Shown piece by piece: positions 1-64,000 of a stretch of DNA of 64,000 bases. Source of the stretch: Balanoglossus misakiensis (lineage: Eukaryota; Animalia; Hemichordata); the NCBI GenBank assembly GCA_040954595.2, contig CM082582.2, positions 5,006,303 to 5,070,302 of the forward strand. Reading direction: 5' to 3'. Position numbers and translations under genes: made by a program. Numbering within the stretch: the stretch's first letter is position 1; each line of letters begins with the position of its first letter. The notes beneath the pieces are model-generated. The model was given only the letters and a program-made list of their open reading frames with translations, made no database searches and was not told the origin of the DNA.

Positions 1-1031
1 AAAATAATTATTTTTGCTTAGAATGTGTCTTGAGAAGTGTTGAATCAATAACGCATACAGAATTTAAAAAAAGGGGGAAAGTGAAAAAACGCTATACACA
101 CCTATTTCGAATCTGATGACCAGAAGTGTGGTATCCAAATGCCATTTTACGTCGGAAGCGGGATCGGTAACGCAAGTCCCCAGGATGAGTGGAACTATTC
201 AATCCATAATTTCTCGAATGTTGGACCCACTTATGGAAAATGAATATAGCCAATTTAACTTACTCCTTTTTTATTTAAATTATACAGAAAGATAAGTTTA
301 CTGTCCTTATAATTTTCAATATCATTACCACTGTTCTCAAAACGTCAAACTCATCATAAATTCAACATACGTCAACCCCCACCCCGTCCCTTCGAGGTTC
401 TTCGATATTCTGGGTTTTCCCAAAGTAAGTGTGTCGTCTCTTTTTCAAGCTATTTATCTTTAGTAACATTTGAAATTGTCCAATTTGGTATCACGATTAA
501 AAATTCCGTATTCATCAATTAAATTAAGCACCCCAGCTGGTGATTCTTCTTACTGACGTAGACTATCATCTGCTAACTGCGAAAAATATGTTTTTATTGG
601 TGAGGATTACTAGCTGTTGAAGTGTATTACTAATTATATGTCAATAATAACATGGTGGAGAAAGTATGCTGATTATATGTAGTTGAAATTCGCAAACTGT
701 TATTTTTTCTAGAAAAAATACTCGATTAGATGACCATGTTGATCTAATTAACAAGTGTTATAAATGCTGCAAGTACAAGAATAACCACTTCATCTCCATG
801 CATTCATCGGCTATCGAGGCGGTTGCACCTGCACAGCCGCTGTTTACGCGCATCCATGCAGTTGCCAGTCGAAGTGCCCCCACGTAACCGTACGCAGTAG
901 CGTCGCGACAAAAGTTGCGCGTCGATTTGCCTACCGAGTTGCCTCTTGTAACTCGGCCTTTAAGGAAACCTCACATTACATTTCATTTTTATGACATTGT
1001 TCTCATACTCTTCCTTCATCATTACTTACAG

Positions 1032-4000
1032 AATGGAGACACACCTTTGCACTTTGCAGCAAGGTATGGCGATGAAGGCCGTGTCAATTTGTTATTGGAA
1101 CACAAAGCTGATGTAACTATACAAAACCAGGTAAAATACCAGCCAGCCTTCTACAGGTTAAATGCTTATCAACACACAATTTGTGTTTGTTTGTTTAAGA
1201 AAACCTCACATTACATTTCACTTTTTGGGACATTGTTCTCATACTCCTCCTAATTACTTACAGAATGGAGACACACCTTTGCACTTTGCGACAAGGTATG
1301 GCGATGAAGGCTGTGTCAGATTGTTCCTGGATCACAGAGCTGATGCTAACATACAAAACAAGGTATATACCAATATGACTTCTACAGCTTAATGCTTATC
1401 AACATATAAACATTTGTTTGTTTGTTTGTTTGTTTGTTTGTTTGTTTGTTTGTTTGTTTGTTTGTTTGTTTGTTTGTTTAAGGAAACCTCACATTACATT
1501 TTAATTTTTGTGACATTGTTCTCATACGCCCCCTTCATTATTTACAGAATGGAGACACACCTTTGCACTTTGCAGCAAGGTATGGCAATGAATACCGTGT
1601 CAATTTGCTATTGGAACACAAAGCTGACGTTAACGTACAAAACAAGGTAAATACAAACCTGACTTCTACAGGTTAATGCTAATCAACACATAAAAATGTG
1701 CTTGTTTTTTAAGGAAACCTCACATTACATTTTAATGTTTGTGACATTGTTCTCATACGCCTCCTTCATTATTTACAGAATGGAGACACACCTTTGAACT
1801 ATGCAGCAAGGTATGGCGATGAATGCCGTGTCAAATTGTTATTGGAAAACAAAGCTGACGTTAACGTACAAAACAAGGTAAATACAGACCTGCTTATAAA
1901 CAATTGTTTGTTTGTTTGTTTGTTTGTTTGTTTGTTTGTTTGTTTGTTTGTTTGTTTGTTTGTTTGTTTGTTTGTTTGTTTGTTTGTTTGTTTAAGGAAA
2001 CCTCACATTAGTAGTAATGACTCTTTATTTTCATTGAAATAGTTAACTTACAATTGTCACTAAAACCCCTAACTGGATGGCAGAATGTTTTGAACGTAAA
2101 TCATGAACGTTTGTGTTAATTTCTTTTTGATGATTTATTGGTTTACTTTTTGAAGCATATATAAGCGCAATATTCATGTACATTAAACCGGGAATTTTTT
2201 GCATCAGGAAATTTCATGCGATATCAAAAGAGTCAACTGTTACAAGACGATAAATTTTTGCGTTCTCGTATTTTATTAATTGCATCGTTATCTGCAAAAA
2301 AAAAAAAACATTTTACGTGACTTTTTATTTTCACGTTTTTCTTTCTCTTGTGCAGTTCGGGGAAAATGTACCGTTTGCAAAATTGTCCCTTTTACAGTAT
2401 TTCGTTTGTTATTTTTGAGTGCATTATGTTACGTAAGTTATAGTCACTGTGCATTTCGTTGTATGAGAATTTCTCACTACATTGTTTCCAGTTTTTGTGA
2501 TATTGTTCTAATGGTGCTCCTTCATTACTTACAGAATTATGGAAACACACCGTTACACTATGCAGCAGGGTCTGGTGATAAAGGCCGTGTCAATTTGTTA
2601 TTGGAACACAAAGCTGATGCTAACTTACAAAACAAGGTAACCTGACTTCTACAGGTTAATGATAATCAACATACAAACATTTGTTTGTTTGTTTGTTTTT
2701 CTGTCTGTCTGTGTGTCTGTCTGCCTGTCTGTTTGTTTGTTTGTTTGTTTGTTTGTTTGTTTGTTTGTTTGTTTGTTTGTTTGTTTGTTTGTTTAAGGAA
2801 AGCTCACATTGCATTTTAGTTTTTGTGACATTGTTCTCATACTCGTTCATTACTTACAGAATGGAGACACACCTTTGCACTCTGCAGCAGGGTCTGGCAA
2901 TGAAGGTCGTGTCAGATTGTTATTGGAACACAAAGCTGATGTAACCATACAAAACAAGGTAAATACCAAGCTGACGTCTACAGGTTAATGCTAATCATAA
3001 TACACATGTTTGTTTATTTATTTGTTTGATTATCTATTTAAGGAAACCTCACATTAAAATTTAATTTTTGTGACATTGTTCTCATTCTCCTTCATCATTA
3101 TTTACAGAGAGGAGACACACCTTTGCACTATGCAGCAGGAAGGTCTGGCGATGAAGACCGTGTCAGATTGTTATTGGAACACACAGCTGATGCCGACATA
3201 CAAAACAAGGTACTGAATACCCTAAATTCTACATGCGCAAATTTGATTGTTTGTTTGTTTGTTTGTTTGTTTAAGAAATCTATACATGGCTTTTCATTTT
3301 TTGTGACATTGTTCTCATTTTTTTCTCCTTCATCATTACTTATAGAAAGGAGATACGCCTTTACACTCTGCAGCAGAGTATGGTGATGAAGGCCGTGTCA
3401 ATTTGCTATTGGAACACAAAGCTGATGCCGACATACAAAACAAGGTAAATACAAACCTGACTTACAGGTTAATGCTAATAAACATATAAACATTTTTGTT
3501 TGTTTGTTTGTTTGTTTGTTTGTTTGTTTGTTTGTTTGTTTGTTTGTTTGTTTGTTTGTTTGTTTGTTTGTTTGTTTGTTTGTTTGTTTGTTTAATAAAA
3601 CCTCACATTACATTTCATTTTTTGTGACATTGTTCTCATTTTTCTCCTTCATCATTAATTAAAGAATGGAGACACACCTTTGCACTACGCAGCAAGGTAT
3701 GGCGATGAAGGTCGTGTCGATTTGTTATTGGAACACAAAGCTGATGCCGACATACAAAACAAGGTAAATACAAACCTGACTTCTACAGGTTAATTCTAAT
3801 CAACATACAAACATTTGTTTGTTTGTTTATTGAAACTCCACATTAATAGTAATAACGCTTTATTTACATTGAAATAGTTAACTTACAATTGTCACTAAAA
3901 CCCCTAACTGGATGGCAGAATGTTTTTAACATAAATCATGAACGTTTGTGTTAATTTCTTTTTGATGATTTATTGGTTTACTTTTCGAAGCAATTATACA

Positions 4001-7000
4001 AGATCAGTATAATTCGTTTGCAATTTTTGAGTGCATTTATCTTACGGAAACGTAAACTGTATTTTGTCGTACGAAGATTCAAGTTACTTCACTTTCACAA
4101 CCTTGCGTTTCAATTTTTGCGATATGTAGTTCTCATACTCCTCCTTCATAATTTACAGAATGGAAACACCCCTTTGCACTATGCAGCAGGGTCTGGCGAT
4201 GAAGGCCGTGTCGATTTGTTATTGGAACATAAAGCTGATGTAACCATACAAAACCAGGTAAATACAAGCTGACTTTTACTGGTTAATTCTTATCAATATA
4301 TAAATACTTGTCTGTCTGTCTGTCTGTTTATGTGTTTATTAAGAAAACCTCACATTAACATTTCAATTTTTGTGACATTGTTCTCATTGTTTTCTTTCAT
4401 AGTGTTGACACCGTTACAATATGCAGCAATGAATGGCATATTATAATGTTTGTTATAAATGGAACCCCACATTATATTTCAATTTGTGTGACATCGCTCT
4501 CATTTTCCTCCTTCATTGCTTACAGAAAGGTGACACGCCATTACACTCTGCAGCATTGTTTGGGGATGAAGGCTGTATCAGATTGTTATTGGACCATAAA
4601 GCCGATGCTAACATACAAAACAAGGTAAATGCAAACCTGACTACTACAGGTTAATCAACATATACAAATTTGATTGTTTGTTTATTTATTTATTTAAGAA
4701 ATCCTCATGTTACTTTGAATCTTCGTGACATTCTCCACCTTCATTACTTACAGAATGGAGACACCTCTCTACACACCGCAGCAAAGTACCAGTATGGTAA
4801 TGAAGCCTGTATCAGATTGTTATTAGAACACAAAGCTGTTGTAACCATACAAAACAAGGTAAATACCAAACCAACTTAATCAACATGCACACATTTGTTT
4901 GTTTAAGGAATCCTCACATTACTTCGCAATTTTTGTGGCATTGTTCTCATGCTCCTCCTTCATTACTTACAGAATGGAAACACCCCTTTGCACTATGCTG
5001 CTGGTTCTGATGATGAAGGCTGTGTCAGATTGTTATTGGAACACAATGCTGGTGCTAACATAAAAAACAAGGTAAATATCAACCTAGTTCAACAGGTTAT
5101 ACTAGCATATCTGTGTTTGTTTGTTTGTTTGTTTGTTTGTTTGTTTGTTTAAGAAATCCTCAAATTACTTTTCAATTTTTATGCCATTTTTTTCATTCTC
5201 CCCCTACATAACTTACAGATTGGAGAAACCCCTTTACACTTTGCGGCAGCAAGGTATGGCTATGAAGGTTGTATCAGATTGTTATTGGAACATAAAGCTG
5301 ATGCTAACATACATAACAAGGTACATATACCAACCTGACTTCTACAGGTTAATGCTTATCAACGTTTACACATTTGTTTGTGTTATTGTTTGTTTGTTTG
5401 TTTGTTTGTTTGTTTGTTTGTTTGTTTGTTTGTTTGTTTGTTAAAAGGAAACCTCACATTACATTTCAATTTTTGTAACATATTGTTCTCATGCTCCTCC
5501 TTCATTACTTACAGAATGGAGACACATCTTTGCACTTTGCAGCAAGGTCTAGCGATGAAGGTCGTGTCAGATTGTTATTGGAAAACAAAGCTGTTGTAAC
5601 CACACAAAACAGGGTAAATACTTCTAGGTTAATGCTAATCAACATTATAAACATTCAAACTCTGCCATTGTGATCACTGACCTCTTCACATGTCGATGTG
5701 TACATTGGTAAAAGTCCAAATGAACAGCCGAAGACCGACAAAATAGGGCCGACACGACACTTCCGCTAACACCAAACCTGACTTCTAAACATGCAAAGAA
5801 CATTACCTGAAGTCGCCAACTATTTAAACTATTTAAAGAAACCTCACAGGCTCACATTGCATTTCAATTTTTGTGGCATTGTTCTCATACTCTTCCGTCA
5901 TCATTACTTACAGAATGGAGACACGCCTTTGCACTATGCGGCAAAGTATGGCGATGAAGGCCGTGTCAATTTGCTATTGGAACACAAAGCGGATGTTAAC
6001 GTACAAAACCAGGTAAATATATCAACCAGACTTCTACAGGTTAATGCTTATCAACATATAAACATTTGTTTGTTTTATTGTTTGTTTGTTTAAGGAAACC
6101 TTACATTACATTTCAATTTTTGTGACATTGTTCTCATGTTCTTCCTTCATTATTTACAGAATGGACACACTCCTTTACATTTTGCAGCAAGGTTTGGTGA
6201 TGAAAGTCGTGTCAGATTGTTATTGGAACACAAAGCTGATGTAACCTTACAAAACAAGGTAAATATCAACCTAATTCTACAGGTCAATCATGGTAATACA
6301 TACATTGTTTGTTTGTTTGTTTGTTTATTTGTTTAAGGAAACCTCACATGCATTTCAGTTTTTGTGACTTTCCCTGATGCTCCTCCTTCATTACTTACAG
6401 AGAGGAGACACACCTTTGCACTATGCAGCAAGGTCTAGCGATGAAGGTCGTGTCAGATTGTTATTGGAACACAAAGCTGATGTTAACATACAAAATAAGG
6501 TAAATGCCAATGTGACTTCAAGAGGTTAATATATCAATATATAAACATTAATGTGTTTTATTTGTTTGCTTTTTGTGTAAGATAAAAACGGATAAAATGA
6601 ATTTGATGATGAAGTTAATAATAAGGACAGTATTGGGGATGCTGTATGGGAGAAAGATCGTGATGATGATGGTGGTGGGTGTGTCATGTGAGAGCTCAAA
6701 GTGGAAACTAAAGATCGTTAGTAATGCATTGTTTTGTTAGTTGTTTTAGTTGCATACACTGTACACATATGCTTTGGAAAATTGAATACGGATTAAAACT
6801 GTTGTGTACGGAGCCCTCATGTCCAAATCAAAGAGGTCCTGCTAATACATGTACACACAAAGTCAGCCATCAGTGACCAAACGTCTTGGGTTGTGTTAAG
6901 TATTAGCACCTGAGGCCGAGTCTATGTCAGTAACATTATTGTTGGCTTTAAAGTGTAAGTGCCTATCAAAATCTCTATCGTAGGAGCATTTTCAAATGTG

Positions 7001-10000
7001 AGACAATATCTGTCTTCCATTCAAAATTGTGCACGGTGACACCTAATTTTTATTCTCAGTTTTAATACTCAGATGATACTTGTTTGAGGCACAGTTTTGT
7101 AGACTACCACCCCAACCACCTCTATTTTTGGTACACATGTACTATGATTTAATCTGCCTTTATATCTTAGGATGGCGACACAGCTCTTCACGTGGTAGCA
7201 GTTGGCAATTCGCCTAGGGAGGACAGGGAAGTAGTGAAACTACTGTTGCAATATGGAGCAGATATTGACTGCAAAAATGGGGTCAGTCTTCTATGTTCCA
7301 ATATTTTATTCCATCACACTTTATTAGGCAGTTTCTCCACATTAATTGAATAAATTTAGTATATATACTTGTGCAATTTATCGAACTGTTTTACCAAAAC
7401 ACTTGTAAAGCAATATGGCCACCCACTGAAAATCTGTGATTAGTTGCATTAGTTTGTCATGTCTTGGCGACGCATGCCATGATAGCTGTGTACTGTTTGT
7501 ATGGAGGCTGATTAAATGGGTGCGACACCATTTAATATATAACGTTTTCAAATTGCAACATACGTCCACAATCGGGCGTCGATGAGATGTTCATGTATAC
7601 CTATCAGTAAACTTATTTCGATGTAGCAATCTAAGTTGCAAAAAAATGAAAATAATGCAAAAAGTGGCGGCTCTAGAGACTTTAATAAAGGTATCATCTC
7701 ATCAATATCAACATCGTAATTGACATCTTACTTGTTTTATCCCAATAAAACTTAGATGGGAAAGACAGCACTTGAGGTCCCTGAAAGTTACAGCTCTGTT
7801 AAGGATGTGCTATTGGATTACATTAGGGTGAGTGAGATGTTTCTTTGTCAATGTCATTAATTTTGATTATTATAACTTGAAATTTGTACCATTTCTTATG
7901 CATTTTGAATTATGGGTACGACCTAAGAATTAAATCTTTAAAATAAACATTTCTCTGTTAATTATCGAGCTAAGAATCCCTCAAAATGTATATTTTCTGA
8001 AAACTTAGATATAGGGAACATTTTTGGTTAAGTGTTAAGTACTTCAGTGTGATCATTATTCACACAACCATCATGTGACCATTTCTCTCAATGTTTTGTT
8101 TGAACGATTTGATATATTCGGCTAAAATTTGTGTGAATGCAAGCTGTCGTAACCGTCATACAAAGTGTGTCTGGGATTTTTTAAACCACTAGATCTATTT
8201 TATACGCATAAAATGTCCATTTTTATCCATTACATATAATTTAATTGTATTTTTAATTGATGATTTCTTTATTCAACAAGAAACGAGACGAGTTCAAGGA
8301 GCTGATGAAGGAAGCAGGTGTGAAATGTGACACTTTTAAGTTGTTCTTCGCTGGATACGGTGGGGTTGGTAAGACTACACTGTTGAAGTCACTTCAGAGG
8401 GTATGTTGGTATTTATTGTTTTGCGTAACAGCTCTAATAAGCTATATCTTGTACATTGTAATTGGGGTTGAGGTTGTATTTTATTTGTTGTTTTGTGCGT
8501 TTTCATTATCCATGTTCCCTAAACTTGAATATTGTAGTTACACTTTTACCGCTATTATTTTGTAAATACATGTACCAGCCATTAAACGGGGAACAAAATT
8601 CCAGCTAACTTTTACATTTCCATGCCAAAAGCTCTATAATCGTCATCTTCGTGGCCATTGTCTATCTGTGCTGTTTTGCCAAGAATTATGCTGTGTCGAT
8701 CCCAGCAATGTGAGCACATGTGAAAGAGATTCAAGTCAGGATTTACTAAGTGGATATTTGCAGAGAGATCATGGAAAATGTAAAAATAAGCTGGCATTTT
8801 GTTCCCATTTAATTAAGACTTAATTTACAAGCATATTGTGCACTATTCAATTGAATTGTGTAATTAGACAGTTTAATGGACTCTGATAACTAGAAATGCT
8901 TTTTTTCTCTCTGATAACTAGAAATGCTTTTTTTCTGTCCTTATATCAAAGACTGAAGAAAAAACCCTGGAAAGTATAGAAAGTGAACACATTCCCACAC
9001 CTGGTATTGATGTCCAAAGTGTTCATATTCCTGACGTAGGAAACGTCAGTGTTTGGGATTTTGCCGGCCAGGCTGAGTATTACGTCACTCATAACATGTT
9101 TCTGGGAGCACCCAATGCTGTCTCTATATTGGTGTTCAAAGCTACAGACGAGAATGGTAAACTCAACACCTTTAAATGTGTGATCAAGGAGGTAAGAATC
9201 TCCACAGTAAATTTTATACTTAACATGATGAGAATGTATATCCACATGTATTGCATTGTTTATGAATTCCCAACAGCAAGTTTCAAGTGTTCGAATTGAA
9301 AGTATTGCTGGAGGGAAAAACTTCTTTTCATGTGCAAAACCATCTTGATTCATGGCATTTTAATAGAGCTATATCCAGATATTCTACCATAGAGGTCTAT
9401 TAGGGAGCTGTCATTATTTATGACCTTGAGGTAGGGGTTGGAGGAATTTTACTAAAAACTAAATTATAATTGAATACCACCCCAGCCAAGCATGCCACTT
9501 GCGGAATCTGAGTACCCCACCAATCTTAAATTACACCCCCTTAACTCTGGAACAACTACATATCCAAACATGCGGTACGAGTCACGTACCACACAATCCC
9601 CCTTCTTCGTCTTTACTTCTTGAGAACCCTCCAAGCTGTAAATAATGACGGCTTTCTTAATTCTCAATCATCACCCATTTCCTGAATCATGAGAAATTGG
9701 GATTCAATTAATGATCCTTTTGCCTAAAAATTAACATTTATAATTTTATGTGTTATTTTCAATTATACAAATATTCTCATTTCTAGATTCAATTTTGGTT
9801 GCGGTTTCTGAAAGGAACAACCCACATGGACCGGTATTCATTTGGTGAGTCAAGGGAAGGATACAAAAAACCAGTGGTGATATTGGTTGCAAGTCGAGCT
9901 GATATGCTGAAGAAAGAATACATGGCTGAAGGTTGGTGTTGTCAGCTCATATGCATATGAACATCTAGCTCGTTGTGGTCAATGCTCTAACTTTGTGTGG

Positions 10001-12955
10001 GTGTGTGTGTGGACACCGTCAATGCGACTCAAAGGATTAATCCTCTATGTTCTCAAATGTCAAGTAGTATCTCTGAAACATTTCTAGTTTTACCCGGTGT
10101 GTGAACATGGTAAGTGATGCGGCGCTTATAAATATACGTTGTTTGTCCACAGACTAGGTTACATATTGCTGCTTGCAAATTGCATTATCTAGTGATTAGA
10201 ACTGCAGTTAATGCAATTAATACCATGTGATAATTTCACAGCACGCCATATGCTCAAGAACGTTCTGACAAAGGCAAAGGAGATGTTTGACGACTATTTA
10301 GACATACCGAGTAACATATTTCTGTTGAATTGCCGTGATTCTACAGACAAGGAAATGAAGAAACTCTGTGACTGTTTACATCAGAAAAAGGTAACAATGT
10401 TTTTTTGTAATCAATTGCCTCTGAATCGTTTAAATGTACAACTACAAGATTCATGAAGAATATACTGCTGAATCCATAAAAACAGAATATCCTCATCATG
10501 TTGTACAAGAATTAATTGATACAAAATTTGAATCTACAAACTTTGAATTTCTACCTTGGTAAAAGATGCATTTTCGGACTCGTTATTACTTTTATTTCAA
10601 GACACCAAGTCCATATATTAAGGTAAATCAAATAGAAAATGCTGACAAATATTCAAACATTGTATTTTCCGAGACAGGAGGGGGAAATGGAATTCATAGA
10701 ATATATAATTGTTTTCTACAAAATTGGAGTATCATTCTATACTCACAAATGATCTTCACTTTGTAGACTATTCCATTTACTGAACATATTATTTGGCTAC
10801 TTTCGATCTTTAATCATGTTATTATTTTCTTTTCATTCCTAGATAGTGAAAACGCTTCCAAGTTTTTGTGCCAAGATAATGGAAATGAAAAGTGGATTAT
10901 GTGACAAGACGTTCCCCGTTCTTTATTGGACAACATATGTGGCAAAAATCAAAGAAAAATATCCCACTATTGACGAAAGTTTCTTGCAAAAAGCCACCAA
11001 CTATCTGCATGACATTGGAGAGGTCAGTATTTAAAAAAAAAACATCTTGCATCTCGCTAATCGTTTATAACCTCTAAAAAAGTCAGAAAAAACACAAACT
11101 TAGTTCAATTATTACCAAAACTATGCCTTGTTTCATGTTTGGTGGCCATCTTGTATTTATCGAAACCCTCAATGGTGCCAAGGTGGCATCATTATGTTTT
11201 GTTAAGGACATGCTATACATGTAATTAAGTAAACTGCAAAAAATGTGCAGACTGTTATTTTGGGTTACGAGGCCTGCCACTGGACTATAATGATTTATCT
11301 AAACCACCCGGTGCCTGCCATATTTTTATGAACTGCATGCTCATTGATATATCAATGTTGGCCACTGTTCTAAATACAGTTGTTGATGAAAAGATTTACA
11401 GAGTGTGTGTTGCATAAAGTAATGTGCAACATATAGATTTTCATTTATCAAAATATTTATTTTCTTGTACATACAGCTTTTGTTTGTGAAGAAGTCATCT
11501 CCTGAAAAGGAAGATGTCGTGGTATTGGATCCAAACTGGTTGTGTTACAGGATATTTGGACCAATGTTGGCTACCCCCTTATTTGCAGAATACAGTTCCA
11601 CATTTGACAGAGATTGTTTTCAGACGATGGACAAGATAGAAGATGTACTCGGTGAAGGTGTAGACAGCAAACTCATCATCGACCTTCTAGAGGATTTTGA
11701 GCTTCTCTATGCACATAGCATCACAAAGACTGGAGAGAAACTTTTCGTCATACCAGGGCTTCAAGACGATGATATGCCTGAAGGTCATTGGGAGAAGAGC
11801 GAAGTGAAGACAATTTACATTGGCAGACGATTTGAATGCCGTGATCAAACGGATTCCTTTACGGCAGGCTTTTTCCCAAGATTACAGACCCGTCTATATA
11901 AGCATTTCACAGAGCTTGGCCAGCCGCCCAGTGGCTTATGGAAAAATGGTATCAAAGTGTGCCATGATGTTGAAGGTCTTGTCTTTATGACTAATGACAG
12001 AAGGGCAGTCAACGTCTGCGTACGAGTTAAAAACAAGAAGTCGATGGGTGAGGGCTACGAGCTTCTTGAGATGGTTTCCAAAGACATACATGATGTCTTC
12101 TCGGTCGCATGTCCAGGCAACAGGATTAATCAGCTTATTCTTAGTGCTGATTCTCTTGCAAACCACAGTGATATAGAAAACTTCGAATTTTACACCCTCG
12201 ATGAGGTGCTTCGTGCAGAAGACATGGGGACGAAAGTGTACAACAAAGAAGTCGGTGAAGCAGAAGATGTTTGTGACCTGCTTTGTCAAGGTCATGACAC
12301 AACAATCTTACAACACCAGTGGAAACGCTGTGATATCAAATGGATGCTTGAAGAAACAAAAAGAAAACTGACCATGAGAATGGACATTCAACGTGCACAA
12401 TCTTTGCACTACGCCTGCATGGCAGAATGGATGGGAATCGGGTACCAGGATGTCAGGGCATTTGAGGAGATGGCGGGTCGAACAGGCATACCAGTTACAG
12501 AATACATCTTTGCAGAGTGGTGTCGTAGATGGGTAGGGACAAGGCGACATCAACGGGGAAAAGACACAGAACTCCCAGCCACTTCTCATGTCACACATGA
12601 TGTTGATAGTGGTTTTGCAACAATGTCACCGTCATCTAAACAACCAGACCCAGGGGTACAATTCCGACGAGAAAACGACACCACTACAGCTGCAGACATC
12701 ACAGCCGTCTCATATGACATAGAAACCTCCGAAGATCATTGTGAGAAAATGTCACACTCGTCAACATCACCTCAACAAGAATCAAGTGAAGAAGTGAAGG
12801 CTCAGAAACCAGCAAGACAGAAGTATCCACATGTACAGGGACCTGTCTTGGAAAGCAACTTTGAGAATCTGTTGGCAATATTCAGCACCATGGGAAGAGA
12901 CGACATGGTCGGATTGATTGAAGAGATGTTCCAGAAATTGGAAGAACGCAGATAG
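1032..12955 (+). CDS. ROCO protein: tandem ankyrin repeats + ROC GTPase + COR + death domain (DAPK-like C-terminus); multi-exon, 5' end not identified
   Basis: 18 ankyrin exons (1032-6499), then 7171-7281 (DGDTALHVVA..GADID), 7756-7827, 8281-8400 (P-loop GYGGVGKTT), 8952-9191 (PTPGID, WDFAGQ.EYY.TH), 9787-9931 (VILVASRAD), 10242-10390, 10843-11022 (YLHDIGE) and 11477-12955 (COR: VVLDPNWLC..IFG, GFFPRLQ, LWKNG; then death domain). All GT-AG with consistent phases; about 1430 aa visible. Confidence 0.9.
2179..2399. mobile_element. Non-autonomous DNA element (TACTGTAAAA...TTTTACAGTA family), degenerate left end
   Basis: Shares GCGATATCAAAAG core and TTTTACAGTA end with copies at 35286-35457 and 58316-58505; absent from the paralogous intron at ~3990-4040. 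Confidence 0.6.
4403..4440 (+). pseudogene. Truncated ankyrin pseudo-exon
   Basis: After a typical array intron and TTCATAG it reads aca ccg tta caa tat gca gca atg aat ggc (TPLQYAAMNG). It then joins the 3' half of the next intron, with no exon 3' half or donor. Confidence 0.7.
9403..9656. mobile_element. Degenerate PIF/Harbinger-like MITE in ROCO intron
   Basis: TTA|GGGAGCTGTCATTATTTA ... TAAATAATGACGGCTTTC|TTA: imperfect terminal inverted repeats with TTA flanks. Confidence 0.5.
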
Positions 12956-13378
12956 ACTGTCAAAGGATGAGCGGATAACATGTGAAAACCACAATTTGAT
13001 TGCTTCAAATCCCACCCAGTAAACTAAAACCATGTGCGTGAAATGACCATAGAAGTATCAGCGGTAAACTTGGAAATGAATCTGAAACTGGAAACATTGC
13101 ATGTAGTGTGGAAGACAGACTTCTAAAGAAAATACTTACATGTGTGTATAATAATTTCAGTAGAATGGTATTGTTTTCCAAACCATTTGTAATTGTAATT
13201 TAGCCATTGCATGAACAATTGTAAGGTTTGCAAGTAGGCAGAAAGGGACATAGAGGTTAGTTGTTTTATTGTTTTAACAAAGGGAAGGTTAAAGATTTCT
13301 GACTAATTGTTGCATGACGAGAAGTTTTTTTGCCATAAATATAAAATGCATTCACATACACATACGGCACACACACTG

Positions 13379-13568
13379 TACATACATACATACATACATA
13401 CATACATACATACATACATACATACATACATACATACATACATACATACATACATACATACATACATACATACATACATACATACATACATACATACATA
13501 CATACATACATACATACATACATACATACATACATACATACATACATACATACATACATACATACACA

Positions 13569-13608
<40 letters not shown>

Positions 13609-13672
13609 TACATACATACATACATACATACATACATACATACATACATACATACATACATACATACATACA
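13379..13672. repeat. Compound (CATA)n/(CA)n microsatellite
   Basis: Seen directly; explains the YIHT/MYVC ORFs. Confidence 0.97.
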
Positions 13673-14564
13673 TGCTTAACAATAAACAATAACAATGGTA
13701 AGTACACATGACTTGTTGAAAATCAGAAAGCTGGGCGTGATGGGTTACTTTAGGGAGGGGCGCAAGACTCATTATTTCACTCCAGCAGCGAACTTTGACC
13801 CTCATTCACCACCGTTGTGCGATGTCCTCAGTTATTAGCGTATTTTCCAAGTCATTTCCAGCGGATAGTGCCCTAACATACTTCTTGGAAAATCGGCTGA
13901 AATACGTAAACAGACCAGTGATTTTTCTTACAAAAGTCGGTTCGCTCGACTTACAATGCTGCGTGTGAGTGCGTAAATACGCAGTCGTCAGATTCAATCT
14001 GTAAGTCAAGTGTATCAGCGCATTTGAAATATCCAAATTCAAATTTATGTTAATAGTGAAATTAAAATTAGAACTGTTGCATAGATTGTTGAATTGAGAA
14101 ATCGAATGTGGAATTGAAATAAGAATAGCAAAATGAGGAGTTGTAATTTTGTCAAGGATTGGACACCATAACATCTCCATGTATGCATGCAAGGGAAGCA
14201 AAACGTAATTATGCATTTATTATCCTTATTATGTATGTAAAGTCTATAGTAAAATCACATAGAATATTTCTAGCTACATTGTACACATTCATCCTGGAAT
14301 ATGATGCTTTTGCTAAATGTACTCGTCTCTCTTTGAGCAAGAATTAATATTCATTGTAAACAGATTTGCAAATGAAATTTTTCTCTGGACTTTGCGTATT
14401 GGAGTCCTGATATAAGTTGTTGTACTGTAGCTTCTGTGTAAGTACTTTTGTAACCTTGTATTCTTGAACCAACTTTAACATCATGTATAATTCGTATGCC
14501 ATATGCATTGCCTTTTCATTTCTAGTTAAATTTTATCCGTGCTTTTTTAAGGTCACGGTCACCA

Positions 14565-17500
14565 TCAAATCAAATAATTAACGTTGGGGGCGTCCCGCTC
14601 ACAGTCTTCGTGATCACACACGCAACTTTGTGGAATGGAAGTTGTCTTAGTCAAGCGAACAGCTGATTCGTTGCCTGTGGAAACACAATTACAAGAACAC
14701 AAATGAGTTTTATACTCGTCACAACTTTTTTGCACAACACCAGAAGAAACCATCCCCATGCACACTTTTCATAAATGCAGCGCCCTCATGAAGCAATCAA
14801 AGTGAGGCTTAAGTTGACTAATGAATGTCGGAATTTGACCTCAAATTCACGATGACTACATGAGGGCGCTAGACCTATAAAAGGGGAACGCAAACGAATT
14901 GAAGATTATCACAAAGGATTGTATTTTTAGCTTGTGTTTTTCCTCGAGCAACTGTCGGAATAAAAAAAAAACAATTGAACTTTTCACATTGTAGTGAATA
15001 GTGAATGATTATTATCTACTAAGAAGATTTCATCTATGACGTTTTCCTTTGTAGAATTTGATCCTATGTATTTTTTATCTTATTTCTGTGCACATTCAAT
15101 ATTCTTAGTCGTATATCACTCTACGTCAAGGAAATATCCCGCCTGCCAATCTGATTAAAATCAGATGTAGGGAACGGCGACGTCTTTTACTTACGCTGTA
15201 CGGTATTTCTTATGTTGTACAGTACCGCGCAAGTAAAATACGACGTCGCCGTTCCCTACATCTGATTTTAATCTGATTGCCCGCCTACCTGCTTCCTGCG
15301 AGCCTTCCGTGGGAGTGCACTTGAACTCAACGTCAACAGTTCGAAAACTTGAGGACTTGCAGAGTTTGGGGCAGGTCAGATGTTTTTGTACACTTTGGCA
15401 GTTCATTCCGTCGTGGACCTTTGTCAGGTATTCCACATTTCCTTTGCAACCTACGAAGTAACAAATGACTTTCATTTTCATTCATCAATATTTCTAAATC
15501 CACAATCGCTAACTCGTAGCCGTTTTCAGTAAATTGTGTTGTGTAGTAGTTCGGATACCCGGCCAAAGCACAATGAAATACCCTGTATTTAGCTTTCCAA
15601 ACACATTTTTGTATGCACAGTCATTATTGTTATTGTGGGTACACAAGTCCGGATAAGCATTCATAATACAACTATGATAGTCGTTTACACATAAACGACT
15701 TTTTATTCGCATCACTAGTGAAATTCTGAAAACGGAGTTTGGCATGCCATGTAGATACATTTTGTACCTATGATAATTTAAAACAGCAGAAGTAACACAG
15801 AATTTTCCATGATGGGCCTATAGTCATACATGAACATAATATCACGAATTGTAATGAGGACGAACTGTCATGGCATCGTCGCAAACCACGGCCCTTTTAC
15901 GGCAGCGCTCTGCTCCCCGCAATTTCGATAGTGAAGCGAAAGAAATCCGTAGTCTGGTGGTCGAGAATGTGTCATGGGCGATTAGTCTTGTCCCATGCCC
16001 CATTCCCACCGCTGGCTGCGCTGCTCAAAGCATACGAGGACAGTTCGGCAACTCGATCACTCACTAATACTACTTGGCAATAGCCAATAACGTTTTAACG
16101 GGGTAGAAAGAAACCACACGTTTATCACACTTGCCAGCCGGTTGTAATTTGCTACGTGCAAAAATATAGAATTGATCAAGAACTTTCATGCACTTACTGC
16201 AGCTTTGGCATTCCTTAGTCTCCACGACACGGCAAATCTGGTCGTCGGATTGGTCGCACCAAGCTCGGAGTGTCCGTTCTTGTTTTCCCCGACCGCACTG
16301 AGTGTCGGCACGACAAGCGCTCCATTCTGACGCAGAGACGGCCACACATTCTGTTGGCGAAAACGATGACGTCATCATGATGAAACAAACGTAAATTTTA
16401 CCACTAACAGAACGAAAACAATTTATTTCCCAATTACCGAAAAACAAAAATTTCAGGAAATTTCATTGAAATAAAGTTAAAATAGCAGTTAATTATGAAG
16501 ATGTTTAGTTTTACTTAGTAATCATTAATGACTGCATTTAGTAAAATATTGTAGCTATTAAACATCAGCGAAAGGTCACTGCATGTATACAGGACAGACA
16601 GTAAACGAGTGAGTTACTTGGTTCATGATTTTTACCAAGACCAAAGGAAGCGCAAAATGACTAGTAGGCTAGTCTACCATTCAACGAGAAATGTTAATAA
16701 AGACTCTGACGTGCACGGGGTTGCCTGAGCTGCCACGCTTAAATCTTACCGCTGTTACTGCCCTCATTAACTATTGGTTTCTCATCATCAGTCTCCCTTG
16801 CACCTCGAACACTCTCGTTTGTTGGTCTGTGAAAAGGACGCCGATATATGTTCTATTTATACTATACAATACTTTATGCAAAGTAATAAGAAATAAGGCA
16901 ATCAGTGTTGTCAACGTTACTTTAAACACATAGGGGTGCCAATAATATACCCGACATTTCATGCTTTATGAAGTTGATGAAAACGCAGTTGGAAATTTTT
17001 AAACAATCGTCTAACGGAGCTTGAACTGCATAGTCGCCCGTCAAAGTCTTTCTCTACGAGACTGTGGTCGAGCCAACGACCCGTGCGAGCGGATAGTTGC
17101 ATCATATCATCGATTTCGTCGCAGAAGTTCGAAGTTGGCGATGCATTTCAAAATCAGCAATCATTACTGTGCATTGCAAGTGTACTCGTGTGCGGGTATG
17201 TGTTTGAGTAAATCTTACCCTTTGGGCGTGGCTCTCAGCTGATAGGTGATGTTCAACCCACTGGTGCCGTTTACTTGCCTACACACTCCATCGAAGTCTG
17301 CATAGCCGGTGACGTCAACGCACGACTGGAAAGAAACAGACTCTCAGTATAATACAAACATGGATCTGCGTGCATTAATGTGTAGCACGTATTACATTGG
17401 CGTCACCACTGGTCGAGCTAATACCCAGACAGCGAGATCTTTTGACGGCACATTGAGTTGTATTGTTTGCGACAATTAGAGGTGATATTTTTCAAAAAAT

Positions 17501-19537
17501 CTGAATACATGTTAATTTGTCGCCGTGTATATTTTCAAATTTAGAGTAAGACAAGCGCCTGACACTACTCCACTCTGATGTGTGATACATTTGACATTTT
17601 GTGCTTGACTATCATGGAAATTGTATGTGAGTATGTTGACTCACACTTTGATGGAGGTTTTGGAAACCAATATTCTTGGCCATTTCATCTTCTCCTTCTC
17701 CGTTCCTGCGTTTAAGAAATGAACTAAAGTTGAATCTGAAAATAGAAAAATTAAACATTTTGTTAGTATCGGTGTTAAATTTGGACACATTTATTGGCTT
17801 TCCCGTTAAATTGATTGATTGATTGGCAGACTGACTGATTATTCAGTTAAATCAATCATCCCTCCCTCCTCCCCCTCCCCACTCCGTCCATTCCCCCGTC
17901 TGTCTGTCTGTCTGTCTGTCCGTCCGTCTCTGTCTGCCTGCCTGTCTGTCTGTCTGTCCGTCCGTCTCCCCGTCTGTCTGTCTACGCTCTGGTGACTGAC
18001 TTGGCACCCATGCGTGTATCATGCAAACTTCCCTCGATGACAAATTGCGGAAAAGTAGAAGGATTGTCGGGGTATTTTGCATCTACCAACCTTTTGCTGT
18101 AAACACTCGCTTCATTCAAACTAGTCTGCATATCAAATTTCACCGGATCATACCACACAGATGCGTTCACGGAGAGGTGAGGGAAACCATTGGACGCGTT
18201 GAACTTCAGTCCAGATGATATAAAATGGCCATCTACGCCGATCTTTCCATCGACGAAAGCCCAAAAGCTAGGACAAGATTGATAATGTCATTTAGGGGTG
18301 TAGCCTTTTCAGTATACAAAACGGTGTTACAGTGTTCGCGATCGAAAAATTTTGGTATACACTACTGGTGGTGCTGGTGGTGGCGGTGGTTGCAGAGTTG
18401 GACAATTTTGCTTTATGGTTATGCTATATAAGCAGATGATATAAATATCAGATATAATATATTGATGCTTGACTCTTTCCTTCATAGGAGATGCGAGAGG
18501 GTACATTTCACTCACATTCTTGTGAGACTTCTTACAACTAAATTATTCCAAAATGCAACCGACCAAAGCCGCACTCTTCTTTTCATTGTGTCTGACGACA
18601 GAACTGACCTTGAGTTCAGCTGCGCGACCAGCTGTGACTCTTCAACCTTCAAGTCGCCATCCGCACTGATCATGAACCTGGAGCCCTTGTCCACTCGCGC
18701 CGTGAGCGGGAGACCGAGACTGGTGGGCATCCGGAACGAGGAGTAGTACATCTGGGTTGTCTCGTTGTAGGCCACCGATTGGCCGGCCTGGAGCCCGCGC
18801 AACAGGTGGGCCACCTCGTCGACGGCCTTGTGGGAGAAATACACCTCCTGGCCGAGAATGACCACATAAAAGGACAGCTTGGGTTTGATAACCTCCTGGC
18901 GGCAGATGGAGTCAGATGGGACCTACAAGTAACGACATTTTACATTGTTGAGCAGTGACGCATGTTAAGGGGGCAGGGTCGGGTTCGTTTGATACGAAAT
19001 GTTTTGGCGCGAAAGTACTCTAGCCAATCCAGCCAAATCAATTTTGAGCCTAATGGTGACCATCTTCACTCACGTGAGTAAACTTTGACAAGACAAAGTA
19101 TAAGAAGCGAAAAATTAATGTAATCGAGTCGACGTGCAAGTATGCCACTGGTTGAGCTTTGATTATATGCAGAAAATAGGTTTTAACTTGCCTCTGGTGT
19201 ACACATCAAACCATTCATACCACTGGCGTCCACGTTCGTTACCTCGGCACGCCTGGCGAAAATTCCTTGCCTTCGAAACATACTCAATAAGTAATAGTCG
19301 AAACCCCTGCATGGACGCAAGGACCCGCGTTTGCGGTGGTTCTCGATTCCCTGTTTCAGTGCGCGTAGTTGAGGACCGAGTCCCTCCACACGAAGTCCCA
19401 TCTGTAGTTTGGGAGAATTATTATGGTTAGCAGTGTCGTGTTCAATAGCCCCCAACGGTGAAACTTCACCCAGCCAATTGCAGTGCACCCCAAAGAGGTG
19501 GCGGTTGGTGCGAAATATCTAAAATAAACTAATCATC

Positions 19538-19578
<41 letters not shown>

Positions 19579-20655
19579 GACAACAATAATAATTTTTTTT
19601 CGATCCAGATCACCTCGAACAGATGTGTATCAAATCCCATGACGTCATTCATATCCATGAAGTTCAACTTGATTTCACGCGGCAGGTGGCTGCTCGCGTC
19701 ATAGATCACGTGACTGCCCAGGACACCTGCAACAACGAGTTGGTTAAAAGGTGGTTAGTGTAGAGCTGATGCGAACAACGGTGGCGACAGGGCTTTTAGA
19801 ATGTGAAAAAAAAAATTTCACAAATGAACTCTTGGAAACAACAATTAGAACAGAAAAGTAACCCCAATGTCTTTCTGTGTGACATCTACAATGTAAAGGG
19901 TCCGACGACACTGTTCGTTGCGCAGATTGTGCAATTCATGTCAACGGCAGTTGCGCTAACGACTTAAGTGAAAGTGCAACACGGTTACCTTCTTTTCCCA
20001 AGGACCACGACGACGCAAACGAAGTATTGAACTTGTTTGCTTGCGTTGCAACTGGACACTCGTTTCCGAGGCGACGAAGGACTTCCTCGTAAGTTTGAAT
20101 CCTTACAAGTTGAAGGAATAAAAAAAAAAAACTTTTTGAGTTCAAATAATGAAGTCAGGTCACGTCATTTTGAATTTGCGTCAATATGCAACAATTTACC
20201 CAGTTGCTAAGCGCACCATCGAAACAAATAATGTCGTCTTTACCTACTTTCCTGGCCGGGAAAAAGTGAGTAAGTTTTCATGGACGTGTCCAAATATGAA
20301 CAGATGTAGTTAATCATATCTATATCCTCTTCTGCTTCTAATGTGGGGGTTATCCTGTTCACAATTCCCATGGATGGTTTCAGTTCCATTAGCATGATAA
20401 ACGCTGCTATCCGTATTTCGATTGCATTGGTCCTGTTCTCAAATAACACACTCAGCTGGTTCAAGACCTGCATATTGAGAGGCAAGCGTGTAACGTTAGA
20501 GGTAGAGACATAGAACAAGAGAGACAGACAGGCAGAGAGACAGAGAGAGACAGACAGACAGAGAGACAGACAGACAGACAGAGATACACAGACAGACAGA
20601 GAGACAGACAGACAGAGAGACAGAGAGACACAGAGAGAGAGACAGAGAGAGAGAC

Positions 20656-20718
<63 letters not shown>

Positions 20719-22238
20719 AAACAGACAGATCTCGACAAACGGACAGACAGACAGAATCAAAATGCAACGACAACAGGTAAATCAATTGTTGGGAGACAAC
20801 ATGCGAAAGATGAAAATGAAACCCGAAACTTACTAAACGGAGAGCAGTTACCAATTTCGAAGTATATATTAAAGGACTTAATATCGAATATTACCCATAA
20901 TGCCACGTGCACTGAATGATTTCTCGGTGTGTCGAATGTCATCACTGAGAATCCCTCAGTCGAAGAATGATGGAAACTTTACAAGGAAAGTGGGGGAGAA
21001 CCTTTATTGGCTTTAGAATTACCTTCGTGGTGATTTTGTCAGCAGGCACTTTCCATGGACTGAATATGGCCGTGGCTCTTGTCTCGAGTGTTGGACAGTC
21101 TTTTGCACACTGCATCATGAGAGGCAGGGTGGAAGACAAACCCGTGTTCATCAAACCCTTTATTGCCATCAAGATCTCTTCTTCGTTGTTTTCCTTCAAG
21201 GACTTTGTGAAGAAAGACACTAAGAAATTCTTGGCTTCTTCTATGGTATCCTGAACAGAAGGTGTATAACGTATAGAAAAAAAATCTATCAGCAAATCTT
21301 GCATGTAGCATAGTGTTGTTTATATCGGTTAATAATACATGTACTCCTCTTTTGGCACCGTTTGTGAAAATTTCAAGAATATGACAATATTGTAACGTTA
21401 TTTTCTCAACATCGCTATGGAATGCGATTACCACACACTGCATCCGGGTATTCACCTACCCGAAGCTTCCACACTGTTACTTACCGGCATAGCGTTTTCG
21501 TCGACTTCGTAGTTGGTGACGAAGTTGTAGATCATTGAACCCAGAGTGAGTAAACACTGATCTCGCAGTGATGGCTTGGTGCGAGCGATCGTCTGTCGAT
21601 GACACCAGAAAGGGACACAGTGTGGAGATGGTAGAAGAAGAATATTCAATAACTCGGATTATTGAAAGTATCGTTTGAATTTCTTGGTGAAGACAGCAGT
21701 TATGATCCTTGGGGAAATACACCTGTTTGCTTCTAGCATATCTGTTTGTCATTGTTCCTGTGATACCGGCAGTATTTTCTGTGAATAGTTTGTGTATGTC
21801 TGAATAATGGATAATGGTTTGGTATATTTTTAGGTATCGGCATTAAATATAGAAAATAGCTACAGCTTCTGGAGTGTCGAACTGGTATGCAACATCCTTA
21901 ATCACAATGTTTACAATTAATATTACGGGTTTTACCCACCAAGACATCGTTCACCATTTCACTTGTGGGATTTGTAGCGATCGCAATACCACGAAGGTAA
22001 CGCCTGGCTTGGCTGTCGTCGACCATACTTGAGACGATTTGATCGGCCATCAGTTTGACCGCTACGGATGTGTCTAGGCTTGACAAGACCTCACTGAATG
22101 TGTCCCTGTACATAGAACCAGCATATCAATCGGTGAATCGCGTGAAAAGAACAGCACAAGACGAATATTAACGGCGCCAGTGTCACTACCACCATCACCA
22201 CCACCACCACCACCACCACCACCACCACCACCACCACC

Positions 22239-22316
<78 letters not shown>

Positions 22317-24930
22317 TCACCACTACCACTACCAGAACCGTCATCATTATAATAACAATCTACTACTATGAGAATGAAAAACGTTCCGTTTCATGAATTC
22401 ATTAGAATTGAATACTAGTATTCACCTCGATGCCTTGTCAGCTGTTGAGTATTTCTCATAAATATGCAGAAGTGTGCTGACGTTTGACTTGCGAAGTGTC
22501 GTCACCAGGTTCATGAACAAAGCTGGCTCCTTGATGTTCGGATAACGGCCATGTTTGATTTCCCAGATGTACTCTGTCATCAGCTTGTCAAACTATTCGG
22601 CGAAGATAAGAACACAACGTTTGTTTCCAACATACGAAGATGCAAAATGAGAGATGCTGCTCATTTACATAACAATCAAACCCTCAAACATTTATGTATG
22701 CTGTCTCGACACAAACCACTATAGCCAGCTTTTTTTGCTGATGTGCCCAGTTTTGACTAGATAGACGCTTTTAAACAAGCAAGTTTCCACTGCCAAACAC
22801 GATTCACACATTCTCAACAGTCACTATGTATTTTACCTTTGGGAAAGATATTTGCTCGGGGTCGACATCTGTCTGAGGTTTTACTTCAGCTGCGAGTTCC
22901 GCAGTTAGAGTACGTGAAGGCCAGTCTGGTTTTTCTGAAATCAAGAAACATTCACGTTATCAATGTTATCTATTATTTCCTCAGTTCATAAAAAATACGT
23001 ATGTGTTTAGTCAATAGTCGCAAACTTCCACAAATGCAATCAATCCGTCAATGGTTAGCCGATTACGGGACTATTGGAATTTGCTTGCAAATAATTCAGG
23101 ACTGTCTTAAACGTTTCCCCAAATTTGGCTCAAGGCAATTTTATGCTATTTTACTTAAATTTGCGAATAACAATTGGATTCAAATTGTGTCAAATTTGAA
23201 ATTTAAAACGTCCACCAATCTTTGCGTGGTAACCTCTAAGTAGTGGTTTGTATGCAAACTACACAGGAAACATTTTGCGTTGTTTTCAAAAAGACTACCC
23301 ACACTTATGCAGAGATTTGAAAGGGTTTGGAGGACTGTCATTTTATACTGAAGATCTTTCCGCGAGGGGCATACTACCTTTAAAGCGTCACCATATTAGA
23401 TTAATTACCTGCTAACGATGAAGAAGTGGGAACAGCGGTCACCAGTTTCAGAGTTTGTCTAAACACAGGCGAAACAAGACAGAATTACAGATAAATCTCT
23501 CAGGACTCCAAATATAAGAAAAGATAGCAAAGCATTATTTTTGTTACTTATAAAATATGGCTAAAAAGAACATGTGGCTATCATACTCTACCATGTTGTG
23601 TACAGCTAATGCGAAGGTCATCATGTTAGCGTAAATGCGTGAACAGTTTATTTCCACAGAGATGCAATATAGCAAATACAGTACACCCTCTATGTGCACA
23701 GATGTACCTGTATACCTTGCATTGATGGCGAGTGCCCTGTTGGCGAAAAGACCTGACAATGATCTGTTACCTGTTCAAATCAAATGAAGATTAATTTACC
23801 TCACAGTCGTGTTGGACGTCATGACAAGGCGGCTGTCCCGATCAATTTCGTGATCAAAGAGATAATACTCTTCTAACTCGACGTCTTTTATAGCCTTGTT
23901 GCTGTAAATGCCACTTTCCGATTCCAACAATGCCATGGTGATGACAGTTCTGCTGGCCGATGTAAATTTTTCTGGCTGAGAACACAGACAAGAGCAAAGT
24001 ATAATTTTATGTTGCGTGAGTGGAATACGTTTAAATGTACACAAATCAAATCATGCAAAACCGCTAGTTTTCCATCTGTGACAGTGAATAAAGCTGTCGT
24101 GAAATCAAATTGTTCCCGTAAAGGGCAACGATCGTCTTATGCGCATGTGCAATACCAGAGACTCTGGTTAAAAAAAAAACTGTATACAGTCAATGCCATA
24201 AGGCAGTGTGCCGATGTCCCAACAACAGCGCTGACCATAGTCGAACGCACAATCTGCACAACATTTGGATTTAACGTAATGTTTATACACGTGATATACG
24301 CACATGTGCATAAGACGATCACCGGCCTTTAAAGCGCGTAGCTCATCTCACGCGTATGCGCGTAACTTCCCAGCAAATTTTCCGTTCGATGCATTCAAAT
24401 AGTGGACTGCCTTCGCTTCCTTCCATATTTCATGCGCACCGTATAAGTAGATTCTGGTTTTGTCCCTCCTTTTCACCCAATTTGCTGTCTTTACATACCC
24501 GATCTCCGACACAGATTATGGTCACCGCCATCTTCTCTGTTGTTAGGACAGAGCACTGCCTTATGGGATTGACTGTTCACTAAACGTCTGTAACCAGCGG
24601 CTACAGCTGGAACATGCGTGTGAGACGAGCTACGCGCTTTAAAAACAACAAAAAGGACAACAACACAACGCGTACCATAGCTAGGCAACTTCTCCCAGGC
24701 AGAGTACAGTTCACCACAGAAGTGTATTTTGTGCACTGTTTCGGGTCTTTGGTTTTAGTCAGTGTGACTTGGAATAAGTCATCGTCGTTCAGTTTCGCTG
24801 TGTAATTCACCATACAATCGCCAGTAACGTCACCCTGAAATACACAGAAATGTATGGGCGAATTAATAGACACATGCTTGTATATATGTACATGTATATA
24901 TAAAATGTATACTGGCAATATCCTATATAT

Positions 24931-24997
<67 letters not shown>

Positions 24998-27900
24998 TTT
25001 TCTGTGGTGTAGTTAAAAAATATATCAATATAAAAATTTCTGTAAATTATGATATAATGAAATTATTTTCTGTACTGATTACTTGTTAGTTAATCACAAC
25101 AAAATCGATGTTTGTGAGTTCGTGGATGCGTTTTACATATTTCCTGTTTATATGTACAAACGAGCGAGTTCACAGACAAAAAACTGAGGAATGTCGACAG
25201 AAAAATTCACCAAAAAGTGATAAATATTAGCAGAGCATGGTTTCGATCCATGGACCTCTGGGTTATGGGCCCAGCACGCTTCCGCTGCGCCACTCTGCTA
25301 CGATACGGGCGATCAGGTAATGAGCGACTTCACCGACAAAAACTGAGGAATGTCGACAGAAAAATTCACAAAAAATGAGAAAATATTAGCAGAGCATGGT
25401 TTCGATCCATGGACCTCTGGGTTATGGGCCCAGCACGCTTCCGCTGCGCCACTCTGCTACGGCTGGGAGCAGCGGTACAGTTGAATTTCAGTGCACAGTA
25501 AAAGATATGATGCAATCGCAGATTTGTTGCGTTCTCATAATACCAGTATTGATTTAGCGCCTAATTATATCTCTGTCAGTATGAGAAAGCAATCGGATTT
25601 TTGGCAACACGTACTGATTTGCATACATACATACATACATACATACATACATACATACATACATACATACATACATACATACATACATACATACATACAT
25701 ACATACATACATACATAAATCAAAATACTTGCCTCAGATACTTTGTATTCGTAAATATTTGGTTTTGAGTCTGTTAATTGCTTTTCGTAGTTTTCCTGGT
25801 AATGAACTTGGAGGGCGCTGATAACACCTCTTTTGACGTTTGTCACCCACTTCGGCTCGTCTGGGGGCGACTTCAGACTGGTCACATGACCATTGAGGTC
25901 GCTGAACTCGACATGATGTTTCTCCAAAGCAGTTTTCATCTCGCTAAGACTTGTGGATAACGTGAAGTCTTCGTCCATCGGAGACTTTTCTTCGACTTCA
26001 ACATTTTTCATCTGCAGGAAAAGAATGATATACATGTACGTGCATATTTGTGTGTCCGTCCAGCGCAACTTGAAAACAATAAAGCCAGTGTTCGCATCAC
26101 ATATCCCTATGGTGAGTTAATGCATTCTGGACCTCAAAATATGTAAATGGTCAAAACTCAAAAACTCGCGACCTATTGGTCATATTGATTGAAAATTGAT
26201 TTTCATGTACTCAAGACAGAGTTATTTAGATCATGTGCCGGTGTCAGGAATTGTCTCTATTTTCATTAATTATTTGTCCTTTGCTTCATTTTGTTTTTAA
26301 AAAAAACCACCCGATGAAATCATTTTTGCCACTTTTAATTGTGATTTCGTCGCAAAATTGCAAGTTTGTTGTGGTGATGTGTTTTGTTTTATGAGAAATA
26401 TATTTTGCGTGATTGTATTTTCCCATATACATGTATTCAAGTTTCGCGTGTTTATGCGTGGAAACTTGCTATCCTCCCTATAAATAGTAAAATGTGTTCC
26501 ACAATCCCTGTCTCACCTCGAGTTGTCGCTTCTCATATGGTAGTATTGTCAAGATGACGTCACACTTTATCCGAAATCCAGACTTTTCCACAGAGGACGT
26601 CTGCGCATGCGGGCTTAGTTTGAGCCATGTCGTTGTCTCAGTTTCGCCTACGTAGTTGTAAGTGATGCGCTTGTTAGATTCTGGCGCTGAAAGAAAAAAT
26701 ACAGTGTTAGGTTTGGGTCGGTTGGGGTATAATCTTTGCATGCACACAGTGTCAGCCTGCCTGGAGGATCGGCCAGTCATTGATTTGGTGATGTTAACGG
26801 GACAAAGTCTCTCTCTCGCTGACCTTTTTGCCATTAATTATATTTGAGCCACTGTTTATGTTATTCTACATGTGAATACATGTACATTGTATGTGTTGAA
26901 TCAACGTTAGACCACACACAACTTCAATCGTGTTTGTAGGATATGTGAGTAAAAATCTCGCCAAAATGAATAAATGGTAAAGACTGATTATTCATTTACG
27001 CGAGTTTTTCACTCTCGTGTCTACAAGTGGGATGGAAGTTGTGTGTGGTTGAACATTGATTCACTATATATCCACATGTAGAATAACTTATATCAAACAT
27101 AATTAATGGAAAAGAGGCAGCGAGAGAGAGACTTTGTCCCTTTAATCTGCTTTCGCAATATGAAATGTTTACACCCACTTTGGTTCATATGGGCAGGTGA
27201 ACGAACCCGTATTGATAACATTGATTCCCTTTATAGCAGGTCAGTCTTTGTATGCAAATCACAAAGGCTGGTCGTACGACACCAAGAATCAATAGCAGTG
27301 CTGCCCGTTATTGTAAAATTTGACCACTGCAGGAAAAATAATAAAAATAAATGCATTGTTTTGGGAGGGTTCTGGATTGAATAAGAAAAATAAATTAATT
27401 AGACGCTGCACATATATTGAACAAATGATTAAATTAAATACCAAGCTTACATTTGCAACTCATTTATTGAATAACTGACAGTAGAAGGTTACATGGCATT
27501 GATTTAGGAAAGTATTATTCGCGAATGACCTTGTCATTAACTGAACTTATTTTATCTGAACTGAACTAGAGCTAGGTTACTTAGAACGGTGTCAATAAAG
27601 AATATGCAGATAAACTAGAACTTGTTCAGTCTTTTTGTATGGAAAAATCACATCATTCGGAAAATAAGTTTTGGTAGACTTGCCTATGGTGTTTATATTT
27701 GTTGACTAAAAAGGTTCATGTACTTTGATCTGATATCTCTGTGTAAATCAATCAAAGCTGTCTTTGCCTGTCAATCGATTACCCACTAGTCATGCGACCA
27801 GACAAGGCCATGGTCAAATTCAGCCCAAAATTTACTGTCTTTATAATAATCACATTCCAAGGCTATATACATGTAATATGTTTTATCAGAGTTTACCAGT

Positions 27901-28092
27901 TTTTAATGTTTCGACTATGGGTTTTTACAAGGAATGCTAAAAGAAGCTGGTAATGAACCTTTTAGTGGAATCATGTTATAATACCGTAGTCAGATACCAG
28001 TAACATTAATCCGGTTAGAAGACTAAATAATCGCACAACTTACCTGCTAAGACAAGCGCAGCGCACAAACACAGGATGAGAACTATTCGCAT
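14565..28092 (-). CDS. Secreted large lipid transfer protein (vitellogenin/apolipophorin/MTP family) with C-terminal TSP1-like and cysteine-rich modules, ~1166 aa, 23 exons
   Basis: Exons: 28092-28044 (signal peptide [16 protein letters not shown]), 26686-26517 (YNYVGETET), 26011-25733 ([17 protein letters not shown]), 24834-24676 (GDVTGDC), 23975-23800, 23458-23409, 22934-22837, 22592-22426, 22105-21940, 21592-21485, 21250-21023 (IKGLMNTG), 20467-20244 ([11 protein letters not shown]), 20101-19989, 19726-19614, 19401-19192 (GLRVEG), 18922-18609 (PTSLGLPL), 18267-18091, 17735-17645, 17325-17219, 16826-16750, 16350-16198, 15450-15289, 14674-14565. Phases join into an open 3501-nt frame. Confidence 0.88.
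15157..15269. mobile_element. 113-bp palindromic MITE with apparent 9-bp target-site duplication
   Basis: TIR AAAATCAGATGTAGGGAACGGCGACGTC / GACGTCGCCGTTCCCTACATCTGATTTT, flanked by direct AATCTGATT at 15148-15156 and 15270-15278. Confidence 0.75.
20510..20752. repeat. (GACA)n/(GA)n compound microsatellite
   Basis: Seen directly; intronic. Confidence 0.95.
22186..22316. repeat. (CAC)n(CAT)n trinucleotide microsatellite
   Basis: Seen directly; intronic; source of the poly-M/V and poly-P/S ORFs. Confidence 0.95.
25228..25299 (-). tRNA. tRNA-iMet: Initiator tRNA-Met (CAT)
   Basis: Reverse complement AGCAGAGTGGCGCAGCGGAAGCGTGCTGGGCCCATAACCCAGAGGTCCATGGATCGAAACCATGCTCTGCTA: A1-T72 pair, CAT anticodon, GATCGAAA T-loop; the eukaryotic initiator sequence. 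Confidence 0.97.
25387..25458 (-). tRNA. tRNA-iMet: Initiator tRNA-Met (CAT), second identical copy
   Basis: Identical 72-nt sequence 159 bp away; 3' flank also duplicated. Confidence 0.97.
25622..25717. repeat. (CATA)n microsatellite
   Basis: Seen directly. Confidence 0.95.
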
Positions 28093-28290
28093 TTTGAACC
28101 CAAGTTTTACCGCGCTCCCTCCGTTGACTCGCCTGGTTCTGGATTTGGAACTGGCCTGTGAAACTCGCGCTTTTTAGCTATTTTCTTCAGAAACGTCGCA
28201 TACAGTTGGAACGGAGAGGCAATGTTTCGTTCCACCGGCAAGTTTGAAACCGTTCCTGATCAGTAGAGTAATACAAGAATGGTCCCAGTG

Positions 28291-28607
28291 CCTGGTGATT
28301 GTTGAAACTGGCTAGCGTGTTGATTCGGCGACCTTATATCTGTTGGCTTGATCGATTGTTTACTTGATCACATGATTGATTTTTGGCACGCCGACCACTT
28401 CTTGAGCAATAAATAATGTGTACAAAGAAACGTCTGTGATAACTAAGTTCCGTTCGGGTCAGATCAGTTCATGAGTTACGTTCACAAACATGTTTGTAGC
28501 ATACATGTAGGCCTAAAGGCAAAATATAGATATGTTTGTTTTTGGCGCCGGCTTGATTTCTGTTTCCGAAGGGTAACAAGACAAACTTGAAATCGATTTT
28601 CAAAGAC

Positions 28608-28667
<60 letters not shown>

Positions 28668-29056
28668 TTTGTTGTCGTAATATTTTGTCTTTCTGCAAAG
28701 TTGGCAATCGTACCTACTGATTGGGTAAAGTCTTACGGGAATGGTCACGTGACCTGGTGATCAGTTGAGACTGGCAAACACTTGTTCGATTGTTTACATG
28801 AATACGCGGTTGGAACTAGGACGGTTTTTTTGGCACGCTGATCACTCTTTGAACAATCACCGGACAAAAGTAATTTGTTCAAAGACACGTCTGTGATAAC
28901 TAAGTTCCGTTGGGGTCAGTTCAGTTCACGAGTTACGTTCACAGAAATGTTTACAGCATAGATGTAAAGGCTGAATATATAGATTTGCTTGTTGTTGGTG
29001 CTGGCTTGAATTTTGTTTTCGAAGGGAAAAAACTTTCAGTCGACTTCCAAAGACTT
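28291..29056. repeat. Diverged ~310-bp direct duplication (about 28291-28609 and 28753-29056), with a (CAT)n tract between the copies, upstream of the lipid-transfer gene
   Basis: Shared blocks CCTGGTGA..ACTGGC, TCGATTGTTTAC, TTTTTGGCACGC, ACGTCTGTGATAACTAAGTTCCGTT.GGGTCAG.TCAGTTCA.GAGTTACGTTCACA, CAAAGACTT. Confidence 0.85.
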
Positions 29057-29807
29057 ATTTAAGGCCTATGGCCCTTTTGACCTCCTGTGTAGTTTTCCCA
29101 TGGTCCCACCAATATTATTCTGTGCACGAATTTCGTGCACTGTGCTGCTATCAGTATAGTGTGCCTAACGCGAACAAACTGTTGCAGAAGAACAGGCGCG
29201 CCTTCTTTATCAACCTTATCTACGAGCAAGTGGGGTCCACCGGTATCAAAATGCTATTAGCGCTTGCGCATTTCATGGGCATGGCTAAGTGACCACCCAA
29301 TTTTATTGTACTTGTTTATTGAACTTGCTCAATCATTCCGATCAATGTAGACGAATCTGTTTGTCTCTTGGCGGTTTAATGTGCGAAATGTCCCCATAAA
29401 TACCTCTTTAACTAATTTAGTTGGACTAACATTATAATAGTTTTCAATGTTTGCCTTGGCTGAACTTATATTACTCTCACACCAACCTGACGCGACCATT
29501 CCACTTCTCTTGAGACAAGTTTTGCTGAAACATATTTATTATTGTGTGATATTACGACATGCATAATGAAGCCCATGGACTTGGGAAAAGTCTACAGCCA
29601 GTGATTCAAAGTCATTTGCATTTACCACCTCGTGTACGATTAAAAGCTTACAACTATTTGGGTTAGTGCAGACTTTGGACATTTGAGAATCTTTATTTAT
29701 TTATTTAACGCATTCTCTTGGTGACTTTACTCATAAAAAAACAATGTGACTGAGAGACAAAACCATACACTTCACATCAGGCTTGCATCTCTGCAAATAT
29801 TTCATCG

Positions 29808-31136
29808 TTAACTTTTCTGGGCCACACTTTTTTGTATCTCGCTCAACGCCTCCGATTCACCCTGGAAGTCGTTGTGTTTGATCGACTTAAGAAAGTTCAA
29901 GTAGTCCTCGGGTAGTCCACTTTGAGTCGCTCCTTCAAGAACGACGGCAAGATAGTGAGGAGAAGGGTCCGGGTGCTCTATGACGTCAACCATTTGGTAG
30001 GTCCGACACTCAAAGATTTCATTCTCTTGACTGGACACATGCACTGTTAGGGGGCGATAGTGATTGCTTTGAACGCCTTCTTGTCTGAAATACAAGATAA
30101 TAATGACAAAGTACTTGTACTTCGGACGGTTGTTAATAATGTTAGCGTTGTGAATAGTCAGATATGCTAACACCTTTGCTGTAGAAGAAACTATAGATTG
30201 TAATGTACAAATGGTCAATCATTTGCTTCTGTGACAATTTATATTCTTATGGTTAATAATACACCGGTCATGCTGAAGGCTATTTGTTTAGGAAAAACAT
30301 GTTGTTTGGTTTATGAAAAAAATAAAACGGTGAGAATGGTCTAATGAACGTCTAAATGTTGTTTTTTTTTTATTTCAAATGTTTGAAAACACAAATTTAA
30401 TTAAGGGAACTTCCTGAAAAAGGGTGTCACACAATCGAGTAGTTTAGGCTACCTATCAAGTGCTGGTATATGTTCTTCACCAATCTCCCATAAAGTTCCC
30501 CACACGCAGTCACCAGGCGATTCGAGGATGGTCGCAACGCCACCAGGTCCCCATCGGTATCCAGTCTGAGCCTGTCTTTCCTGCCATTCCTTAATAGCGC
30601 GATTCCGGGAAAATGTGAGCTTGTAATCCTGGAATCAGAACAGTAATAGAGGATTGATATATGCGTGGAGTTAAGAAAAATATCCAGACAACATTACACG
30701 TATTAATGATGTGGCTATGCGTACGCCATGCGCATACTAAAGACCTGTCGCTTGAAGTTCCGAACGTTCGGGTTTTCACGCCATCTTGCTCTGCCTGTAA
30801 CTAGAAGTGTGTTGACCCTTGTGCCTTCCAGGTCATCTTGTGTGTACGAAAGAGGGTAATTCAGAGACGTTGAGACCCCTAAAACGACAACGTCCCATAG
30901 CTCAGGCTATCCAGGTATATAACGACATGCAATCACTGAATCACATGATATATGTATGTGACGGTTTGGGAGCGGTATTAGCTAGAACGGTTACAGGTGC
31001 AACAATACGGGGGGGGGGGGTGACTTACCTGCAGTTTTGCTACGCAAATGTACTTGGCAGAGGGCGAGTTCAAGTGGATCCTCTCTTTCAGAAGGTTACT
31101 ACCGAAACCAAAATACTTAAAGGTTTTCGATGACAT
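29808..31136 (-). CDS. GGCT: Gamma-glutamylcyclotransferase, paralogue B
   Basis: Exons 31136-31029 (YFGFGSNLLKERIHLNSPSA), 30628-30453 (GGVATILESPGDCVWGTLW..LDR), 30084-29808 (QEG..YRP, CRTY, PSPHYL..GA..GLPEDY). Motifs match GGCT, including the catalytic Glu in LDxQEG. Confidence 0.92.
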
Positions 31137-31862
31137 CGCCGCGGTGATCGAACGCCCGGTTTCCCAAGTGATAAGACTGTTAGATTACTTATTAGCTTAG
31201 CCTATGCGCAGTCTAGTCGCGCTGCTGTACACGTGTGACCCGACCCACATCGGCAGGTCTGCTTCCCTGTCCTACAAATCAGTATTCATATCAATGAATA
31301 AAAATGTGGTAGTTCATTTCACAGCTTGTTTCGGATGGAATTCTTCATGATATAGGAAAACTGCTGGTGGTGGTGGTGGTGGTGTGTTGAGGCTTATCGC
31401 CACTCTTTTGTTGGAATTACGAGGGCCTATTAATATCAATCGACATAAATAAAAATAGGCCTATAACATAACTACATGGTGGCCAGGATAGCTTGTCAAC
31501 TAATTTTCCAACGTCAAAATGTCAACAGCAATCTCGGAAAGGCGTTTATTATGTAGACGATTTTAAAGGCAAGCATGGTAGTTCTGAGAGATTTACGCCA
31601 AAATTAGCAACATGACAAAATCAGCTCTTATAAAATTTAAAGATTTAGGCTAAATACAATCCAAATTGGAGTAGCACCGCTAAATTTTAAAGAAATATGA
31701 ATAGAACGCAACTTTTAAGATGAACACGTTAAATATAAATAAACGGATGTCGCAGCCGTTTATTCAGCTTCCCGTTGCAAGAATGCAACTTCTGCAACTA
31801 TTTTTGTCCTTTGTTTTTTTAATAATGTTAGTTATACGGGGCGAAATACCCGTACCCGAAGC

Positions 31863-32108
31863 TAGCACTTGTGTAAATATCAGCCATATTGAAATTCCCC
31901 TTTAAAACTTTCTCGCGACTCTTTCCACTCCAGCCTTCATTTTTCCGTCGCTAGGTCTTTATTCGACATGCTTTTCTTTATTTCGTAGCACTTGTGTAAA
32001 TATCAGCCATATTGAAATTCCCCTTTAAAACTTTCTCGCGACTCTTTCCACTCCAGCCTTCATTTTTCCGTCGCTAGGTCTTTATTCGACATGCTTTTCT
32101 TTATTTCG
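31863..32108. repeat. Perfect 123-bp tandem duplication covering the GGCT-A stop codon and 3' UTR
   Basis: 31863-31985 equals 31986-32108 (TAGCACTTGTG...CTTTATTTCG). Confidence 0.9.
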
Positions 32109-32380
32109 TTCACAATTTCCGCTTCACCCTGGAAGTTATTGTGTTTGATCGACTTCAGGACTTGCACATAATCCTCAGGTAAACCGCTTTGCGTAGCTCC
32201 TTCAACAACAGTGCCGATATAGTGAGGCGAGGGTGCCGGGTGTTCTATCACATCAACCATTTGGTAGGTTCGACATTCAAACATTTCATTTCCGTTGTGA
32301 CTTGACACGGTCAGTGTTAGTGGCCTGTAGCAGTTCATTTCAACGCCTTCTTGCCTGAAATAGTATAATTACAACATTAA

Positions 32381-32417
<37 letters not shown>

Positions 32418-33546
32418 AGCGAAATTAAAGTTGTTTTATTTATTTATTTATTTATTTATTTATTGGAGATGACATCCAACCAACTGCTATACAAAACAAA
32501 ACCACGGATTTAGGACTATGATACGATAGTATGATACTGACCACAACCCATTAGGACCTAAGGTAAAACAGTTGGTGAAACACCACCATCACCAGAAACT
32601 TCTTAATCGTCTATCTGTATTTTAACCCCAAACACATCATCGTGCTTCTTGTTGCCCGCCATCTTCAAATGATACAAATGTTTGTTGTAGAAACAGTTAC
32701 GTTTACATGGCCAAAAAACTATGTCCTATAGCGCATACTCAAAGAATGCTTTATATTACTTGAAATATAGTGTCACAAAAGAAGTCTTTCTTTTCTTCAA
32801 AATCATACTTACTTATCTAATGCTGGTAGATGGTGTTTGCCAATCTCCCATAAAGTTCCCCACACGCAGTCACCAGGCGATTCGAGGATGGTAGCAACGC
32901 CACCGGGTCCCCATCGGTATCTAGCCTGAGCTAGCTGAGCCTGCTTTTCCTGCCATTCCTTAATAACACGATTCCGGGAAAACGTGAGCTTGTAATCCTG
33001 TACATTATGTATATAAAATATGGGTAAAGGGAAAACTGTTGAGGATGCTACGGGTATATAGGCTAATTATTCGTCTTGGTGAGTCAGCATGACTGGCTGT
33101 TTTGCTTGTACATCATATGCTAGCATCAGGGAATACTAGTATATCTGTCAATGTAATTCCTTTTTTTCACGCATATGTCGGCAGTATGTACACTTTGCAC
33201 TCCAAAATAGCCCACAGTGTGCAATATACCTATACCACCATTTTGTATTTTTCTGGTAATGCGATCAGCCGTTTTCGACATATCGATGACAGAGAGAGGG
33301 AGAGAGAGAGGCAGATATAGACAGACGGAGAACCCAGCTCAGCGACTGCGTTACGAATAGAGTTTGACCGGAAGTCATGCAGATGGCAAAACACCGGTCC
33401 TGACTTACCTGCAGTTTTGCTACGCAAACGTATTTGGCGGACGGTGAATTCAAGTGAATTCTCTCTTTCAGAAGGTTACTACCGAAAGCAAAATACTTGA
33501 AAGTCATTGTAGATATTGCCTGGAGATTTCTCCGAATGTGGGTCAT
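32060..33546 (-). CDS. GGCT: Gamma-glutamylcyclotransferase, paralogue A
   Basis: Exons 33546 (or the downstream ATG at 33507)-33409 (YFAFGSNLLKERIH), 32997-32813, 32354-32060 (QEGVEMNCYRP..CRTYQ..PSPHY); same intron positions as paralogue B. Confidence 0.92.
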
Positions 33547-33794
33547 ACATACATACGTACGTTCGCAGGCCTGCAGTTTAAAAGGTCACGTTGACCGTCA
33601 GGCACAGCTGTGCTGGGTGAGGTCAAACAGAATAGAATCCCTACTGACCAAATGGAATAACCCAGTCGCTCTGGGATACGCAGGGAAGCCTTTTTCAAGA
33701 TGGCGGAGTAGGTCGGATTCAGCTCGCAATCGTAGCATGCAGGCTGCAACATAAGGACTGTGAACTCATTTAATACCGACGTCTCATTTTTAAA
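33547..33794. promoter_or_regulatory. Probable bidirectional promoter between GGCT-A and the EF-hand gene
   Basis: Start codons are head-to-head ~250 bp apart; CpG-rich; YY1-type CAAGATGGCGG at ~33697-33707; GGTCAcgtTGACC at 33584-33596. Confidence 0.55.
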
Positions 33795-36608
33795 ATGCCC
33801 CTGAAGAAGAAAAAGAAGTCTGGAAAGAAGAAAGGGTAAAGTCCCATTGTTTATTTGTCAGGTTTTGTTGTGTAGACACCACACAGCTGAGCTGTTGTTG
33901 TTGTTGTTGTGTCGATACACATCAATCATGCACATAGGGGACTGTGGTCCCATCAAAATCCATCAAAATCAACAACGCGAAGCCCCTCTGATACAACTGC
34001 AAAATAGAGCAATTTGTCAGATTCCAACTGCAAATGTAGCTCATTTACAGACATAGTCAAAATTGGGCGCGTTTGACCCCCCTGAGCTTTGAAGTCACGC
34101 AATAGTAACTTGCTGCAGTTTTACAGCCCCTCCATCTCCCCTGGACGATTTTTGTTTTTGCGGGGAGAGGGTAGGCGCCCTCTCCCCGCAAAAATCAAAA
34201 AATCGTCCAGGGGAGATGGAGGGGCTGCAAAACTGCAGCAAGCAATTAACAAGTATATGTTTATGTGTTCCTTTCAATCAGTGGGCTTGGAGGAAAGGGA
34301 AAGAAGAGGAAGAAGTCATCCAAGAAGAAACTTACCAAATCTGAGAAAGCTGCCGTAAGTTAACTCACACAGTTGAAGTTGGCTGACTTGTGTGATAATG
34401 TACATGTACCAGGATCTACTGATAGAACTATTGGCTGTCACCAAATAATCTGCTCATTCATTCATTCCTTCGTTCATTCCCCCTTTTGCTTACATAACAA
34501 CAACAACAACAACAACAACAAAATAATATTGTCTCAGCTCTGATAGACAGAATGTTGGTGTGATTGACAGAATGTTTCTGTTTTTTTTTTCATTTCAGTT
34601 GAAATTGGACAAAGCCGTAGATGACTTTGTTGGTGATCTTGACCGATACAACAATTTCATTGCCCGCATGGATAAATGGATTCTAGAGAATAGTAAAATA
34701 ATAATAGAATTGTTCCGAAGTTATGATGTTGACACCATAACCTATGATGAATTCAAATCAGGTATGTGTTCAATTCTAAACCATGGGTGAGTGACACTGG
34801 AACTGTGTTGATTTTTTATCTAAAGTTTACATGAAGTACCATGACTTTTTCCCTATCAAACTGTGACTGGTGGCATGACTTTGACTTTGCGGGCGGATTG
34901 ACCTGTTGATGCCCTGCTGGCCTGTATTGACCAAAGCCTGGAATAAATGGAAAAGCACCTTATATTGTATGAACCTCAAAATAATGAAAACTCTAACGTG
35001 AAAGGTGAACATTTAATAAGCTATGTTAATGCATCAAGAATGGTGCCTAAGACTGCATATGATGCGAAAAACCATATTGTATTTGTTTATCAAACATGTG
35101 TAAATCAATTAGAGTTTTAACATTCTTTCCCTCTGCAGGCATGTTTGATCTTGATGCTCCTTGTAACAACCTGGAGTTACACATTATAGCATTGAGAATT
35201 GACCGACGTAAGACAGGGAATATTGATTACTTAGAGCTGAGTAAAGGACTTAGATTTTATAGGTAAGCTGTGATGACATCTGGCATACTGTAAAACAATT
35301 TTCGTGACAGAAAAATTTCGCGATATCAAAAGCCGCAATTGTTACGTGATGATTAATTTTCGCATGCTTGTATTTCACTGCACATTATCTCTGAAAAACA
35401 TATTTTTATGTGACATTGTTTTCTTGCATAGTTCGTGAAAATTTCTCATTTTACAGTATGTAACACAGACGTGGTGGCAACTATGTCAAACCTTCTTTGT
35501 TCTACCCACAATGTACTTGTACAACCCAACTTCGACAGTCAATTGCTCCCTCTTACTTGTTCGAGTGCTAGACCTAACAATAATGCAGTGCTTGAATTCA
35601 GTGAAATAATACATTGACCGAGTAACCCTTTACTAACCCTGAGTTTGTCCCAAGCCATATTGTCCACGGTAGTGTTGGACCTGTGTACTGGGAAAATGGG
35701 GGTGAAAAACCATTGACTCTTCTGACTTTGTGCTTGTATGTTTAGGGAAGACGAAGAGGAGGAAGGAGAAGATGAGGGGGAGGGTCTGGAGGATGAGCTG
35801 GAGGAGGTAGAAGACGACGCAGAAGAGGAGGAAGAGGTAGATGAGCAGGCAGCAGCTGATAAAGCCAGAGACTTGATTCTGTTTGGACAGAAAGCAGAGG
35901 AGGAGACGGAGGAACCAGAGGAGGAGGAACCGGTCGAGGAAATCAAATTGACAATTACAAAAGAGGACATAGAGCACTGTTCCTGCTGTAAAGTTGGACT
36001 CTGGAAACCATATAAGAACAGAACACCAAAGTAAGTGACAGTGAGCGGATAAAATTTGCATTTTATCCAAATCAAGATATCATTATTACCGGGTAGCATA
36101 TTTCAACTGATTTAGGGGTCTATTGTGCTATTTAACAGATATGGACTGTTTTTCTTTGAAATAACACAGAGATAGTGAAGTGTCTGGATTGGTTACAAAT
36201 CCTCTTCAGGTGTCTGGTCAACCTCATGTTTTGTCTGTGTTACAGTGTTAGACTCACCTCCCTTTTCACCCACTTTTCAGGTACGTTCTCCTTCACCTCA
36301 GACTGGTGACCTTTGACAAGGTCAGGTCGTACCCCGGACACCTGACCAGACTGGTGCACTCCCATCTCACCATCTACGGCGTCATGCAAATCATTTTCGA
36401 AGAAGCTGCCATCCTGACCTCCAAACTGAAAGTGTTCAGCGACAAGTCGCGGACGGCTGAGGCCCTGCTGAAACCCAGCGTGACTCTCGAGGAATGTGGC
36501 TTTGAAGGCGGAGTTTATCAAGATCCAGAGAAGGCAATTCTGTATTACGATTATCAGACTGAGTTTCACGATTGCCCAATTCTGATGTCCGATTACTATT
36601 TTGTGTAA
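33795..36608 (+). CDS. Uncharacterised ~337-aa protein: Lys-rich N-terminus, degenerate EF-hand pair, acidic tract, possible ubiquitin-like C-terminal domain
   Basis: Exons 33795-33835, 34282-34354, 34599-34761 (ELFRSYDVDTITYDEFKSG), 35139-35262 (IDRRKTGNIDYLEL), 35746-36030 (Glu/Asp-rich), 36281-36608 (LKPSVTLEECGFEG..LYYDY..DCPIL). Phases consistent, 1014 nt. Confidence 0.8.
34109..34242. mobile_element. 134-bp near-perfect palindrome (hairpin MITE) in intron
   Basis: CTTGCTGCAGTTTTACAGCCCCTCCATCTCCCCTGGACGATTTTT..GCGGGGAGAGGG pairs with CCCTCTCCCCGC..AAAAATCGTCCAGGGGAGATGGAGGGGCTGCAAAACTGCAGCAAG. Confidence 0.8.
35286..35457. mobile_element. MITE with TACTGTAAAA...TTTTACAGTA ends
   Basis: Terminal inverted repeat with TA flanks; related copies at 2179-2399 and 58316-58505. 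Confidence 0.65.
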
Positions 36609-38165
36609 AATCCCCCACGAGTACAAATTGTTTTTTATCTTACAGTACACTTACTCTTTTTGATCTTTACACAAATAACTTTTCTATGCTTCATTTAGTG
36701 AGTCTATACCTGATGCAATCACACAGTTGAATTAAATGTGGATATTTTATTAAATTTAAATGACAAGAATAGTTTAGGACAAAGTCTCAAAATTTACCCA
36801 TTTTAGAACAATACTACATTGCAGATTATTTTGTGTTCAAAAGAATAATATCATAATTTATCTTGCCATCATGGACTATTCACCAAGTACATGTATATAT
36901 AAAGGTTACAAATGTATACCTGTCATCTTGCATAGTACCAGTATGCTTATATGCAGCTGGCTTGTAATATCACAATTCTACGAAATTAAATAAAATATTT
37001 TTTTTAATATGGCTCTTTCTTGTGTTCTTTGTCCTACATAAATGGGAATGTGCATGGTTTGTATCCATTTTCAAACCAGCACTTTGTACATCACAGACAC
37101 ACACACAGACAAGCAAACAAACACATACTTCAACCCCTCCATGAGGTTAAAACTATCTCACAAAAGATCACCTTGTATTTATTGATGTACAAAACCATTA
37201 CACAGTAAAATTGGGAGATATACAAGAATCTTGCAAAATTGAGGAAAATATATAGCTTTACAAAGCAGATATATACTACAATATGATATAAATGTAAAAA
37301 GTAGCCCATAAAAATATGAACATTTGTCTTTGTACCCTGTATAGTTGTTATCAAAACTATCAAAAATTCGCCAGAAGTTTCACAAGAGTAAATACTTGAT
37401 TAAAATTTGAATTTCATGGTGTTTATTACAATTTCAAACTATCCTGGATATCAAATATGAGACTGGTGATATCAGACTGTGCTGTTACTCTACAGAGTTG
37501 AGGCACTGGGTATTACTACATGTTGTACTTAAAATAGCTATGATTTCTTTGTGTGTTTATTCTTAGCTAATGAAAGGCAAAGCACACAGCAGCTCTGATA
37601 ATAGCACCGTCAATATGGTACTTACACTGTCAGATTTTTTTTAAAGCTGAGGCAAACTTCACTTGTTCTATATCTGACTCAGAACAATACATTTTTTTCA
37701 CACTGATAGCCATTATCTTGTTAGCATTCTGAATCAATATTTCATGTGAAATTTCTGTCTTCTCCCGACTTGTAAAACTTGTCGAACAGCGCCCCCTTGT
37801 GGTCATATATTATATTTCTCATGTTTCTATATACATCAAGAAGTTTGTGAAAAACTTTTAAATATCATGCTATCAAATGGTATTTCTGTTAATTTTACCA
37901 AATGGAAAAACAAAATCAATTGATCTACAAATATAGGAATTACTGGAGTATGGAAACTACCGGTAACATGATTTTCCATACATGAGTTAGTAGAGATTAT
38001 AATAAGGTTCACGTCTACAACACAGGCAGCTCCATGGCATGTCTATGATATAAACTGCTCGCACACACCGTTGCATTGATATCTTTGGGATGAAACTCAG
38101 ATCACCATCCAGAGAGTAAATGCTTTGGCACTGTCAAATCTTTCCTCAAATTATTTCATGTTGAA

Positions 38166-39814
38166 CTAAACTTTATTACTGTCAGGAACTGGATTGATCT
38201 CAATATCAATAGTTTCGGGCGCTTCACTATTTACCGCGGTTTCAGGCCCTGCCCTATTGACAACGCCCGACCTTGGCACAGGTGGGCGTGGAGGGGGTCT
38301 GGAGGGTGGCCTTGTGGTCAGCGTTTTCTTTCTCAGTACGTCTCCCACCGGTTTCCAGTGCTCGCCCCCGAATGCAGCCTTGAAGTAGATGATGGCGGCA
38401 ATGAATAGGCACATTCCGCCCATCAGCGTTGGCAGTAGAAACACACACGGAACACTGGCTCTGTAAAGGCATGAAAGTTCACATCATTAATTACCCTTTC
38501 ACCACCATGGTTCAGTCCAAACCCATTGTTTTCTATGGTAAGGTTGGACCTCTACAGAGGGAATTGGGGGTGAAAGCGTTCAAAACCATAATGCAAAATG
38601 CCAGGTTTCACATCTATAAATAAATTCTGACAATCTAAATAAGATTGGTAAAAAAGTGACCATTTTAAAGTACTACTTACATCATGTAGGCAACAAAGCG
38701 AACATAATAATTTTGGGTAACTGGACCACATTTAATCATCAGTGGGTTCAACAGTCTTTGGAATCTACAAAAATAATTATTTTAAGCAAATCAGACAAAA
38801 AATAATACAGCGGGGTGAGTCATACTAGTTACAATTGAATTCAGAATGCCATAATCCGACGACACAGTATGTTGAGTCAAGAACACTAATAGAGGGAACT
38901 GGACCCTTTCAGGAATCAAAACTTTCTGTCATTCATTGGCAAAGTGTCCCATCCCAGACATAAACACTGGTAGATTACCTACTTTCGCTCAATTGTAGTT
39001 CCTTTCACTCGTTTGCTGCGTGGATACTCCAACATGCATATCAACACACCAGCAATACTAAAATAATATGGTTAAGAACTATTTATTCAGAGCACAGTAA
39101 AACTAAACTACCAGTAGATCACAACTAGTTTGAAAAAATCAGTCGTATATACATAGTGATACATACATACATACACATGACCTAAACCCTATGACGTACC
39201 TGAGGATGTTTGACACATGAAGAAAGTGCACTGCCCCAAAGTCAAACAGAAGGTTCTGCCTCTGGTCTAATAATTTACATACAAATGCAAGTTAAGTTAT
39301 TGAAGTGGAAATACAAATTGCACAGACCAATCTAGTATTGTGACTGACTGCCATATAAAAGGATACATGGTATAGACTCCATACTCCCAACCATCAAAGC
39401 CATTGACACCAATGATTCCGCCAGTGAGCATTACTGTATAATATACAAGGGAAACTTTCAAGTAAATTCAAATGTGTACATGCAATATTCTCTAAACACA
39501 GACAACTTTGCAAAGTCATTTAAAACAATGAGATGGCAATCAAGCAAATAATGATGTCGTATCACATGTAAATATTGCTGTAATTTCCATTATTGCAAAA
39601 TAATATGTATTACGTGACAGATTGCACGCAATACCAAAGCCTAGGGATCCGGAACCTGTGAAGCCGACATACATAACTTTGTACACGAATCACAACAACC
39701 CTCGAAACCCAATGCCTTTGTTGATACACTTGAGTTTTGACAGGTCAAATACTTACTCAAGCTACTCGCCAGCGCCTGCTCGTTGGCCCACATCGCCCAT
39801 TCGATCTGACCCAT
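38166..39814 (-). CDS. CYBA: Cytochrome b-245 light chain (p22phox)
   Basis: Exons 39814-39757 (MGQIEWAMWANEQALAS), 39433-39367, 39057-38983 (LEYPRSKR), 38764-38681 (NYYVR), 38460-38166 (GEHWKP, PPSRPPPRPP SH3-binding motif). Confidence 0.97.
39058..39366 (-). other. U12-type (minor spliceosome) GT-AG intron in CYBA
   Basis: Donor GTATCCTTTT; branch site TTCTTAAC close to the terminal TAG. Confidence 0.85.
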
Positions 39815-40460
39815 TCTCGGTGTTTTCGTTTAGTGTATCTATCCCAGGCGATCAGAGATTCGAAACCGGGGAGAGGAGTTCCTCACACAAACTCTCTCCA
39901 AAGTAAAACGACAAAGCCTCACCACGGCCAGGAAATGACCTCACGATAAGAAACGAGGTCACGTGTGCTTTTATTAACAGACTGTAGGTTCGTCTTGACG
40001 TAAATTTCTTACAAACTTCTTCTCTATGTATATAAATAATATTTGTTGATAATTTTGTATTTTTTTATATTCAATGTTATATTTAAAATCCACCATGCGG
40101 ACAATTTTGAATGTCATAAACAAATATGGATTGTTTTAGGGATGAACCATTATGGTATACCGGGGTCTAGAATAAAGCTTTAACTAGAATAAAGCTTTAA
40201 TAAAAGTTATGCTATCTTTTTTTCTGAAATATTCAGTCTATCGATACAATTTGCGCTATGACGTTCTTTTTAACGGTAAAAGGAAAAATGTTTTCTGTCA
40301 AGTTTAACTACCAAATTATAGTATCTTCCCCAGATATTCATCCAGTCCCCCTCCCTATAATTATATTGGTCACTCCTTAGCATTATGCAGCTCCGGGGGT
40401 TAAAAGGTCAGCTTGGACACGTGATCACCACCGCGGGAAAAGTTTGGATTTTAATTCAAG

Positions 40461-43400
40461 ATGGCTCAGAGTCGGGTGACGGAGTACTACAACTCTCGCA
40501 AAAGACATGGCGATTTACAGCCGTCAAAGCGACGCAAAGTGCAGAGAACAAATTTACAACAGGATCCCTTCGGTGATTTTTCGGACAGCTCGGTTACAAA
40601 GGAATCCGACGCCAGCACGTCTCCCGAAACTGTCTCGACAAGTTCCAGGCCCATCCGGGGCTCCACAAAGAAGAAGGTGACATTGACTTCAGCTCGCACC
40701 CGGAACAGAAAGGCAGCCGGTAAAACAAAGACTGTAGGTCCAATCGAGAAGGCATTCCGACGATTACGTAGCAGTGCTTGTGAAACCGAAGACTGTTCCT
40801 CGTCCAGCGATCTCGACCTGCGTGTGAGCGACTCCGATTTGAGTTCCACCACCTCAGAACCGACTGCAAATGTCGATGACCATGACACGATCTCCAGACT
40901 TTCTCCACCCGGAACGCCGACGAAACGATGTAAATCAATGGAGAGTGGACCCATCTCCCGCAAAAGACGCAAACCAGCGTCCCGTCTACACTCTCAGAAC
41001 AGCTTTGATTACAGCGAAGAAACAAAGGCCCCAACCCCAGCAGAATTCCACTTTGAAATGCCAGGCAATAAACCCAAACAAACAGAACAGCTTGAAAAGC
41101 GAATAAGAAAGAAAGTTTCACCACCGAAAGAAGTGGCAGCTAAAAAAAGACTTGAGCTGAAACCCAAAGAGAATACCAAACAAGCCAGCCAGGTGCCAAC
41201 CCAAGAAGTGATAAAAACGCCAAAAGTTTCAAAATCTAAGGTAAATGTTGTGTAATAGTGTTGACCTTGTTTTGAATTCAATTAATTAATTAATGAAATT
41301 ACTGATTTAATTATTCAATTTAGTTGTTAAGTAAAGAAATGTGCTTGTATGGGTAGCATTTTAGATAAACTCAGTACACCCAATTTAAAGGGACATTAGT
41401 TGTAACTTTTGCCTCTGTTTACAGTATTTTTGTTTTGTGTACAGTACCAAAATGCAGTCTTGTTCTACTCCACACAGCATGGAACTATGCCCAGTACTCC
41501 ACTTGTCAGCAATGACTGTGTGTGTGTAATGACCATTGACAAAATGAATTTGTTATTATTGACAAATGGATTTTAGTCTGGACTTGAGTTCAAATTTTGA
41601 TGGGCATTTTATTATGCTTGGTGGATATGAACAAGAAGCTGCAATATATACGCAAAACAAAACTGAAAACATAGCAAAAAGTTACAGCTGGAACTTTTTC
41701 ACCAGCCAGGAGTCGATTGAATTTGTAGGACTTCAAGATGTGAATTGTGGGGGAGACGCCAAGTTTCAATCATGTGAACTGTAACCAACTATAAGTAGTT
41801 CTGTACCTAACCACTGAGTCAAATTTTCACACAGCACTCAACTGCCAAGGATCATGCATCCCCTGCCAGTGCGCCACCAAAGTCACCAATGGTTGGAGGA
41901 TTCAAAGTGGTTCATACACCAAAAAAGAACCAACTTACGCCGCGCAAAGAAAGCACCTCATCCACCCCTACCAGGGATGTGTCACCAGTGATCAACACGC
42001 CTCTGAGAGATAAAGTGAAAGCAGCAAAACTGAAGGTACAGTAATATTTTGATGATTTTTGAAAGCGTGTCTTTTGTTCCTCATAGCTGTTCTTTCTCAA
42101 GCACGTGGCACATGTCAAAATTAGACATTCAGATACTTGCGCATACAAAAAACCTTGATACCAAAATGGTGCTTACAGATCATTCAAAACTTGCAATGAT
42201 TTGACACCTATGGCTGCCTGATACTTCAGTTAACAAAAAGATGGAGATGCAGTGTAGATACAACTTGCAAAAAGTTTGGTGCAAGAATTGATGATAATGG
42301 AGTCCTGGAACATAAAATTAAAAATCCAGTGCCCTACTGTAGACACTTCATGGATTCCTGTCTTATTGAAGTATACATGTAAATGTCTCTATTAATACTG
42401 AAACATAATTTCTTTATAAATGTTTTTTTTTTGAAAACAGGAGAAGTTATCCCCTGCAACTGTCAAAGAGCGACTCTCCAAAGTTAGCAACCTAGCTGAA
42501 CTGCAGGCCCGTCTCGCCAAGGTCAAGGAACACACAGACAAGAGTAAAGTAAAGAAACCACTGCCATCATTACCACCCAAGGTTGACACGACAACCACTA
42601 CATCAACAAAGGATGAAGGTCAAAGGTAAGCTGCAATATATGATGGTCAATATGTTCTCTGGATGAAATAGTTTTGATATGGAGACTGCAGGTCCTCAAA
42701 ATCTCATGCAAAATACTAGTTGCTAGCATAGTATAGGTAAGGAATATATCTTTTTAGTTTCCAGTGCTATTTTCACATGACATATTATTTTGAAAGCTTT
42801 TATTTTCATTCTGAATGCACAGAAAGTAATTATGTAAAAGCAGTTTAGTTTCCGAAGAATCTTGTGTTCTATGTCTATTTCACCATACAAAACAGTGTAG
42901 TTTGGCAATAACCATGGTGACGAGAGGGTTAATTAATGCATTTCTTGGTTCTTTACAAATTGTCTTCTGTAGTAAGATGCCTGCGTATGAGAAATACCAC
43001 TCTCTGGCTGTACCTGTTCCACCATCCCTGACACTGCCATACAAGTACAAGATTTTAGAAGAGATGTTCCGAAGCGTGGATACCATTGTAAGCTTACTGA
43101 GGAACAGATCTGAAACCTGCACGTTTGCTAAACTCAAAGGTGCTGTGCAGGAAATGATCAGAAAGTAAGTTGTATTACTAGGCAAAACACAAAGACCAGA
43201 GCACACATTCGTATGTTGTATCCATTTCCTGAAAATCTCCTCCCACACAAGTCTTTCAAAGAAGGGGTGCAACTTACATGTATAAAATAACTTTAATGGT
43301 AATATGCAAAACATACAAAAAGCAATTCTGTGTACTATTCATGAATATGTATTTTTCATTCTTGAATCCAGTCCTAGTGTGAATGGGACCAAAATTAGTT

Positions 43401-45922
43401 ATAATTTTGTTGAGTTTTATGTCCCAAACTTTTGTTATGTGTATATATTTTTGATATTTCACCCAGGATTCAAACCCACATTACTTACAGTTGACCAATA
43501 TTCACTGAATGATTATCATGCTGATCGTCTTGCAATGTTTCTCACATATCAATGTCATTGCATCATTATTTTTTCGAAGAACTTTTGAAGTGAAGAACCT
43601 TGGCCAGATCAAGACAGTTTACCCATCAGCCTATGTGTTCAGGCAAGAGAAGGGAATCCCGTACTCCAGGAATGGTCTGAAGTCCTCCGACTATCAGCTG
43701 ACCATCGACGCTAACTTTGACTGTCCAATGGCGGATAACCAAGGAGAAGCCAACGGTGACGGCAAAGCCCTCAAACTCACGTCGAGCAAACTTCTGGAGA
43801 GAAAAAGTGTGTTCCATCGCCAGCTTGTGAATATTGTGAAGCATCATCATCAGGTACGTGCCTGCTTCAAGTAAGGGGAGGGGGGGAAGAATAATAATAG
43901 ACCCAGGCTCAAAATGGCTGTGTGTGAACAATGCCTGTATCAGTTCATGGACATACTGGATTTGCCATTGTACAGTGTGCCCTCTAACAATGATTTTCAA
44001 AAGCTCAATTTGGCCATTTCTGGACATTTCTAAGTGTACATCTACATGTATTAGTACTATGGATAATTTTTATGCGACACCAGTGAGTCTGGCACAGCAT
44101 ATTAGTGCAGGGAGCAAATTCAATCAAGAAATATCCTAAAACAGGTCACCGTCATCAGAAAAGTAATAACGGGTCATTCTCTCTTTCTTGATAGAATTTT
44201 TTGAGTAATCTGCCGCAACCACTGTCAGTGCCTGACGACAAGATAACAAGATGGCATCCGAAATTTCCAGTTGACCAAGTACCAGACATAGAGTCAGCAC
44301 CACTGCCAGAACCACCAAATATCATGAAATACACAACGGCGCGAGATGTTTTAAACAAAGCCCGTGATATGCTGCATCCCAGGGTAAGTAATGACATCTT
44401 TAATTAATTAATTAATTAATTCATTCATTATTCTTATAAATATTTTCATTAATTAATTTTTATCGAACTTTCAAAATTGGATACACAGTGCATTCCAGTG
44501 AGTGACTCATTATATATACACAGCTGATTTTTTGTTTCACAAAAAAACAGTTCTTTGTACAGAGAAAAACAGTCTATTGTTTATATCTAAAGAAATACTA
44601 GTACATGTACCCAAGTTTTTCTACCCAGCACTGAAACACTGATTGTCTCACAAATGTATGCAGCTTACCAACTATCGTGTCTCCAACTTTTTCTGGTTTA
44701 CTTTACAAAGTCTTTGTGATAAATTTTTGGAATAAGTACTGGATTTATATGTAAGCTTTAATTAATTTGTCTATTTTCAGGTTGAAAAAGTTCTAGAGAA
44801 AGTTGCTGAGAAATCAGAAAGAGAAGCAGAAGAGAAAATGAAGATTGAATCAAAACCTCAGGAGTCAGTGAAGAAAAGTGGCAATTCTATGAAGGGTGTT
44901 CCACAGTCACTTTTAGAAAGAGTGAGTCTTCAATATCGCTTCTTTAAGAACATCTATGAAGAAGAACAGTTTTGGAGAAGTAGTCTCATTATTTAACACG
45001 GCAAATGAAAGATATTTTTATATTGCACATTCTGAAAAATTGCCTGGGAAGTTTTGCAGGCTACAATGATATTGTCACAAAACGTTTAGATATATTTATA
45101 TACATCTACCCGAAGTATGATAATTGATCAAGTACATATCATGTGTTTGTAATTTGCCTATTGATGTTTATATTTTACAGATCAGAGCTAAGGAAGCCAA
45201 AAAGATGGAGGCAGCTTTGACGAGAGACCCTTCTGAAGATAAGAAAACGGTTCAGATGGAGAAGTTACCAGATCTTTGTCGTATTTTGAGAGGGTATCCT
45301 TTATATTCAGAGCATTAATTTAAATTAATTTTTTTAGTCTGAACTAAACAGCGACCCATTTGATATGTACCTTCATGCAGAAGTCTGCTGTAGATGATTG
45401 TCCAGTGAAACCGTGTACTGTTTTTCCTTAACTCTTGACACAGTTTCTTCCTTGCTGAGAAAAAGGCAGCCATACCCATGGAAGCTGCTTCCCAGAAGTT
45501 GTCCGAAAGTTACAAATCCTCTATTTCAACCGGTATGTGCAAACAGGGTTTATAGTACTCGGCATAGGAATGTGTGTGTGTCAGTTAGTTCCTTTGACAT
45601 AGAATCACATGTTAAAATAACCATAATAAACCAGACACCTGCAAACTGAACAATTTTGATGTTCAGTTTAGGTAGGTTTTACTGTATTACCGATTTTGGA
45701 AGTGAAGCATCTAAGCTTTCTTTTTTTATGATATGATTATCATCAAGATTTTTTTTTTTTGCAGTTGATGTTGAAGAGCATATCAAGCTAATGTCTGAAC
45801 TTCTACCAGAATGGTTGTCCATCATCACCATCCGAAAAGTCACCTATCTGAAAATTGACAAGAAGATGGATACCAACACTTTGACGGTCAAGATCAACAA
45901 GATGGTGAAAGAACGCAAATGA
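40461..45922 (+). CDS. CDT1: DNA replication licensing factor Cdt1
   Basis: PIP-degron [15 protein letters not shown]. Exons 40461-41240, 41835-42035, 42441-42625, 42973-43164 ([25 protein letters not shown]), 43580-43853 (LGQIKTVYP), 44195-44383 (RWHPKF), 44781-44921 ([10 protein letters not shown]), 45181-45293, 45444-45532, 45765-45922 (LLPEWL). Confidence 0.96.
45294..45443 (+). other. U12-type GT-AG intron in CDT1
   Basis: Donor GTATCCTTT; branch site TTTTCCTTAAC about 11 nt before the end of the CAG acceptor; reading frame continues (ILRG|FFLAEKK). Confidence 0.9.
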
Positions 45923-48342
45923 TGGACGGAGAATTCTTCTTTACCATCTTTGCTGGGAGTCTAAGTCTTGTAAATCGTATTGGCTGTCTCTGTGCTTGCC
46001 TACGAACAATGAACTTTGCTGTCTTTGGAACAGGTTTTTTTCCCCCAACATGGATGACAATCAATTTCGCGTCCAAGCGCTTATCTGCAAACCAGGGATT
46101 GTGACTGTTTTTCTGCAACACGAGATTCCAAACAGTGAGTGAATAAAAAAATAAGCTTTCAGGAAAACTGTTGGGGAAGAGGCAATGGCTACCAGCCTTC
46201 TATCTTAACCACTGAGAGCAGCTGTTTTGAACTACATGTACTCATCAGTGGAGTAAAGAAGCAATTGCTATGTGCCAAGTGACCAGTTAAGGGATAACAC
46301 ATCAAGGTTTGGTTGAGAAATCTCCACCAGTACCAGCTGACCAGTACTCTTGTCAGGTTTTGGAGACAAAATTTGATACCCTCCTGTGATGTGTGCACTG
46401 TGTTGTGAGCATTGCATTTACATGGGAGAATCTGACATAAAACTACATGTGTCTTTGAGGAATTTTTCTAAAAATAACACTACGTTAATCTACATTGACT
46501 TTTTAAGACTTTCAAGCAACTGCCATGAGTTGATTGCGATAATTTAGATGTTTTTGAATGCAAACCACAAATATTTGCATCATGATAATGATAATATAGG
46601 ATAAAGATGTTTTGAACAAATTTTCCAATAATCTGTAATTGTGTATTTCAGAAATTTTCAGAAGTGTTCAGAGTTGCTCTTTTTTAAAGGTTGTGTTTGC
46701 CATCTTTTATCAGACATGTCAATTTTGTCCATTTTAATACAATAGTAGTCATGCAAGGAGGAGTTGGGTACTTGTCACAATCCAGCAGGAATCATGTCAT
46801 CTGTGGTGTCTGGACAAACAATTTAATTAAAGTGAGCACAGAGTTTCAATCTTAGCTTTACAGCATTTGTTCATGTTTTCTGTGCTGTAACTTAGTTTTG
46901 TTCAGTTGAAATATAGGGCAAAGCCACTCACATTGGAAATTACTTTGGCTAATTAATACCATCAGACAAGTTTGTTCAAACAAGGGAGAGATGTTCCAGA
47001 AATGTCACCACCATAACTTATTCTTAAACTAGATAACTTTTTTGAAGTTTTCATGTTAATACAACCAAAACGAACCTGGTGCTGTTGCCAGAATAAATTT
47101 TAAGAGACTTAATACAAAATCAGTGTTTCTTTTGGTGCTTTGTAAGCCAAGAATCAGACGTTTCTGTTCAGGAAAACAATGTTATATAGATATACTGCTT
47201 GGCATGTTTACCAAGCTTTTCAATGCAAAACAGTCAAAATGTAACTTGTAATAAAACACATTGCGATTTTGAAGGTAAATAGAAATTTTACAATTTTATG
47301 TGTATTGTTCATGTTATCTTTCGATTTACAGAAAATGCCAATTTGTGTCCATGACATTTTACTGTATTCCATCATAAGTTTATTAAAAATACGCAGAAAA
47401 ATATAAAGAATTCGTACAGTTTCTTTCTTGCTCTGAATATAGATACTTTCATGTAGCCTCCACAGTTCCCTTGACCTGGTCAAATATTATTCGAAATTTT
47501 CTCTTAACCAATTTTGGATTTTATCCACACAAATTTAAAACAGTCTGAAAAGTTACTCTCAATCATTAAAAAAAGCCATTTGATATGTTTAGAAAGTATA
47601 AGTTTTTATGAAATGTAATATAAGGTATCAATGAAACTGCATTAGAAAGGAAGTCATAGTTACCATCTTCAGCCTCGGTGCATTCTGGGAATATGTATTT
47701 TAGCAGTGCTTATCTGCCGAGGTGACCAAAAATCACACTCCTGTTTGGACTAACTATCAGTATCATGTGTGGTCCAAGTAAATTTTTGACCGATTCTGGC
47801 CTCTATACGTAGAACCAAGCAAGTTATATATGGACTTGTGCAATTTCACACATGGTACTGGTACATTGGCAAAGTCCAGAAAATGCACTGTGTAACTGTT
47901 CCATAAAGACTGATTGCACTTAAGTTAGGCCATGTTAACTTTGAAGCAAAAGTTACAATTATAGCTTAGCGGTATCTGCATTAGACAAGAAAGCATTGTT
48001 AGTTACACTACGGTCAATGAGTACTAGGATCTCATGTTCACATGTCCATCAATCTAGTAAACCTAAAATTTCAAAACATCATCTGAAGTTTATATTCCAT
48101 TTACCCTAGCATTCTAAAACTGAAAATGCAATTTTTCTCTAGCAGTTTTGTGATTCATGCATTTATCAAGGTGAGATCATCAAAGCGATAGCATGTATTC
48201 TTATTTTGTAATCAGTTACTGTAAATATTATATTAATTTAAGATTTTGCACTTTGTGCAGTTTAGAAAAAAAAATGTGTTTCACTTCTCATCGATTCTGC
48301 TTTTTGATAACTTTCAAAAAGGATGATGGTGTTATACGTTGG

Positions 48343-50206
48343 TTAAGACAGCTGTCTGGTCACACTGTCACTCAGAAGTGAATACAACTTTTCATAGACT
48401 TCCGTCTCTGATGCTGGCTGCTTGATGTCATTGATGACAACGCATTCTTTCAACAGCTGGTCAACTTCGTCAGCAATTGCAGCCGGTGGGTAGCGCAACA
48501 GACCAGGATTGGCATGCTTGGCCATAAAGATCTTTCGACAAACAGCCTGTTAATATGAAAAAAAAAAATTGAAGCAAATCGAAGTTTACAGTACAAATAC
48601 TGACGTTCAACATGACGCAAGATTGTTAGTGAAACAGAAAACATTCTGTTGGTGAAAGAGAAATGATGAGCTCTCTGGAGAAACTTTTGGTGAGTTTTGT
48701 ATTTTTCACTAGAACTCGGATAAATGTGACTGTTAAGGTGTATATAGCCACTATTTTTCAGAATGTATGGTGATATGCCCTGTTGGCTATTAGACTGCAT
48801 TCTACTATCAACAATACCTGCAAGTTGTCATCTTTCCTGTGTCGTAGACATTTCTTCTCTTGAAAGTCACAGTTGCCGAGACAATCAAAGAAATCACACT
48901 CTTCGTTGGTCGAACAACTTGGTTGCACCAGCGTACTCTGCATGTGTTTCTCCAAGAACGCCATGTCTACATCTATGGCCACTACGGAGAGATCCTTCCT
49001 CACGCCGAAGTTTTCATTCTTGACGTCGCATAGATGCATGACCTGGCCGTAACCGGTGTCCAAGTTGGCGATCAAGTCCAGAAACCCGAGGGCTATCCGG
49101 GCGCGATTCGGCCAAGGCGCGGCCTGCATGTTCTCCTCCAGGCTAAAGATCGACGGATCCAAGATCTTGCCCGTCGGCACGTATTCCATCGCGTAGAAAT
49201 GGCCGCACGAACCGAACACCGTTGGCAGATGTCGGTCGTCGAAGTACTTCATAAACAGGTATTCGTCCTGCTGCAACAAACTCCACAGACTCTCCTTTTC
49301 GGCCAGAGTCATTTCCCCGACGCTCTCGACCTCCTTCGACCACATCTTCCGCACCATTTCGACTTTATCGTCGCGCTCGTCCAAATCAAACGCCATGTGC
49401 ATAGTACTGTACACCATGTCGAGAAACATATGGGGCTCCGGGACGTGAGTGGCTGTTTTGCCTTCTTGTTCGACCCTAAACGCTACGTGGTAGTAACTGT
49501 CCAAATCTCCATATTTTGACTTGAAGATGACGTCCTCATCACTCTTTTCAAACAACATCACTTTTTTACCTCTCTTAAAGTATAGACAGGATTTAAACTT
49601 GAGGGTCAACTCGGTGCACAGACTGGGACACAAGTTGCCATCAACCTTATTGGCCCTATACAGATCACACTGCAACAAAGAATAAGAATTACTACACAAA
49701 CCTCGTACAATTAGGAAAAAATTCTACTAAATTGTTCATTAAATGAACAATGCATTGTTACAGTGATGATTTCTGTGTACTTTTTTCCAAAATAAAATCT
49801 CAATCATTTTTTTATATCATGGTTCAGAAATTTTTATTAAATTTATCTTTTCTATATTATGTGATAAAATCCTACAAATTCATACACAAAAAGAATACCA
49901 CACTATTCCTCTGGGATAATATAAGTATATTGCAGTATATTGGTTCAACGACACTGAAAGGAGTGAGATAAACAGTTGTTTCTAACCCTCAAGAGAGTGT
50001 AACACAAATGAGATATCATTCATTGTAATCTCCTCCAAGCAGTGACAACTCACCAAACGTTGTAACATTTCTTGTGACTCATCATCAGAGCATCTCTCAG
50101 AAATATGGAGGACTTTGCGTGGCCCATGATGCAACACATAGAAGACAAGGCCAACGACAAACAGGAGAATGGCGGCCCGGATCAGCTGCTTTATTTGGCA
50201 GCGCAT
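48343..50206 (-). CDS. DIPK1: Divergent protein kinase domain 1 (FAM69/DIPK1 family) membrane-anchored kinase-like protein
   Basis: Exons 50206-50054 (TM anchor), 49669-48818 (CDLY..GNLCPSLC, SLWSLLQQDEY, GSCGHFYAMEY, HLCDVKNENFG, IDVDMAF, CDFFDC), 48546-48343 (AVCRKIF..LL). Confidence 0.92.
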
Positions 50207-51239
50207 ATTACAGAGGCCACAAACTCTTATGTCACATCTGTGGGGAAAAATAAAAAGTTACTTTCTGTGAATAACAGGCTGAAACTTCTACATAGCTTGT
50301 TTAACATATGTTCCTATTCCTAAAATGTGATAACTTTATGATATATCTAATATTGTCAATTTTGAGAGACATTTACTCAAAATAAAGTTACGTTCCTTGC
50401 AAGTTTCCCTCATATAGGGTTCTTTCAAAGTGAACTTTTGAATCAGATCCATTCCTACCAAACCAAAGTTGATATTCAAAACTTCATAGATAGCCAATAT
50501 GCTAAATATTTATATGGATGGGGAATATCCAAAATATTAAGGCCAGTAAGAGCTGTGGAATCTCACACAATAATATGCTTTTCATTAATACTGTTGTTGT
50601 TGTTGTTGTTTTTGTTGTTGTTTTTGTCGTCGTCCTTGATTGTCATCTGCAACATGACCCCTGGTGTTCAAAGTGAAATTTTGGTGAGTATAGCCCTTCT
50701 TTATTCTTGTGAATTGTCCTAACTTGCTTTTCAATGATCCAGAGAACAACAGGTGTCATAAACAACCGATATTCGAAAAAAATGATCTCGGGTTTAAATT
50801 CACTAAATTACATGGCCTTCAATTTGTATGTATAAAACGGCTATTGAAAGATACTATTTATTAAGTCACTGAGTGAATATTTGGAACGGCTGATTAATTC
50901 AGCCTTTTCTGTCGCGAAATGAGAATAATAATCGCTGCTTTCCGATTCCCAATGTACGGAAATGGAATTAAAAACAACAATTTGTTCTATTGACTTTGCC
51001 GTTGTTTATCATCGGACAGTTCTCAATGTCGTTACCGATGTTGATATCATATGTTTTCCCCTTGGGTCATTTTTGATTACAAGATAAGATCTCTATCTAG
51101 ACTATCACTTTATAGGACTGTACATGTGGCATACACGATATCGAACATGAGTTCTTGCATCTATCATGTCTTTAGAAAAAAACTATACATTGAAACGTTA
51201 CCATAGGTTACAACGAAACACATCAGATCATTTCGACAT

Positions 51240-63959
<12,720 letters not shown>

Positions 63960-64000
63960 GTAATTTGCATATTGTGAGAGGTTTTTAACTGGTTTCTAAC

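What the first reader, a model, noticed from the sequence alone, without database searches (positions are those of the whole stretch)
1032..12955. Candidate variable immune receptor: array of interchangeable ankyrin exons joined to a ROC-COR-death signalling module
Seen: 18 intact single-repeat ankyrin exons, all phase 0-0, separated by homologous introns. They are followed by a divergent capping repeat and constant ROC, COR and death-domain exons, so any subset of exons can be skipped, duplicated or exchanged without a frameshift. Known: brown-algal (Ectocarpus) ROCO genes encode LRRs one per exon and were proposed to diversify by exon shuffling; vertebrate DAPK1 has only about 8 ankyrins. 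Inference: an animal ankyrin-based equivalent, with a variable sensor, a GTPase switch and a death-domain output, diversified by splicing and/or unequal crossover.
Basis: partly seen in the sequence, partly recalled or inferred. Interest (0 to 1): 0.9.

Follow-up and report, generated by a model that had tools for sequence, protein, structure and literature searches.

The report
Acorn-worm ankyrin-cassette ROCO death sensor
This gene, likely from an acorn worm, strings 18 near-identical, in-frame mini-exons (one ankyrin binding repeat each) in front of a GTPase switch and a predicted death domain, and is likely one copy of an overlooked, multi-copy family of animal cell-death sensors whose binding end would be varied by swapping repeat units; an immune role is untested.

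Summary
Observation confirmed. Eighteen intact phase 0-0 ankyrin exons with homologous introns join a cap, ROC, COR and a death domain (split by about 100 residues) in one open 1430-codon frame; no start codon or kinase was found in the window. The gene is a kinase-less, DAPK-related ROCO nested in a hemichordate clade. It is multi-copy: relatives carry 2-22 repeats and end in death, CARD, caspase, GT4 or trypsin domains. Intron-less contigs from a likely RNA run show paralogues spliced at five modelled constant junctions and ankyrin-to-ankyrin. Two amphioxus RefSeq isoform pairs differ by exactly 1 and 3 repeats in the same register. The repeat framework is under purifying selection and the units look mosaic (PHI p about 0.03), but binding-face positions vary no more than other surface positions. 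Skipping in this copy, copy-number polymorphism and immune function are not shown. Best reading: an NLR-like sensor-switch-effector diversified mainly by germline unit exchange (0.55). It works like brown-algal ROCOs and fungal HIC NLRs. Ten literature searches found no description of this animal family as such. The scan noted a similar gene in a mussel (e1-9532795).

The parts
1032..1130 (+). ankyrin exon A1 (99 nt, phase 0-0)
   Evidence: Pfam Ank 6.7e-10
1264..1362 (+). ankyrin exon A2 (99 nt)
1548..1646 (+). ankyrin exon A3 (99 nt)
1779..1877 (+). ankyrin exon A4 (99 nt)
1990..2173 (.). intron block after A4, 91% identical over 185 nt to the block after A9 (3825-4009): trace of a multi-unit duplication or conversion
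2535..2636 (+). ankyrin exon A5 (102 nt)
2860..2958 (+). ankyrin exon A6 (99 nt)
3108..3209 (+). ankyrin exon A7 (102 nt)
3346..3444 (+). ankyrin exon A8 (99 nt)
3665..3763 (+). ankyrin exon A9 (99 nt; AAG acceptor)
4159..4257 (+). ankyrin exon A10 (99 nt)
4340..4440 (+). degenerate, truncated unit (intron leader plus a partial ankyrin exon ending in a stop)
   Evidence: nhmmer 4408-4437, E 0.02, and translation
4526..4624 (+). ankyrin exon A11 (99 nt)
4754..4858 (+). ankyrin exon A12 (105 nt)
4973..5071 (+). ankyrin exon A13 (99 nt)
5219..5320 (+). ankyrin exon A14 (102 nt)
5515..5613 (+). ankyrin exon A15 (99 nt)
5914..6012 (+). ankyrin exon A16 (99 nt)
6160..6258 (+). ankyrin exon A17 (99 nt)
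6401..6499 (+). ankyrin exon A18 (99 nt)
7171..7281 (+). divergent (capping-side) ankyrin exon, 111 nt, phase 0-0, non-homologous introns
   Evidence: (Ank 8.2e-9)
7756..7827 (+). terminal half-repeat/linker exon, 72 nt, phase 0-0 (predicted)
   Evidence: comparable TPL/TAL half-repeat before ROC in relatives
8281..8400 (+). ROC exon 1 with P-loop GYGGVGKT
   Evidence: donor matched by X3 joints
8952..9191 (+). ROC exon 2 with TPGI and WDFAGQ motifs
   Evidence: Pfam Roc 6.5e-7; joints on both sides in X3
9787..9931 (+). ROC exon 3 (SRAD motif), phase 0-1
10242..10390 (+). ROC end, phase 1-0
10843..11022 (+). COR-A exon, phase 0-0
11477..12955 (+). last exon: rest of COR-A, COR-B, death domain (about 12332-12952) split by a ~100-residue low-complexity insertion, stop codon
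   Evidence: GT..AG joint 11022/11477 in 3 X3 contigs

Best explanation
The locus is one copy of a multi-copy ankyrin-ROC-COR-death gene family, likely kinase-less and from an acorn worm, whose protein likely works as an intracellular sensor-switch-effector: the ankyrin rod would bind a ligand, ROC-COR would act as a GTP-dependent oligomerising switch, and the predicted death domain would recruit cell-death or inflammatory adaptors. The sensor likely diversifies mainly in the germline. A unit of about 230 bp (intron leader, 99-nt exon, intron tail, usually a TTTG-type run) would be duplicated, deleted and converted by unequal exchange within and between paralogues, always in frame. Exon skipping is possible as a second layer. 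Shown: anatomy, purifying selection on the framework, many relatives with 2-22 repeats and swapped effectors, spliced paralogues. Inferred: ligand sensing, immune role, exchange mechanism, absence of a kinase upstream of the window.
For: Open 26-exon frame and domains. Framework ratio 0.21, p<1e-4; 18 of 18 exons stop-free against a neutral expectation of 1.5e-3 to 3e-5 (broken units would be undercounted). Identity to consensus 0.815, above the 0.7 HIC cut-off of PMC13449251. Star-like unit tree, no correlation between flank and exon similarity or with array position, PHI p 0.028 and 0.037, and a 185-nt intron block shared after A4 and A9. Each long-array relative is homogenised on its own: within-protein identity 0.55, 0.65, 0.48, 0.86 against 0.42, 0.28, 0.42, 0.61 to the best other protein; DAPK 0.34. 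Repeat counts of 2-22 in 22 of 24 relatives tested. Of 35 relatives chosen from the 150 listed, 15 carry Death, 7 CARD, 3 caspase, 1 GT4, 1 trypsin, 2 Fn3-like and 1 a kinase; the same variable-effector logic is described for bacterial LRR-AP-GTPase conflict systems (PMC8195603). The tree puts the gene in a 16-row clade (99) whose named members are all hemichordate, with 7 Ptychodera and 4 Saccoglossus rows. DNA runs lay 1794 and 2507 contigs on the gene, most 85-95% alike. X3 has two different sequences at one splice junction, so at least two paralogues are spliced. Amphioxus isoform pairs differ by 33 and 99 residues in the same register.
Against: No significant diversifying selection: binding-face ratio 1.2-2.1 (p 0.47 and 0.25 against neutral), other surface positions 1.7, Fisher p 0.77. 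This differs from brown-algal ROCOs, where positively selected sites lie on the binding face. The recombination signal is weak (p about 0.03, short alignment). None of 3 hemichordate RefSeq isoform pairs differs by ankyrin repeats. No inverted intronic exons as in Ectocarpus. The death domain is divergent, misses Pfam and Foldseek thresholds and carries a long insertion that may affect its interactions. All three runs are one sample, probably the assembly's own, so they say nothing on polymorphism. No functional data exist for any member.
Confidence: 0.55

Rival explanations
1. Same gene and same exchange mechanics, but no sensing of non-self: a DAPK-derived scaffold or cell-death regulator whose ankyrin rod grew by nearly neutral tandem duplication, with surface residues simply drifting.
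For: Binding-face and other surface positions vary alike and not above neutral. Microsatellite runs of 20 nt or more in 11 of 17 inter-unit introns offer a mechanical cause of unequal crossover. 99-nt phase-0 ankyrin exons also occur in housekeeping genes (recalled).
Against: Does not explain the repeated lineage-specific expansions or the swapping of death, CARD, caspase, GT4 and trypsin effectors on one core, both typical of conflict systems.
Confidence: 0.25
2. Diversity is mainly somatic and combinatorial: one locus yields many isoforms by skipping subsets of the 18 exons, Dscam-like.
For: All exons are phase 0-0 with near-identical splice signals. Ankyrin-to-ankyrin joints exist in X3. 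2 of 11 isoform pairs compared differ by whole repeats, both from amphioxus.
Against: The X3 contigs differ from the window and come from paralogues, so apparent skips cannot be assigned to this copy. RefSeq isoforms are models, and short reads mis-map among repeats. 0 of 3 hemichordate pairs skip repeats. Introns are short (114-657 nt) and no inverted pairing elements were seen in the array.
Confidence: 0.12
3. It is the 3' part of an ordinary DAPK1 orthologue whose kinase exons lie upstream of the window.
For: The start codon was not found in bases 1-1000. ANK-ROC-COR-death order, and a long last exon like DAPK1's (1233 coding nt in exon 26; PMC12408332). The hemichordate-centred alignment matches Trichinella DAPK from ankyrins through COR with probability 100.
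Against: A DAPK-type kinase occurs in only 11 of 182 stored proteins, 10 of them one Trichinella cluster. The nearest relatives begin with ankyrins. Branches of support 97 and 99 separate the gene from DAPK in a quick, midpoint-drawn tree. None of 17 longer relatives lists a kinase family.
Confidence: 0.05
4. The array is an assembly artefact or a young pseudogene.
For: Highly repetitive; no listed contig spans the whole gene; one unit is degenerate.
Against: All 18 units are distinct (75-93% nucleotide identity). Unique DNA contigs match the window with 0-3 differences, one of them bridging A18 to the cap exon (6466-7506). Purifying selection and an open 1430-codon frame.
Confidence: 0.03

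Closest known systems
Brown-algal LRR-ROCO genes (Ectocarpus, Saccharina; PMC3341825, PMC11378527)
   Same: ROC-COR switch behind an N-terminal repeat array, one repeat per symmetrical exon, multigene family, variable repeat number, inactivated exon copies in introns; proposed immune receptors.
   Different: Ankyrin (99 nt, phase 0) instead of LRR (72 nt, phase 2); animal and DAPK-related, so convergent; C-terminal death domain. No inverted exons and no significant positive selection here; splicing variants shown there, not here.
DAPK1 / dapk-1
   Same: ANK-ROC-COR-death order, homologous ROC-COR, COR-B and death domain in one long last exon.
   Different: No kinase in the window or in close relatives; at least 19 homogenised repeats against eight in DAPK1 (PMC12408332); multi-copy; split death domain; separate clade in the tree.
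Fungal NLRs with high internal conservation (HNWD and ANK/TPR types; PMC13449251)
   Same: Near-identical repeats (0.815 against a 0.7 cut-off), nucleotide switch, death-related effector, signs of repeat exchange.
   Different: ROC GTPase, not a STAND ATPase; reversed domain order; the exchanged unit is an exon plus intron; hypervariable selected sites and length polymorphism not shown.
Bacterial LRR-AP-GTPase(ROC)-COR conflict proteins (PMC8195603)
   Same: Repeat sensor, ROC-COR, and a variable C-terminal effector position that includes GT4.
   Different: Prokaryotic, LRR-based, intron-less; the paper's passages I saw do not describe an animal ankyrin version.
RefSeq 'DAPK1-like' models of Ptychodera, Saccoglossus, Glandiceps, Branchiostoma, Asterias, Amphiura, Anneissia, Lissotriton
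   Same: True homologues; 36-50% identity over the last exon for the hemichordate ones.
   Different: Automatic annotations only; most models have fewer repeats and other effectors; their exon structure was not seen directly.

Membership tests
ROCO proteins | ROC GTPase domain with G-motifs | tested here: met
   Pfam Roc 6.5e-7 above cut-off; motifs GYGGVGKT, TPGI, WDFAGQ, SRAD in order (their G1-G4 labels are recalled)
ROCO proteins | COR domain directly after ROC | tested here: met
   Pfam COR-B 1.7e-8; Foldseek to Chlorobium COR 3dpt E 6.1e-10
ROCO proteins | GTP binding, hydrolysis and dimerisation | not testable with these tools
   needs biochemistry
Death-domain proteins | six-helix death fold | tested here: met
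   model helices 7-18, 26-33, 38-51, 55-78, 177-186, 190-206; top 14 VIA rows are death domains, best Z 11.8, rmsd 1.7; Pfam and Foldseek below threshold
DAPK1 orthologues | N-terminal Ca/calmodulin-regulated kinase | tested here: inconclusive
   none in the window or in close relatives, but the 5' end lies outside or was not found
DAPK1 orthologues | eight ankyrin repeats | tested here: not met
   at least 19 against eight (PMC12408332)
DAPK1 orthologues | groups with kinase-bearing DAPK in a ROC-COR tree | tested here: not met
   quick tree, 47 rows, SH-aLRT 97 and 99 branches separate it from P0116; no outgroup and no clade test
Exon-shuffling ROCO receptors (brown-algal type) | one repeat per frame-symmetric exon in a tandem array | tested here: met
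   18 of 18; ankyrin rather than LRR
Exon-shuffling ROCO receptors (brown-algal type) | multigene family with variable repeat number | tested here: met
   relatives' counts come from gene models that may be incomplete
Exon-shuffling ROCO receptors (brown-algal type) | positive selection on the binding face | tested here: inconclusive
   ratio 1.2-2.1, not significantly above 1, same as other surface positions; 18 short sequences give little power; binding-face positions taken from recalled DARPin design
Exon-shuffling ROCO receptors (brown-algal type) | alternative splicing of repeat exons | tested here: inconclusive
   joints in X3 not assignable to this copy; 2 of 11 isoform pairs, both amphioxus
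Exon-shuffling ROCO receptors (brown-algal type) | inactivated or inverted exon copies in introns | tested here: inconclusive
   one degenerate same-strand unit, no minus-strand copy
NLRs with high internal conservation | STAND ATPase (NACHT or NB-ARC) | tested here: not met
   the switch is ROC; only P-loop-level scores below cut-off to NB-ARC and NACHT
NLRs with high internal conservation | repeat similarity Psim >= 0.7 | tested here: met
   484 of 594 residues match the consensus, 0.815, inserted residues left out
NLRs with high internal conservation | repeat-number polymorphism between individuals | not testable with these tools
   only one sample available

The most novel reading that the evidence does not exclude
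Deuterostome invertebrates (and some amphibians) keep an unrecognised NLR-parallel receptor family, ankyrin sensor / ROC-COR switch / swappable death-fold or enzyme effector, in which ankyrin exon cassettes are recombined between genes and skipped in transcripts to build a natural DARPin-like library for recognising pathogens or non-self.
Probability: 0.3. Interest if true: 0.85.

Novelty: new variant of a known kind. Interest (0 to 1): 0.62.

Why it matters
Acorn worms, echinoderms and amphioxus are the closest invertebrate relatives of vertebrates and lack rearranging antigen receptors. A DAPK-related, kinase-less ROCO family with a cassette-built sensor and exchangeable death, CARD, caspase or GT4 outputs would add a GTPase-switched counterpart to NLRs in animals and a second, convergent case of the exon-per-repeat design proposed for brown algae. 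These genes are now hidden under 'DAPK1-like' labels. The locus makes the question testable, because its 18 distinct units can be counted and ordered in long reads.

Tried and rejected
No whole genome is held for this window, so paralogues could not be counted or their exon structure read. The run search listed no holder on record as RNA. In the likely RNA run X3, no listed joint links the array to the cap exon, or the cap and linker exons to ROC; cover there is sparse, so this is no evidence either way. Summed contig depth over the gene is tens of times that of unique contigs, but the tool states that it is not a copy number, so no count is given. Joints in X1/X2 that jump between units (for example 3828 back to 1184 or 3035) may come from paralogues or short ambiguous contigs and were not used. 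PDB sequence search of the last exon: 0 hits. ESM Atlas on the C-terminal part: no usable hit. Foldseek on the death-domain model: nothing at E<=0.001, 3 of 13 weak rows were death domains. Search of bases 1-1000 with 14 relatives' N-termini: no hit better than E 0.13; two tiny ATG-GT candidates (588-599, 652-663) are unsupported. No second ROCO gene or ankyrin exon elsewhere in the window. The careful tree did not finish; the quick tree was used and P0015 was dropped for short coverage. The regular-expression repeat counts missed many repeats, so (profile) is used for counts; it found none in P0166 and P0021. No complex prediction was run. PMC2575513, PMC6321704 and PMC2289074 held nothing on this family by term search. 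One search did not verify the DARPin positions.


Full report
1. Observation. A scan for AG..GT exons with ankyrin motifs finds 18 between 1032 and 6499, all phase 0-0 and stop-free: 14 of 99 nt, 3 of 102 and 1 of 105. A divergent ankyrin exon (7171-7281), a 72-nt linker exon, four ROC exons, a COR-A exon and a 1479-nt last exon follow; the 26 exons give 1430 codons without a stop. Pfam on single exons supports Ank, Roc and COR-B but not Death. An AlphaFold model of the last exon (pLDDT 82) matches COR structures (3dpt, E 6.1e-10). A model of the C-terminal 207 residues has six helices around a disordered stretch; Foldseek gave nothing significant, but the top 14 VIA-align rows are all death domains, best Z 11.8, rmsd 1.7, 91 of 93 aligned. 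The tool warns that Z below 13 can be unspecific for helical folds; the uniform hit list and a profile test (11.0 bits, above 1000 of 1000 shuffles) make the assignment firm. No start codon or kinase was found in the window.

2. The repeated unit. Each unit is an intron leader of about 75 nt, the exon, an intron tail of about 55 nt and usually a TTTG-type run (20 nt or more in 11 of 17 introns). Mean identities are 78%, 83% and 72%; the cap exon's flanks are not homologous (51%). All 18 repeats differ, at 71% mean amino-acid identity and 0.815 to consensus. The unit tree is star-like, similarity of flanks and exons is uncorrelated and unrelated to array position, and PHI gives p 0.028 (whole unit) and 0.037 (exon). 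A 185-nt intron block recurs after A4 and A9 at 91%, and a degenerate unit lies near 4340-4440. This fits birth, death and exchange of units, though the recombination signal is weak.

3. Selection. Counting minimal steps per codon, the 18 framework positions have 12 nonsynonymous and 24 synonymous steps (ratio 0.21, p<1e-4), so the exons are maintained as protein. The seven putative binding-face positions (taken from recalled DARPin design, not verified) have 20 and 4 (ratio 1.23; 2.07 for six of them), more than the remaining positions (Fisher p 0.011) but not above neutral (p 0.47) and not different from the eight other surface positions (20 and 3; p 0.77). The two most variable positions, 11 and 8, are on that face, and there are 15 distinct face patterns among 18 repeats. 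Diversifying selection is therefore neither shown nor excluded.

4. Family. The best database matches are hemichordate: Glandiceps XP_077996865 and Ptychodera XP_070546951, XP_070546715, and Ptychodera XP_070549583 at 50%. The source is thus likely an enteropneust (inference). The wide search gave 238 proteins at E<=0.001, 150 listed. I scanned 35 of them, mostly the longer ones: 15 carry Death, 7 CARD, 3 caspase, 1 GT4-conflict, 1 trypsin, 2 Fn3-like, and only one (Trichinella DAPK) a kinase; an amphioxus member has CARD, a C-terminal kinase and a caspase. A DAPK-type kinase was found in 11 of 182 stored proteins. A quick ROC-COR tree (47 rows, SH-aLRT, midpoint-drawn, P0015 dropped) places the gene beside Ptychodera P0164 (99) in a 16-row clade (99) whose named rows are all hemichordate, inside a 40-row clade (97) with amphioxus, echinoderm and newt members and apart from DAPK. 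Repeat counts run from 2 to 22 in 22 of 24 relatives, though gene models may be incomplete, and long arrays are homogenised gene by gene.

5. Reads. Three coded runs of one sample hold the gene; it may be the assembly's own sample, so they are not independent. X1 and X2 give contigs identical or nearly identical to the window across introns, one bridging A18 to the cap exon, plus 1794 and 2507 laid contigs mostly 85-95% alike, which points to many paralogues. X3, labelled DNA by guess, has intron-less joints where X2 has unbroken introns, so it is likely RNA. Of 10 joints listed, 5 fit the model's constant junctions (8400/8952, 9191/9787, 9931/10242, 10390/10843, 11022/11477; the third only approximately, the fourth 3 nt short), 4 join one ankyrin exon to another and 1 is intronic. 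Two different sequences at the first junction, both unlike the window, show at least two spliced paralogues. Because these contigs differ from the window, apparent skips cannot be assigned to this copy.

6. Splicing in relatives. Of 11 isoform pairs compared, two amphioxus pairs differ by exactly 33 and 99 residues, with breakpoints that fit the window's exon boundary (XP_066285385/386; XP_078594975/978); 0 of 3 hemichordate pairs do. This suggests a shared intron position and possible skipping, but RefSeq isoforms are models.

7. Mechanism. Shown: anatomy, framework constraint, family size, effector swapping, spliced paralogues. Inferred: the ankyrin rod binds a ligand and relieves or triggers the ROC-COR switch, which oligomerises and presents the death domain to adaptors; homologous introns let unequal crossover and conversion add, drop or swap repeats in frame. 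I put this at 0.55, a non-immune scaffold with drifting repeats at 0.25, mainly splicing-based diversity at 0.12, a kinase-bearing DAPK at 0.05 and artefact or pseudogene at 0.03.

8. Literature. PMC3341825 (passages) and PMC11378527 (first of six parts plus passages) describe exon-per-LRR ROCOs with positive selection and splice variants in brown algae. PMC13449251 (abstract and passages) describes HIC NLRs and repeat exchange. PMC8195603 (passages) describes bacterial LRR-AP-GTPase-COR proteins with variable effectors including GT4. PMC4104024 (passages) notes 17 Trichoplax ROCOs with CARD, death, TPR and LRR domains. PMC5094078 and PMC11463336 (passages) mention single ROC-containing TIR and caspase genes. 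PMC12408332 (passages) gives DAPK1's eight ankyrins and exon 26. Searches (listings) showed no paper describing a kinase-less ankyrin-ROC-COR family with exon cassettes in animals; the library lacks most subscription journals and I read no supplements, where such architectures may be listed. That ANK1 and DAPK1 also use 99-nt phase-0 ankyrin exons is recalled, not checked.

9. Verdict. A real, intact gene; a member of the ROCO family, not a DAPK1 orthologue on the tests run and not an NLR, but built like one. New variant of a known kind. Interest 0.62.

Noticed in passing
P0054 / P0190 (Lissotriton helveticus XP_078534021, XP_078534014): A newt protein with ANK-ROC-death and no kinase falls inside the same 40-row clade, so the family may persist in amphibians.
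   Followed up: partly
P0012, P0035, P0036, P0038, P0048, P0031: Amphioxus and echinoderm members fuse the ANK-ROC-COR core to CARD+kinase+caspase, GT4-conflict glycosyltransferase, CARD+caspase, CARD+death or death+caspase; P0038 is unnamed and lacks the N-terminal part.
   Followed up: partly
window exon 11477-12955, about residues 366-444: All hemichordate relatives aligned have a loop between death-domain helices 4 and 5; it is about 15-30 residues in most, about 60 in the nearest Ptychodera pair and about 100 here.
   Followed up: partly
P0191-P0207: Very long (1633-4045 aa) ankyrin-ROC proteins without a listed kinase from ENA/JGI assemblies; origin not examined.
   Followed up: no
window 15147-15279: 38-nt inverted repeat, 97% complementary, 57 nt apart; MITE-like.
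   Followed up: no
window 2205-2340, 7444-7685, 10002-10099: High-copy dispersed repeats inside introns; the first also matches 35313-35375 and 58410-58495.
   Followed up: no
window 18512-26116 (-): Vitellogenin/large lipid transfer protein exons (Pfam Vit_open_b-sht, Vitellogenin_N).
   Followed up: no
window 29808-30218 (-), 40455-43874 (+), 48758-49723 (-): Ordinary neighbours: AIG2-like (gamma-glutamylcyclotransferase type), CDT1 and FAM69/DIPK exons. The ROCO gene is not in a tandem cluster on its 3' side within this window.
   Followed up: no
P0183 / P0006 and P0005 / P0003: Ptychodera isoform models that skip in-frame ROC exons, one removing the P-loop; if real they would be switch-dead variants.
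   Followed up: no

Follow-up and report, generated by a model that had tools for sequence, protein, structure and literature searches.

A one-repeat-per-exon ankyrin array in a probable Ank-Roc-COR-Death gene of a likely ptychoderid acorn worm

Vertebrate DAPK1 comprises the domain order Ank-Roc-COR-Death; in humans, ROCO proteins including DAPK1 serve in roles other than sensing. DARPin libraries are built from self-compatible 33-residue ankyrin modules with a fixed core, in which the binding positions are those that we take to be numbered 2, 3, 5, 13, 14 and 33. In the LRR-ROCO genes of brown algae, each repeat has its own exon (Zambounis 2012, PMC3341825; Teng 2024, PMC11378527). Fungal NLRs with highly internally conserved ANK repeats combine a homogenised ankyrin sensor array with a NACHT or NB-ARC nucleotide switch, and selection as well as repeat-number polymorphism were shown for them (Dyrka 2014, PMC4986451). 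By analogy, the gene described here may best be understood as an ankyrin-based equivalent of those brown-algal genes. A literature search, with most subscription journals outside its coverage, yielded no report of a ROCO gene in an animal with one ankyrin repeat per exon.

The window, i.e. the whole stretch of 64,000 nucleotides that was analysed, contains 18 near-identical mini-exons at 1032..6499 on the forward strand, counted inside the window on a single haplotype. Exons 1 to 6 are located at 1032-1130, 1264-1362, 1548-1646, 1779-1877, 2535-2636 and 2860-2958, exons 7 to 12 at 3108-3209, 3346-3444, 3665-3763, 4159-4257, 4526-4624 and 4754-4858, and exons 13 to 18 at 4973-5071, 5219-5320, 5515-5613, 5914-6012, 6160-6258 and 6401-6499. 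AG/GT borders and phase 0 were found for all 18, each symmetric exon encoding one repeat. While 14 of them comprise 99 nt, exons 5, 7 and 14 comprise 102 nt and exon 12 comprises 105 nt; the introns range from 114 to 657 nt, and the duplicated unit is an intron plus an exon. Pfam Ank matched exon 1 with E=6.7e-10, identifying the repeats as ankyrin and not LRR, and searches of PDB sequences returned generic ankyrin proteins only. The exons showed a mean p-distance of 0.167 (minimum 0.07) and the repeats a mean amino-acid identity of 71%. An assembly artefact as the source of the array was ruled out, since even the closest exon pair is 7% apart. Positions 1-1031 showed neither a start exon nor an N-cap, and the 5' end of the gene probably lies outside the window.

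Together with the exons downstream on the same strand, the array gives a spliced frame of 1,430 open residues with no internal stop and with the G1-G4 motifs kept. A divergent last ankyrin repeat at 7171..7281 (phase 0, Pfam Ank E=8e-9) carries a four-residue insertion after helix 1 and is followed by a phase 0 exon at 7756..7827, which may serve as a C-cap-like or linker exon. Roc is encoded by exons at 8281..8400 (P-loop, G1; tblastn to relatives), 8952..9191 (G2 and G3; Pfam Roc E=6.5e-7, above the cut-off), 9787..9931 (G4-like motif, phase 0-1) and 10242..10390 (phase 1-0). COR follows directly, starting with COR-A at 10843..11022, which was assigned because tblastn places it on COR-A in relatives and which has no Pfam match on its own. 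The last exon (11477..12955, 492 aa, stop at 12953-12955) comprises the remaining COR, with a Pfam COR-B match of E=1.7e-8, and from about 12317 the death domain. This ROCO gene context was absent from the first-pass annotation of the locus.

The predicted structure of the C-terminus is a six-helix death fold. It matched 3mop_K with a Z of 11.3 and an rmsd of 1.8 over 93 residues, and all of the top 15 fold matches were death domains. In the model, about 100 low-confidence residues interrupt the domain between helices 4 and 5. When aligned with the relative P0037, the C-terminus also falls within the Pfam Death region of that protein. Pfam Death matched neither the gene's own C-terminus nor any of 10 close relatives scanned (0/10), and Foldseek with the C-terminal model gave nothing at E<=0.001, the best match being the MyD88 death domain (E=1.2). 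The gene thus shares its domain order with vertebrate DAPK1, but has many more repeats, and no kinase domain was found in the window, beyond which the 5' end probably lies, or by Pfam in 19 relatives.

The closest relatives are hemichordate Ank-Roc-COR proteins with 40-50% identity. The 'DAPK1-like' hemichordate proteins XP_070549583, XP_070550841, XP_070546714, XP_077996865 and XP_006815029 share the domain order, the Roc motifs, COR and the C-terminal helical domain, with 40-50% identity in the last exon. Repeats of XP_070546714 are very similar to the window array. Unlike the window gene, with 71% identity among its repeats, these proteins have repeats that are 54-60% alike, and the insertion of about 100 residues in the death domain sets the window gene apart. 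Annotated relatives carry 15-18 repeats within one protein. All nine more distant relatives scanned, picked by length among the top 47 matches, contained CARD, Death, caspase or GT4-conflict domains. A scan of metagenome contigs gave 48 pattern matches and no relatives. A neighbouring gene showed identities of 78% to Ptychodera flava, 67% to Glandiceps and 53% to Saccoglossus, and the host is, judged from sequence, likely a ptychoderid acorn worm.

As in the brown-algal LRR-ROCO genes, the N-terminal repeats each occupy one symmetric exon of a ROCO gene, the concave face varies, a dead exon copy lies in an intron and recombination has occurred inside the array. The single remnant, a dead 19th unit at 4339..4440 (+), kept the upstream intron element and the codons for approximately positions 6-15, but lacks the acceptor, the exon start with the first codons, the 3' two thirds and the donor. 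A PHI-type recombination test on the exons gave p=0.0003-0.003. Exons 7 and 18 are 2% apart in the 5' half, while their nearest neighbours differ in the 3' half. The units are mosaic, and the pattern is consistent with gene conversion. A triplet test, in which 66 of 4892 triplets reached p<0.001 against an expectation of 4.9, suffers from flanks that are not homologous and from triplets that are not independent, so that the recombination claim rests on the exon-only test; a test of conflict between exon and intron trees was set aside as biased, each tree being fitted to its own data. Intron 4 carries an insertion at 1979..2173 (+) in common with intron 9 (about 3814-4010; 197 nt, 91%), which points to the duplication of a block of several units; part of the insertion is also present at 35313-35375 and 58410-58495. 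Tracts of (TTTG)n with 4-96 nt occur in the array introns at the unit boundary (1413..6334, +). Unequal crossing-over of phase 0 intron-exon units would lengthen or shorten such an array, and gene conversion would reshuffle it.

Contrary to the brown-algal genes, the repeats are ankyrin instead of LRR, the phase is 0 instead of 2, the host is an animal, a death domain is present at the C-terminus, no inverted exon copies were found in the window and positive selection is borderline. With the fungal arrays (PMC4986451) the locus has in common that a homogenised ankyrin array of sensor type adjoins a nucleotide switch and that the inner helix and the beta-hairpin vary, whereas the switch is a ROCO GTPase, each repeat has its own exon, the 85% identity that defines the fungal repeats is not reached (mean 71%) and a single haplotype was read.

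The first-pass annotation had described 18 exons free of stops and frameshifts, and neither was found in any of them (0/18); in neutral simulations, all 18 exons stayed stop-free in only 0.05-0.15% of 2000 runs per setting. It had also placed four in-frame insertions at the beta-turn or the end of helix 1, which agrees with the lengths of 102, 102, 102 and 105 nt: the +3 insertion of exon 5 sits at the beta-turn and those of exons 7, 12 and 14 at the helix-1 end, all four adjoining the binding face. Its further statement that all indels keep the frame holds for the surviving 18 exons but not for the decayed 19th copy. Indel lengths were multiples of three in 4/4 cases in exons versus 8/38 in flanking intron alignments, end artefacts included. 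The proposed purifying selection on the scaffold was borne out by an omega of 0.19 for the repeat core, with a synonymous rate equal to the intron rate; core changes comprise P7S in two exons and H9N in one.

The variable residues listed previously are as described in the alignment, and their concentration at the DARPin positions was found in part. Mean entropy at positions 2, 3, 5, 13, 14 and 33 was 1.20 bits compared to 0.71 bits over all 33 (permutation p=0.011; p=0.0015 with position 10 added). However, the six highest entropies belong, in this order, to positions 13, 10, 21, 18, 31 and 32, four of which are non-DARPin positions, while position 33 (Q in 16/18) and position 2 (K in 14/18, encoded directly before the donor) hardly vary. 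Diversity is therefore neither restricted to the DARPin set nor high throughout it. Since entropy at these positions was also raised about twofold in 5/5 related arrays, the enrichment is at least partly generic ankyrin behaviour.

These data bear on the alternative that survives best, namely that a neutral surface around a conserved core reflects the usual constraint on ankyrin repeats, here in an array that expanded recently, and involves no positive selection. We regard this alternative as quite possible, if tentatively so. Besides the related arrays and the equally variable non-binding positions 21, 18, 31 and 32, it accords with the codon models, which were run with the author's own code on 33 codons and a poorly resolved tree. 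For the a priori DARPin set they gave an omega of 1.0-1.24 (range 0.85-1.75), and 1.15-1.45 with position 10. Among 246 runs of a simulated null with neutral surface, conserved core and gene conversion, 8.5% reached the observed binding-face omega and 32% the entropy observed there. The diversifying selection on the binding face proposed earlier is thus not significant (omega 1.0-1.45 not significantly above 1, p of about 0.085), and a selection for diversity there is borderline. M2a versus M1a was not significant on any of three resolved trees (p=0.21-0.74), nor was a class defined by relatives (10, 13, 14, 16, 19, 33; omega 1.33); M8 versus M8a gave p=0.017-0.15 on resolved trees, and the top four of P0004 an omega of 1.83 with a nominal, uncalibrated 2dL of 5.7. 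Site tests on star trees (p=0.001-0.013) were rejected as inflated, because shared changes are counted many times.

Three observations speak against a purely neutral surface. While the beta-turn positions 2, 3, 5 and 33 showed an omega of 0.95, the helix-1 positions 10, 13 and 14 carry the best, though weak, signal with 2.24, for which simulation gave p=0.012 when the set is taken as fixed and p=0.049 when its post hoc choice is allowed for. Positions 10 and 14 are restricted to a Tyr/Phe/Ser alphabet; among neutral TAT sites with at least three residues, 1.2% acquire F and S without H/C/N/D, a combination that was seen at both positions, although purifying selection against H/C/N/D would have the same result. 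Finally, all four insertions adjoin the binding face. On the other hand, the raised frequency of amino-acid variants was even clearer at non-binding surface positions (p=0.004) than at the binding face (p=0.033). CpG hypermutation accounts for position 19 (CGT/TGT), but not for 10, 13 and 14.

It is unlikely, in our estimation, that exons are skipped or chosen in subsets, giving one gene many binding surfaces as reported for the brown-algal genes. The 18 exons and the following two all share phase 0, which keeps the reading frame whichever of them are joined, units with 71% protein identity should stack interchangeably, and exon 9 has an atypical AAG acceptor; as a precedent, Ectocarpus ROCOs are reported to have splice variants with differing LRR content (PMC11378527). 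Against this stand uniform splice sites (all donors GTA, acceptors (C/T)TTACAG in 16/18), candidate branch sites separated from the upstream donor by over 80 nt, which argues against steric exclusion, and two annotated isoform pairs of relatives that differ outside the array. With regard to mutually exclusive arrays of the Dscam type, a crude exact-match test showed no excess of docking-type complement in three unique flanks within the window (p=0.18-0.55); all introns comprise at least 114 nt. A splice-and-recombine library of 18 interchangeable exons, with a Tyr/Phe/Ser code at 10 and 14 and many intracellular binding surfaces that feed into a GTPase switch and a death domain, is similarly doubtful; if true, it would be an animal, ankyrin-based counterpart of the brown-algal exon-shuffling receptors.

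Very improbable is a natural DARPin library in the strong sense, with all binding-face positions driven to diversify. The entropy enrichment (p=0.0015-0.011), the star-tree site tests and M8 versus M8a would favour it, but simulations with an omega of 3 or 5 never gave estimates as low as observed (0/151 and 0/125 runs), and strong diversifying selection (omega >=3) on the binding face is excluded; an omega of 2 gave them in 9.7% of 165 runs. The array has 3.7 residues per site compared to 5.6 at an omega of 2, star trees overcount shared changes, and, in contrast to DARPin libraries, this natural array has positions 2 and 33 nearly fixed and varies at position 10 and on the back face. The library reading is largely refuted for the window array, and the term used in the first-pass annotation was overstated. 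Least probable of all is a decaying or selfish expansion, enlarged by microsatellite-assisted slippage and now heading to a pseudogene, for which the TTTG tracts, the dead copy and the core changes P7S and H9N could be cited, but which conflicts with 18 stop-free exons (p of about 0.001), the core omega and the intact downstream frame.

Altogether, we consider it somewhat probable that the 18 exons form the 5' part of an intact gene for an Ank-Roc-COR-Death protein, likely an intracellular sensor, for which PMC3341825, PMC11378527, PMC4986451 and PMC8195603 provide precedents. In such a protein, ligand binding would fall to the ankyrin array, switching to the Roc-COR GTPase and the recruitment of partners to the death domain. 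Splicing probably joins most of the exons into a single long solenoid, like that of annotated relatives. Its surface positions would drift approximately neutrally, and any diversifying selection on 10, 13 and 14 would be mild at most (omega of about 2). A conserved scaffold with a varying surface likely suits an immune-type sensor.

The earlier headline of diversifying selection is weak, and binding-face variability is common to ankyrin arrays. Most of what is understood of ROCO function concerns LRRK2 and DAPK1. If the proposed reading is true, hemichordates would possess an expanded Ank-Roc-COR-Death family with cassette-built, recombining sensor arrays, and the idea of ROCO proteins as NLR-like receptors, put forward for brown algae and bacteria, would then also cover a deuterostome.

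All 18 array exons (1032..6499, plus strand) were found intact at the location reported by the first-pass annotation, with AG and GT borders, phase 0 and no stop codon (0/18). While 14 of them comprise 99 nt, three comprise 102 nt and one 105 nt. The duplicated unit takes in the intron; the introns share an element of 70 nt and contain TTTG tracts 4-96 nt long. Under neutral simulation, all 18 exons stayed stop-free in 0.05-0.15% of 2000 runs. The claim that all indels keep the frame holds for the exonic ones, since 4/4 are multiples of three (introns: 8/38), but it covers surviving copies only: a dead 19th copy lies at about 4339-4440, and the spotless frame record is therefore a record of survivors. 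A dead copy among the repeat exons is a feature shared with the exon-cassette ROCO genes of brown algae. Synonymous changes appear denser in the first 13 exon codons (18/31) than in the last 20.

Variation had been described as concentrated at the positions randomised in DARPins, which we take to be 2, 3, 5, 13, 14 and 33. The mean entropy of these six was 1.20 bits compared to 0.71 overall (p=0.011), and addition of position 10 strengthened the enrichment (p=0.0015). However, the ranking by falling entropy (13, 10, 21, 18, 31, 32, 14, 3, 5) places several other positions high, whereas positions 33 and 2, the latter being the last codon ahead of the splice donor, are almost invariant. The seven positions showed about twice the entropy of the others in 5/5 related arrays (distinct proteins with at least five regular units, two isoform duplicates left out). 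Thus, the enrichment is real, but partial and typical of ankyrin arrays. In a Glandiceps relative two ankyrin types alternate, and its positions 10 and 5 vary strongly. The available parts of PMC8229355, PMC8683736 and PMC4132713 place the randomised DARPin positions on the concave face and confirm nothing further.

Synonymous sites and introns evolve at equal rates (scale 1.07 vs 1.04; 1.29 vs 1.32), which validates the selection baseline. The proposed purifying selection on the scaffold was confirmed by an omega of 0.19 for the repeat core. For the binding face, where diversifying selection had been proposed, the six positions chosen a priori gave an omega of 0.95-1.02 (GY model) and 1.24 (MG, range 0.85-1.75), the seven positions 1.15-1.20 and 1.45 (1.0-2.1), the five sites named by the annotation 1.5-1.76, the beta-turn sites 0.95 and positions 10/13/14 2.24, all from purpose-written codon models on only 33 codons. 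The same limits are stated for exon-wise selection tests in the accessible part of PMC3341825. On resolved trees, M2a vs M1a was not significant (3/3), while M8 vs M8a yielded p=0.017-0.15.

Since the units recombine, the estimates were calibrated with 246 simulation runs combining a neutral surface, a conserved core and gene conversion. The resulting p was 0.085 for the seven positions, 0.065 for the post hoc top five, and 0.012 for positions 10/13/14 as a fixed set or 0.049 if picked post hoc. The power is good: a true omega of 3 or 5 led to an estimate of at most 1.45 in 0/151 and 0/125 runs, and an omega of 2 in 9.7% of 165. Strong diversification across the whole binding face is therefore excluded, and the weak signal at 10/13/14 is what stands of the claim; for mild selection on helix 1 the chances are roughly balanced. 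Positions 10 and 14 both toggle between Tyr, Phe and Ser, and His, Cys, Asn and Asp are absent there although mutation would yield them as well; such a restriction, noticed post hoc, occurred in 1.2% of simulated neutral sites with at least three residues, and purifying selection against these four residues would explain it equally well. A raised variant frequency at non-binding surface positions (p=0.004 vs 0.033 on the binding face) counts against face specificity.

With eight more exons (7171-12955) the open frame reaches 1,430 residues, free of internal stops and with the G1-G4 motifs kept. Pfam matched Ank, Roc and COR-B, and by Roc and COR the predicted product is a ROCO protein. The C-terminus had no Pfam match and weak Foldseek matches; its model (pLDDT 76.6) aligned to death domains with Z 11.3 and rmsd 1.8 over 93 residues, the best 15 rows all being death domains (15/15). 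In the model of this domain (12317-12952), about 100 low-confidence Ser/Thr/Glu-rich residues are predicted to be inserted between helices 4 and 5; the relatives' inserts lie at the same place, are shorter and vary in length. A perfect 28-nt tandem duplication (8881-8936) lies directly upstream of a Roc exon acceptor. A search of 1-1031 for a start exon or N-cap yielded nothing save a possible four-codon exon at 588-599, and the 64-kb window showed no second ROCO gene.

The matches that were named are all hemichordate proteins (3/3 in one search, the 10 best in another), nearly all labelled DAPK1-like. The cluster of the closest Ptychodera flava relative counts five members (90% identity), which lie on scaffolds of 0.4-2.9 Mb and represent either a recent expansion or uncollapsed haplotypes. 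A Pfam scan of 19 relatives detected CARD, Death, caspase or GT4-conflict in 9/9 more distant and 0/10 close ones; among the distant Ank-Roc-COR relatives, these C-terminal effectors (the last a glycosyltransferase) appear interchangeable. One gene near the ROCO gene matched Ptychodera flava best (78%). The window also holds a vitellogenin/lipid-transfer family gene (about 16000-27000, minus; Pfam Vitellogenin_N and open beta-sheet) and, as ordinary neighbours, exons of AIG2-like (29808-30218, minus), CDT1 (40455-44000, plus) and DIPK1C/FAM69 (48758-49723, minus), besides a perfect 123-nt tandem duplication (31863-32109), a perfect 20-nt palindrome (701-720) and, by eye, a long MITE-like inverted repeat (about 15150-15280).

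Within exons, close sites are more compatible than far ones (p=0.0003-0.003; whole unit p=0.003-0.04). The 5' halves of exons 7 and 18 differ by 2%, while their 3' halves have other exons as partners. A 197-nt insertion (91% identical) is common to introns 4 and 9, and units 3/4 and 8/9 are recent neighbours. These observations fit an array shaped by unequal crossing-over, block duplication and gene conversion. Additional mixing of the exons by splicing is permitted by their frames, but seems improbable, as the splice sites are uniform and canonical, a docking complement was not found in three flanks, annotated relatives carry 15-18 repeats per single chain, and two isoform pairs of relatives differ outside the array. 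Assembly copies are ruled out by the pairwise exon divergence of 7-25% (mean 16.7%).

Altogether, the array is a real feature and the first interpretation is partly supported. By its defining test the array does not behave as a natural DARPin-like library, and the boldest reading, a deuterostome library of ankyrin receptors built by splicing and recombination, is doubtful. As far as the available parts of the sources describe them, the gene probably works like brown-algal LRR-ROCO genes (PMC3341825, PMC11378527), with ankyrins instead of LRRs. It is also similar to the ankyrin arrays of fungal NLRs (PMC4986451), but does not reach the 85% identity that marks this class in fungi. The literature searched, supplements aside, yielded no description of an animal ROCO gene with one ankyrin repeat per exon. 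Beyond the observed gene anatomy and constraint, the product probably acts as a sensor in which the ankyrin solenoid would bind a ligand, Roc-COR would then switch and the death domain would recruit partners; an analogous scheme is proposed for repeat-AP-GTPase-effector systems in the accessible part of PMC8195603. The phase-0 cassettes would allow array length and order to change while the frame is kept.
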